Positions 1-64,000 of a stretch of 64,000 bases of DNA are shown here, piece by piece. The notes under the pieces were generated by a model that made no database searches, was not told the DNA's origin, and saw only the letters and a list, made by a program, of their open reading frames with translations. The stretch lies in assembly GCF_000142905.1 (NCBI RefSeq), contig NW_013657653.1, positions 124,001 to 188,000 on the forward strand, written 5' to 3'. The number at the start of each line of letters is the position of its first letter. Position 1 is the stretch's first letter. The DNA comes from Thecamonas trahens ATCC 50062. Lineage: Eukaryota > Protista > Apusomonadida. Both the position numbers and the translations under genes were made by a program.

Positions 1-765
1 GTGACAAAGTCGCTGCCGCTGGCATTGGCAAGCGGCGTGGCCAAGCCTGCGGACATGGCGGGCGTGATTGAGGACATGAAAAGCCTGCTTGCGGCCGTCC
101 AGGTCTTTCTCGGCGCTGTCTCGGGCGCCCTTGCCGCCATCACCCGCTCAGAAGCCCACGAGAGAGGCATTGCTACCGACGACTCGGCTGTCGAGGCGGC
201 GGCGGCAGAGGAGCTTCGCGCCCGGAAGGCGACAGAGAAGGCCAAGGCCAAGGCAGAGCGCAAGCGGGCAAAGGCGCTGAAGAAGGCGAAGAAGAAGGGC
301 AAGGGTGGATACGCCGCTCTTGCCACCGATGACCACGGCGACCTTGGCACTGGTCTGGAAGCACGCGATGATGCTGCGGGACCGTCGCTCCTGATGTCGT
401 ACGCCGAGGCCTCGGCGACTGCCACCCATCGCCGTGTCGCGGTCTGGCGCAAGGTACAGCACCTCTCGTGGACGGTCTTACACCCGGCTGTTGCACGCAT
501 GGCGACGTCGCTGCTTGCGCTGAGCGGAGCGATGCGTGACGAGGCACTAGCACCGCGCCCGCAGCTGGCGCGCTATCTCGCCGCCGCATCGCCGTATCCA
601 GCGGATGCCGACGACTCGTTCATTGTTGTCGAGGACCCGGACCTCGACTTGGACACCGAGTCGGAGGTCGGGATTGTCGAGGTCCAGGAGCGCCGGCGCG
701 CGCCGTCGCTCTCGGCGTCCTCTAGCTCACTCTCGGCTTCATCGTTTTCGTCCGATGACGGATGA
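1..765 (+). CDS. 3' end of an uncharacterised protein (5'-truncated by the window)
   Basis: Open from base 1 to TGA at 763-765. Codon usage matches neighbouring genes. Lys-rich helix (KKAKKKGKGG) and Ser/Asp-rich tail; no family motif recognised. Confidence 0.65.
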   Translation: MTKSLPLALASGVAKPADMAGVIEDMKSLLAAVQVFLGAVSGALAAITRSEAHERGIATDDSAVEAAAAEELRARKATEKAKAKAERKRAKALKKAKKKGKGGYAALATDDHGDLGTGLEARDDAAGPSLLMSYAEASATATHRRVAVWRKVQHLSWTVLHPAVARMATSLLALSGAMRDEALAPRPQLARYLAAASPYPADADDSFIVVEDPDLDLDTESEVGIVEVQERRRAPSLSASSSSLSASSFSSDDG

Positions 766-840
766 GGTGTGGAGCAGGTCGTTTACAGAGACATGCGTCA
801 AGGAATACAAAGTGGTGGTCGCGCTCGGCTGGCTGGGCGG

Positions 841-1410
841 TCAGAGAATGGCGCACCGCTTCTTGGGCTTGATCTTGCTGATGTCCTTGCCGGCGGCCTT
901 GGCCCGGGCATCGCGCATGGCACGGACAAGAGCGGCAAAGGTCTCGTGGATGTTGACATCGTCCTTAGCCGAGGTCTCGAAGAACGCGGCGCCGACTGAC
1001 TTTGCAAAGTCGGCACCCTCCGAGGTGCCGACCGCTCGCTGGTCTTCGAGGTCGGCCTTGTTGCCGACGATGACGGTGGGGACGCTGTCGGCGTCCTTCA
1101 CCCGCAGGGTGCGGGCCTGGATCTCGCGGGCCTCCTCGAGCGACTTGGTGTCGGTGATGGTGTACGCGATGATGAATCCCTCGCCGGAGCGGATCCACTG
1201 CGAGGAGAGGGCAGAGAACTCCTCCTGCCCGGCCGTGTCGAGGATGTCGAGGAGGCAGACGTCCGAGTCGATGACCACCTGCTTGCGGTACGAGTCCTCG
1301 ATTGTCGGGTCGTACTGGAGAATAAAGTGGTTGTGCAGGTAGCGCATAGTGATGGCAGACTTGCCGGCGCCACCGGAGCCCAGAACGACAATGTGGTACT
1401 CGGTAGCCAT
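841..1410 (-). CDS. Ras-family small GTPase
   Basis: G1 GSGGAGKS, effector loop YDPTIEDSYRKQ, G3 DTAGQEE, G4 NKAD, G5 ETSAK, polybasic tail and CAAX box CAIL. Intronless. Confidence 0.97.
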   Translation of the reverse strand: MATEYHIVVLGSGGAGKSAITMRYLHNHFILQYDPTIEDSYRKQVVIDSDVCLLDILDTAGQEEFSALSSQWIRSGEGFIIAYTITDTKSLEEAREIQARTLRVKDADSVPTVIVGNKADLEDQRAVGTSEGADFAKSVGAAFFETSAKDDVNIHETFAALVRAMRDARAKAAGKDISKIKPKKRCAIL

Positions 1411-1509
1411 GATGCTGATGCTGATGTTGTTTTGATGATGGTTGTGTGGAGGCCCATGTCAGCCAAGAACGGGAAAACAATCATTGGTTTTATTGTTGAC
1501 ACGAGTTGC

Positions 1510-1541
1510 CCCCAAACGGGGCCGTGCCCCAAACGGGGCCG
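1510..1541. repeat. 15-bp direct repeat CCCCAAACGGGGCCG x2 upstream of the Ras gene
   Basis: Copies at 1510-1524 and 1527-1541, each with an internal CCCC/GGGG dyad. Confidence 0.8.
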
Positions 1542-1615
1542 CTGCGCGCCGCTTTCGATGGCAGACGAGGAAAACGAAAGAACGAAAGAACGACACAACG
1601 CCCCGATGTTGTCTT

Positions 1616-3487
1616 CTAGTTGGACGAGTTGTAGTCGGGATGCTCGGGGTCGGTGGGGAGGATGTAGTCGCCGAGGTCGTCGCGGAGCTGGCGCTTGAGG
1701 ACCTTGCCGGTTGCGGTGTAGGGCAGAGCGTCAACAAAGACAACGTCGTCCGGGATCTGCCACTTGGCGACCTTGGTCGTCATATGCTTGGCGATGTTGG
1801 CCTTGATCTCCTCGTCCGACTTGCCAGCCTTGACGGCAGCCGGCGAGCGGATGGCGACCATGAGCGGGCGCTCTTCCCACTTGGAGTGCTTGACGCCGAT
1901 GACGGCCACCTCGGACACATCCGGATGGCCCATGGCAGCGTTCTCCAGCTCGATGGACGAGATCCACTCGCCGCCCGACTTGACGAGCGACGCACCATTG
2001 ATCATGTCCTTCATGCGGTCGGTGATGTTGACATATCCGTCCTCGTTCATCGTCGCCACGTCGCCGGTGGTCATCCACCCGTCGGCGGCAAAGGTGTCGG
2101 CATCCTCGCCATCGCGCTTGTAGTACGCCGACGCCACCCACGGACCACGGACCTTGATCATACCGGGCGTCTTGCCGTCATGCGGCACCTGCTCGTCGTT
2201 TTCGTCGGTTACCTTGACGTCGATGCCGAACATCCGCCGGCCCTGCTTGGACTGGACCTGGTCGAGCATCTCGTCAGGCGACAGGTCGTCGTGCTTGGGC
2301 AGCGGGTTGGAGATGACGCCCAGCGGCGAGGTCTCGGTCATGCCCCACGCATGAACCACAAACGTGTCCAGTTGGTCGCGGAAGGCCTCAATCATGGCTC
2401 GAGGCGCTGCCGAGCCGCCGATGATGACCCGCTTCAGCTCGAGCGCCTCGGCAGGCGCAATCTCCGGATGCTCGGCCAGGTACTGGAAGAACATGGTCCA
2501 CACCGACGGAACGCCGAACGAAACGTTGACCTTGTAGTCGCGCATGAGTTCAAAGACCGACTGGCCGTCGAGGTTGGGCCCCGGCAGCACCAGCGACGAG
2601 CCGCACATCTGCGCCGCGTACGGGATGCCCCACGCGTTGACGTGGAAGAGCGGGACAATGAGCATCGCCGTGTCGCGAGATGACAGCGCCAGCGAGTCGG
2701 CTGCACACGCACCGTACGCATGCAGCATGGTCGACCGATGCGAGTACAGCACGCCCTTGGGGTTACCTGTCGTCCCCGAGGTGTAGCACAGCGCCGCCGC
2801 CCGGCGTTCGTCAAAGACCGGCCATTCAAACTCGGTCGACGCTGCACCGACCATGTCCTCGTAGCAGAGAAGCGGCACATCGCCAAGTGCGCGGACCACA
2901 TCCGAGTCTGGCGCCGGCATGTGATCGACATCGGTGAGGGCGACAACGGCCTTGAGCGACGACGGGAGCCGGTCGGCGACGGCAGCGACGAGCGGGAGGA
3001 AGGTCGAGTCGACAAACAGAGCCTTGTCCTCGGCGTGGTTCATGATGTACGCCACCTGATCCGGATGCAAACGCGGGTTGAGGGTGTGGTTAATGAGCCC
3101 CGAGCCCGAGACCGCCATGTACAGCTCGAGATGGCGATGAGTGTTCCACGCCAGGGTGCCGGCCACATCAGAGCCACCTAGGCCCAGCTCATGACGAAGC
3201 ACATTGGCGAGGGCCTTGCTCCGATGACCGATCTCCGCCCAGGTATGTTCCACCGTGGGCCCTTCCACCGTCTTGGTCACCACCTTGACATTCGGATGGA
3301 CTTCGGTCACGTGGTCCAGGAGCGACGAGATGAGCATGGGCTGGTCATGCATAAGTCCGTTGATAGGCGGCGCGTGGTCACTGCTCGCTCTTCCAGCTGC
3401 GGCGCTCAAGCCACGTGAAGCCCACATGCAGGCCACACTGCGCGCCGTGGTCTGCCCAAGGAGGCTATGACGTGCAATGCGAAACAT
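1616..3487 (-). CDS. Acyl-CoA synthetase (AMP-binding), bacterial AlkK/DmdB-like, with a putative mitochondrial presequence
   Basis: AMP-binding motif [11 protein letters not shown], plus [38 protein letters not shown] at 3487 begins an Arg/Ser/Ala-rich, acid-free leader ([17 protein letters not shown]) before [14 protein letters not shown]. Confidence 0.93.
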
Positions 3488-3847
3488 AGTCGAACAAAAG
3501 GGTTTGTGCGGGGGTGGGTGAGTCAAGTCTACCGTCTTTGCCTCCCTCCCTCCCTCGTCTCCGCCCGCTTCTGCGGTGCTTCCTCCCTCCCCACTTTCGG
3601 CCCAAGTTGGAAAAGACGGACATGCCGCATCTCGCCGACGTATTCACCGACGGATTTTACCGCGTGGAACACCGCCAGTCCACTCGGCTGTGGACAGGCG
3701 GTCGGCACGATGGGGGCAAGAGGTGATCGGAAAGGTTGTGTGGGGGCATGTGCGATGCGAGGAGTTGGAGGTGGTCCACTCGGTCGGCTACGCGACGTGT
3801 GCCGGTTCACCTGCAGGCGGCCATGTTTTGTTGTGAGAAGACACGAT

Positions 3848-6800
3848 TCATGGAAGGTGCGAGGCTTTCGGCTTGGGCGGCGAGATGTGGGTTGATGTGC
3901 TCGGCAAGAGGGAAAGAGTATGATCGTCGACAGCCACGCCATCGCAGAGAGCGTGTCGTGGCTCCAGCAGCAACGGGCTGCTGCCGCAGGATCGTGGCCG
4001 TCTTCGCCACTTGCGTGTGTTCGAGTCTGGCGAGAGCCATTCGGCACATCGGCTGACCACGGTATCGCCAGAAGGAGTAAGAAGCGCGAGATCGGCCGGC
4101 CCGAGACCAGCTAGCGCCGAGGCCGTACCGCCCATTGGCACGACCACGCACGGATCGGCTTCGATCAGCGCCACCGGCGGCTTGCTCCCCGCCCCGGCAG
4201 CGAGGCTGACGACGCGCACATAGTCAACCGACTCGCACATCCCGGGCGTCAATCGGCTTGAGCCTATAGCCCGACCGATGCCCATCCACACTGGATCAAT
4301 CCAAGACAGAACAAGACTGCCAGTCTCGGCATCGTCGGCGCCGGTGGCCACGACGCACCCGCATCCGTCGGCTCGGGCGCACACTGCTTCACCGGCAAGA
4401 ACACGGCCAGTTTCAAGGGAGCAGACAACCTTGACGTTGCGGCTTCCAACCAGCGGCCGCGACTCGATGACGGCAGGATTGCTGTCACTCCTCAAATCAA
4501 GCGCGGTCATCCACAGCCGCCCATCGTCGTGGCCAGCGGCATACACCCGGACCCGCGAGCCAGCGAGCTCGTGCCCAACAGACAGCTGATCGCCTGTCCA
4601 CACCAGGATCGTTGTCGCCACACCGAGTTGTTGCAGGACAAATCCAGTGGCTGCCTTTCCGACTGCGATCGAGACAGAGAATCGCGGTGCCTCGACAGCT
4701 TCGTCCACCCCGCCCGCCAGCACCTGGCCCGTCCACATGCCACACGGAAAGACGAGACCCGAGCTCGATCCGAGTGCATACACAGCCACGGCGTCACGGG
4801 TCCACACACACGCCCACTCGCCAGTTGATTCGACGGCAAGGACATTGTAAACGGCACTCACGCGCCGCACACTCGGAATCGCCGGCAACAGCTCGTTCGC
4901 TGCCGCAAGCGCTGGGCCCAGGCCAACAGGCACACCGCTCGTTGGCTCGTAGGGAACAAAGATGGACCCGATAGCCATACCAGACAGAAGTCTTAGGAAC
5001 TGCAACCGCATCTGGCTTGAGTCCCACGCCATGCCACCGCCATTTCAACCGGGCATGAGCCACATCGAGCGAGAATACAAGAGGGCCGCTGCGGTGGCAC
5101 ACAGTCACAAGCAGCTCGTCATCGCGCATGCGTCCGCAGATGATGCCATCAGCCATGGTGACATCCAAGGAGATTACGGCACGGCGACTGAGAGTGCCAG
5201 CTTCCACGGTGTACAGCACCACAGCAGCGTGCGCAAGATCGAGAGTGACAATGGTCGACGGGTCGATGACCCGCGGACGGAGGAGCAGGCGGCCTTCGGG
5301 CACCGGTGCAACATTGAGCCCACAGCCAGGCGCAGTCCATATCACACCCATCGTACATGCAGCGACCGACTCGTCTGGAAGCACGTCCAGTTCAAAGGCC
5401 TGTAGCAAGCCATGGCGCCAGGTTCCGATCCGCTCCTCAACAACAACACGGGCACCGGGCAGCGGCGGATGCGCAAACAGCGCAACTACATCATCAAACA
5501 CCCCCAGCCACAACTTAGCCCGCTCAGCAGCCAGCGGGTGCCACTTGGCATTGATCGGAGCCAGAGCCACCCGGCCTGACCTGTTGACGGGTGCCACAAG
5601 AGCCGTAGAGGCAATGGCACGGCTCTGGCCCGACAGATGCAACGCGTCAACTATGACAGGTTCAAAGACAAGGAGACCGCCACCGAGGGTGTTAGATTGC
5701 GCTCTTGGCTCCGGTTCTTGAACGGCGACAGAAATCCTGTTCTTGACGGCCGCGACAGCAAGAAGGCTGGAGCCGACCGGCGTGCGCCAGCCGAGCACAC
5801 GCGGCCGCGCCAACGCCAAGGCGCTGGCAACCTCCCAGATCCGACCGGAGACACGGCCGACCGCGCTGACACGGATCATTCGTGTCTCGCTCAACCAGGT
5901 CATTGTCCAAGTCCATGGACCTAGAGAAGCAGCAGGCGAGCAAAGCTGCAGGATGCGGAGAGTCGGCTCGGGCGCAGCCTCGTAGACGCAGACCACAGCC
6001 ATCGCCGCATTGGCAGCTAGAACGTAGTAGCTTGAACCATCGTCGCAGAGTCGGTGCAACGAAAGACTCGCACCCGGAACAGAAGCGTCAAAGTTGTCCA
6101 GCACAGTTGAGCACACAGACGCAGCCATCACATCGGACGCGACCCGAGCGACGGCAAGCCGCCCGCTTGTCTCGGCCCAGACAACGTGGACACCGCCATT
6201 TGCAAATGCGGCCAGATCAACACAGGCAACACTGTTGCTGACCAGCTCGATCACGCGGCGAGTGACAATGTCGACTGCCACAAGCGAGCCATCGGCACGA
6301 TGAAGCACAAGCCAGGCAACATCGTCAGCCAGATGAACGTCACCCACATTCGCCACCAGCAGCGGGGACACGCACCACGGCAGTTCACGGGACCAGCCCT
6401 CGGCGTCCAACCGAGCGAGACACTCGCCATTCTCGACTGCATATACCGCAAGATGGGAAGCAGCAGTACTTGGGGTGTACCACACAGCAGCAAGTCGCCC
6501 ATCGGAAGCCAGGACACAGCTCGAATCAGCTGCCCGCATCGGCACATCTGCGAGGACCCGGCGCGGCGTACCATGAACTACGGCAACGACAAGAACAACA
6601 TCAGACGCAAGATGTACAACCATGACCGGAGCATGTGCCGCTGCCACCACCTTGAGCGGCATGTCCGGAAGATCCAGTTGGCGAGTCGAGCCGTCCGCCA
6701 CGCCCAGAACGTAGAGTACCGCCGGCGACCGGGTGACAAACGTCAGGAAGAGCATCGGATGCAGCCAGTGTACCTCGGCCATTCCAGATGGTACAGATGG

Positions 6801-7394
6801 CCACGGGGCAAGATCAACAAGAGGAGCTGCGCCTGCGTCGCCGACTTCACCCTCGTTGACAGAGAGGGGCAAGATCGGTGACGGGGACGGCGGCGATGGC
6901 GACGATGAACGGGATGAACGGGATGGCGGTGGCGATGGCGATGGGTACAGCGACGGCGATGGCGGCACCACAACCTGCATCTCATTCGGGTTCTCTGCTG
7001 AAGAGGCAGAGCGAGATAGCGATGACGACGCAGCTGGAAGCGGGACGATCGGATGGATGGCGCCTGCAGACCCTACTTGCTGCTGCTCCGGGGGGAGTCT
7101 GGACGAGCAGCAGCCTGCGGCGGCCAGACGCAGGGCAATGACAAGCCGAACTGGTCCCGATCCCTCACCATCAGCCACCGCTACTGACGCGGATCCATTG
7201 TCGACAGCTGCACACCATGCTGGCCACCGTTCAGCCTCGGCCGGCGCGAGCGGATGGTCAAGAGGGACAATGCACCAGCCGAGGCGGAGCTCGACGTTGA
7301 AGGCACACGGAGCCTTGGCCTTGGATACCAGCCGGACACACCGCTCAGCATCCAAAACCAGCTCACCACCCAGTTTGGCAACGGGTATGGCCAT
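3848..7394 (-). CDS. Large uncharacterised beta-rich protein, probably one gene joined across a frameshift near 4970
   Basis: Overlapping long ORFs 4794-7514 and 3848-5032 share Val/Ala-rich short-strand character. The first loses that character where the second begins. Likely ATG MAIPVAK at 7394. Confidence 0.55.
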
Positions 7395-8010
7395 GGCGGA
7401 CAGTGGCGGCGGCGGAGAGCGGTGGTGCGGGCAGCCGGACTTTGGCGCGGTGAGCACCTGCGATTTAGAGCGGCCAGGTGCATGCCATCTGCACGACGCA
7501 GCCTTTGTTCCCACCGCCGCTCTCCCTTCTCCCTTCTTTGCTTGACGTTCAATCAGCCTTTCATGTCCGATCGAGCTGCTTTAGGAGCCAACGGCCCTTC
7601 TGGCTGGGATGCCCCGTATCGCATCATGCTCGTCTCCGACTCAGGCAAGCGATCCTTGCCGTCGATCTCGCCTTGCCGGCCATGGTGGGCAAGTACATGT
7701 CCGTGTCTGAGACTGTACTGGCTTTGAGGCGGATAGCTAGCACTGACATCAGTATAGGCCACACATACCCGATCAAGCTGTGATGGACACTATCGATGTC
7801 CCTGGCCGCCATGGTCGACCCGTTCATGTCCGTCACCGGGCCTGCCCCTGCGTCACATTCTGCAGCCACACACACTGGCACGTTTCGGTGGATAGCTGGG
7901 ACGAAATATCACCACCTCTCCCACCCTTCCTCGTACGGGCGAAGCAGAGTCTTGAGACAGGCAGCACCAAGAAGGGAAGCAACATAGTCCAGAAGAGACA
8001 GAAGTTCTGA

Positions 8011-8013
<3 letters not shown>

Positions 8014-8047
<34 letters not shown>
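8014..8047. repeat. (GT)n microsatellite
   Basis: Perfect GT dinucleotide run just upstream of the DHHC gene ATG. Confidence 0.95.
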
Positions 8048-8051
<4 letters not shown>

Positions 8052-8082
8052 GTTTGTGTTTGTGTGTGTCGACTGGTTGGTC

Positions 8083-10134
8083 ATGGGTGTGAATGCTGAG
8101 CAGTTTGAGGCCGCCATGCTGGCTGCCAAGCGCGGTGATGTCCTCGCTCTCCACCGAGTCCTCACCATGGGCACGGCGAGTCTATCCTCTTTGGGCGGCG
8201 GGGCATCGTTTGATCCATTGGCTTTGGCAGGGTTAGGCTCTTTACAGGATGTGGTGGGCGCAGAGTCGGGCAGAGCTGCCTCGGCCGAGCATGTGCCGGT
8301 GGCTCCTGTGCCTGCTGCCGGTCGGACGGACGCAGGAGAGGCGACAGCCATCACAACAGTGTCGGACACGGCGGGTGGCACTTTGCTGCACTATGCAGCG
8401 CTGCGAAACCAGATCACGGTGGCAGTGTACTTGCTTGATCCGCCGCCACCGGTCGTTCGGTCCTCGCCGGTCCAGCCCGGATCAACAGGTGAGACGCCGC
8501 TGCATTGGGCGGCCCGCGGCGGGCACTGTACTATGCTGGCGCTTCTGCTTCGAGCTGGTGGTGAGGCTCTGATTGAGACGCCCAACTCGCTTGGCATGTC
8601 GCCGCTGCACTATGCGGTAGCCTTTGACCACGCGTACGCCACCGCGTACCTGGTACTCCGCGGAGCTGACGTCGATTCGCGCGACGCGCAAGGCAAGACG
8701 GCACTGGCCTGGTGCGCGGTACAGTGCAAGCCGACAATGGCCAAGGCCCTTGTCAAGCTTGGCGCCTCGCTGGATGTGCGGGATGCGTACGGCGACACGC
8801 CACTGCTTGTGGCGGCGCGGCAGGGCGAAGTGGACATGGCTGATGAGCTGGTGGCGTCACCGGCCGACTACGACCAGGTCAAGGACCGCAGTGGGGAGAG
8901 CGCCGGTGACATGCTGCGGCGTAATGTGCGCGAGGCGGCACACGAGGGTGTTCGCGAGGGCCTGGCCATGTGGACGGTGGCATGGTTCTGGCTTCCGCCG
9001 TCGCAGCGATGGAAGGCAACAGTGGCGCTCATGACGGTTGTTCCACCGGCGCTGATGCTTGTGCTGGCATTTGCGCCGTGGTACATGATGCTTCCGCTGA
9101 TGATGTTCCTGGTTGTTGGCTCGCGGCGCCTGTTGTCCCCGTATTGGCCGCAGCCGTGGCAGCGGTCGCCGAGCCAGGTTGCCTTCTTCATTGTCCTCTA
9201 TCTGCTCTCGGCCGGCGCGTACTTTATGCACCTTGCGCCGGCCTCGAGCCACTACTTTACGGCACACCTGCTGTTTCTAGCCTTCAATCCTGTCTTTATG
9301 TACTGCTACGTCACCCTTGTCCGGTCGGATGCCGGGACGATCGAGCGTGACGCGCGCGATGAGACGCTCTTCATCTCGATTGTGGACGAGGAGCTCGAGC
9401 AGCGGCTGGCGGCTGACGCGTCGACACTGTCGCTGCTGCGGTCGGGCGGTGAGTCCTCACTGGACAAGGAGCCGCGGAGCGCAGAGCATGCGATGGGCAA
9501 GGCGCACGAAGAGCTCCCGACGCTGGACCGCCTCTGCTCGACGTGTCTTGTGGAGCGGCCGCTGCGATCCAAGCACTGCCGGCTGTGCGGACGGTGCGTG
9601 CCGCGGTTCGACCATCACTGCCCGTGGGTCAACACCTGCATCGGCCTGCACAACCATCCGGTATTTGTGGCGACGAACGCTGGCATTGTCGTGCTGCACT
9701 CGTCGTTTATCTTCTTCTACCTGCTGTACGTCACCAATACGCCGGGCCTGCCGAACAAGATGATCCCAGTGCTCCCGTTCCTGACCGAGACGTGGCAAAA
9801 GACGACGGCAATCACGGCGCTAGCTTACTTTCACTTTCTCAATCTCGCCTGGCTCTCAGCGCTTCTCGCCCAACACGTATACAATGGCGTGGTGCGCAAC
9901 TTTACGACCAACGAGTCGGCCAACTGGAACCGGTATGTCCACTTTAAGGCGCGCGGAACCGGCAAGTTCCACAACCCGTTCACCTCGACCTGGCTCAACA
10001 ACGTCTCGGACTTTCTGCAGATTCGGCTGACGCCGGGCTCGCGCATCCGCGACTACTACGACCTGTACTCACTCGACCAATTGACGGCCGATGGCGGCAT
10101 GGTGCCGAGCATGCGGCGGTCGACTGGAGTATAA
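8083..10134 (+). CDS. Ankyrin-repeat DHHC palmitoyltransferase (Akr1/ZDHHC13/17 type)
   Basis: Ankyrin repeats ([45 protein letters not shown]), TM helices, [41 protein letters not shown] and NPF motifs. Confidence 0.96.
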
Positions 10135-10206
10135 ATCACAATAGACGTCAGAATGTGGCGCCCGTCGCCTCGAGCCATGCCATCAGCTCGGCCTCAGTGA
10201 CCGGCG

Positions 10207-11007
10207 TCATGGCGCTGATGTGGGCTCGAGACGGCGAGGAGGCAAAAGCGTGGGCGGCCGAGTCGACTCCAAGCTTACGTGCGCTGTTTTGATGGCATGC
10301 ATCAAGTCCTCGACATGTTCGGCAAGGGTGTGAATGCCATGGGCAGCAAGGAACGAGAGCACGCCGTCCTCGTCCATGGCGAGGGTGTCCGGATGGGTGA
10401 CGCGATCGTCAACGTCAGCCGCCGCCAGCAGAGCGTTGACCTCATCGATAAGCTCCTCGTCCTGAACCTCGTCGACGAGCTCATGGGTGAGAGCCAGAGC
10501 CTGGCGCACCTCCATCCGCATCGCGTCCGATGGCGAGAGAGTGTTCAGGCGGGCCTCCACAAAGGGCCACGCTACCTCGAGCGAGTACATCTCGATCGCC
10601 TCGTCAGCCGACAACCGACCCGGTGCTAGAGCTACTGGCGTCGGCCAAAGCGAGGCGTGGATGGCGCTAGGCAGACCGAGGCGGATCATGAGCGTCTCAA
10701 ACTCGTCGCGCGGGAGCATGGACTTGGCGGCGCGGTCGGGATCATCGCAGCTGGCCGCCAGCCGCCAGGCAGCCTCGAACTCATCGCGCCGCTGTAGAAT
10801 GTCCGAGACCCATTTTGCCCTGTGCACCGTTACCGCCGCCGAGCCTCCAGCGCCCACCCGCGTGTCACCAGCGCAAAAGCGGCCCGACTCGAGGCCGAGC
10901 GTCGACTTGGCCAGTGTGGTCAGCTCCGACTGGCGGACGACGCCGGTGGTCAGCGCTAGCTGCAGCTCGGACGCAGAGAGCGAGTCAATCACTCCTGCAC
11001 GGAGCAT
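10207..11007 (-). CDS. Uncharacterised helical protein, possibly with degenerate EF-hand-like elements
   Basis: 266-codon ORF with typical codon usage, convergent on the DHHC gene. No clear signature. Confidence 0.6.
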   Translation of the reverse strand: MLRAGVIDSLSASELQLALTTGVVRQSELTTLAKSTLGLESGRFCAGDTRVGAGGSAAVTVHRAKWVSDILQRRDEFEAAWRLAASCDDPDRAAKSMLPRDEFETLMIRLGLPSAIHASLWPTPVALAPGRLSADEAIEMYSLEVAWPFVEARLNTLSPSDAMRMEVRQALALTHELVDEVQDEELIDEVNALLAAADVDDRVTHPDTLAMDEDGVLSFLAAHGIHTLAEHVEDLMHAIKTAHVSLESTRPPTLLPPRRLEPTSAP

Positions 11008-11652
11008 GGCGGGCAAGTTGCTTTCCGGAGAGGGGGGAGGGCGAGTGTGCGGGTGAGGTGGTGGTGGTGGCGGTGGGCTGGGGGTGGGTGGGCGGAGCGA
11101 GTCGGCAAGTCGGCGCGGGGCGGACGCGCAACACGTGCACCAGGCACATCACCGACATGGCAGCAGTCACATGGTGAGTCACTCGTTGTCCAAGCGTGGG
11201 AGAAGGGACTCGGAGAACGGGTGATGGATGGGAGGCAGCATATCAAGCCTTTGCCCATAGTCATGGCTTGATCCAACAAATGATGAATGATGATGATGCC
11301 CAGGCACATCGCTCAGATGATCGAGCATGGCCCTGATGTAGGGTTCCCGTCTCCCGTCACAGCGAGCGACAAATGGCTCGTTTGGCGCCAATTTGGCGAG
11401 CAGCCAGTCGCAGTCAACAACACACATAAAATGAACGATTAATCATGGGGGAAGGGGGGGGGGGGGGGGAGAGGCCCGTTGGCGACGGGTAGTGGCGGGC
11501 GAGGGTGAGGTTGTGGGACACCAGTCTCTTGCGGGCAGGGAAACCAGGGACAGGGACTCTGTGTTTGAGAGGCGTGAGAGAGGCTTGGGGAGTCGACAGC
11601 ACAAAGGAAGGACATTGATTGTCGTGGGGAGTAGAGCGAGTTTGTGGGCCAT

Positions 11653-14027
11653 ATGGACGGCTCGTATGGCTATGAGTTTGACGAGTACGACGCCGAGTTT
11701 GCGGCGGCGGGACCACCGGCGGGTGACTCGCTGGACTCGTCGGATGAAGGGGATTCTCTAGACGGACATGGAGGTCGGTATGGAGGGAGAGGGAGTAGGG
11801 GGAGCAGGGGAAATAGGGGAAGGGACTCGTATGGTCGTCGTGGTCGTGGTCGTGGTGAGGTCGAGGCTGAGGTCGAGGTCGGGGATGGAGCCGGAGCTGC
11901 AACAGGAGGCGGAGGAACGGCCAAACCGGCCTTTGATTGGTCGGCCTTTGGCCAGGTCCGTGAGCTGGAGGAACAGAATGCAGAGCACGTTCTTGAGCTT
12001 GATGCATTGAGGAGAGATAATGCTCGGCTCCGGGCCAAGGTGGAGGATCTGGCGGAGAAGGCAGCGCGCAAGTTCCAGCCCGAGTCATCAGAGAGGGCGC
12101 CCGAGCCGGCAGCCGGCGCTGGCGCATACGACATGCGCGACGCCAAGATCGTTAAGCTGACCAAGGCCAAGCGCTCGCTCACGGTTGCACTGGAGCGAGA
12201 GCGGACGCGGTCAGCGACATTGCAGACCCAGCTCGATGCTACTAAGCCCGGGTTTGAGTTTGCGGTGGCGCATCTGCCGCCGGCGCGCGCTGCCGAGTTC
12301 CGCCAGCTGCTTGGCGGACAGACTGTAGTGTCGCCGGCCAAGAAGAGCAGCGGCAAGAGCAGCAGTCGGAGTGGTGGCGCTGGGCCGCCTGGGCCGGACA
12401 CCGGCGCCGGACGCGAGCTGGCCAAGTCGCTGTCGCGGGCGCAGGCGCGCAACCGCGAGTACCGACTGGTCATCGAGAAGCTCAAGACCGAGCTCAAGGC
12501 GACCCAGCGGGCGTTGGTCCGCGAAGTGGGCGATAATGTGCCGCTGGAGGAGGTCCTTGTGGAGGGCTCCGGGTGGCGCGGGCGGGCCGAGACCATCTCG
12601 CTGCTCTCGGACAAGATCCGCAAGCTCAAGAAGCAACTGGCAGCCGGAGTCAACTACCTCGACCAGACTGGGGTGCCGACGGCGACGTCATTTGACGACA
12701 AGCATGCGTCGACCATCCGGGCGTTGGAAGAGTCCAAGGTCGACCAGATTATGCGGCTGGAGCGGACCATCGAGATGCAGAACACAGAGCTCTCTGAGCT
12801 CAAGCTCAAGATCCGCGGCAAGGCGTCGCGGACAACGGCGCTGGAGAAGGATATGAAGATGCTCCGCGAAAAGGTCCAGGTCCTCCTCTCCAAGACCTCC
12901 AACGACGACGAGCTCATCCAGGCGCTGCAAGCCAAATTGTCGACGACCCAGGCGGCGCTGGACGCCAAGCCGCGCAAGTACGGCGCGTCGGCGACCGGCC
13001 GCTCACCGTTCCTCACCGAGGTCCCGCCGTCGGCAGCATCGTCTCGCAACGGGCGCGGCCCGCGCCGGCTGCGGCCGCTCTCGGGCCCACCAAAGCGACC
13101 GGCCAAGATCGACGTCCACACCATGCCCGAGTACCTCGAGCTTGAGAAGCAGGCCAAGCAGCTCGATGGCGCGCTGCGCGAGACCCGCAAGCAAGTCGAT
13201 GTCCAAGAGAAGATTGTGCTCCAGCTGCAGCGTGAAGTCGAAGATCTCCACCACACCATCGACGAGCAGGCGCACTCGCTCAGCCAGGCCGACAAGGAGC
13301 TGCGCGAGCTGCGCGACGAGGCTGCAGATGCCCGCGCCGCAGCGCGCGCCGCCGCCATGGCTTCGGTTGTCACGTCGCCGGGCGGCGACAAGGCAGAGCG
13401 CGAGAGCCGCGAGAGCCGCGAGGCGGGCGAGACACGCCAAGGTCACGAGAGTCGCAAGCCGCGCGAGGCGAACAAGCCGGGGGTGTACGTGGCACACCCG
13501 GAGCTGCTGGATGTGATCGAGCTGAAGACGAACCTGGAGGCGCTGGCGCACGAGAACGACGAGCTCTCAGCCCACATTGATTCGCTCCGGCACCAGTTGG
13601 ACGAGACACACAACCACTCGCTCAAGCTCGAGTCTGTCCGGGCGTCACTGGCGTCACAGCTGCAGTCGGCCAAGGAGGCACTGGCGGCGAAGCGGTCTCG
13701 CGAGCCGCCCCGTCGCGTCTCATGGAGGAGCTGGAGGACTCGCGAGTGAAGCTCCAGCTTGCGCTCGACACCAACGAGGCGCTCAAGAAGACGTATGCAG
13801 CCCAGATCGACTCGAAGGATGACGAGCTGGCGATGTACCACTCGCTGCTGAATGAGACCCGCGCATCGTTCCACGCCGCGCTGGCCGAGGTGAAGGAGCG
13901 CGTTGAGACTGAGATCGAAGAGAATCGCGCGGCGCGCGAGCAGGACCACAACAGCAGATTCGGGCATGGACGACGCCCGTCTCAAAAGCCGCGGAGCAGC
14001 CTCAAGCAGAAGAGCCGAAGGTCGTAA
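11653..14027 (+). CDS. CCDC13: Coiled-coil protein CCDC13-like (centriolar satellite/cilia); frameshift at ~13710
   Basis: Conserved-looking block ALVREVGDNVPLEEVL..GSGWRGRAETISLL and KTSNDDELIQAL. The C-terminal block KDDELAMYHSLL..F..AL lies in ORF 13722-14027. Adding one C to the CCCC run restores EPPPSRLMEE. Confidence 0.8.
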
Positions 14028-14046
14028 GCCAAACCATGAACACTCT

Positions 14047-14979
14047 TTACCGATAGCGCCTTCTAGGGCGAGTCACATACACCGGAGACGGTGGCGAGGT
14101 AGCTACGGTGCTGCATGCCGGCGTCAGAGCAGCATTGCGCGGTGGGCTCGGCTGCGAGTCGCGCCAAGTCCAGTGCCGTTGCGAGACCCTGGGTTGCGGA
14201 CGCGAGCGTGAGCGCGAGCGCGGGCGAGCGCGAGAGCGAGAGCGAGAGCGAGAGCGAGAACGCGGACGCGAGCGCGAGCGCGAGCGCGCACGGGAGCCGG
14301 AGAGCTGGCGGTCGACAGTGACGATAGCGTCATAGCCCGGCGGTCCAAGATCGGCAGAACGAAGCGATGCCGATGTGTGCGAGTGCTGGAGAAGCTGCTG
14401 AATGTGTGCGTCGCGGGGAGGCAGGCGATGAGTGTCCGGCTGGCGCGGGGGCGATCGTGCGCGCGAGCGCGAGGCCGACCTTGCGCGCGAGCGCGAGGCC
14501 GATCTCGCTCGGGAGCGCGAGGCGGAGCGAGAGCGAGAGCGTCCTTGGCGCTCGCGAGCGGACCACACAAGCGCATCGGCCTGGACAGCTTGCGCTGACG
14601 TGTGAGTCGAGGCAAGCATGTCGATGCGCGGCGGGGCGAAGACCGGCGGCGGCGGGGCGTCACCATCGGGCACCGTGTCTGACGAGAGGTACTCGAGATC
14701 GTCCATGACCAAGGCGCGGAGGGTGCGGCGACCGCCACAGTACGACGTGCTGTGGGTAGTCGAGTGGGCGGCGGGAGGGCGTGCGACGTAGCTGGGCACC
14801 GCCTGCTGCATCGGCGGCTGCGGCGACGGCGACGGCATGTTCGGGGCGAGCGAGCGGATGGGTGGAGCGGAAGGTGGCGTGCGGTAGCGGAACAGCGGCA
14901 TGGGCGAGTGAATGAGTGGGTCGTAACCATGAAGCGGGGCAAAGTATGTGCTTGTGGAGTAGCCGGATGAGCCCGGCAT
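14047..14979 (-). CDS. Low-complexity Pro/Arg-Ser-rich protein
   Basis: 310-aa ORF with RS-dipeptide tracts, stop 19 nt from the CCDC13 stop, C-rich leader like neighbouring genes. No domain recognised. Confidence 0.5.
   Translation of the reverse strand: MPGSSGYSTSTYFAPLHGYDPLIHSPMPLFRYRTPPSAPPIRSLAPNMPSPSPQPPMQQAVPSYVARPPAAHSTTHSTSYCGGRRTLRALVMDDLEYLSSDTVPDGDAPPPPVFAPPRIDMLASTHTSAQAVQADALVWSARERQGRSRSRSASRSRARSASRSRARSASRSRARSPPRQPDTHRLPPRDAHIQQLLQHSHTSASLRSADLGPPGYDAIVTVDRQLSGSRARSRSRSRPRSRSRSRSRSRARPRSRSRSRPQPRVSQRHWTWRDSQPSPPRNAALTPACSTVATSPPSPVYVTRPRRRYR
14200..14290. repeat. (GAGAGC/GAGCGC)n hexamer repeat encoding RSRSRS on the minus strand
   Basis: Visible tandem hexamers. A related 24-nt unit (RSASRSRA) repeats at ~14460-14540. 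Confidence 0.85.
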
Positions 14980-15631
14980 GGTGGCGAGGTACGAGGTGGA
15001 GAGAGCCAGTCGAGTTGAGTGGTAACGGACAGAGTGGAGTGCATGATTAATTGATCGAGTGATAATCGATGGTTGAGAATGTGATTGTTGTTGAAAGTAT
15101 AATCGATGGATGGCATAGGTTCACGACTTCAACCAAGGGAGGGAAGGAGGGGGAGGGGAGGGGAGGGGAGGGGGGGGATGGAGCAGAACCAAGCATCCAT
15201 TGAGCACTGACGGTGTATCATGGGTAGATGGGAGATGGAGGTATACTGGTGTGGCGATGTGTGCGAGGCGTGGTGCAGATGAGGGTAGATGGGTAGATGG
15301 CTCGTCCATCTCTGCCTTGGATGTGGTGAGCGTTTGAGGGCAGAGTCCGGACGGCGTTGGGCAAGACTTGTCGCGGCCGAGGTAGGGCTTGACAGACATC
15401 GAAGACCAGGCTATTGTCCACGCAGAGAAGAGATACTCTACGCGTGTGGTCTTCTTGAGGGCTTGGTTGGCTTCAAGAGGGAAAACAGCAAGAAGCGTGG
15501 TGTTGGTAGTGGTCGGTGGCTCGGAGAGAGAGTGGAAGAGCAAGGCTACGACCGAGCGACCGAGTACGGGTGCTGGCGATCAGAGGTTGTGAGCTGGTGT
15601 GTGGAATATAGAGAGCGACAGTTAGTTCAAG

Positions 15632-17125
15632 ATGGCTGATGTGGTGGCACGATCAGAGGCGCTGCTGCGGGATCCGGCCGAGGCGTGGAGGGAGCTGTGG
15701 CGGGTGGTGTCGGGTGCGCTCAACGGGGTGCAGCAGGTTGTGATTGTCGACGGCGATCAGCAGACCTTTGTGCTCGACGAGATTGTGGAGAGCAGTGGAC
15801 GAGTGGGCAACAAGTATCAGATGGCCGGTACGGTTCTGGTGGTGTGCATCATGCGTGGGCATCTCAACAAGCCCGACATGGAGGAGGCGATGCGGCTGGC
15901 AGAGGCCTCGCCGTGGATGTGGATTGTGCCGACGCTGGGACGGACCAAGGACGCGGCTGATGTGGAGGTCTCATGCCAAGCGGTGCATCTGCACTATCAG
16001 CTGCCACTGGAGGTCACCTTTGTGGTTGCCTCGCAGGACGGGTTCGCCTCGGAGCTCGTGGCGCATCTCCGGACGCTGGGGCGCGAGGTCGAGCTCGTTC
16101 TCGAGTGGACCCAAGCGCTGCTGCAGCAGCCTGTGCCCAAGCCTGGGCCAAGCCGCAAGAAAGGCAGGGTTGACGCCTCGGTGCTCTCTGCGCGGCACAT
16201 TGTCAAACTGGTGAGCGAGGTGGGGTGCGACGGGGTGGCATCAGTGGTAGCCATGGGTTCCGGGCTCAAGCAGTGGTGCCCGGAGGGCTACACATCCAAG
16301 ATGTTCCGGCGGCTGCTGAAGGATGCGCTTGAGCTGGGGTGGGTGCAGCGGACAAGCAGCGGAAGCGAAGCGTACTTTGTGAGCTCGGACGGGATGAGCC
16401 AGCTCGAATCTGCGACCACTGAGGCGCAGAGGCGGGACCACATCAAACTGGTGGCTGAGTTGATGGAGCGCGAGGCCGACGCGTCGGGCGTGGTCTTGCT
16501 TGCGCGGCTGGGCGAGTGCGTCAAGGAACGGATGTCGCAGGACTTGCCGGGCGCCGTCTACTCGAAAGCGTATTTTCGGCTCATGCTCACCGACGTGCTG
16601 GCAACGGGCGAGTACTGGCAGATCGGCGAGGGTGCCCGAGTCGGGCTCTCGACCTCGAAGTACGCCGTTGATCAGCAGTCAAGACCGAGCCTGTTGTACG
16701 CCCCGTCTTCCTCGCCGTGGATGATGAACGCCGGCGAGCGGCCATCGACGCCGAGGATGGAGCGGGTTCAGGTCAACGTCATCGCGCGTTCGCCGCGCGA
16801 GGCGCGGCAGGCACCGACGCTGGAGGCTATCATCAGCTATCTCGAGCGTGGTGGGTATACTACGCCGGCCACCGCCGTCGAAATTGCCTCGCTCGGCCAG
16901 CTGCCGGTGTGGAAGGAGCGCGACCGCGGCGCAGGCTTTGGCAAGATGGCACGGTTTCTCACTGCCGCGATGGCCAAGAACGCAGGCGTTGTTGTCGACG
17001 ACACTGAGATGGTATATCTGAAGATGGAGCAAGGTGCGTCTGGCCGCGAGTCGCCGCTCCGCACTCCGGGCACGCCGTACTCGACCGACTCAGGCGGGTC
17101 AAGCCCATGGAACTCGCGCCAGTGA
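15632..17125 (+). CDS. NYN/PIN-like nuclease domain plus three OST-HTH/LOTUS-like winged-helix domains
   Basis: VIVDGDQ...KDAADVEV...FVVASQDGFASELVAHLRTLGREV fits the NYN pattern. Three downstream segments show helix-(S/A)xLG...(Y/F)xKxF/L, e.g. IASLGQ...GFGKMARFL. Confidence 0.7.
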   Translation: MADVVARSEALLRDPAEAWRELWRVVSGALNGVQQVVIVDGDQQTFVLDEIVESSGRVGNKYQMAGTVLVVCIMRGHLNKPDMEEAMRLAEASPWMWIVPTLGRTKDAADVEVSCQAVHLHYQLPLEVTFVVASQDGFASELVAHLRTLGREVELVLEWTQALLQQPVPKPGPSRKKGRVDASVLSARHIVKLVSEVGCDGVASVVAMGSGLKQWCPEGYTSKMFRRLLKDALELGWVQRTSSGSEAYFVSSDGMSQLESATTEAQRRDHIKLVAELMEREADASGVVLLARLGECVKERMSQDLPGAVYSKAYFRLMLTDVLATGEYWQIGEGARVGLSTSKYAVDQQSRPSLLYAPSSSPWMMNAGERPSTPRMERVQVNVIARSPREARQAPTLEAIISYLERGGYTTPATAVEIASLGQLPVWKERDRGAGFGKMARFLTAAMAKNAGVVVDDTEMVYLKMEQGASGRESPLRTPGTPYSTDSGGSSPWNSRQ

Positions 17126-17508
17126 CGGCGAACAGGTGGGAGGAGAGCTCATTAGACGAAGCAGCAATACTGCAAGCTGGTTGCTGACCGGGTGGTCAAT
17201 GCAGCCGGATAACGGTCAGCTTGCAGTGTTGCCGCTACGTCTGGTAGTCGATCGCAGTTTGCTGGCGATGGACATTGATGATCTTGTAGCGATGCTGGTG
17301 AACGGCCCAGGATGACTGAGAGCAGAAGTGTTTTCTTGGAGGCGATGGAGGACGGCTTCCATCGAACAACGCTGTTGCCGTCAAAAAGCCGACCGTGGCG
17401 GGCAGAGGTAAAGGTGGTAGACAAGACAGACCTCTCTCCGACAACCAGTCTAGAGGGGTTCTTCGTGTACTACCAGTAGCTATCTCCTCTTGCATACCTG
17501 TGCCCGCC

Positions 17509-18548
17509 ATGGACTCTTCGGACTCGGCAGAAGTGTTCGAAGGCTTGCCAGCCCTGCTGCCGGAATTATTGTCAATGAGTTTGGTTGACGAGGCTATTGT
17601 ACCACGCCCAGTCTCCATTTCGCCCATGCCTTCGGAGGATGACGAGGTTGACAGCGGTCCTGGCTCACCCGCCGGAGGCGCGGGCTCGCCCCACTTGCTG
17701 ACGCCCTTGCACTGCTCGTCAGCGACGCCTGTCGCGGACACGGTGTTGGCACGGCCAGCTACTCCGTTCGCCTCGTCGGCGAAGGATACCTTGTCGCTGG
17801 GATTGGCGACGCCCTCCCCGAACTCGAGACCCCCGCCGACGTCGACTGGGAGCCCGGTCGCTTCGGTCACGCTCACCCCCTGCAGCCCACCCAACGTATC
17901 GGCGGAGGAGCGTGGGGCCAGCGCATGTGGTTCCTCGGATGATGATGATGCACGAGTTCTGGGCTCTGGCGAGAAGGTATGGCAGGAGTTTCTTTGCCGA
18001 TTCGATGTAGTGGCTTTCCCCGCAATGCCATGCTGAAGGTCAAGGTTATGCCGATCCTCCAGAAATCCGTCGACGTCGGGAGCACCGCTATCACCGTGGA
18101 GGTGCTGGACAAGATCTTGGCCTCTGTGGAAAAGGAGGAGGACGCGTCAGATTGCGATTTGTGCAAGAAGGACGAGTATCACAGGCCAATGGAGCACTGG
18201 TGCCACTCGCTGGTCTTGACCCTCAGAAGCAGCTGGAGCAAAGATTGGTCTGGGTGTTGGCCTGGCTGCCAGTGCCGCGTGGAGAACTCGTACCTGCGCG
18301 GCCTGCTGGTCAGTCCTGACGCGTCCACGCAACTTCTCAAGTTCGCGGCCGCTATCGTCATGCTCACGCTGAAGACGAACTCTCTCAAGTCCACAACGAA
18401 GGGTCACAACGCCCGCGTTGGTCATGTGAAAAAGTACCTCCCGTGGTACATCTGCAAGGTGTGGCGCAAGCTGTACGGAAAGCGCGCAGCGTCCACGCCC
18501 AGCCCCGACGCACCACCACCCAAGCGACACAAGTCGCTTACGCCGTAG
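17509..18548 (+). CDS. Orphan protein A: acidic Ser/Pro-rich N-terminus, Cys-containing globular domain, basic NLS-like tail; frameshift at ~18020
   Basis: gccATGg at 17509. ORFs 17395-18036 and 17979-18548 join if one C is added to TTTCCCCG, giving DVVAFPRNAMLKVK. Motif-level similarity to the 20830 gene. Confidence 0.6.
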
Positions 18549-19143
18549 AAGCTGGATATCTCCTGCTACCTCACGGCTGTCAAGACGTATGATCCCAAGT
18601 CAGAACATCGCCGTTCATGACTGTGGAAGACCGGACCTTCTCTGGACATGCAACGCAAGCGAGCCCTGTGACCATCATGGTGCACCTGAGCTTCTCGCCG
18701 CGCAATCCACCAGGAGCCTCGCGTCCCCCACGTCGCAGAACGCGATGTCAGCACCGCGCTGAATTCAAGACACTTTGTTCCCGACTGTGCAGCACAAGAT
18801 AACCTGTGGACACGAGCAAGAGCAAGCGAGCATCGCAATGGCAGAAGCCTCTCGACTCCAGGCCAAGGCCTTGGCGAGATCGAGCAGACTGCCGCGCCGC
18901 GATCTCCACGCCACGCATCAATGCCACATTTCCTCTCTGTCACGTCACATCGACGAACACTTTGTCAGCAACCCGTAGAAGGGCAAGTCACGCGTCTCGA
19001 CCCCCCCCCCCCTCCCCCCCCCCTCTCTCTTTCATTTTCTAATCAACAACCTAAATGCATTCTCTCAATCGCCCGCATTCCTTCCTCTCGCCCGCCTATC
19101 ACACAAACGCACTTGCATCTGCTTCACTCCGGGACGCCCTGCC

Positions 19144-20240
19144 ATGTTCTCTTCCTCCTCATCGTCTTCGTCCTCATCCTCCGCCTCCTCCCAGCCCCCC
19201 CCACCACCCCCACCCCCACCCCCACCCCCACCATCCTCCGCAGACCCGCCGACGCCGCCTGTCGCCGCCACACCTACCCGCCGCGAGCGGCTGGAGGCGC
19301 AACTGGCCGAGGCCGGAGCAGCGGCGATGGAGGCGTCCAAGGGCATGATCTTTGTCGAAGAGAGCAGAATAGCCGTGCCGTGGGCTCAAGGCGAGGGCGA
19401 GAGCGATGCTCCAGACGGCGGATGGGAGACTGCGCTGCCGGCGGCGGCGCTCTACACCCTCACTCTTGACCAGATGATGGGCCGAGCGCCGCGGATCATC
19501 CACGCACCGTCGCTTCGGGTGTGCTCGGCCAAGGCGCTAGCCAAGGGCAAAGCCCGGCGGATCCGGTTGGTCCATGTCTCGGACACCCACCTGAAGCACC
19601 CGGAGATTGTCGTCCCCCCGTGCGATGTGCTTGTCCACTCGGGCGACTTTAGCACCCGCCTCACTCCTGACGAGCTTCCGCAGGTGCTTGCGAGCTTCAA
19701 CGAGTGGCTGGCGGCGGCGCCGGCTGCCCACCGGGTGGTGGTGTGCGGCAATCACGAGATTGCGCTCTCGCGCATGACTGCCGACGACATCCAGGCGCTG
19801 ATGCCGGACGTAGTCTACCTGCAGGACTCGGGCGCCAAGATCGAAGGCATCAAGTTTTACGGCTTGCCGTGGACCCACGCCTCGCGCTCGTACGCCTTTG
19901 GCACCAATGAAGCTGGCTTGGCCAAGGCCTGCAAGAAGATACCCAAGAAGACCGACGTTCTCGTCATGCACATGCCCCGTTCAACATCATGGATACCGCG
20001 TTTGTCGGCGGGACTGGCGGGCGCGACTGCGAGGTCTGTGGCAAGAGCCATGCCGGCAAGCGGCACTGGGGCTCCCACGCCCTCGCTGCCCGCGTCGCCA
20101 AGATCAAGCCCAAGCTCCACCTCTACGGCCATGTCCACGATGTCGTCGGCGTCCGGCTCGCTCCCTCGGGATGCACCATGTTCTCCAACGCCTCGTACGA
20201 CATCGCCCACCCTGTGGTGGTGGTTGATCTCTACGTGTAG
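19144..20240 (+). CDS. Metallophosphoesterase (MPPED1/239FB-like); frameshift at ~19977
   Basis: HVSDTH, HSGDF, CGNHE, YLQDSG, DVLVMHMP, then GSHAL..IKPKLHLYGHVH..FSNAS in ORF 19989-20240. One extra C gives HMPPFNIMD. Confidence 0.92.
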
Positions 20241-20829
20241 CTCCCCCCCGCGCGCATGCGCCATCGGATCGCCCCACCACGGCCACGCGCACCATGCTTC
20301 GCCGACACCCTCTCGCGCGCCGTTGGTGTGTAGCTGCGCGCGCGAAAGCGGTGAGACTCATGCTGGTCGCCAATAGCCGGTTCGTCTGTCGATGTCTTTC
20401 TTAGCGCTGATGCACCCGGTGGCAGCTGGTGGGAGGGAAATGCTGATGATCCAGATCTTGTCGGCGGCCGGCGAGGACCGAGTGCACATGTGTTTCCCAG
20501 CGTAGCGGGTCGCTTCCCCGACGCGCTTGGGCGGTCCCCCAAGCGGGAGGACTGGACGAGACCCATGAAAGCCATGTTTGCGAATCATGTCGCCCCGCGC
20601 CGAAGTCCTCGTCAACACAAGATCCTGCTGTGCCCTGATGTCGGTAACGCCGGCTTGCCTATCACCCGCCCGCCCGCCCGCCCACCCGCCGGCCTACCTG
20701 TCAGCACGTGCCGACCAGGAGAAACCGAGGGCAGATCGTAGCTGAGCGAATAGTCAGTCTCTCACCGCACCCGCCGCACCCCTCACAGTCCACTTTCCCC
20801 ACACCTCACTCTACAAGACACCGGGTACC

Positions 20830-21867
20830 ATGAGCTGCCAAAGCCCTCCAGAGTGTTCTTCTGAGGAGCTGCGGCCATGGAGCTTGGATTTGGAGGTGCC
20901 TCTCGACCACCTGGATCCCCCCTCCCCGCTCATGTCGGATCTGTCGCCGTCGACCTTTTCGGATGATTTTTTAATGGGTCCGTTCACCTTTTCGGCCAGC
21001 AGTCCACCTGCTGACGAGTCGGACACGCCGACATCGGGTTCGCCCTTGCCAGAGCTTGACTTCGCTGACCTGTTGACTTCGTCCGATATCGACAAGTTTC
21101 TCCAACACCCTATCTCGCTAGAGTCGAGCCATTCTCCTCCCACGCCTGGAGAGTGGTCGCTTTCGAGCGACCAAAGCTCGAACGCCAGCAGTGTGGAACG
21201 CACGATCATGGCGCCCGTGATACTCTCAAATCTGCAGGCGTGTTGGCAAGAGGACAAGTTGAAGGAGAGAGGCGACAAGCTGTTCGAGGTCTTTATCAAC
21301 GGCGTCAAGGAGCTCGATTCCAACGAGCAGGATAAGGTCCGCTACAAGTTTCAAAGCCGCAACAAGTTTTTCTTCTGCAAACTTGCCAGCATCAAAGGTC
21401 TCACTCCGCAACGTCTCCTGGAACGATGGGAGGCGCTGAAGAGCGAAGCAAGGCCATCCGGTGAAGAGTGGTCCCCCTTCGGATAGAAGGCCGACACCAT
21501 TGCCAAGAAACACGGCTTGATTCTGGAGGGCAAAGGCTCTTACTGGGGCACATCAAAGGGCTCGTTGGGCTCCATACTCTGGAACTCCTGTGAGTCGGAC
21601 CCCAACTATTTGTCGTTCGACGACTACATCGACTTTGTCCTTGCACTTTTCCTCCTTCACTGCACCGTGCTCCTTGACCCAACACCCACCTCTCCGCCAA
21701 GGCGCAAGCCGCCGAAGCGTAAGAACCGGAGCCATGTGCCCGGCCAGCGCGTCAACGAGCAGTACCCCTGGATCTACGACAAGATCGTGCACGACAAGGG
21801 CAACCTGACACGGAAGCGCGCCAAGACCGAAAGTCCGCACCCCCAAGACGCGAGTACGTCAGAATGA
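20830..21867 (+). CDS. Orphan protein B, paralogue of the 17509 gene, interrupted by an in-frame TAG at 21484-21486 (possible pseudogene)
   Basis: ORFs 20830-21486 and 21517-21867 are in the same frame, separated only by one TAG. Acidic S/P/D N-terminus; basic RRKPPKRK and RKRAK segments. Confidence 0.6.
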
Positions 21868-22678
21868 GTTCAGCAACTATGTTGCTCGACGTTTCATCCG
21901 ACCACTCCTCGCACCAACGCCCAGGCTCCTCTGCTTGAGTTGCATCTGCACATGCTCGACATTGTCGCTCTCTGCGTTTGTAGAGCTGTGCAGCAGGCTC
22001 CCGCCCTCGACGGTGCCGGCTCAGTGCCGGCGCTATCACTGACAACAAGTGATAGCGCCGACACTGAGCCGGCACACGTTGAGGGCGGGAGCGTGCTGCA
22101 CAGCTTGACAAACGCAAAGAGCGACAATGCATGGCACACGTGCTGCAGCAATCGAGAGCATCTTCGCGACTGCGTCCCACTGTCGCTCTTTCTACGCTTT
22201 CCCGCGACGGGGAATGTAGCAGGACGACAGGACGGGGTCCAGTCGTGGGGTTGAGGTCCGCATCACCGGGCACCCAGCAAGGTCCTAACAACCTTTTTCT
22301 TCAATCGATACCACGATTCCAACCAATCCTCTTTTCTTCTCCATAAATCATCACATTCATCAAGACCTGGTTGCCTGCCACCTGCTGCCCGTCGCCTCCC
22401 GGCCGCCCGTCGGCCTCACGCACTCGCACGGCACGCAGTACCAGCTAGTAGATCTCCACCAAGACCCGCACAAGCCCTCGCTCAACATCAAGGACACCGC
22501 GTTGATGGGCGGAGCTCACCCTCACTCCATGCGCAACCAAACGATCTTGTTACACAGCTTCTCCGCCTCTCCCGTCGGATCGCCGCCGCCCCACGGCTAC
22601 GCGCCCTCAGCCCCAGCCCCACCCTGCCGGCTCTACTCTCCTCCTCCTCCTCCCCCTCGCGCCCCACCTTACTCCCTC

Positions 22679-23861
22679 ATGTCCACAAGCCTCGCTGGAC
22701 AGTTGCCGAGCCTCCTCGCTGAGGTAAGCGGGATGAGCGCGCCACGCGAGGTGCTCCACGGCCTCATCACCTCGGTGGTGTCGGGCACGCACCTGGTGGT
22801 CGACGCACCGCATGCTGACTCGCCTGCCCTCACCGCCCTCCGCAACGTACGCCCCCCCTTCCCGGCCCCCCTCCCCCCCCCCCCCCCCCGCCCCCCGCGC
22901 CCCCATCTCAACCTTCTGAACGCACTCACTCACTCACTTGCTTCTTTCCTGTTTGCAGCTTGTCCGCACGCTCGTCCCGACCCCACTGGGCGCACTGGCA
23001 ACAACGACGCTGTCGCAGGCAACAACGCCTGCATCGCTGCTCGACTCGCTGCTGGTGAGCCATGGGAAGGATGCTGGCGAGGTGCCGCCGGATGTGGCTG
23101 CGCCGGCCTCTCTGCCGGTTGTTACGTCAGGCTTGCAGCTGCCGGCATCGTCGTCGCCTGGGACAGGCGGCAAGGCATCAGCGCTGTCGTCGGCGCCGAC
23201 CTCACCGGCTGGCGGCTATTTCCCGCCGCTGATGGCTACCGATGAGCTGCGTCGCGTGGCGCCGGTGTGGATGGTGGTTGGGCTGGACATGACCCATAAG
23301 TCTGTCCAGCGTGCCCTTCTCAAGACGCTCTCGTACGGCCGCTTCTCGCTCGGCGGCACGGTGTACACCCTCCCGGCCAACTTTGTCATGGTGGCAGTCT
23401 GCACCGGCGCTGATGCCGGGCACGTCACCTCGCCGTTGCGCGACTACTTTCTCACCCGGGTCTCGCTCGGTGCCTCGGCCCGCATCGAGTGCCCGTACCC
23501 GTCGGCCAAGGCTCGCTCCTTCCCATACACTGCCGGTGACCTGGTCGAGATGCGGATGGAGCTGGCCCGGGTCTACCTCCATCCAGATGTCCTCGCCTAC
23601 ATGAAGGCGCTTGTCTACGCCCTCCGCCAGGACCCGTGCGTGGCCGAGGGCATCACTGCCCGCGCCGTACCTGCCCTCTCCATGGCCGCCCGCGTCTCTG
23701 CCCTCCTCAAGGATCGCCTCTTTGTTACCCCTGCCGACATCCAGATCGTCATCGGCCCCGTCCTTGCCCACAGGATCAGCCTCACCTCGTGGTCCTCTTC
23801 CGATGCCACCGTCCTTGACCTCCTCGAGGACCATGTCTCTGCCATCGACCCTCCTGTCTAA
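22679..23861 (+). CDS. Degenerate MoxR/Mg-chelatase-type AAA+ protein (fungal Mtc2-like); exons 22679-22846 and 22959-23861
   Basis: VQRALLKTL..GTVYTLPANF..SPLRDYFL and AAA-lid VYLHPDVLAYM..GITARA..FVTPADIQ..VLAHRI, ending PPV. Phase-0 GT-AG intron joins the exons in frame. Confidence 0.8.
22847..22958 (+). other. Spliceosomal intron (112 nt)
   Basis: GTACGC donor, poly-C interior, repeated CTCAC branch-like motif, polypyrimidine tract, TTTGCAG acceptor; removal keeps frame. Confidence 0.85.
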
Positions 23862-24168
23862 CCCGCCACCTGCCGCCACCATAACCATCGACACCGTCGA
23901 CACTGTCGAATTCATCGACACCATCGTCACCATTACCGTCATCATCATCGTCACCATCACCATCATCACCATTGACATCACCCCCACCCCACCCTTCACC
24001 CCCCGGTCCATCCCCCCGTGCCACCCGCAAATCCACATTCGCCAATGTCGGCAAACGTGCCACGGGCCCTGCGTCCTTCCCCACCGTCCTCTCCCCTCCA
24101 CACTCGATACCACACGTTGCCTTGGACAAGACACCCCTCTCATATAGACCCCTACCCCGTACGAGTGT

Positions 24169-25976
24169 ATGGAAGAGACGGCACCCTCGAGCGAGACCGC
24201 GAGGGCGGTGGCAGTGGTCACGCCGCTCCCCCGGCAGGAGATGCTCGTCCTGTCGTGCATCCTGCTCTCCGAGGCCATGGGCATCACCATGCTGTTCCCC
24301 TTTCTGGCGAGGATGGTTATGTCGTTTGGCGTGGCCGAGTCGGATGCGCAGGTTGCCTTTTACGCAGGCGTCATTGCTGCTTCTTTCAACTTTTCCCAGT
24401 TCATCTCAGCCTTCTTCTGGGGTAGGGCCTCGGACGCCCGTGGACGCAGAGCCGTCATCCTCTTCGGCCTTGCCGGCAACGTGATCACCGTCATCCTCTT
24501 TGGCCTCTCGCGATCGTTCTGGTGGGCGGTTGCTGCGCGCGTTCTCTCCGGTCTCTCGAATGGCAACGTTGGTGTTGCCAAGTCGTATCTGGCCGAGATC
24601 TCCGATGAGACAAACGCGCCCAAGGCCTACGCCCGCATGGGCCTCGTCTGGGGCATGGGCATGGTGCTAGGCCCGGCTGTCGGCGGCTCGCTCGCCAACA
24701 TTGACCGCACCTTTCCGGCCCTTGCCGGCCGCGGATCGCCATTCTCTTACTACCCGTATCTTCTTCCATGCCTCGTCGCCGCCCTCGTCAACGTCGTCGG
24801 CTTCATCGTCGGCTACAAGTACCTGCTCTCGCGCGAGGAGCTGGCGGCGCGAACTCGCGCCAACAAGGCCCGCCTTGCCACCCTCTCGCAGCAGGCCGCC
24901 GTTGAGGCGAGTTCAGAAAGCGACGATCCAGTGCTGCTGCAGATGCTGGCGCCGTCGACGCCGGACTCGGGCAGCTTTTCTGACAACGCGCGCTGCAGCT
25001 CAGATGGCCTTGTGGAGCAGCAGGAGGAGCATGGAGCACTGACAGAGCTTCACAGTGTTTCAGCGAGGCTCGACAGCGTTGCTGTCCTCGAGCTGGGGCT
25101 TTAGACGAAGGGCTTCTCGCCGAGCAGAGAACTGCAGCCCTTGTCGACGAGGAGGATCTCGCTCGCGCGCTCTCGTCGTGGGAGATGGCACGGACTCTGT
25201 TGCGCAACAAGAACCTTATCCTTACCACGGCTGTGTACTCGCTGCTGGCGTTTTCAACTATTGTCTTTGACGAGACATTCTCGGTCTGGGCAGTGTTTGA
25301 TCCCAAGTCGGCCAACGGCGCCGGCTTCCGCGCGTCGCAGCTGCAGCTCGCCGCCATCCTCATGGTCTCCGGATGCATGCTTGTAGCGGTGCAGAGCAAG
25401 ATCTTTCCGACCGTAGCGCCGCGAACTGGTGTTCTTGTCATCATCCAAGTCTGCCTCTTTGCCTCAGCGCCGCTCATTTTGGTCTTTCCGGCCATTGTTC
25501 CGCTCCGTGCCTCTGTGCCGTGGCTGTTCTGGACGCTGCTGTTTGCCACAGCGATTGTGCGTGTAGCGACGATCTCATGCGCGTTCACCTCAATCATCTC
25601 GATGGTCAACAATGCCGTGGAGATGCACGAGCTCGGCGCCGCTAACGGGATGGCGCAGGCGAGCGCTGCGCTGGCCCGAGCGTTTGGGCCGTTCATCGGC
25701 GGGGCGTTGCTGGCGTGGTCCATGTCACGCCCGCACCCGTGGCCGGTCAACCACCACTTTGTGTTTGTCGTCGGCGCCACGTGCTCGGTCTTTGCCGGCG
25801 TCCTCACGCTCTTTATTGCACCGTCGATCAACTCGCGCCGCGGAGCGCTGCAGCCTACTCAGCACGTAGGCCCCGCGGCGCTCGGCAAGCGACTCTGGCG
25901 GCGGGTCCGGGCGTACGGCCCCAAGTATACGCGGCTGGAACATGGCGACGGCCTTGGCGGCGGCCCGCTTGGCTAG
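24169..25976 (+). CDS. MFS transporter (ZIFL/TetA-like, 12 TM); frameshift at ~25098
   Basis: Motif A WGRASDARGRRAV, ARVLSGLSNGNVGVAKSYLAEI, GPAVGG in the first half; GAANG..ARAFGP in the second. One G added to GGGG links the two ORFs. Confidence 0.92.
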
Positions 25977-27301
25977 TAGGCCAGTGCCGCAATGTCGCTC
26001 TTATCGAGCGCGATCTTGGATCCCCAGATGTCGGTGACAAAGGCGTCGAGGTCAACATCGTACTTGCTTGCATCGACTTTGCCGGACGACGAGCTCGAGT
26101 CGCCCGACTCGCTGCCGCTGCTATCGCTGCTGCCGGTCGCGTCGCCCGACTGCCGGCGGCGCTTCTTGCGGACCCTTGTCTTGCACCGCTTGACTTTGCG
26201 GCCGTCGACGGCTGCGTCGGCCGGGCCCTCGATTTCGGGAATGACCCAGGTGGCTTCGTCGCGGAGTGCGTTGTAAAAGTAGTGCCGCTTGTACTCGCGG
26301 TCGTAGTGGGCGGTCCATCCGGGCGGGAGATCAAAGTCATCCGTGCCGTGGGTCGAAGCGCGGCCATCGGCGGCGTGACCCTTGGCCTTGGCCTTCGCCT
26401 TCGTCTTGGCCTTCGTCTTGGCTTTAGCAGCCTCCCGCGATGATGCCGGCAGGCTCGAGTCACCTGGTGCGTCGGCGGCCAGTGCGGCAGACGGAAGCGC
26501 AAGAGCGTCGGTGCCCATGACCCGGTTGACGTCGCGGGCGACTTCGGCGTAGCGCATGGCGGCCGACGACTCGTCGTCGTACGCGGCTGGTCCCTCGCCG
26601 CCGTCCCACTCGACAAGCTCGGTAAGAGCAGCCTCAGAGGCGAGCGCAGGCGAGCGGGCGACAACGTGCAGTGGCTCGGGCTGCGATGCGTGCTTGTCGG
26701 CAAAGGCATCGACGGAGGCGTCGGGTGCAACAGCGGCGAGATGCTCGTTCATCAGCTTCCACACCTTGGCCGGTGTCGAGTAGTGCTCGTGCATAAGGCG
26801 GAGCATGGCGGCGATGCGGGCGAGGCAGTCGTGATACACAACCTGTGCGCCCGAGAGATACGCCGAGAGCGGGGCGGCGAGGATGGCCTCGTCAGCGCCT
26901 GCGCGAACCGAGCGGGCGGCACGAATAAGACGCATTTTTCGAGCATACAGGCGATGCTCCTGATCGTCGGCCGCCATGCGCAGCATGTCAAAGGTGGTGG
27001 CGAGCCGGTCCCACAGATCGGTGACCTGGCTGGCGCCGAGCTCCATGGCCCGCTCAAAGACAGACCAGGCATTGGCCACGCGGGAGAGATGCAGCTCGTC
27101 GGGTACAGGCACACCCTTGAGAGATGCCAGGCCGGTAGCATATGCTGCCTCTGTCTCCATCAGCACGCAAGCGTAGTCCAGGACCGCAGCATGGAAGGCA
27201 AGGAGCGAGTCTGTCCGCTGAGTCACCAGAGCCACGCCGGCGGCCGAGCCAAAGGCCGCAGGGAACTGCACAGGGCGGCTTTCGGAGGAGGTACGAGGCA
27301 T
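25973..27301 (-). CDS. WW-domain protein with an N-terminal F-BAR/FCH-like helical region
   Basis: WW domain LPPGWTAHYDREYKRHYFYNALRDEATWVIP. N-terminal ...ETEAAYATGL...VANAWSVF...LWDRL resembles FCH. ATG at 27301 follows a poly-C leader. Confidence 0.75.
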   Translation of the reverse strand: MPRTSSESRPVQFPAAFGSAAGVALVTQRTDSLLAFHAAVLDYACVLMETEAAYATGLASLKGVPVPDELHLSRVANAWSVFERAMELGASQVTDLWDRLATTFDMLRMAADDQEHRLYARKMRLIRAARSVRAGADEAILAAPLSAYLSGAQVVYHDCLARIAAMLRLMHEHYSTPAKVWKLMNEHLAAVAPDASVDAFADKHASQPEPLHVVARSPALASEAALTELVEWDGGEGPAAYDDESSAAMRYAEVARDVNRVMGTDALALPSAALAADAPGDSSLPASSREAAKAKTKAKTKAKAKAKGHAADGRASTHGTDDFDLPPGWTAHYDREYKRHYFYNALRDEATWVIPEIEGPADAAVDGRKVKRCKTRVRKKRRRQSGDATGSSDSSGSESGDSSSSSGKVDASKYDVDLDAFVTDIWGSKIALDKSDIAALAY

Positions 27302-27813
27302 GCTGCCGCCACGGGGTGCAGGTGAGGGAGAGGTGGGGTGGGGGGGGGGGGGGGGGGGGGTGGGGAGCGAGGGAGGGGGATGGAGGGGGGAGGGGAGGTT
27401 TGTCCCGGGGTGTGGCCGAGGCAGGGGGGGGGGGCCTTGGCCGGTGCTGGTGCCTGGCCTGCATGCCACCTTCAGCGACAGAAGAAGGGAGGCTGGTGGG
27501 ATTGATTTGGGACTATGAGGGAAGTAGCGCGATGTTCTAGATCTGCAAAGGCAGGCAATATCCCCCTTCCTTGTCTTGTGTACTACTATATAGCTCATCC
27601 CCATCTGTGCTCCCCATCTTCCCCTCCCCCCCTCCCCCCCCTCTCCCCCCGTGTCGGCTCGGGCGCCTGCGTGGTGTGAGCCAACGACGACAGGAGGGAG
27701 TGGAGCGAGAGCGAGAGGGAAAGCGGCCACCACTTTACCCCCCACCCCGTATCCCCGCACCATACCACCACCACCACCCACCACCCACGCTCTCCAAGGG
27801 TGATTTGAAGTCC

Positions 27814-29454
27814 ATGGCTGACTCGGGGACGGACGAGGCGCTCCAGCTACAGCTGGTTGCGCTCCGCCGCAAGCTGGCATCACAGGCTCGGTCGCGCGAG
27901 GCCAAGGCTGCACTGGCTCGGGCGTTGGCTCCGCGGCGCGGACGGGGACGGCGGAGTGCAGGTGGTGTGGCGGATGCCAGAGTAGAGGCGCCCGAGGCAG
28001 CTGGGGCAAGACGGAGGCGGGCGTTGCTGGAGGCCAAGGCGCGCGGCCGGGAGCGCGTGGACGTCAACAGGGTGGTGCGGAGGCTGGCTGGGCGAGAGTG
28101 GGCAGATGTGGCCGGGACGTCCAAGCCCAAGTCGAGGACGGCGCGGAAGCGAGTAACCGATGGCAGTGCGGCCAAGAGCGATGGCGGCGATGAGCGCACG
28201 ACGCCCGAGTGGCTGGTGGCGCATCGACGGAAGCGCGGGCGGAGGCGAATGACGCAGAGCGAGATGGAGACCAAGATCATGGAGGCGCTCCGGGTGGGCG
28301 AGTCGCGGGCGTCGCTGTCAGAGGACCCACGGAGCCGCGGAGAGCTGGAGCTTGTGTGCAAGTGCATGCGGCGGCTGAAGACGTTTGAGGGCGAAAAGGA
28401 CACGTTCTACCTGATGATGCTTGCGGCGGTGATTACAGCGCGGGCGTACCCAGGGCATCGGTCTGTGTTTCGGCAGGGTGATCCGGGCGTGCACTGGTAT
28501 ATCATCTTCAAGGGCTCTGTGGACGTGCTCATTCTGGACCAGGCGACGGGCGAGGAGCGAGTGGTGGCCAACATCAAGGCCGGCGACCATTTTGGCGACA
28601 TTGCGCTACGCGAGACGACAGTGCGGGCGGCGTCGATTGTGACGTGCGAGCCGTGCATTCTGCTGAGGGTGCACAAGGATGACTACGACGCGATTGTCTC
28701 GCGCGACCATACCCGCAAGCAAGCCATGCTTGTCGAGTTTCTCAAGCGGTTCCGGATGTTCGACTCGTTGGCACCCAAGCGGTTGCGGCAGCTGGCAGAC
28801 ATCGTCCAGCCCAAGGCGTATGCCGTTGGCGAGGTCATCATCGACGAGGGCGACGACATCAACTTTGTCAACTTTATCCGCCACGGGCGAGTCCGGGTCC
28901 TCAAGCGAGTCACCGTGCCGCACGACCAAGCGTCTGGTTCCGAAGGCGGCGACGAGGCCGAGAACGGGGGACGGGGCAGCGAGGACAAGCTTGACACGTC
29001 TGCGGGCTCGGTGACGCGTGCGCTGGACCCCGAGGTCGACATCGACGAGCTGATGGAGGAGCTTGCGCATGAGCCGGCGCCAGACCCCGCGTTTGTCTCG
29101 CGGTTCATGGAGCTCCAGCCGCCGCTCTCGCCGCTGGGTGCATACGAGTACTTTCCCAACTATGTCGGCGGCTACCGCGAGGTGTCGCCGGCGCGGTTTG
29201 TGGCGGTGGATCCTGTGGAGATCCTGCAGCTCTCGTGCGTGTCGTTCAAAACAATGATGACGGATCACGCCAAGTCTGTGCTCCAGCAGACGGCCGAGGA
29301 GCGGGCGACACCGTCCGAGTCCGAGCTCCGCCACCAATACGACGAGCAACTGCGGAAGCAAGCGTGGGAGCGGGCCAAGATCAAGCTGCTCGCCGACGTT
29401 GTAACTGTACCGCCGACGTCGGCGCCAGACGCCGGCGCACCGTCGCCGTTCTGA
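27814..29454 (+). CDS. Cyclic-nucleotide-binding domain protein (two CNB domains)
   Basis: VFRQGDPGVHWYIIFKGSVDV...GDHFGDIAL...RAASIV. Second, degenerate CNB GEVIIDEGD..FIRHGRVRV with an acidic insertion. Confidence 0.9.
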   Translation: MADSGTDEALQLQLVALRRKLASQARSREAKAALARALAPRRGRGRRSAGGVADARVEAPEAAGARRRRALLEAKARGRERVDVNRVVRRLAGREWADVAGTSKPKSRTARKRVTDGSAAKSDGGDERTTPEWLVAHRRKRGRRRMTQSEMETKIMEALRVGESRASLSEDPRSRGELELVCKCMRRLKTFEGEKDTFYLMMLAAVITARAYPGHRSVFRQGDPGVHWYIIFKGSVDVLILDQATGEERVVANIKAGDHFGDIALRETTVRAASIVTCEPCILLRVHKDDYDAIVSRDHTRKQAMLVEFLKRFRMFDSLAPKRLRQLADIVQPKAYAVGEVIIDEGDDINFVNFIRHGRVRVLKRVTVPHDQASGSEGGDEAENGGRGSEDKLDTSAGSVTRALDPEVDIDELMEELAHEPAPDPAFVSRFMELQPPLSPLGAYEYFPNYVGGYREVSPARFVAVDPVEILQLSCVSFKTMMTDHAKSVLQQTAEERATPSESELRHQYDEQLRKQAWERAKIKLLADVVTVPPTSAPDAGAPSPF

Positions 29455-29470
29455 GGGCGGGCAGGCAGTC

Positions 29471-30433
29471 CTAGTGGCGTTTGTCGACAAAGGCGCGGAC
29501 GGCGTCGATGTCGACGCCCTCAAACTCGGCCGGCGAGGCGGCCCTGAGCTTGGCCACGTTGTTTGCGTGCAAGCCCTGGATGAAGGCGTCGCGCCAAATG
29601 CCATGCTGGCGGAAGAAGAGCAAGACCGAGAAGGTCTCGATGAGTGAAGGCACAACGGACTTGCCCTTGTCGGCGAGGCCCGGAAAGGTGCGCTCAAACG
29701 GCAGTCGGGCGGCGCGGACGAGCTCGTCGGGATGGGCGGCGGCATCCGAGTTGGCCTTGGCCACACCGCGCTGGCTGATGACGTACCAGGTCTCGGAGGC
29801 CATCGGGGTATCCGGCAGCTCGGCAGGCGCGTCTGCGGCGATGTAGGTGACAGCGGCAGGGACAACCAGGCCTTTTGTGACCGAGCGGTCGCCGCGGTGC
29901 GAGGCGGCGACGACGTCGACAGCCGTCGCCGCAAACACTCGCAGCGAGAGCTTGTCCAGCTCGTAGGCCGAGCGCAGGTGCGAGACGACTGGCGACGGCG
30001 GGACGCCGAGGTCAACAAGAGCCATGTCAAAGTACTCTGGCACCTTAAAGTTGAGCCCGTACGAGAGCATGATGTGGCCGGCGGCCTTCTTGACCTCGCC
30101 GGCCGACATGGGCACGCCCGGGCCGACGTCGATAGCCACCGCCACGCCGCCGCTCCGGTTCCACACCGACCGCTTGGCCGCCCGCTTCCGTGCCTTGCAC
30201 AGCTTCTTGTACTGCGTATACGTCATCTCGACCTTGCCCGCCCCCTCGGCGGAGCTCCCGCTGCTGCTGCCACTGCTCCGCGCCGCGGCCACCGCGCGTC
30301 GGCGGCGGCTTGTCTGCGCCTCGGCCACCGCCTGCCCACGCTCACTGACATGGCTCTCGGCGACGCTAGCAGCCTCTGCCCGTACCCCTCTCCGCTCTTG
30401 TGCTCCTGCCTCTGTCTCGGGCTTGGCTGACAT
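29471..30433 (-). CDS. Trm10-like SPOUT (tRNA m1G9 methyltransferase family), divergent
   Basis: VAIDV..MSAGEVKK...IMLSY..N, VTYIAADA, RAARLP, ETFSVLL...WRDAF follow the Trm10 block order. Confidence 0.72.
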   Translation of the reverse strand: MSAKPETEAGAQERRGVRAEAASVAESHVSERGQAVAEAQTSRRRRAVAAARSSGSSSGSSAEGAGKVEMTYTQYKKLCKARKRAAKRSVWNRSGGVAVAIDVGPGVPMSAGEVKKAAGHIMLSYGLNFKVPEYFDMALVDLGVPPSPVVSHLRSAYELDKLSLRVFAATAVDVVAASHRGDRSVTKGLVVPAAVTYIAADAPAELPDTPMASETWYVISQRGVAKANSDAAAHPDELVRAARLPFERTFPGLADKGKSVVPSLIETFSVLLFFRQHGIWRDAFIQGLHANNVAKLRAASPAEFEGVDIDAVRAFVDKRH

Positions 30434-30594
30434 GGGTAGGGGATAGACGAGGGGTGGGGTGGGGTTGGCTCTTCCAAGGGCAAGGGGAAAAGGTCGTGGT
30501 TTAAGGATTCTACCGCCGGTGCCCAATCCATTGGGTGGGCAGGCAGCTGGCGACTGGCTCGGCCAGCACCTCACCTGGCGGCTGGCGAGCAACG

Positions 30595-32045
30595 ATGCTG
30601 TCGGGTCTAGCCTTCCAGGAGCAGGATCTGGACTGCTTTGGAATTGGCTCTTTCGAGGAGACCTTTATTACAGAGGAAGATCTGGTATGTAATGGTGGTA
30701 GTGGCCGTGGTGGCTGTGGCAGCTGTGGCAGCTGTGGTGGCCGTGGTGATGGTGGTGGTGGGGTGGAGGGTGGGGGTTGAGGTTGGCGCGGATTCGGAGA
30801 GCACATTCAAACTTTTTGGAGGAGGTGGGGATGAAGGGGCGGGGGGGGGGCGGATAGCTCACGGGGTTAGGGAGGTGGGATGGGGTTCAGGAGCGGGCAC
30901 GACGGAAGCATGCAGAGAATACGGCGGCACCCACACTGGACGAGTTGGTGGCATCGCTGGGAAGGTTTGCGACGGCGGCAGGTGGTGGCGGCGATGGAGG
31001 GGTCGTGGTTCTTGTGCCTGCGCCAGTGGTCCTGTGCCTTGATGGCACGCCGATCGGGCTGGCTGGCGAAGTCCGGCTGGAAGCGGGAGAGAGGCTGGTG
31101 TGGGATGGCGTGCGGGTGGCTCGGGCAGACGTCGACGAGAGCGCCGAGGGAGAGGACGAAAACGCTCAGGCCGAGGCAAACAGCGAGGCCGCCGGCGCGC
31201 CGCCACCGTCATCCGACGGGTTGAGTAGGAGTCGTGGATCCAGCAAGGAAGCACAGCCGTTGGCGTTTTGCTTTCCGCTGGCCCAGGTCGGCGATGTGCG
31301 TGTGAAGGATGTGGAACAGGTGGACGCGTCGGCGTGGAGGGCGCTGCACGTGACGGTTGCCGGTGCGCAGCACGTCCAGTTTGTGGTCCCGTCATCGGGT
31401 CCGGGCGCGGTGGCGCGCTCGGTGCTTGACGCGGCGCAGACTACGGTGTTGGCAGCCCAGCCAGAGGTGGAGCCGGTGGCAGAGCCGCAGTCGCAGCAAG
31501 AGGCGACGTCGCCGCAAGCGACAGCGGGCCAGGCGTTTAGTCTCTCGATCACCACACTGTCGTCGGCGTCGGGCAAAGGCAGCAAGATCATCGAAAAGCA
31601 GAACGGGCTGCTTGCCAAATCACGCAAACTGCTCGGTGAGAAGCACGCGACGGCCGTGGCACGAGCCGAGGCCGTGCGCGATGCAGCGATCGCAGCGGCA
31701 CACGCGGCGTATGCGGCGGCGGTGGAGCGGGCAGAAGAGAGCACGGAGGCGCAGTGGGAGGCCGAGGTGGCCAAGGCAACCAAGCTTGTTCGGGTCTTTG
31801 CGCGCGACGCAGAGGTGAGTGTGACACAGCCGCCGGGTGCAGAGAGCGCCGAGCGCGCCGAGCGCGCCGAGGAGGAGGGGAGTGATGGACTGCCCGAGTG
31901 CGCCATCTGCTACACTAGTAGAGTCGACACGGTCTTGCTGCCGTGTCGACACGAGATGTGCGGCGAGTGCGTGGCACGGCTGCCGCAGCCGCTGACGTGC
32001 CCGTGGGATCGGGCGAGTGTAGTGGCGACCGAGCCGCGGACGTGA
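30595..32045 (+). CDS. C-terminal RING (C3HC4-type) E3 ligase; predicted exons 30595-30684 and 30891-32045
   Basis: CAICYTSRVDTVLLPCRHEMCGECV..CPWDR. The listed ORF has no ATG start; an upstream exon with GTATGT donor splices in frame to a TTCAG acceptor at 30890. Confidence 0.8.
30685..30890 (+). other. Predicted spliceosomal intron (206 nt)
   Basis: GTATGT donor, G-rich interior, GCTCAC branch-like motif at ~30857, TTCAG acceptor; phase 0 and frame-restoring. Confidence 0.65.
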
Positions 32046-32087
32046 GTGAGTGTAAATGAAACGATACAAATATGCAAAGGCGGCGGA

Positions 32088-33023
32088 CTACACTTCTCTG
32101 TGGCCTAGCAAAAGGAGCATGCCGTAGGCGGCCGGAAGAGCAAAGAGTAGGCCATCGATTTTGTCGAGCACGCCGCCATGGCCGGGAAAGATCGACGACG
32201 AGTCTTTGACGCCGACCGCGCGCTTGAGAAACGACTCAACGAGATCACCACACACCATGGCCAGTGTGGTGAGTACACCAAGCGGGAGATGGTGCAAAGC
32301 CGGGAGACGGAAGGCGCGCGGGTAAGCGTCCGGCCAGGTGGCGTCGGCGAGGAGGCCGAGGAGCAGCGGCGAGGCGAGCGAGAGGAGGCCACCTACGATG
32401 ACGCCCTCCCACGACTTTTTTGGCGAGAGCCGCGGAGCCAGCGGGTGCTTGGCCCAGGGCCAGGCGATGTTGCCGCCGACGAGGCCACCGTTGTCGACAT
32501 TCCACGCGGCAAAGAGGACGACGACGCCTGTGGTAGTGGCCGGGTCGGCGGCAGGCGCGCCGGGGACGCCAAGACGCGGCAGACGTGTGGCGACAGCCAG
32601 CGGCAGCGCCACATACACCAGGGCCAGGACGTGAACAAGTGCAGAGACGAGGATGTGCATGCGCGCGCGCGATCCGGTGCGGGGCGGAGCAGCCCAGGCA
32701 GAGGCGGCGCGAACGAGGACGACGGCGACGGCGAGAGCCACGGCAGCAGCGCCAGCAGCCATGTCGTAGGCCCACACAGCGACAACAACCAAGCTGGCAA
32801 GTCCCGCCGTAGGCCATGCGGCCAGGGCCTCCTCGGCAGCCCCGGTGCTCGCGGGCTCCGGCATCGGCAATACCCGGTGTGGGGCGAGGAGGGCAAGTAG
32901 CTCGAGAACAGCGCCTGCCACAGCGGCCGCCACCAGGACAACCACCCATGTAGGCGAGGCAAGAGCCAGGACCAGCGGTGGGAGGACGACGGCTGCCGTG
33001 GCCAGTCTCTGGGTGGCACCCAT
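32088..33023 (-). CDS. Phosphatidate cytidylyltransferase (CDP-DAG synthase), bacterial CdsA-like
   Basis: LAPRLSPKKSWEG and GDLVESFLKRAVGVKDSSSIFPGHGGVLDKIDGLLF; multiple TM helices. Confidence 0.95.
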   Translation of the reverse strand: MGATQRLATAAVVLPPLVLALASPTWVVVLVAAAVAGAVLELLALLAPHRVLPMPEPASTGAAEEALAAWPTAGLASLVVVAVWAYDMAAGAAAVALAVAVVLVRAASAWAAPPRTGSRARMHILVSALVHVLALVYVALPLAVATRLPRLGVPGAPAADPATTTGVVVLFAAWNVDNGGLVGGNIAWPWAKHPLAPRLSPKKSWEGVIVGGLLSLASPLLLGLLADATWPDAYPRAFRLPALHHLPLGVLTTLAMVCGDLVESFLKRAVGVKDSSSIFPGHGGVLDKIDGLLFALPAAYGMLLLLGHREV

Positions 33024-33139
33024 GATGGGGGGTGAGGGGCTAGTGGTTCTTGTCCGCGACGGGGGGGGGGGGGGGGGAGGGGGGGAGGAGGGGTCGAGAG
33101 GGGGGCACTCCGGGCAAATACACCCCAACTCAAACCTCC

Positions 33140-33162
33140 GACACACACACACACACACACAC
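33140..33162. repeat. (AC)n microsatellite in a divergent promoter
   Basis: AC dinucleotide run between the CdsA-like and transportin genes. Confidence 0.9.
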
Positions 33163-33313
33163 CTCGGACAGACCGCCAGCCACGCCACCCACCAACACCC
33201 CACCTCACCCAACAACACCCCACCCCTGCCCACACATATACACACCACCACCACCACTACAACACACCTGTTGCTCCCCTACACACCACACATACACACG
33301 GCCAGCCCTTGTC

Positions 33314-33510
33314 ATGGCATCGCTGAGACCGCGGGTCGAGTTTGGGTCGCTGCCCGACTCGCAGAGCGTCGAGGTGGCGGCGGCAGGGCTTGTGGCGCGG
33401 TTTGCGGATATGACCAACCCGCATGTGGTGCCCGATGTTCTGAAGGCAGCGACGACATGGCTGGGTGCGCTGCAGGCGTCGACGGAAGCGTGGCCGGTAC
33501 TGACATACGC

Positions 33511-33541
<31 letters not shown>

Positions 33542-36226
33542 GCTGCGCTGCTGTTTTGTGCGCAGATGTTGGCTAACAAGGTGCAATATGCGTACCACGA
33601 GCTGGGGGCTGTCGAGGCGCGGTCGAGCCTGCGGACAAAGGTGATGGAGCTGCTGGGGCGGTACGCCGAGGCCGAGTGGGAGGATGTGGAGACGCGCAAC
33701 AAGCTTGTGGAGCGGCTCTGCATCGCGCTCGCCAACGTGGCGGTGCAGATGATCGAGTGGACGACGCCAATTGCCGACGTGGTGGCCGGCTTTGGCGAGT
33801 CGCCTGCACTCTCGTTTGTGCTCCTGCGGTTCCTGGCGGTCTTTCCGGAGCAGGTGAAGGACGGGCGGAACCCCGTGATCTTCAACCGCAAGATCCAGCT
33901 GGCCAACTACCTGGAGGCTGCGTCTGAAGACGTGCTCAACCTTCTGCATCAGTTTCTGAACATGGCCAGCGAGCCTGATGCGCAAATGGCGCTGCTTGTG
34001 GCGTTCCGGTCGTGGCTGACTGCCGGCGAGCTGCCGCGCGACCGGTTGCTCACCTCGCCACTTGTGGAGCTTGCGTTTGAGGCCACCAACCGGCCCGAGC
34101 TGTTCGAGGCTGCGCTGGCGACGCTTGCCGAGCTTGTCAAGTACACAACCGAGACCGGAACGGAGCCCGGGAACGAGGTGGCGCTTGCAGTGCTGGACAA
34201 CTCGCTTGCACTCAGCCCTGCGCTTGCGGGCGTGCTGAATGGCGACATCGAGCCGGGCCCACTGGCCGAGGCAATCATCCGGTTTTTCATCGACGTGGGC
34301 GAGAGCTACGTGGTGCTTGCGGCACGCGGGCACGAGCCTGCCCTGGCTGCGGTGGAAATGGTACTGGCCATCAACTGCGCGTCAACAACGTCGCTGCAGC
34401 ATGTGGAGGCGACGATCATGTTCTGGTACCTACTCGCCGAGGAGGTTAACCAGTTGCAGTCGGCCAAGCACACGGCTGCGTTTGCCAAGACGTTTCAGTC
34501 ACTGCTGGCGTCGCTGGTGGAGCGTGCGGCGTACGGGCCCAATGCCGACAACGAGAGTGACGAGGCGCTGTTTGATTTTATCACCTTCCGGACGCGGCTC
34601 GGCTCGCAGATGCTGCGCGACATCTGCCTGGTGCTGAGCGGGCACGGGGTGCTTGCAGAGCTGTGCTCGATCCTGCACGGGCTGCCCGAGGTGTACCACG
34701 ACGAGGCGGGCCGGCTTGTGGGCTGGCAGCCTATCGAGGCGCTGCTGTTTGGCATCAATGCATTGGCATCCGAGGTAAGCGCCGAGGAAAACGAGCTGCT
34801 GCCGGGTCTGCTGGAGTGGCTTACGAGCCTGCCGCTCCATGAGCGGCTCTCGACCTCGATCCTCATTGTGTTTTCGTCGTATGCGCGGTGGCTCAAGTAC
34901 CACCCGGAGCAGCTCGGTACGATTGTCGAGTACACGGTCGAGCTTGTCTCACAGCCGATGGTGCAGGAGGTCGCAGCGACGACGCTCAAGTGCATTTGTG
35001 ACGACTCTGCGGTGTACCTCGGAGCCAACTTTGAGCAGCTGGGGCAGATGTTTCTCGACGCGCTGGACGGTGAGTGCTCGCATCTGACGCGAGCGGAGCT
35101 ACTCCGCGCCTGCGGGTTTGTCATTTCCGAGATGGAGGTGGAGAAGGCAGTTGCAGCGATGGCACAGATGTACGAGCCGATTTCGGAGCGGATTGTGGCG
35201 CTGTGCGAGAGCCTGTCTGCCGGGAGTGGGTCGGACCAGTCTGTGTCGCAGCTGCAAGAGCTCCTTGCGCTTGTGCACTCGCTGGTGCAGGCGTGCTACG
35301 TGCCAGACGAGAACTATGTACACATTGTGCAGACGCTGGGCATTGCGTTTATGCGCGGGACGTGGGGCCTCATGTCTGCCGTCCTCGAGCTCTGCTCCGA
35401 GGTGGAGACCGTTTGCGAGACGATTTGCGGTGGAGTGCTCAAGTACGCTATTAAGGCGACGGGCGTCGAGTTTCTGGAGTTTCTGGAGCCGATTCTGGAG
35501 GCTATGCTTGAAGGCTATCGGGCGCAGCCGTTTTCATGCTACCTGTACGTGGTGTACATGCTTATGGCACGGTTCTGTGCAGCGTCTGAGCTCGAAGAGC
35601 TCATCACCAGCAAGCTCTCGGCGTTTTCTGTCATCACCTTTGAGCGACTCCAGCAAGAGAACGGGTTTGTCATGCACCCGGAAGTGGTCATGGAGTACTT
35701 TGAGATTGTCGTTGCGATCTTGCGGCGTGTGCCGCGGCTGGTGGTGGCGGATAGCGAGCTGCTCCGGACGCTGCTGGACTGCGGCCTAGTGGGCCTCAAA
35801 GTCGACCACGTGCCGGCGTGCCGGGCGGTGCTGGCGTTTGTCGACCACATTGTCGTCTGCGCGCTTGGCACAAACAAGGGCGAGAAGCTCAGCGGCGAGC
35901 TACACGAGCTTGTCCTACGAACGCTCGACGAGTACGGACCGTCGATCTCGTCTGCGCTCGTCCTCACCGTTGTCCACAAGCTCGCTGACCTTGAGACCGA
36001 GATTGCCGCCGTCCTCCTCTCGTTCCTTCAGCTTGACGTGGTCAAGTTCTGCACCTGGATGTACGACGTCTTGGACCTCATTCCAGACTCGCTGGTCACA
36101 CCGCAGAACAAGCACGAGCTGATGGAGCATCTGGCCAAGTCGCAGTCGCGAGCAGAGGTCTCAGTCATCATGAAGGAGCTGGCGGTTCTTTACCGCATGC
36201 GGGCAGAGGCGCCTGGTGCGCGTTGA
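33314..36226 (+). CDS. TNPO3: Importin-beta family protein, transportin-3/Mtr10 type
   Basis: WLGALQASTEAW, LFCAQML..KVQY..HEL, LCIALA, FWYLLAEE, WQPIEALLF, YARWLKYHPE, QPFSCYLY, HPEVV.EYF; HEAT-like helices over ~970 aa. Importin-13 not fully excluded. Confidence 0.85.
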
Positions 36227-36303
36227 GAGCTAGCTGGCCAAGCCTTTTGTCGGGGGGCAGTCGTGAGAGATAAAGTGTGGATGCCACAGCGAGATGCAAC
36301 GGC

Positions 36304-37827
36304 TCACGACGAGAGTTGCGACACGCGGAGCGTCGATGATGCGATCGGCGAGGTAGAAGAGGATGCGGCAAACGAGGCCGACATTGAGGCTGCGCGGGAA
36401 GAGGCAGATGCGGGACCGGCCGCGCGAGTCGACGTCGGCGCTGGTCGGCGAGTGGCGGCAAGTGATGAGGCCGCCAGCTCAGCACCCTTGGTCAGAGTGA
36501 AGCAGGCAGTCTTTTCGCGATAGGTGGTGGTGTAGGTGGAGGCGAGGCGGCCAAAGCCTGCGACGGCCGATGCCGAGTCCGAGGCGGCACGCGAGGCCTT
36601 GGACCGCGAGCGCGGCGGCGTTGCCCACGACGGGAACGGTGAGTCCCACGATGAGAGCGACATAAACGCCGGCAGGTTCTTGGACTCGGCAGCTTTGGCG
36701 CGAGCAGGTGAAGCGTGGATCCGGTCCATCATGGCGGCCTTGTCAGCGGAGCGCAGAGTGGAGACGAGCTGAAAGTAAGACGGCGCGCGCGACTGGTCAA
36801 GGTCCATCGAGGCCATGAGCGCAGCCGATGGCTTGTCAGTGGCAGAAGCGGCGGCAGCACGCCAGACGTGCGGCGTACCGCCAACTGATGCCCGGCGACC
36901 GAGCGGGTGGCGGTCGATGTGGCTGAGGCGATGAGCCCTAGCTGCCAGGTCGTGTGCGGCCGGGGCGCGGGGCGCGGCCGCATCGTCGAGAACCCGATCG
37001 ACGTAGGCGAGGGTGCTATGTGGCGAGGGGTTTGCCAGCGAGCCATGCTCTTCAGGAGCGGAGCGGCGGCGAACAAGGGTCGGCACGCTGTACGCGGCAT
37101 AGGCCGCGTCTCCGCGCGGGCGGCTGCGGGTGCGCGGCTCGATGGGCTCGAAAAGGTCGTCGATCGAGTACTCGGGGTTGAGCTCGGACTCGATAGGCGG
37201 CGCCGGCGGGCGTGGGAGTAGGACGCGCAGCAGGTGCCGCGGGTCGTCTGCGCCGGCGGCGGCAGCGGCGGCGGCAGCAGCAGCAGCCTCGTCCTCATCG
37301 GGCTCGAGAGTGATGGGCCCAGGCCCAGCGTTGAGCTTTGAGAGGACGGTGTGTGGGTCGATGGCGCCGATGGGCAGCTCGGCGGCAATGGCCGCGGCCG
37401 CGGCCGTGGCCTCGGCTTGGCGGGTGGTGCCCTCGCGAATGGGCGAGACGGCAAACTGCAGCTCGGCGAGACAGCGCGAGAAGGGCTTGACGACCCGGGC
37501 GTGCTTTGGCGTGGCCGTTGCCGACGCCGAGCCCGGAGCGGCAAATGACGAGAGCGACGACGGGGCAATACCAAGCGCGGTCATTCGCCGCTTCGCCGCA
37601 GGTGAGAGTCGTGATGCTGCTTGCATTGATGCCGAGATGTCGGATGAGCCCGGGTGTGGGCTTCGCCGCATGCCGGGTGGTGCGCGCGGGTGAGGTAGGT
37701 GGGCCGGTGGCGGGGAAGGCTGGGCAGGATCGACCGCCGTTAGCCAACGGTCTGCGGAAGGAGAGAGGAAACTGTAAAAAAACTCTATTTGTGATGACGA
37801 CATGGAGGGCGACATGGAGGGCGACAT
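36304..37827 (-). CDS. Uncharacterised low-complexity Ala/Ser/Pro-rich protein
   Basis: Long ORF with typical codon bias, convergent on the transportin gene. Start uncertain (three ATGs inside a 12-nt tandem repeat at 37801-37830). Confidence 0.55.
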   Translation of the reverse strand: MSPSMSPSMSSSQIEFFYSFLSPSADRWLTAVDPAQPSPPPAHLPHPRAPPGMRRSPHPGSSDISASMQAASRLSPAAKRRMTALGIAPSSLSSFAAPGSASATATPKHARVVKPFSRCLAELQFAVSPIREGTTRQAEATAAAAAIAAELPIGAIDPHTVLSKLNAGPGPITLEPDEDEAAAAAAAAAAAGADDPRHLLRVLLPRPPAPPIESELNPEYSIDDLFEPIEPRTRSRPRGDAAYAAYSVPTLVRRRSAPEEHGSLANPSPHSTLAYVDRVLDDAAAPRAPAAHDLAARAHRLSHIDRHPLGRRASVGGTPHVWRAAAASATDKPSAALMASMDLDQSRAPSYFQLVSTLRSADKAAMMDRIHASPARAKAAESKNLPAFMSLSSWDSPFPSWATPPRSRSKASRAASDSASAVAGFGRLASTYTTTYREKTACFTLTKGAELAASSLAATRRPAPTSTRAAGPASASSRAASMSASFAASSSTSPIASSTLRVSQLSS

Positions 37828-38134
37828 GGAAGGCGATGGGACACGAGAGTGAGGCAAGTGGAAAGGGGGGGGGGGAGGAAGGGGGGGGGGGGGGTCGTAA
37901 GGCTTTGCGGTGGTGGTTTGGGGACTATGGGCAGTGGGGGCAGCGATGGCTTGGAGGGAGGAGGGAGGAGGGAGAGTTGGGGGTGATGCGCACATGTGCG
38001 GCTGTCAACAGCACCTGGATGTCACGTGGGCTTGGGCCAATGGCTTGGAGGTACCAAAACCGGGCGGCTTCACGGCCACTGGCAGAGAGGCGAGTAAGAA
38101 GACACCTCTTCTCGCGCAAGTACAGGTACAGACA

Positions 38135-39003
38135 ATGATGAGCGAGAGGACGTACGCACAGGAGCGGAGTCCACTGGTGGCGGGCAAGGGCGTTGGGCCG
38201 GGGTGCAGAGCGGTGACGCGGCCGGCGACAAGGAGCCAACGCCTTCGCTGTGGCGCAAGGTACTGGCGGAGACGTTTGGCACGACGATGCTAGTGACGAT
38301 TGGATGCGGGGCGCTGGCGTCGAACGGGGCGGGCCTCTCTACGCTTGTGCCTGCGTGGGCGTTCTCGGGCGTGGTCATGGCCATGATCATGTCGCTGGGT
38401 GGGATCTCGGGAGCGCACCTCAACCCCAACGTGAGTCTGGCGTGTGTGGTGCTGCAGACGCTGACGGTGGTGGAAGGCGTGGCGTTTATGGCGGCGCAGA
38501 TGGTGGGCGGGGTGTTGGGCGCGGCGTTTCTGTGGCTTGTTCTTCCGCCGTCGACAGACCCAGGCATGCCTGATCTGGCAGTCTCGTGCACCCGACTTGC
38601 GCCGCGGATGCACGGATGGCAGGGCATGCTTGTAGAGGCGGTTGGCACGTGCCTGCTGGTCACGGTGGTGCTTGTGGCCGACGTCCATCGGCCGTCGAAG
38701 CGCGACTCGACGCTCTCGGGCCCGCAGGGTGTGATGCTTGCGCTGATGTCGATCATTCTGTTTGCTGGTCCGCTCACTGGCGCGGGCCTCAACTACGCAC
38801 GTGTCTTTGGTCCTGCACTTATTTCTTCTGGCGATTGCTGGGACAACCACTGGCTATGGCCGGTTGGTGAGGCGCTTGGCACGCTGCTCGGCGTGGCGGT
38901 GGCGGTCACCATTGTGCCGGGGCTCTGGCGGCGGGTTCTTCCCACCAAGAAAGAGCCTGCGGTGGGGATGACCAACATGGCGTACGCCGCGACGCAGGCT
39001 TGA
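38135..39003 (+). CDS. Aquaporin (MIP family) with non-canonical NPA boxes; frameshift at ~38200
   Basis: LAETFGT, ISGAHLNPNVSLA, LVEAVGT, TGAGLNYARVFGPA, HWLWPVG. ATG at 38135 joins ORF 38203 if one G is added to GGGG. Confidence 0.92.
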
Positions 39004-39035
39004 TCGGGGGTAAAACAGTTTAGTGACGTGTCGAC

Positions 39036-42000
39036 TTAGATCCGGCTGCCTATCGACGACCACTCCTCGTCCGAATTCTCGAGGACTCGCGGCTGCGAAC
39101 CAACAAGCAGCGAAGCTGAGGCATCCAGCTGATCTGTGGAGAAGACCTTGGACCGGGACCAGGCCGCAAGCCGCTGCATGCCGGACATCTCGCGAGTGAG
39201 GACGACGCTTGACGAGTGGTCCGACGGGTCGGAGAGCTGGGCATTGGAGCGCGGGGCTCTCGGTGAGCCGAGAGCGGACGAGTCAGCCGAGGCAATGCTC
39301 GAATCTGAGACCTGAGCGGTCATGCCGGGCGATACGTTGAGGGCACGGAGAACGGTAGACTTGGTGAGGACCGCACCGGCCGGAGCAGCGTCGACCGAGC
39401 CGACGTCAGCGCGGCGCGCGCGGGCGCGCGCGGTGTCGTCCATGACAGGTGCGTGACGGGCGCCTCGGGTAAGTGCGTCGAGATCGCACTCGACGATGGC
39501 ATCCGAGGCAGCGCTCATGGCGGTCGACGCAGCTGAGGTGAGGTGCGAGGCCTCCGCGTCTGAGCGAGCTGAGGCGATCGAGCGCGAGCGCATGGCAAAG
39601 AGAATGACGACAACGATGGCGGCGATGGCGACAACGACACCAGCGAGGATGGCCCAGCCAAAGTTTGTCTTGGCGCCAGAGCCAGATGCGCCGTTGAGCG
39701 GAATGCCGACCGGCGGGCCGGTGGCGAGCGAGACGGCCGAGGAGCCGGCCTCGAGCTCGGACGCGGCAGTGTAGCCGGCGGCAAGCGCTACGTCTCCGGT
39801 GAGAAGGAGGTCGAGAGCGCAGGCATCGATGAGCGCTTGCGTGCCGACAAACTGGGCGCAGGTGGCCGATGCCGAGTCGACTTGGTCTTGCGGCCAGGCT
39901 GAGAGCGAGAACTGCGCGGCGGCGGCCGGTGAGGGACCACAAGGTCGGCGGTGCCCGGTAGGGCGTCGTTTCTGGCGCGCCACGAGTTGACAAAGGTGCT
40001 CGAGTAGATGAAGGCGGTGTTGTCGGGCGAGCCAAGCGAGCCGTCGGAGGCCTTGATGTCATTGCTCTCATCGCCGTCGGGAGTGCCGAGGAGGCCGAAG
40101 ATCTGACCCTGGGTAAAGGCCGGGATGACCGGACGGATGTACAAGTACTGGACGTTGTACGACGAGGCAAGGACGTTGACCTTGAGGCCGAATCCACCAG
40201 AGCCGATGTAGTCAACCTGGAGGCGGAGCGCGGCGGCTGCGTCGATAGCGCCGGACCAGCCGTAGCTGATGCGAACGGTGGCGCGGGCGGCATCGCCAAC
40301 ATCGAGTTCGCCGTCAAGCGGCGCGCCGGGAGCGACGGCTGCCGACGTGTCGAGCGTTTGCCACTCGGCGGCGCCAGGCAAGCGGAGGGCAATGCGCGGC
40401 CAGGCAATCGGGAGGCCAGGGGCCGGCGGGTCGGTGCGGATGATGGCAACGGCCGGGCGGCCGGCGAGCGAGACGCCAGCGCCGGCGTTAACGGCAGCAG
40501 AGCCAGCTGCGGCGATGCGGGTGGTGGCCGAGTAGTCACGAGTCCCGGTGAGGACAAAGTCGCCCGAGGCCTGGAACGACCAGTCGAGGCCATCGTACGA
40601 GCGGATGTGCGGGTCGCCGTAGGCAGCGGCAAGCGGAATGTCGGCGCAGGCGTAGGGATACGGCAGGACCGAGACCTCGTCGACAACAAGCGCGCCGGTG
40701 TGGAAGCGGTGCATGACGTAGACGGTAAGGGCAACAACAGGCTCGTCGTAGCGAACCGAGCCGGTGATCATGGAGGCTGCGGTAGTGCCAGGCTTGATGG
40801 CCACGTGCTTGCCGTAGTCCCACTCGCCCGACTCGAGCTCGGCGTCGATGTAGATGGACAAGTACGGGGCGTAGCCATCCGAGACGGCGTCGGTCGTCAC
40901 CTGCGCCGCGATAAAGAACGCAGTCTGCGGAGACGCGAGCTCAACGCGCTGGCCAACAATGATGTCGTCGGACGAGTCGCTGTTAACCAGACTGAGTGCC
41001 GAACCGGTGTGGACAAGCTCGCCGCCCGAGTTGCCCATGTACGGCGCCCAGGTTCCGATCATGCCAGCCTCGACCGGGGCGAGCGGCTCGTCAAAGCTTG
41101 GGTTGGCGAGGATGTTGAAGCCCGACGTCGCAGGGTCCATGCACGTGCCGTCAGCCGTGGAGCGGGTAGGCACAACGGCAAGCTCGATGCCGCGAATGAA
41201 AGCGAGGTCGTCAGACGCGGTGTTGGAAACCATGAGAATAATCTCCTTGACGCCGGCGGGAACGCCGATGTCGAACCGGCCGGTGGCAATGTTGCCCGAG
41301 AGGGTGAGGCCCGGGAGCCATCCATCAAAGACGGCGGTGAGGACTACCGAGCTCCCGACCTTGGCTTCGTAGCCAATGGTGAGTACAGCGCGGCCAGCGT
41401 GGGAGAGGATAGGGTCTTCGACGTTGAAGGTGGCCGAGAGGGAGGTACCAGCAGTGATGGAGATGGCCGGGACATGTGAGAGCGGAGCGAGAGCATTGGC
41501 GCCGACAGCCCAATCAGCAGGCGCGTCGAGCGTGAGCTGGGCGGGCACGAGATTGAACGGCGCGGCGGCCGGATCGATCATATTCCACGACCGCTTGCCG
41601 CTGCCGCAGACGCCGGCCGAGCCGCAAAGCTGCGAGAGACGACGGAGGAGGACGCGGCCGCCATCGACGCCGTCGACGCCGACCATGCGAGTGGTGGCAC
41701 AGCTAAGATCGGCGGTGACCGAGACAAGAGCGTTCGAGGCACAAGGCTTGCCCTCGGGAGTAATTCCGGTACCATCGGCGAGAATGAGACACGACGCGCC
41801 CCACGCGCAAGTTGCCGAGAAGCTGTCAAAGGTCGAGGCGGCCGATGCAGCAGCACCAGCTGAGCAGAGCTTGGCGGCGAGCGCGTGGTAGACCTCACCC
41901 GAGTTGGGCGCAACCTCCCATCCGCACGGAAGCTCGGAGAGCGGAGTCGGGTCCGCCGTCGCCGCATTGCAGTCAGTGCCGTAGTCGTCACCCTCAAAGA

Positions 42001-45000
42001 CGGCGTACTCGTAGCAGCCGATCGAGGTGAGACCAGCAAGGGACGGCGGGTTGCGGGAGATGACGGCGTACGGCTCGCTGACGCCCAAAAGACGGGCACC
42101 CTGGTTGACGCCAGCGCACGATCCGCCGGGCACAAAGGTGACCGAGCCGGTGAGGCCGCCGCTAAGGTCGCACGAGGCGCAGGCCGCGGCCGCATCGCTG
42201 GGGGTGAGGACGAGGGATGCAGTGGCAGAGGCCGCAAGCTCGAGCGCAAGCGCAGGATCGGCGGTGATGACAAGCGACCTCTCGTTGGGGCTGACCTCGA
42301 GCTGGGCGCCGACAAGCGCAGCAGTAGCCGCAAATGATGAAGTGTCAAAAGCGTAAGGCATGCCCGCGTCGAGATCAAGGGTGATGACGATGGCAGCGGC
42401 GGCAGCGTCCGAGTAGGCGAGGTCAAAGCCGCGGACGTGTGCAAGAGAGAGGTCGACGAGAGCCGAGCCGTCGGTGGCGGCGGTGGCACGAAGGCCGAGG
42501 GAGAGCGCGGGCGCGGCGCGGGTGGCGACGATGCCCGGGTAGGTTGCCGGAGCGGCGGCGTGCCAGAGAGTGGCGGAGAGCGGCAGGTCTGGTGCGGTCG
42601 ACGGAGCCCAGTCGTTAAGCGGAAGACGGAAGTCGGGCACAAGGTGGGCTCGAACAGTGATGACAAGCTCATTGTCGGCCGGATCGGCAGAGGCCGGGCG
42701 AACGATAAGCGGCGCGACCGGAGTGAGATCGAGCGAGCGCGCGTCCGGGGTAAGCGGGATGTCGGCGTCGACGATGCCCGCAAACGAGGCGGAGAGCACA
42801 GCCGACTCGAGGACCCAGGTCTCATCGATGTCGAGGGTGAGTGTAGCTGGCACCATTGTCCCGTGCGGGAGCGTGGCGGTCAAAGTCAGGTCGACTGACT
42901 CATAAGCGAGGACCGGGAAGAGGCGAGCGGCCGAGGCACTCGCGCATGTGGTGGAGATCTCGAGCGGGCGAGCGACAAGCGGGGTGATGGCGACCGAGTG
43001 GGCGGCGACGGCACCATGGGTGAGCGTCGGCGGGACGACTTCCGGCTGGCAGACCGGTGCGGTAGGGGCCAGTGAGCGAGCGCGGTAGGCGACGTCGAGC
43101 TCGATAGGAAGGACAAACGAGTCGCCGATGGGCACCGAGTCCGGCAAGGTAGCCACAAAGGTGCAGACAATGGCGTCGTGGGGGCTAGCGAGGCCAAGTC
43201 ATAGCTGAAGAGGGTGGCCGAGGCCGAAGTCGGGACAAGGGCGCTGGCTGACTCGATGGGAGTGTCGTCGAGGTGGAGGACGCAGTCAACGGCAACGTAG
43301 TCGGGCTTGGCGACGGTAAAGACAAGGTCGTAGGCGGGTGCCAGCGGGTGCCAATCGATGGTCTTGTGCTCCGTCGTCGAGGTCCAGGTCAGGACGTCGC
43401 CGGCCTGGTAGGTGTCTAGCGCAACCGCCGAGTCGAGCGCCGGCTGCGAGATGCCGAGCGTCGGCGAGATGACGACCTGTGTGGGCGAGGTGCCTGCCAC
43501 GGAGAGCACGTTGCTTGACGAGGCCGAAGTAGTGTAGGCGTACGAGGCAAAGAGCGCGACGTACGAGCCCTGGGCAGCGTCAGCATCAACGACGGTAGTG
43601 ACGGTGATGGTGATGACGTCGCCGGGAGTCTCGGCATTGTTGGGGTTGTTGATGATGGCGTCGGGATGCGAGCCGTCGTAGAGCGGGATGGAGAGCATGC
43701 CCCACGAGGTGACCGGCGGGACATCAAGCGAGACGCCGTCGAGGGAAGTCGGCGAGCTGATGGAGGCCGAGCCCGAGATGATGGTGAGCGGGCCGCCGAC
43801 ACCGACGTAGAGGTGCGGGTTGTGGTTGACACCCTCGGGGAGGAAGATGCTGATCTGGAAAGTGAGTTCCTCTGAAGGCGCGACGTAGGGAAGGTCGTCA
43901 GTGCCAAGGCAGGCATCAACAATGTCGACAGCGACGACAGCGGCAGCGAGGGTCCGGTCAAGGGTGACTGGGTCGGGCGCGTAGGTTTGCAGGCAGCCAA
44001 TGGCGGTGGGCGCCGGCGCAGCCGCAAACGTGCGCGCGGCCGTGTAGGTGACGACAGCGCCAGACGGCGCTGACTCGGCGATGACGCCAGGCAGCGCCAG
44101 GACTGAGATGTCACCCGGGTCGAGTCGCGGGTAGAGGAGAGTGACGATGTTGCCGTCGGTGGTGATGGACGACGGCGCTGGTCCGGAGCGGTGGGCGAGG
44201 TCGGCGACGTCAAAGGTGTGGTACTCGGGAATGGTGACAGGTGACACGGATGGCGACGTCGAAGGCCGGGGTGTGGCGAGCGATGGGGACCGAGACCGCG
44301 AGGTCGAGGGTGATGGTGTCGAGAGCGTCACCGATGATCGTCGGCGTCGACGAGAGGGCGACATCAACGTCAGGCTGAACAACGTCCAAGTGGTAGCGCG
44401 AGGTCACGCGCGCGCCTGACGACGTGATGGCACGGGCCCTGACCGAGACGCGGCTCGGAATGGTTTGCGGATCGGCGGAAGCGTCAAGCCAAAGAGTGAC
44501 GACAAAAGAGATCTTGTCGCCGTCAGAAACAACGTTGTCGGGAGCATTGGTGAGCGAGCCGAGCTCGATGGTGGCGGCCGAGCCAGCAGCGTTGATGGTA
44601 GCTGACGCGCCAGACCAGGAGATGGTCGGCGGGTCCGGGGTGGGACAATCGATTCGATGACGAGGATGCCTGCGGCAGACGAGGCAAACTCAATTTGGGT
44701 GTCGGGCGAGACACCCTCAGGCAGGAGGATGTCGAGAGTGACGGTTGCCGACTCGCAGGGCGCAAGGTCAAATTTGCCAGACCGATCCGCGGCCTTGGCG
44801 GTAAAGTCAAACGAGGTCTCGCCGTCGCGCCAGGCGAACGACGGCGAGGCGATGGTGACCTGCGCGGCAGTGGACGAAGGAGAGACGCGGCGAGTGCTGA
44901 GCGGAGCAGCAGCAGTGCCGTCGTAGCCCGCGGGCGCTGCGGCGGGCGCAGCGCAAGTGGCGCCCGCGCTGACCGAGTCGATGACATAGGCGTCAAACGA

Positions 45001-47072
45001 GACGATGGCAATCGAGTTGCCGGGCAGAGCGTGAATGATGAGGCCAGGCGAAGCCGAGTCAAACAGATGGTCGTCGGCGGCGAGCGTGTAGGCGAGTGGC
45101 GAGCCCGCGGCGTCGGTGACGGTCAGCGAGAGGCCGCATGGGAGCGGACGACGCGAGAAGCAGGTGTCGTCCAGGTCAACAACAACGGTCAGGTCGTGAG
45201 CAACGCCTGATTGAGTGTTGGCGTAGGCGAGGGCAAAGCGGACAGTGTCGCCGCCGTCAACGTTCTTGGTGGGAGCGGCAACAGGCGTGGCGAGCGCCGA
45301 GGTAATGGTCATCGAGGTGGGCGCACCCGATGCAGAGGTACAAAAGTCAACGTCAAAGGCGTCGAGCCACGCAGATGCATCGCAGGAGGAGCAAGTAGCG
45401 GCAGCGGCAGGGTTCGAGGCGGCGATGAGCGAGGCGGCGGCAAGCGAGACAAGCGGCTGGCGAATGGCAGCCTTGGATGGGTCCGAGGTAACAAAGATGC
45501 CGTTCTCGACTGCAGTGGCCGTGGCCGAGGCGACGGCGAGGTCGGGCGAGAGGTGATCATCAGCAATGAACGAGCAGCGGATGACAATCTCGCGGGTGAC
45601 CGACTGCGGGTCCGAGTGTGAGGGGAACGACCAGGAGAGCGAGTTGGCAGCGCCGTCGACGGCAAAGACCGGGGCACCGAGGACGTCGGTGGCGGTCGAG
45701 TCGGGCGCCGGGGCGCAGGACCCGGCCGGCGGAAACGTGCTGGGAGCAGCATGGTTGTAAACGGTACCGGTCACATCGTGGCGCGGGGCAGGAAGTGCGA
45801 GCGAGATGTCAAGCGAGGCCTCGTCAGACGAGATGAGCATGTAGCGGAGCTCGTAGGTGATGGCGTGGCCAAGGTCGGCGATGGCGAGGGTCGAGGTCGG
45901 GACGGCAGCGCCATCGACGCCGACGGTCTCGAGGACGATGGCCTTGGGCTTGATGGGGCGGCCGGTGGCCGCAGCCGCGGTGATGGGCACGCCCGAAGGG
46001 ATGATGTCACCCCGCCAGATCGAGTCGGCGGCAATGGCGTCGCCGGTGACAAGCGTGGGGTCGGTAGTGACGCGAGTGTCGGTGAAGGCCTCGTTGACGT
46101 TAGCAAACGAGATGAGCGACGCCGACTCGCAGCCGTGGAGCTCGCCGGGGACAGCGCGGTGGGTCGTCATCGAGCCATCCGTCTCAGGGCGAGCATCAAA
46201 GCCGACCGACGACATGTCGTAGACAAGCGAGATCGGCGCAGGCGAGCCCGAGTTGGCGTCGGGGGCGGTGAGCAGGCCGTCATTGTTGGGCGTGGTGCCA
46301 TCGGCAAGGACGAGCTCAAGGACCTCGATGTTGTTGATGGAAAAGTCTCGGACATGACGTTCGAGGTTGTCCACGCCACAAGATCGCGCGGGGTGAGCCA
46401 CTTGGCGCCGGCGGCAAGCGACTGTGGGTAGTCGGACTCGATGGGCACGGCCATCGAGGCGAGCATCGGCCGAAGTTCGACGTCAATGGTGTGGACCGAC
46501 GGCGGGCGGGTGACGCTGGCGCCGGTTGCCGTATCGGTGAGCGTGTAGCTCGAGAGCGAGACAGTAAAGGTAGCAAAGCGCGGACCGCCGACGACCGGCG
46601 CCTGGCCATTGACCGGATCGAGCACAGGCGTCACTCCGTCGGCCTCAAACTCGGGCGCCATGAATGGCGCCGTCATCGTGATCGTCGCGTCGGGCGTGAG
46701 CGCACCCGCACCGCTGTCGCCAGCAAAGGTGAGCGTGCCGCCGAAGCGAGCGGTCTCGAGCGTGAGGTTGAAGGCCGAGGTCTGGCACGTCGCCGTGCCG
46801 ATCTCGCACTCGCCGCCGACGTCAAAGAGCGCGGTGGCTGTGGGGTAGCCGACAGTGACCGCCAGCGATGAGGCGTCGAGCTCAAAGCCGGTTGGGACGG
46901 CCAGATCGATCTTCATCCCGTTGGGGTGGCACGTTCCGGTCGCCATCACCGGGCCGGCGACAAACGAGGTCGTCACCGCGAGGTCGGCTCCGAGCACCGT
47001 TGGGATGAGCGCGGCTGAGGTCACGAGGATGAGCGCAAGCGCGCGCACGGGAAAGGAAGAAGGAAAAAACAT
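39036..47072 (-). CDS. Giant type-I membrane adhesin-like protein (~2,680 aa): signal peptide, DUF11/isopeptide-type Ig-like repeats, CBM-like module, VWD, TM, cytoplasmic tail; five frameshifts
   Basis: Signal MFFPSSFPVRALALILVTSAALIPTVLG; repeats VDGGDTVRFALAYAN and I.LPEG; NILANPSFDEP; VWD YGDPHIRSYDG..FQASGDFVL..GLLGTPDGDESND; TM WAILAGVVVAIAAIVVVILFAM. Frames switch at ~46345, ~44640, ~44240, ~43183, ~39935. Confidence 0.8.
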
Positions 47073-48288
47073 AGTTGACTTGATCAAACGAACAGCTTGT
47101 ACTGAAGGTGCACAAAGGCTCTTGTCTTTGGAAGAAAAGAGGGTACTACAACATGTTGAGAAGAACGCGACGCGAAAATCGCTTCGGCTTTAATCTGCAG
47201 CCCACTCGAGCGGGTGTTGCGTTTGCGGACAGGTTGGTACGTTCGCCGGATTTTGTGCGATGGCGGTCTGCCGAGCGTCTGGGGAAAGGGCTGTCAGGGC
47301 GAGGATAGCTCCCACTACGGCTGTATAGTGTAGTTGGCTGAAGTAGGAGAAATGAAGAAGGCTCGGGTGTGTTGGGGAGCCGCGGGGAGTGCAAATCGCC
47401 GTGGGTGGGGGCAAAAAGGACAGCGGGTAAAATATTTGTTCTGTTCCATGCGGATGATTGTCAAATTGGCAGCCAGAGCACAAGGTGCGGATGACGGGAC
47501 GTCGTTCTCCGGCGGCCCAGGAGATGAGTACGGAGCGCAACGAGGTATTAGGGAGTTGTACAGCAGATGAACGTGGTTGGCAAGGTTGCCAGCGGGCCGA
47601 TTGCAGATTGCGCATTGCAAAGAGCTTTGAAGCGCGTGGAGAACCTGCGCAAGGCTTGCGCACTCGCAAAGCCTCCAAGCTGAAACCTGACGCTGCACTC
47701 TGTCCGGTTGGGGGTCAGATCAACTACAATGAGACTGAACAAGGCACTTAGATGCGCTTGAGTCGATGTAGGGCGGCATACAAGCGCGCGAGCGCGTCGC
47801 ACGCAGGTCGGCCGAGTCTGTGTCACGGTGGTGCCCCATGGGCTAAAACAATGAATTCTATATAAATATATGTAAACGTGACTGTACATATATATATTTT
47901 GTGTCAAATTGATTATTTTGAAAGTTGTGCTGTTTTTCAGCAACAAATATATAAAAGTAATATTTTGTCGCGTTTGGGGTGGAAATATGCCTGTTTTTTG
48001 TAAGGAGGCTGTGAGACCAAACTGAATGCAGCATCGTTGACTCGCTATTGTTGCCGGCAGCATTGTCAGCACACCAGAGATCCTCGCCTTACCCTCAAAA
48101 CACTCTAACGAGGCCCACCCCGCTGCCCTACGGACTTTCCAGCACTCCTACATCACCAACCTGCAGCTACAAACAAGGACGTTATGCAGCTTCCGCTGCC
48201 ACGCCATCTACATGCTGACTTGTCTCCACAGCTGGCTGCTGGGCACAAAAAAATGTATGATCATCCTGCCACAGCAGATGTGGTTTAG

Positions 48289-51200
48289 TTAGTTCAACGT
48301 CGGCTCGTCTTCAGTCACGTCGGCGACAACAGGCGCAAAGCCGCGTGCCGCAAGGAGAGGAAGCGTGCCGTCAGCCTCGTCATCAACGCCACTGACACCG
48401 ATCGACCACCGCCCGCCCCGGAGCATTTTGCGCCGCTCCCGGAGAACAGCGGCATCGAGCGAGCGTCCACGGACTGCAAGGACCGCGGTCGAGAGCCACT
48501 GGCCCCAGAACGCGATGCCCCAGAGCGCAACGACTGCCAGCGGCCCGTGCCCGCGGAGGAGGAAGAGCGCCACGCCGCCGACAATTGCCGACACCGTGGT
48601 GGTAACCACTGCATGAAGGGCGAGCACACGCCGCTGCCCGCCCTGCACAACGTTCCACACTGGGGCCACGAGCTCGCCGGCCGCCGCGATGGTCCACAGC
48701 CCGAGCGAGACGGAGATCGAGACCGCGGCCTGCGACCGCCCGCCGAGCACCGCCGCCGAGACTGCTGCGCCAAAGGTGAGCAGGTATCCGAGCCCAGCCA
48801 CGGCCTTGCTCGCTGTGTCCGGCGAGTCCAGCGCTAGGTGCGCGCCAGTCATGACCACAACCACCCGTGTCCGCACCGTGTCTAGCACGAGGCCGAGCGC
48901 AAGAAGCACGAGGCTTGTCGCCACCACCACCACGCCGGCTCCACTCCGCAGCGCGTTGGCAAGCGCAGGCACAACAAGGACAAACATCGCGAGGCCAAGC
49001 AGAGCACGCGCGAGGCGCGCCACAACAGACGCACCCACGAACCGCCGTCGCGCGAGCACGTGCGACGCTGCCGCAAGGCCTGCCCCAACGCACGCCGCCG
49101 ACGCAAGCCCGGCCGCCACGTTCCGCCACATCGTGTCTTGCTTGGGCGCTGGCGACACAGCCGCGCACTGCACTCCACCGAGGTTCGCCACAGCCTGGTA
49201 CGCCGCCGCAACAGCGTCCACCGTCGTCGGCGACCACTCTGCAAGCCGCGCCCGCGAGACAAGCGCAAAGACCACAAACCGCGCCCACCCGAACCGGTCG
49301 CCAAACACCTGGTTGAGTCCGTAGTCTAGCCCGCGCTCGGCAAACACAAACCCGCACAGTGTCGCAATCGCGCACACGCATGCAGAGCCCAGCACAAAGC
49401 CCATCAGGCTCACGCTAAACGCCCCACCCGCCCCGCCACCGTCGCCACCAAGCACAAGCGGTCCGTACGGGACGCACGCAAGCCCGTCGCGACTCTGCTG
49501 AGCGCTCACCGCGCCCACAACCCGCCATTGCGCTGCCGCCGCGCACGATTCGAGCTCCGGCGCATCTGTGCACGGGCCGCCAAACAGCGCATCCGCACGG
49601 AGCTGCCGCGCCGTGCACTGCGACGACGCGTAGCACGTCCACGAGCATCCATCGTCGCCACAGTACTCCAGCCGCATCGCTCCGCCGGCGTTGCTCACAA
49701 CGCGCGCCTCCTCCACAACAGCCCGCGACGGCTCCCCGTTCGCCACGTTGACAAGCTCCAGCCGCGAGCCAGACCCGGCAGGCTCAAACACAATTGTCGG
49801 CAGCGTGAGCGCCGCGGCGCCAACAAATGCGTCGTCAGTCGACGCTACCGTCGACATCCCGCTCCCGACAGCCGTAATTGCCACCCGGGAGAACAACGCA
49901 CTACCCGGCCGCCCGACCGTCACGTCCACAGCCTTGGCACCAGACGGCCGAGTCACCTCGACCTGCTCGCCCACAGCACGTACCACCGCCCGTGCGCTGC
50001 CACTCGCCGCGCTCGTGTTGAACACCGTCGCGTCGACAGTCACCGCAACATCATCGTCGCCGCCCCACACCGTCGTCGCAGGCACGTTACGCTGCTCCGC
50101 GCTCGTCGAGCCGAGCGCAACATCGCAGCCGCTTCCCTGAATCGACACCGCCGTCCGCATCGCAGCTGTGTCGATCGCCTCAAGTTAAACGCAGCGCCGC
50201 CCGCACCAGCAGTGCAGTGCACATCGGCCTTGCTCGCCGCTGCAAACACGCCGAGTGCAACGGTAGCCCGCGATGTCTTCCGCGCGCCAACCTCAAACAC
50301 TGACCCGTCCTCGCGGGTCACATACAGCTCGGCCTCCTCGCCAACAGCAAGCTTGGCCTCTGACCACACAGCTGTATCGCTGAGCGAGATCCGCGCGCCT
50401 TCGGTCGTCACGTTCACCACTGCAGCACTCACCTCAGCCGCAATCCCAGCCACGCTCACGTTCGTTGCCGTCATCTCCACGTATGACACGCCAAAGAGGC
50501 CGGCACCGCATCCTTGCGCCGACGCGGCCGCTGCTGAGCTCACGCCGAGCTCGCCCACAACCACATCGATCACAACAAGCGACGGCATCGCGTTCTTAGC
50601 CACGCCCTCGGCAGACACGACACAGTGATGGTCCACGTCCACCGCTTTGCCGGCGTCCATAAACACCCGCGTCGTCTCACCCACAAGCCACACAGGCGCC
50701 GTCGCCGAAACAATCGCCCCAGACTGCGCCAGCACATCGCCTCCAGCAATCACAAGCGGGAACGTAAACTCGGCAGGAAGGATGCTTGTATGCGGCGCGA
50801 GCAACACGAGCGCAGTCTCCAGTCCGTCAGGTGCAGGTGCGTCTGCAACACGCACCGTGGTGCCCGGCGCGCTGCTCGCGTCGAGGACAAGCACGTCAAC
50901 GTGCTGCAGCGTCAGCCGCAGCCCACCAACAATCACCCGCCCGTATCCGCCGTAGCCTAGGTCGTGCACGCTCACGTCGTAAGACGCCGACGTGGAAGGC
51001 AGCGCCGGAAGGTGCAGCACAACCGTGCCGTTGCCTCCGTACACTCCATGGACAGCAACTGACATTGGCTCGTCCACCGCAGCGAGTGCAATGTCCAACA
51101 CCCAATCCTTGGCCACTTCGCCCGGGTGGCTGGCAGACGCGGCAGCAAACGTGCTCTCGGACGAGACCGGAAGCTGCACAACCTCGATCACCTCCTTGCC

Positions 51201-54200
51201 GGCAAGGTCAAAGTCGAGATGCCCACCCACAGGTGTCGTCACGTTGATCGTCCGCGGCGAGCCGCCAAAGTAGCCGGCCAGCCACGGATATGTCGACATG
51301 TCTGGCGTCCCGCCGAGTAGCGACATCGCGTCGTCCGTCGTTAGCTGCGAGACAACAAGTGTCGGCTCAGGCCGCCCGAACCCACACGGCACCACTGAGT
51401 CACCCTCAAGCAGCGACGGTGAGAGCGAGTCCATCACAGGCGGCGCCCAGAACACAACAACGTCGGCAGCTCCATCAGCGCCCACAGCCACACGCGTCGG
51501 CGAGTCCAGTGGGCCTACAAAGTTGGCAAAGTCCACCCCCTCTCCGAGATCCACCTCGAGCGGTGCCGAAGCTCCAGACACCAGGTAGTCCAGCAAGTCA
51601 ATGCCATTTCCAAGTGATGCGCTCAATGCCACGTTCTGCACCTTGGCCCCGAGCACGCCGTCCCTCCCACCGCCGGTTGTGATGTTCATCACATATTGGC
51701 TGGCGACAGCAGAGTACGCCAGCTGACATGCCGGCAGCCCATCGGTACCCGCTGGCACTCCGTTCGCCGCTGCAAGGCCCATCGTCCATGCTGTCGCCGC
51801 TGTCGGCGGCCGGAGCAAAACGCCCGATTGCGGCTCTGCCATGCAAACCCGGTGCGACGCAAAGTCGAACCACTGGTCCGGAGCACTCGCGCCCGTCGCA
51901 CTCGCAAGCGTCAGCGACCCACCGCTCGCTGTTCCCACAAACACCGGCGCCGCAATCGCCGCCAGCGGATGCTTGTTCGACCCGGCAGTCCCAAACGTCA
52001 CGTCAATCGTCCCGTTCGCCACAACAGCTGCAGACGACGACGCCATCACAAGCTTGGCAGCGCCGGCAGACGTGTACAGCACCTCGGTAGACTCGCTGGC
52101 CATCACATGCTCGGCTGCAGTGCTGCCCACTCCAAAGTCGACACGCGCACGCGCCACGCCAACCATCTCCACACTGAACGAGCTTCCGCTGCCTGCAGCC
52201 GGCGTCACCTCGATGAGGCCGTCCGACACCGCGTAGCTCATCGTCCGTGCATCGTCGCCACCACGCACGTGCACAAACACAGTTCGGTCACTGGCGTCCT
52301 CGTTGAACACCCGCACCTTACATCCATACCCGTCGAGCTTCTCGCCGCCGTTGCCGAGCACAATGTTGTGGAACCCGCTGCCGCGCGGATACACCGTCAG
52401 TGTCGAGCTCTCATCACACCCGCGCAGGTCGTACGTCAGCTCATGCTCGGCGCTCGCACCCACGCCCATCACGTTGACATTCGTCCCCGCCACAGGCGTC
52501 GCCACGTACACCATCGTCTCACGCTGCGCATCAGACGCATGCATCTCCACGTTGAGTACCTGAATGTCTGCATAGTCCACAGCCCGCGACGGTCCGCTGC
52601 CAAAGTGACCCACAACGTTCGTTGCCTGCACATCGGCCATCAGTCCGTCGCTCGCCAGCGTCACGTTGAACACATTGTCCACACCGCCGTTGCCGTCCAC
52701 AGACAGCATCGACACAATGCCGGCAAGGTCTGGCACAAGGAACACATCGTCCGCATCACCACCAGCCACACTCGACGCCGCCAGCGGCGACATCGCCACA
52801 CCGTCGCTACTTGGCTTCCACTCGAGAACGTCGTCCTCGTCACCAAGCGACGCAGTCAGCGCCACGTTGTCCACACCGAGTCCCACAATACCGTCGACAC
52901 CACCGCCGGTCGTCACGCTCATTACGTACCGTGACGGCTGTCCGCCGTATGCCAGCTGGCACGCCGGCAGCCCATCGGTCGCCGCGGGAACACCCGCTGC
53001 AGCCGCAAGCTCCACCGCCCACGCCGTCGGCTTGACCGTCGGCCGCATCGGCGTTGCCGTCTTGGCCTCTGCCTCGCACACCCGGTGCGACGCAAAGTTG
53101 AACCACTGGTCCGGGGCACTCGCGCCCGTCGCACTTGCAAGCGTCAGCGACCCACCGCTCGCTGTTCCCACAAACACCGGCGCCGCAATCGCCGCCAGCG
53201 GATGCTTGTTCGACCCGGCAGTCCCAAACGTCACGTCAATCGTTCCGTTCGCCACAACAGCTGCAGACGACGACGCCATCACAAGCTTGGCAGCGCCGGC
53301 AGACGTGTACAGCACCTCAGTTGTCGCGTGGACCATCTTGTGCTCCGCGACAGTGCTACCTACGCCAAAGTGGACAAGCGCGCGAGCAACAGGTCCGTTG
53401 AACACAATCTGCATTCCGTCTGTCTTGCCTGACGCATCTGTCACATGAACGCCGCTGTCAGACACAGCATACTTGAGCGCACGCTTGTCCTGCGCTGCAT
53501 GGACATGGACCGTCACGTCGGCCTTGGCCTCATTGACAATCTCGATATCACACTCATAGTCGATGAGCGAGTGGGCTCCGTTGCCCAGGAGCACAGAGTG
53601 GCTCCCCTCGCCCTGCACGGTCACAACCAGCTTTGACTCCTTGGTGCATCCGCGCAGATCGTAGGTTAGCACCGAGCTGGGCGCACCACCAATGCCAACC
53701 AGGTTGACATTGGTACCTGCCACCGGTGCCGCCACATACAGACCAACAGACTTCTTGCTCGCCGAAGCATGCACGTTGACGTTGAGCGTTTGGATGTTGC
53801 CAAATCCGACACCGCGCGATGGGGCCGAGTCAAAGCCGCCGAGGACAAAGTCGGCCATGATGTCCGCAAACGTCGCATCCTTGGCAAGCGTGACACTGAG
53901 GCTGTTGGCATCGCCACCAGCTCCGTTGACCGTGACCAGCGAGCCGAGAGCCGCGAGGTCAGCAACCTCAAACTTGTCGTCGCCGTCGCCACCGTGAGCA
54001 GACGTCTCGGTCCCGGCCGGCACTGCAGCAACCGTAAAGGTTGTCGCCTGCGACGCCGAGCCCTTCAGCCGCAGCCGCGAGAACACACCCTCGTTACCAA
54101 GAGCCACAGAGAGCTCGTTCTTGCCGAGCAGCACCGTCGACGACTCGATCCGCACGCTCTCTGTCACAACCTCCACCGCAAGCGTGTCGCCTCCAGATCC

Positions 54201-57200
54201 AGAGACCGTCACCGCATGCCCGCCGTATGCTGCCAAACTGCCTGATATTGTCACGTTGTTCGCAGTCGACACCGTCACCGCCACCGGACACACCGCGCCT
54301 TCGATACCGATCGACGCCCGTTCCACAGGCTCGGTGAGGCTCACACTCCCGCAGGTCTTGCCCAGTGAGGCACCGGCACCGCTGGCCGCGCTCACCTTGA
54401 GTCCACTCGCCACATACGTCGGTGTCCCGCTCGCCGGCGCGTGATACGCCATCGGAAGCTCGACATGGGCGGTGGCGACCGACGGCAGCGCAACAGGTGT
54501 CGAAGACCGCGGCACCACCCGGAAGGCGCCGTTTGTGGATCCAGCAAACGTCACAACCTTGGCTGACACTGATGGCACGCCACGGGTCGGCAGCGCCTTA
54601 CCCACCGGCTGGCCAGGCACCACAAAGGCAAACCAGATCATGCCGTTGCCGGCATCGTCAATGGTGTACGTCGGCAGCTCACCACTCGCCAGCATCATGC
54701 CGCTCGTCGTAGAGTCGACCAGCCCGAGGTTGATCGCTCCCGCACCCGAAGAGACTGCAGGCACAGACTGCGGATTAAACTTGTGCGTAAAGAGCGTCGT
54801 CGACCCGTCCCAGTGGACGACGGTCCAGCATTTGTGGACCACAATGAGGTGCACACATGCTCGGATGCCCAGCCCGTACTTGAATGTCAGCACAATGCCG
54901 CCGTCGAGCGAGTGCATCAGGTTGCCGTGCTTCACCAGCCGCGCAATCTGGTCAAAAGTGATGACCTCGCCACCGTTCGGGTTGTTGAGCCGGACTGAGA
55001 CGTCGATCTGGAGCCCGGCGTAGCCGTAGCCCTTGAAGATAAAGACGCCGACCGAGACCTCGCCGGTCATCGACGCGGTAAAGATGAGCGGGTAGTGCGG
55101 CGAGCCGTCCGGGTTGGTGTACGTCACGCCCAAGCCGCGGAACAAGTACGACGGGTTCTTGTAGTGGATCGACTCGTAGACCGCATCGTAAGTGAGAGAG
55201 ACCTCACCGACCGAGACTGTGAGCGCAGCCTTAAAGTCTAGCGAGAGCACAACGTGCGGGAACGGCCAGATCGGGATGGGGAAATGCATACCAAGAGCGA
55301 GCGTGGCGTCCGGAATGGTGACACCCACAATGGCAAAGTTGGTTCCCATCATCATGTCAAGGAGCTTCTCCACCGGATCATGCAGGATGTTGTACTCGAT
55401 GCCGAACGAGCCCGAGGTCGTCACGCCCGACACAAACGAGGCAATCTCCTTCTCGTGAGCCTGCGCAACTGCCGAGTTGTACAGAATCTGCTTGGTCTTG
55501 GGTGGGAGGTAGCTGTCGGGTACGAGGACTGGCTTGTGAAGCGCAAGCTCAAACGAGCCGAGCAGTTTGCTCACACCGCAGCCCTCGACGCCGAGCGATG
55601 AGAGCTCGTCAGCAACGGCGACAACGTCCATGATCCGTGCGTACGTCCGGACCGCCGCCACAAGATCGTTGATGTTGCAGTCTGACGTGAGTTCACAAAA
55701 GTACCGTGCCACACGAAGGGCGTTAAAGTTGGAGCCAAAGATCTTGGACATGCCCGGAATCGGCTTGAGGAGCACGCCTTTGGGGCCAAAGACCTTGTTG
55801 AGCGGATCGAGGATCTTGGTAACGTGGCCCATCATGGCGTCGATGTACTTGACAAGCATGGTGCCGAGGCACATCTCGACGTCGTTGAGCGCGAGCTTGG
55901 TCGGCGTGGTTGACGTCTGCCCGGCCTTGACGTTAAACTCGTACCCGGCCTTGAACGAGGCCTCGTAGTGGATGAACGCGGTAAGCGCCTCCTGTGGCGT
56001 GGTGTGCGCGAGGTCGGCAATGAGTGGACCGGCGCCAAGGAGGCCGCTACCGCCCAACTGAGCCGAAATGTCGATGTCGACGTCAGCCTTGGGCTGAAGC
56101 GTCAGCGCGAGCGTGCCCTTGAGGTACGTCTCCGCCGGCGTGGTGATAAGCTCAAAGCCAAGCGGACCAAGCCCTCCGACCAGCTGACAACCGGATGGCA
56201 TGTCGAGGTCGACGGTCGACGAGAAGGCCGGCTCGACCGGGAGCGTGACCGAGACGCCGTGAACCGCCGAGTAAACGAGCGCAATGGAAAAAGTCCAGTC
56301 GGCCTCGAGCTGGGCGTTGCACTGGATGTCAAGGTCGAGCAGGCCATGCGCGCCCCAGTCTGAGTTAACCGAGAACAGCGGACGGAGTGCCGAGTTGCCA
56401 AACTCGATCGACCAGGTGTAGCTGCGAGCCTGCGCATCGTGGGCGACGGTGACCGGCTGCGCCAGGTGCGGGAGGTGCGCGTTGAGCGCGCCGGTCACAA
56501 TCTCGACCACAATCTCGTCGACAGTTGTCGAGACCGGAATGCCCGCGAGCTTGTCAACGAGGTCGACCGAGATCTGGTGGATGATCTGCGAGGCAACGGC
56601 CGGCCCGGTGATGACCGCGAGCTCGCCATCAAAGAGCGTGGCGAGTTTCTTGTCGATAAACGCGATTGCCTTGGAGCCAATGATCGAGTCTGGACCAAAC
56701 ATTTGTGCCCGAAGCTTGGCGATCTCGCTTGAGAACGAGGAGAAAAAGGTGCCAGGATGCGAAAAGAACTCGGCCATCCACGACCGCGAGAGCACCGACT
56801 CGAGGTTGGACACAAAGTCGGCGCACTTTGCGTCCGAAGCCGTCGCAGATGACGGCTCGGCCAGGTTCGGCACTTCCACAGAAATCTCACACTGTGACGT
56901 GTCTACAAACGGAAACGTGACCGTCGCTTCAAAGCCGGCCGAGCCGCCGAGGACGACCCCGGTGCCCGGCGAGGCGGCGAGAGTGGCGGGTGCCGTCTCT
57001 CCCACCGCATCTGTAGCCGCCAGCCATGCCCGCGACTTTGCCACCTGCGCAGAGAACGGACCAAACTGCAGTTTGAGCTGGCCGTCGTCACTGCCACCGG
57101 CAGACGCCCGCACGTACGTCTCGTCCTTGTTGAGCGAGATCTGGATCGGCCCAGACTCGGGGAAGGTGACGTCGAGAACAAGCGCAACTTCGACCTTGGC

Positions 57201-60200
57201 CGACACCGCAAGGTTGTTCGATGTCGACACGCCCGCGGCAAGCTCGCCTCCACCGTGGAACAGCTGGGTGTCCATCACCGACGCGTCGGTGTACGAGTAC
57301 GAGTAGGCCGTAAACGTGAGCGGGAGCTGGAACATGTCGTGCGCAAGCGTGACGTCAGAGCACACCGGCCCAACTTGGTAGTGGAACGCGTCGGCCATAA
57401 ACGAGCAGAACAGCGCAACCGACATTGGTTCGCCGTGATCGCACACCGCTGCCACCGTGTCGTCGTACATGGGCAACAGCTTGCCGAGGACCCGGCCAAA
57501 CGGCGAGTGCTTCATCGGGGCAAGCGGGGCTTGGACGCTGGGGTCGGCCTTGACGTCGGCCAGAAAGTCGACGCCGGCCTTGAGCAGCTCGCACATCGAC
57601 GCGTCCTTGGACATCATGCCCTTGAGCATGCGGATCAACGCATCGTCGCCAGACCACGTCGCCGTCGCCTCAGCTTGCAGGTTCTCCTTAAACTGCTCAA
57701 ACGCAGCGCCAGAGGCCAGGTCGCCCGAGTCAGACACGCCAAGGTTGATGGTGAGGTGTGGGAGGCCGGGCACTGGCGCGTCGAGCGCGTCGATGTGCAT
57801 GTCACCAACGACTGCAGAGCCAGAAACATCGGCCTCGAGTGTAAAGGTGGAGAAGAGCGAGCTCGTCGTCGTCCCGGCCTTGAGCGCCGTAGCGGTTGTG
57901 AGCCACGGCGAGGCCGCAGTGAGAACCAGCGACGCCGATGTCTCCGCCGTCACCGACCCGACCTCGAGCCCGAGCGGGCCGAGCGTTCCGGTTGTTGCCT
58001 CTGCCTCGAACGACGTAGCAGCAGAGAGGCCAACCACAAGCTCCTTCACCACCGACCGCGACTGGCTCATCACTGGTGCGGCGTACTCGAGGCCAGGCAC
58101 CGTGATGTTCGAAATCGAGAGCGAGTACGGGATGACCAGGTGTTGAGTCTCCGGGTTGATTGCCGCGTTGATAGCAATCTCCACTTGCGGCGAGCCCGGG
58201 TTGAGCACTGGGTCGGGTGCCACAACACCGACGCCGAGCACGCCAGCGAGCTCGACGTCGGTGATCTGCGACAGCAGCGCGTGCATGAGCTGCTCCGACA
58301 CTAGCGCACCGGGCGCGAGATGAATGTACTGCGCCACCTCAACCGACTTGGGTGGGACGTCAGGCTCGACAGACCGCACAACAAACTGCGCGTGGAGCTG
58401 GAAGCCACCGCCGGTGGCAGGCACCCGCGCGGTGGAAAAGTCCTCGATTGCTGACCCGTTAACAAACGCAGTCTCGATCGAGATGTTGCGCGCCGATCGC
58501 AGCGGCGCGCATCCGTGGATGATGCCGACCTCGGCTTGCACAAACGCGTCGACGCGGGCTTGCGCGCTGGACGCAGGCAGCTCGACGTTGATCGGCCCAG
58601 CCTTCATCGTCGACGCCACCGACGAGGTAGTTCCGTCAAAGAGCGTCGCGTTAAAGCCGAGCTTGAAAGCAGTTCCAGGCAGGACGCCCGAGAAGTACGC
58701 TGCCCAGCCCGGCACGTTCGGCACACACGACGGCAGGCTCAGCGCCTCGACCTCGATAGACGACGGAAGGTGGACGAGCGAGTTGATACCTGACTGGGCA
58801 AGGAGGACAACCAGGTCGTCCCACCGTCCAAAAACGGGCACCGACGACTCTGTCCAAGTCGTTGTGTACGGCGAGAGCACGTGACTCTTGCTCTTGGCCT
58901 TCATCGAGAACGATTTCACCACTCCCGGCACCGCCGGCTTGAGCGAAAACACTGCACAGCTCTGTCCGTCCTGCGAGAAGACGCTGCTCACGCTCGGTGC
59001 CACAAAGTCACGGACCCGGAGGCCGGCCTTGCCGGCATAGGTGCATCCAGCAAGTCCGGCTTCGGCCGTCGCAAGCAGCGACCTCGCCAGGTTGCCAGTG
59101 TTGAGCGCCTCAAACGAGAACGAGCACTCGACGGTTGGCAGCGACGGCGCGTTGACGCCAATCGCGTAGTTCTCGGTGTGTGCTGCAATTGGCGCGTCCA
59201 CACACACGGTCGCGTACATGAGCTCCGGCTCAAGGTCACCAGCCCAGGTGAGCTTGGCCAGAATCGGCTCGAGCGCCGCAGCAACCGAGTCGAGCGCGTC
59301 GACGCCCTTGTTCACCAGAGGGAGCGGGAATGAGCCGGCTCCAGAGCCAAAGCTGGCAACCGACGAGAGCGTGTTCGACAGCGCCGCTATGATGTCCTTG
59401 GGTGCCGTGGCAGAGAGCGTCGGAAGGAGGGAGGCCACAGGGCCCGAGCCGTGGAGTGAGGCGCTGGCAAGCACGGCCTTGGGCGGAAAGTGGGGGTAGC
59501 CGACCACATTGACGGCCGCGTCCGACGAGAGCGGCACGGTCCCGTTGACCAGGTTTGCATTGTCCATTGCCGCGAGGTCGCTGTCCTCGATCGTCACACG
59601 CATCGACGCCATCGAGCCCGACAGCCCGTCTGTCTTGGCATCGCACTTGACCGAGAGACTCGAGCTGGTCGGGAGGTCGAGCTTAAGATGCATCGAGCCG
59701 TCGGTCACCGCCGCGGCCGACATCTGCCAGCTCGCTGGCGCTGCAAAATGCGCCACACGTGCTGTGCCGCTGACTGCCAGCGTCACGCTGCTTGGAGCTG
59801 CAGTCGAGAGTTCAAGCTCCGAAGTGAGGAGTAGGTGCAGCGGAACCCGCGAGAGGTCCACCACTCCGGCCCACGGGGCGGCCTCGGTCTGAATCCGCGT
59901 TTCAGCCCGCCAAACGCTCGCCACACTGACTGCCAACTGAGGCGCGCCAGCAGTGCCGGTCAGCTCGACGGTGACTTGCGCACCGAGCCCACCCGGCGCG
60001 GCGTCGAGCGCCGCCGCCACCACCGCCACCATGTCCTTGGCGTCGTGCGCATGCTTGCCAGCCACAGCATTCTCGAGTGCCTCGAGGACAGAGAGCATGG
60101 ACGCGCCAAGAACCAGGCTCGTCGGCCCAATCTCGCTCGTAGCCCACGCGTGATTTCCAGCGGTGGCCAGCTCGGTCGAGGCCGCCGAGAGCGAAGAAGC

Positions 60201-62412
60201 CAGCGCCGACGCACCGGCCGACGAAACCCTCACCTTGTTGGTTGCAACCTTGCCCTGCGCTAGCGAGGCCCAGGAAAAGCCACCGGCGGAAGAGGCGTCA
60301 GTCGAGAGCGAGACGCTCTCGACTTGAAGGCCCCCATTTGTGCATGCAACGTCGGCAGCCGTGTAGAGCGCGGCACCAGTCGGGTCAGTCGAGACCAGAT
60401 CCACCGCGCGTGCCCGGATAGAGGTGTAGACCTTGGGCGCATGCTTCCACGCAGGCGCACCACTGTACACCAGATCCATTGTACCCGCGAGGTAGACCGA
60501 CTGCTGCGCGAGCGTGAGCTGCGAGACGGTGGTGACAAAGCCGGGCGCACCAAAGCCGGCGACGGCAGGCACAGATGCAGTTAGCGCCGCAGCACCCGCT
60601 GCAAACGTGGCGTTAAGATGATGAGTGCAGGTTGCCGGGAGCGGGGCGGAGAGGCTCCGTCCAGCGAGCACAACTTCCAGAGTCGGCACGACTGTCGTCT
60701 CGCCGGCCAACGGAGCACGGAACTGAAGATAGCAATGCTCCAACTGCGAGGCGGCGCAGACGGTCCGCGTGTGCGGGCCGGTAAACCACGCCCAGAATCC
60801 GTTGAAACTTGGCGTCAGCGTTGCCGCTAGGTACGCATCCACCAGACCATCAACGCCAGACGCAGGCACAAGACGAGTGTTGATAAATTCGGCAAGCATT
60901 GGCGCAAGCGATGGCGTGGCCGTCAGCGCCTCGCCCACCTGCGCGGCAATGGCGGCCACATCGCTGGCATTGCCGGTCAGCGCTGCGTCCGGCAGCGCCA
61001 CGCCACCCAGCGACGAGCCGTCAAAGACGGGCGCGAGCGGAACAACCCGCTGCGCATCGGCGCCCGAGCCAATCATGACTGATGCCACAGAGCCCGAGAA
61101 CCGGACTTGGAGGCCGCGGCCCATGCCGAGGAGGAGCTCAGGCGAGAGCTCAACAATGGCGGTCGGCCACGCCGGCGCCAGTGCGTCGAGCGAGGTGGCA
61201 GCGCGCAAGACAATGCCAACCTTGTCTCCGACCGCGACCGTGGTGGCGGAGACTGAGACCGGAATGATCGACGTCGCCGAGACCGCAAAGACCGAGTCAA
61301 GCGTCGAGACGACGGCAGCAGCATCGGCTCCGGTTCCGGTCTGCGTAATCGCAGACGCAAGAGTTGACTCGAGAAGGACCGAGCAGCCGCCCACGAGGCA
61401 CTCGGCGTGCGCGGCGTAGATGGTCGCGCCGGGCACAGTCTCCGACGCCGAGCGGACGAGCTCGCCGCTCGCCACCACGACCGGGGCACCAACGCCCGTG
61501 GACACGAATCCAGCGCGGAGCGAGGCAAAGAGCGTCAGCGGGGTATCCATCCACGACGGAATGGTGTCCGAAGGCACCTGCGCCAAGGCATTGGCCACGA
61601 TGGTCGCAGTAGACGCCGCGACCGCACCTGAAGACGTTGGCGTCGTCGCGTGGATGAGAACAAGCGGAAGTTGGCCGTCGGTCGGGTGAGTGTCGACGAT
61701 AAGGACCTTGCCCGTTGCTCCGCTGGTGCCCGTCAGCTCGAGCTTGCCGTGGAAGGGCAGCTCGAGCTCGGCGAGGTACGCCAGCGGCATGGTCGTGAGC
61801 GGGAGCGAGGCCGTCATCTCCAGCTTGCCGCTAACGGTAAAGACAGCGTCTGGTGCCGAAGCCAGTGCCATCGACACGGTCACCGTCAGTGTGTGGCTGA
61901 CGGTGAGACCGGTCATCGACCCGCTCTCCGACGACGCTGACACCGAAGCCGCCCACGACGCCGAAGTCACGTGCGCCGATGCCAGAGACGCAGGCACTGC
62001 CATGGACAGCGAGGCGACCGGGCTAGGGGACAGCGTTACATCGAGCTGGGTCAATTCGTTGTTGCCTGCGCTTGGTGCACAGGCAGCGTGGTTGGCGACG
62101 GCCTTGGCAAGGCCGCCGGTCACCGTTGCCGCGCCCGGAAACGCATCGGGGCGCGGGGGGAGTCTGTTCTCACGCAAGCTCCTAGTGAGTCTCCCGCCAC
62201 CCACCTGTTGCCCCACCACAATATCCTTTGCGCTCCCTGCCTCCCCCTCCTTGCACTCGTCGCCTCCCCAAGGACGACGTACTTGTTGCTAGACCGATGA
62301 CGGCCCGGCACAGGGGTGGTGGGAGCGGACGGCTGCCATCCTGGGCAGTCGCCGCTACAGCCACCGCGAGCACCGCCACAAGTCCCAGGAGGACAGGCGA
62401 GCACCCACGCAT
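48289..62412 (-). CDS. Giant (~4,700 aa) surface protein: signal peptide, RTX-adhesin-like ectodomain, C-terminal multipass membrane domain; frameshifts at ~62270 and ~50180
   Basis: Signal MRGCSPVLLGLVAVLAVAVAATA (ATG 62412), 4059-aa core ORF, GGxGxD-like motifs, and about eight hydrophobic helices in ORF 48289-50160. Confidence 0.82.
51847..53318. repeat. Near-identical 239-nt direct repeat (51847-52085 and 53080-53318) inside a ~1233-nt tandem unit
   Basis: By manual comparison the copies differ at 4 positions. The offset of 1233 nt equals 411 codons. Confidence 0.92.
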
Positions 62413-62765
62413 GAGGAACACAATCGAGAAAACCAAGTTTGCGGCTGCTTGGTGTTGCTACTTGCTGTGCTTAGAGTGCGGTGTGGCCGTGCGTGCGTGT
62501 GACTCAAGCAGCCTGGGTGGGTGGTAGCGGGAGGCGGCGGCTCGTTCCACAGCCGGGAAAAGTTGAGAAGAGACCGCCACGGCATGTGACCTGTGAAATT
62601 GGGTGCTCCAAGCTCGCGTGTGCCACGTGACCCGGCTCGGCCGGCCAAAGGCCGCCGGGTCAATGAGGAGCTTTATGTGTCCAAGGTTGGTGGCAGTGCT
62701 GCTTTGCGCTGCAGCCGCTGGCCAGAGCCACTCCTGGCGTGATAAGGGAGGTAGCAGCTGACCGC

Positions 62766-63185
62766 TTAAGCTCGGGAGGGACGCGGGATGATGGCGCCAC
62801 CAAGAGCGAGCCAGGCTGCAATGAGAATGAGGCCGCCGATCGGGGTGATGGCGCCGAGTTTGCGGATGCCGGTGACGACGAGAAGGTAGAGCGAGCCGGA
62901 GAAGAGAGTGGTTCCGGTAAGGACCAGCCGCAGCGGCCAAACCAGGGCAACCGGGTTAGCAACTGGCGCCACCGCGAGGAACAGCAGCATAAAGACCGAG
63001 TACGTGTGGTACCGCACCGCAGTGTCCCATGTCTTGGCCAGGCCAGGGTCGATGCCCTTGAGCGCGTGCGCTCCGAACGCGCCAGTCACGACCGAGACCG
63101 CACCCAGCACCGCGCCCCACGCCCAGCACGCTGCCCTTGTGTCGTGGGCCCACAGCGACTCGACAAGCGCAAGGTATTGCTGCAT
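62766..63185 (-). CDS. TMEM256: TMEM256/DUF423 (YgdD-like) small membrane protein
   Basis: GAFGAHAL, WDTAVRYH, GTTLFSGSLY, GAITPIGGLILIAAW. Confidence 0.93.
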   Translation of the reverse strand: MQQYLALVESLWAHDTRAACWAWGAVLGAVSVVTGAFGAHALKGIDPGLAKTWDTAVRYHTYSVFMLLFLAVAPVANPVALVWPLRLVLTGTTLFSGSLYLLVVTGIRKLGAITPIGGLILIAAWLALGGAIIPRPSRA

Positions 63186-63274
63186 GACGTGTTGGGAGGG
63201 AGACGGGTGGTGCGTGACAGTGGCTGGTGTGCTGGCTACAGTGCCGGCGCGGTGGGCATCCTGCTGCAGCCCTC

Positions 63275-63305
63275 GTTGCCAGGCAACCAGACATTGCCTG
63301 GCAAC
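63275..63305. promoter_or_regulatory. Inverted repeat made of two X-box-like dyads in a divergent promoter
   Basis: GTTGCCAGGCAAC (63275-63287) and ATTGCCTGGCAAC (63293-63305); 12-bp arms with a 7-nt spacer. Function inferred. Confidence 0.5.
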
Positions 63306-63417
63306 TAGAAAGGAGCCACAAGGCGGAGCGCGTCCTGCCCACAAAACCAGTGCCGGCTTAGCATGTGGCGGGAAGGGGCGGCCCGAGGATACGCAGTGTT
63401 AGGACCAAGAGACAGCC

Positions 63418-64000
63418 ATGAGTGCGGAAGAGCAAGGTCGGATCTCTGTGTGTGTAATCGGACAGGTTGATCACGGCAAGTCATCGCTTTGCGGCCGGCT
63501 GCTGTACGAGGCCAAGGCGCTCGACGGGCGGATGCTGGACCGGCTTGAGCGCGAGGCGAGCGCATCAGGTGCCGGCACGTCGTGGAAGTGGGCCTTTGCG
63601 ATGGACTCGACCGAGTTTGAGCGCGAGCGCGGGAAGACATGCGAGATCGGACGGGCGGCCCTGGTCACGCCCGGCACTGCACGCAAGGTGGCGCTCCTCG
63701 ACGCGCCAGGCCACGATGCGTTTGTCCCGCACATGATCGGCGGAGCCGTGCAGGCCGACGCGGGCCTGTTGGTGGTCTCGGCGAGGGCGACCGAGTTTGA
63801 GGAGGGTTTTGACGCCCGCGGGCAGACCAAGGAGCACTGCGTGCTTGCCCGGGCTGCCGGCCTCAAGCACATCATTGTGGCTGTCAACAAGATGGACGAC
63901 CCATCGGTGGCATGGGGCGAGGCGCGCTACGCGCACATTGCCACCACACTCACCCACTTTCTCACCACCTCGCTTGGCTTTGAACCCGAGGCCGTGACGT
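63418..64000 (+). CDS. Translational GTPase of the EF1A/eRF3/HBS1 family, most like eRF3 (3'-truncated; absent from the ORF track)
   Basis: Hand translation: MSAEEQGRISVCVIGQVDHGKSSLCGRLL...ERERGKTCEIGRA...LDAPGHDAFVPHMIGGAVQADAGLLVVSARATEFEEGF..GQTKEH...VNKMDDPSVAW..RY. Confidence 0.92.
   Translation, partial: MSAEEQGRISVCVIGQVDHGKSSLCGRLLYEAKALDGRMLDRLEREASASGAGTSWKWAFAMDSTEFERERGKTCEIGRAALVTPGTARKVALLDAPGHDAFVPHMIGGAVQADAGLLVVSARATEFEEGFDARGQTKEHCVLARAAGLKHIIVAVNKMDDPSVAWGEARYAHIATTLTHFLTTSLGFEPEAVT

Follow-up and report, generated by a model that had tools for sequence, protein, structure and literature searches.

Few genes of free-living protists are as poorly understood as those for giant surface proteins. 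The closest known bacterial proteins to AMSG_05791 of Thecamonas trahens, the gene described here, are giant exoproteins and adhesins of the RTX type. They contain an unannotated module of ~350–500 residues deep inside a giant extracellular protein, followed by units with single G.DGDD.F-type motifs, and AMSG_05791 shares both features. The repeats and domains of the bacterial giants are FG-GAP, Calx-beta, DUF4347, Cadherin_4/Big_9 and HemolysinCabind, and they carry tandem RTX nonapeptide blocks, which in two of three cyanobacterial ORFs sit at the C-terminus, as in type I secretion. A TM anchor is missing from them, whereas AMSG_05791 has a Sec signal peptide and a polytopic C-terminus and lacks an RTX array and FG-GAP, Calx-beta or cadherin domains. 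The ~3,700 ectodomain residues that flank its module are not homologous to the bacterial giants.

Among eukaryotes, the TRP/FLC-like (PF06011) receptor-like proteins of protists and fungi are built along similar lines, with a large, Cys-containing ectodomain ahead of a multipass block. Thecamonas has many proteins of this kind (at least 32 PF06011 loci), but the TM blocks of AMSG_05791 and its paralogues do not match PF06011. Polycystin-1 and the adhesion GPCRs of animals also combine a giant ectodomain with a multipass region and offer a plausible adhesion-and-sensing logic, as an analogy only: no GAIN/GPS, PLAT, PKD, REJ, 7tm_2 or PKD-channel domain was matched by Pfam in AMSG_05791, and no specific fold match rose above background. 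Other protist giants belong to the same family as AMSG_05791 and have a colinear ectodomain (Balamuthia QOT17_000772, Naegleria NAEGRDRAFT_52947, Salpingoeca rosetta PTSG_02609, Monosiga MONBRDRAFT_29887, Thecamonas AMSG_10070 and a gene on KE346376.1 of assembly GCA_000151315.2, which we take to be Capsaspora). Outside the apusomonads identity is 22–34%, and most full-length members have, as AMSG_05791 does, a signal peptide, a four-Cys stalk and a C-terminal TM cluster. AMSG_05791 stands apart by one additional tandem unit of ~410 aa and by an EF-hand-like loop that is degenerate. No study of any member of this family was found in the literature.

Gene structure of AMSG_05791

The window, the whole 64,000-nucleotide stretch of DNA that was analysed, contains two minus-strand ORFs at this locus (50040..62219, 4,059 aa; 48289..50160, 623 aa) which match AMSG_05791, publicly labelled "uncharacterized", at 100%. 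In DNA of 63% GC, a frame that stays open for 4,059 codons is far beyond chance, and homologues in other eukaryotes reach E-values down to 1e-72; the locus is confirmed as a real gene for a membrane-anchored surface protein of ~4,670 residues. The protein comprises a signal peptide, an ectodomain of ~4,250 residues, a four-Cys stalk, a membrane block of 8–9 helices and a short cytoplasmic tail, bearing out an earlier note on this DNA, which proposed a single receptor-like gene whose signal peptide and giant ectodomain are joined through a Cys-rich stalk to a multipass anchor. Its features, all on the minus strand, are as follows.

62283..62412, minus: exon 1, start codon (ATG 62412) and signal peptide, then a conserved Cys (PPPLCRA)
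62164..62282, minus: intron 1, 119 nt, donor GTACGT, acceptor ...gagaacag (homology-guided; splice positions conserved with the C55 paralogue)
50184..62163, minus: exon 2, ectodomain, ~3,990 codons in the frame of ORF 50040..62219
54720..56480, minus: central conserved module, big-ORF aa ~1914–2500, core 2050–2500, holding LLKPIPGMSKIFG, NILHDP..LLDMMMG and conserved Cys residues
54945..54995, minus: degenerate EF-hand-like loop (VRLNNPNGGEVITFDQ), aligned to the canonical loop of other members
51540..54005, minus: tandem duplication of a ~410-aa unit (two copies; the single copy of the C55 paralogue aligns twice to the window protein)
50178..50190, minus: frame break, 1 nt short where the ectodomain frame (...AAFNL) passes into the TM frame (EAIDTAAMRTAV...)
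49474..49662, minus: Cys-rich juxtamembrane stalk, seven Cys at TM-ORF aa 167–229
48469..49431, minus: polytopic membrane block, eight long helices and one short hydrophobic helix, TM-ORF aa ~244–564 (hydropathy and AF2 helices)
48289..48468, minus: basic membrane-proximal stretch, short acidic tail with DGTLPLL, stop codon

The signal peptide opened by ATG 62412, MRGCSPVLLGLVAVLAVAVAATAQ, is typical, and the orthologues open in the same way, with a Cys coming after the signal peptide. An equivalent exon in the C55 paralogue ends in ...LCKAMMG at the same GTACGT donor. With donor 62282 and acceptor 62164 the frame is off by 1 nt, adjoining a C7 run; an in-frame intron of 115 nt results if the donor at 62278 is used instead. 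Exons and frames were each searched separately. Contamination by bacterial DNA is ruled out by the intron, by the eukaryotic neighbours inside the window (DHHC-ankyrin and transportin-3 genes) and by the eukaryote-wide family described below.

Every motif quoted in the earlier note was located in the 4,059-aa ORF, namely FPLPLVNK (aa 964), LLKPIPGMSKIFG (2150), NILHDP (2277), LLDMMMG (2286) and VRLNNPNG (2409), as well as the GGxGxD-like GGDGDDKF (2743), GGDADDVF (3153), LGNGIDLL (3536) and LGEGVDF (3558). Each copy of the ~410-aa tandem unit holds one GGDxDD.F motif (GGDGDDKF at nucleotide 53993, GGDADDVF at 52763). A self-BLAST displayed no internal repeats, and the duplication was confirmed by way of the C55 paralogue instead.

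The public model starts at 62003, without the signal-peptide exon, and crosses the frame break near 50186 with a mini-intron (HCTA|AAMRT). An intron at this junction was rejected, as the C55 paralogue aligns gap-free and the annotated mini-intron removes aligned residues. That paralogue runs straight through the break in one frame of 3,217 codons, with residue-for-residue alignment on both sides, so the break is a 1-nt frameshift and not an intron. The paralogue has two frame changes of its own at other sites, and frame changes at differing sites in two copies are as expected of scattered assembly indels. Judged from these alignments, the break is most likely an assembly error, in which case the gene would be intact. 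Our analysis corrects the public model in both respects, the missing signal-peptide exon and the artificial mini-intron across the frameshift.

A real frameshift, which would make this copy a pseudogene or else a secreted ectodomain of ~4,040 residues ending 48 codons past the shift, with the TM ORF not translated together with it, seems to us fairly unlikely. The assembly as given does have a 1-nt deficit with no splice-compatible fix, the C55 paralogue likewise contains frame breaks, and a gene-conversion tract links the two copies, as in decaying or redundant duplicates; yet the breaks lie at different places in each copy, and no further stop occurs in the 4,059 + 623 codons of the window copy. 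The 623-codon TM frame stays open, for which we estimate a chance of ~3e-7 in ~65% GC DNA, and it is still 51% identical to the C55 paralogue, with Cys, Pro and Trp conserved.

A family of giant surface proteins across eukaryotes

Homologue searches returned 86 HMMER matches, 58 of them below 1e-10, mostly to proteins of 2.5–5.5k aa with the module near aa 2000–2500. All named matches are eukaryotic (Balamuthia, Naegleria gruberi, N. lovaniensis, Salpingoeca rosetta with two genes, Monosiga, S. infusionum and Phalansterium), and metagenomic members are called eukaryotic from architecture and neighbouring genes only. Homology to other eukaryotic giants, which are 4,000–5,500 aa long in Balamuthia, Phalansterium, Naegleria, Capsaspora and choanoflagellates, is colinear over aa ~100–3900. 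Most full-length members, from Amoebozoa, Filasterea and choanoflagellates, combine an N-terminal signal peptide with a C-terminal cluster of 6–8 TM helices, as does a complete, transcript-derived ORF of S. infusionum, while two Naegleria gene models have the colinear ectodomain but not the C-terminal TM cluster. AMSG_05791 itself shows both the colinear ectodomain, with its module at aa ~2000–2500, and, in the 1-nt shifted frame, the four-Cys stalk followed by a C-terminal cluster of TM helices. The count of paralogues suggested in the earlier note comes to four in the Thecamonas genome, the window gene and copies on C55, C5 and C63, and a profile of the TM block matches only these four genes there.

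An architecture common to such distant eukaryotes indicates that the fusion of ectodomain and TM block is ancient. The family spans apusomonads, filastereans, choanoflagellates, amoebozoans and heteroloboseans, placing its origin at least in the common ancestor of Amorphea and probably earlier. As an explanation of the locus as a whole, we consider it likely that AMSG_05791 belongs to a family of giant surface proteins that is eukaryotic, ancient and previously undescribed.

Stalk, membrane block and tail

Four of the stalk Cys are almost always kept in the 12 family members of alignment A4, and the membrane block contains invariant Pro and Trp in the same alignment. The eight TM helices that the earlier note placed at ~49415–48470 correspond to hydrophobic helices at 49431–48469, and the short acidic tail with an LPLL motif is present as DGTLPLL; some family members likewise have an LPL[LF]-like motif in the tail. 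From hydropathy and the positive-inside rule, we infer that the block has nine TM helices with the N-terminus outside and the C-terminus inside. Its AF2 model is poor (pLDDT 56).

The suggestion that this block is TRP-like found no backing in Pfam: neither PF06011 nor any other family matched the TM ORF or the 12 family members, although the PF06011 profile matches at least 32 other loci of the Thecamonas genome, none of them at C27, C55 or C5. Fold searches with the TM model gave background only; TRP channels scored Z 7.0–7.5 over ~110–124 residues, within the background for helical models. A PDB sequence-profile search with the TM profile returned only non-significant rows, ClC among them.

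That the membrane block is the functional core of the protein (a channel, a transporter or a 7TM-type signalling unit gated by the ectodomain, acting as a mechanosensor) rather than an anchor would accord with the retention of 8–9 TM helices across very distant eukaryotes, with the invariant Pro and Trp, and with the last seven helices, which run N-out to C-in by the positive-inside rule. We regard this as unlikely, given that identity between lineages is low in the TM sequence (13–22%) and that no channel, transporter or GPCR family rises above background by Pfam, PDB profile or fold search.

A central module homologous to bacterial giant exoproteins

The central module is the most conserved part of the family (alignments A2/A3), and hmmsearch between eukaryotic and bacterial forms of it gives E-values down to 5e-39. 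The profile built on the eukaryotic module (A3) matched ORFs of 2,200–11,700 aa in 29 of 401 cyanobacterial genomes, with a best E of 4e-21. Profile searches also found the module in 18 of 401 proteobacterial genomes, the bacterial ORFs overall being 2,200–19,400 aa long. The bacterial ORFs examined contain FG-GAP, Calx-beta, cadherin-like and RTX repeats; three fetched cyanobacterial ORFs all have FG-GAP and Calx-beta, and two of them C-terminal RTX repeats. Aligned by hhalign, the eukaryotic and cyanobacterial modules match at 99.5% probability (E 6e-23, 413 columns), and the similarity is reciprocal, a profile of the bacterial module (A5) matching the eukaryotic giants, AMSG_05791 included, at E 4.8e-8. 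The link between bacteria and eukaryotes needs profiles, since single-sequence phmmer of the cyanobacterial proteins against the eukaryotic giants matched only P0082, itself bacterial-type. Against proteins of 248–789 aa, profile A3 gave 0 matches and missed even known fragments, which leaves that search uninformative.

What bacteria share amounts to only ~450–500 of ~4,250 ectodomain residues (~11%). A full-length eukaryotic HMM found nothing in the bacterial giants outside the module except marginal, non-colinear matches (i-E 6e-4 to 1e-2), and at the same marginal level the ~410-aa units resemble the G.DGDD.F units of a proteobacterial giant protein. By sequence comparison, then, a central module of ~450–500 residues is shown to be homologous to a module of bacterial giant RTX/FG-GAP/Calx-beta/cadherin-like exoproteins, and the rest of the protein is not. 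The likeness of the ectodomain to giant Ca-binding RTX-related proteins of cyanobacteria, as proposed in the earlier note, thus holds for the central module and fails for the remaining ectodomain. No RTX repeat array was found in AMSG_05791 and no Pfam HemolysinCabind match at E<=0.1; the "many GGxGxD motifs" were an overstatement, as a strict RTX nonapeptide occurs once in 4,059 aa, with no tandem spacing. The type I secretion layout of RTX proteins (a C-terminal uncleaved T1SS signal, no Sec signal and no anchor) differs from that of AMSG_05791, with its N-terminal signal peptide and C-terminal block of 8–9 TM helices. Pfam and NCBIfam matched no family in either ORF or in other family members.

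The AF2 model of the module (pLDDT 74) combines alpha and beta elements and has a long antiparallel meander of beta strands. It has no match in the PDB (best Foldseek E 7e-3), and VIA scores of Z<=6.9 to outer-membrane beta-barrels are read as reflecting a generic long antiparallel meander in the model. A PDB sequence-profile search with the module gave only non-significant rows, with EF-hand proteins at the position of the loop. Compared with the EF-hand pattern DxDxDGxIxxxE (Gly6, Glu12), the Thecamonas loop NNPNGGEVITFDQ carries Glu in place of Gly6 and Gln in place of Glu12, while in Balamuthia and some metagenomic members the aligned loop takes the canonical form DxDxNGxVTxxE. Ca binding at this site is doubtful in the Thecamonas copies because the loop is degenerate there.

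In the tree, the eukaryotic modules form one group, split from all bacterial modules on a single 100/100 branch. Since only the central module is related to bacterial adhesins and the family is eukaryote-wide, AMSG_05791 is not a recently captured bacterial adhesin. The idea that Thecamonas or a recent ancestor domesticated a bacterial RTX adhesin by fusing it to a TRP-like or adhesion-receptor membrane module is largely refuted and very improbable: the module is truly homologous to bacterial giants, ESM-Atlas features and the fold search lead to cyanobacterial and planctomycete clusters, and PF06011-bearing clusters are weakly (0.78) among the ESM feature neighbours of the TM block, but the small shared part, the missing RTX array, the grouping of eukaryotic modules, the PF06011 matches at 32 other loci and not at AMSG_05791 or its paralogues, and the full architecture conserved in Amoebozoa, Filasterea and choanoflagellates (with Naegleria sharing the colinear ectodomain in models that have no C-terminal TM cluster) all speak against it.

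Proposed function and significance

From its architecture alone, we posit a role in adhesion or recognition for AMSG_05791. The protein would project from the plasma membrane, a very long molecule that adheres to or recognises substrate, matrix or bacterial prey; the conserved module may be the likeliest ligand- or Ca-dependent element, and the polytopic C-terminus would anchor the protein and possibly signal. More tentatively, AMSG_05791 may represent a previously unrecognised, very old class of giant polytopic surface receptors in phagotrophic protists, the core module of which was exchanged in a single ancient event with giant RTX-type adhesins of bacteria and maybe binds the same kind of ligand (bacterial surface, matrix or substrate), with the 9-TM C-terminus as a new membrane signalling or channel module.

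The only link of this family, which has no Pfam domain, to anything known is one module that it shares with giant RTX-type adhesins of at least two bacterial phyla. As a domain of ~450 residues, the module is open to expression and assay, and orthologues in genetically tractable animal relatives (S. rosetta, Capsaspora) make the question testable. The family is relevant to the way in which bacterivorous eukaryotes attach to surfaces and prey or recognise them, and to exchanges of domains, in the distant past, between adhesins of bacteria and receptors of eukaryotes.

Gene structure of AMSG_05791

The gene lies on the minus strand of the window and comprises a signal-peptide exon and two large ORFs:

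62412, minus strand: ATG opening a typical signal peptide
50040-62219, minus strand: ectodomain ORF of 4,059 codons
48289-50160, minus strand: transmembrane (TM) ORF of 623 codons, in a frame different from that of the ectodomain ORF

All motifs quoted in the earlier note were recovered in their places. In the TM ORF, seven cysteines fall within aa 167-229, a series of hydrophobic helices spans aa ~244-564, and the tail is first basic and then acidic with DGTLPLL. The ectodomain ORF is 100% identical to the Thecamonas trahens ATCC 50062 'uncharacterized protein AMSG_05791', the public model of which (4,545 aa) takes an internal Met (62003) as its start, leaving out the signal-peptide exon (window 62003-62412), and crosses the frame change by a small artificial intron, HCTA|AAMRT (window 50160-50210), which removes residues that align in a paralogue. 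This paralogue, AMSG_10070 (G000:C55:228213-241000, on another contig of the 28.7 Mb, 131-contig genome), has an equivalent signal-peptide exon with an identical GTACGT donor and a matching acceptor context, supporting a single short 5' intron as the probable arrangement in AMSG_05791. In the window, the 5' splice guided by this homology misses the frame by 1 nt next to a C7 run; an alternative donor 4 nt downstream of GTACGT gives an in-frame splice. Exons and frames were searched and folded as separate pieces.

At the junction between ectodomain and TM ORFs, the sequence is 1 nt short between ...AAFNL and EAIDTAAMRT..., as evidenced by the C55 paralogue, in which one 3,217-codon frame spans the junction with a residue-by-residue alignment on either side. 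An intron at this point was rejected given the same read-through. A frame change might also mark a truncated or pseudogenised copy, but an assembly indel is the more likely cause, firstly because neither frame has other stops and secondly because the TM frame keeps 51% identity with that of the paralogue, with Cys, Pro and Trp conserved. In AMSG_10070 itself the frame changes twice (~239520 and ~237220), at sites that are open in the window gene.

Elsewhere in the window are genes for a DHHC-ankyrin palmitoyltransferase (8014-10134), a transportin-3/importin-13-like protein (33050-36226) and an acyl-CoA synthetase-type AMP-binding enzyme (1616-3526), all three ordinary eukaryotic and seemingly intron-poor. 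Large ORFs of 1,122, 498 and 665 aa on the minus strand at 39788-47087, with a weak VWD match (E 1.6e-4), represent another giant surface-protein gene.

A widespread eukaryotic family

A HMMER search with the core of the central conserved part of the ectodomain (aa 2050-2500, hereafter the module) against 1.84 billion representatives returned 86 matches, 58 of them below 1e-10, nearly all in proteins of 2,500-5,500 aa with the module around residue 2000-2500. Every match with a named organism was eukaryotic, namely Balamuthia mandrillaris, Naegleria gruberi, N. lovaniensis, Salpingoeca rosetta (two genes), Monosiga brevicollis, Salpingoeca infusionum and Phalansterium solitarium (a 4,536-aa transcript ORF), with no animals, fungi or plants among them. 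A further member, adjoining an SH3-SH2-SH3 adaptor gene, was found in assembly GCA_000151315.2, which we take to be Capsaspora owczarzaki.

Relatives are colinear with AMSG_05791 from about residue 100 to 3900. Most of those that are full-length start with a signal peptide and end in a cluster of 6-8 hydrophobic helices within the last ~400 residues; both features are present in a 'complete' ORF derived from an S. infusionum transcript. Alignment of the C-terminal domains is weak (13-22% identity), but they share a four-Cys stalk motif, one invariant Pro and one invariant Trp. Since distant eukaryotes have the same architecture, the fusion of ectodomain and polytopic anchor is ancestral to a very wide eukaryotic span and not a Thecamonas invention. 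A search for the family locus tags found no mention in the literature, and public annotation knows the gene only as 'uncharacterized'; we found no account of the family, of how widely it occurs, of the architecture it conserves or of its bacterial-type module. We class AMSG_05791 as a giant receptor-like surface protein.

The T. trahens genome contains four module-bearing genes (C27, the window gene, plus C55, C5 and C63), and the TM profile matches three of these four only; the C63 gene sits at the end of its contig. The C5 (226392-237083) and C63 (744-5165) genes are divergent paralogues with ~25% identity in the module, the former having a C-terminal TM cluster of its own, with a longer tail. 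AMSG_10070 is without one copy of a ~410-aa tandem unit. Window 54941-56740 and C55 ~233300-235100 share 87-97% nucleotide identity across the module, compared with 57-73% on the N-terminal side and an uneven 59-87% on the opposite side; selection alone would explain this pattern less well than a gene-conversion tract.

The module and its bacterial relatives

The module model (pLDDT 74) starts with a beta-hairpin region, contains a helical bundle and ends in eight long antiparallel strands that form a meander; it matched nothing in the PDB above background. Where AMSG_05791 has the VRLNNPNG... loop, Balamuthia and some other members align with a canonical EF-hand-type loop (DIDGNGWVTFNE); the loop is degenerate in the Thecamonas copies. 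Two loops of this EF-hand type are present in the bacterial consensus.

Leads to bacteria came from an ESM-Atlas feature search, in which cyanobacterial 'hypothetical protein' clusters were nearest (0.94), and from a fold search with the module model listing unnamed planctomycete and cyanobacterial clusters; both were then tested by profile searches. The eukaryotic module profile (A3) matched 29 of 401 cyanobacterial genomes in six-frame searches (best E 4e-21), always within ORFs of 2,200-11,700 aa. All three cyanobacterial ORFs fetched carry FG-GAP and Calx-beta domains, two with C-terminal RTX repeats (one also with DUF4347) and the third with Laminin_G_3. Profile-profile comparison of 14 eukaryotic with 10 cyanobacterial modules gave 99.5% probability (E 6e-23, 413 aligned columns), and a reciprocal search with the cyanobacterial profile recovered the eukaryotic giants, including AMSG_05791 (E 4.8e-8). 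Among 401 genomes of Pseudomonadota, 18 contain the module, and the ORFs that carry it measure 2,683-19,427 aa; one of these (14,920 aa) surrounds it with RTX repeats, Cadherin_4 and Big_9.

The likeness to giant RTX-related bacterial proteins posited in the earlier note therefore holds for the module but not for the remaining ectodomain. Built on 22 eukaryotic giants, a full-length HMM matched bacterial giants at positions ~1886-2490 only (E down to 5e-39), equivalent to AMSG_05791 residues ~1842-2444, with only marginal, non-colinear matches outside the module. The AMSG_05791 ectodomain had no HemolysinCabind match, no tandem array and one strict GGxGxDxUx in 4,059 aa, and on its sequence falls outside the RTX proteins. 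The GGDGDDKF region marginally matches G.DGDD.F units of a proteobacterial giant (i-E 6e-4 to 1e-2), and bacterial giants, like AMSG_05791, have the module followed by units with single GGxGxD motifs; as a relation between the two sides, this likeness and order may be regarded as suggestive only. In G415:C1 (L163-L167), G431:C29 and G491:C115 the module sits in proteobacterial ORFs of 11,600-19,400 aa, and those of G415 and G431 have strict GGxGxD motifs every ~130-140 aa downstream of it.

In a maximum-likelihood tree of 18 eukaryotic-type and 14 bacterial-type modules, with metagenomic rows labelled from architecture and profile preference, one long branch parts the two groups with 100/100 support. 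The tree is unrooted, giving no direction of transfer, and several rows have long branches. The earlier note envisaged a bacterial adhesin domesticated as a eukaryotic receptor; on the sequences compared, this single branch rules out a recent Thecamonas-specific acquisition. The topology fits a single ancient exchange or common descent of the module.

The membrane block

The AlphaFold model of the 623-aa part has low confidence (pLDDT 56) and contains eight long helices and a short hydrophobic one. On the positive-inside rule, the block would cross the membrane nine times, beginning outside at its N-terminus and ending inside at its C-terminus. Neither AMSG_05791 ORF matched Pfam or NCBIfam, nor did 12 C-terminal domains of relatives or two full-length relatives. 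A channel- or receptor-type role is a less likely alternative for this block, which the earlier note had likened to TRP-like/adhesion-receptor modules of protist surface proteins; the TRP-like Pfam profile, PF06011, matches neither AMSG_05791 nor its paralogues by sequence, though it matches at least 32 other loci in the same genome. These loci (for example C43:258785-259591), many within ORFs of 1,000-2,700 aa, look like a large receptor-like family separate from that of AMSG_05791.

Proposed role

The analysis establishes the domain layout of AMSG_05791, its family and the common module. To our knowledge, all named species bearing the family are bacterivorous or surface-associated phagotrophs. 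We posit that the protein would be inserted via the Sec pathway, exposing an ectodomain of ~4,250 residues on a disulfide-bonded stalk, and that it may help the cell to adhere to or recognise substrate, matrix or bacterial prey, with the polytopic C-terminus serving as an anchor and perhaps in signalling.
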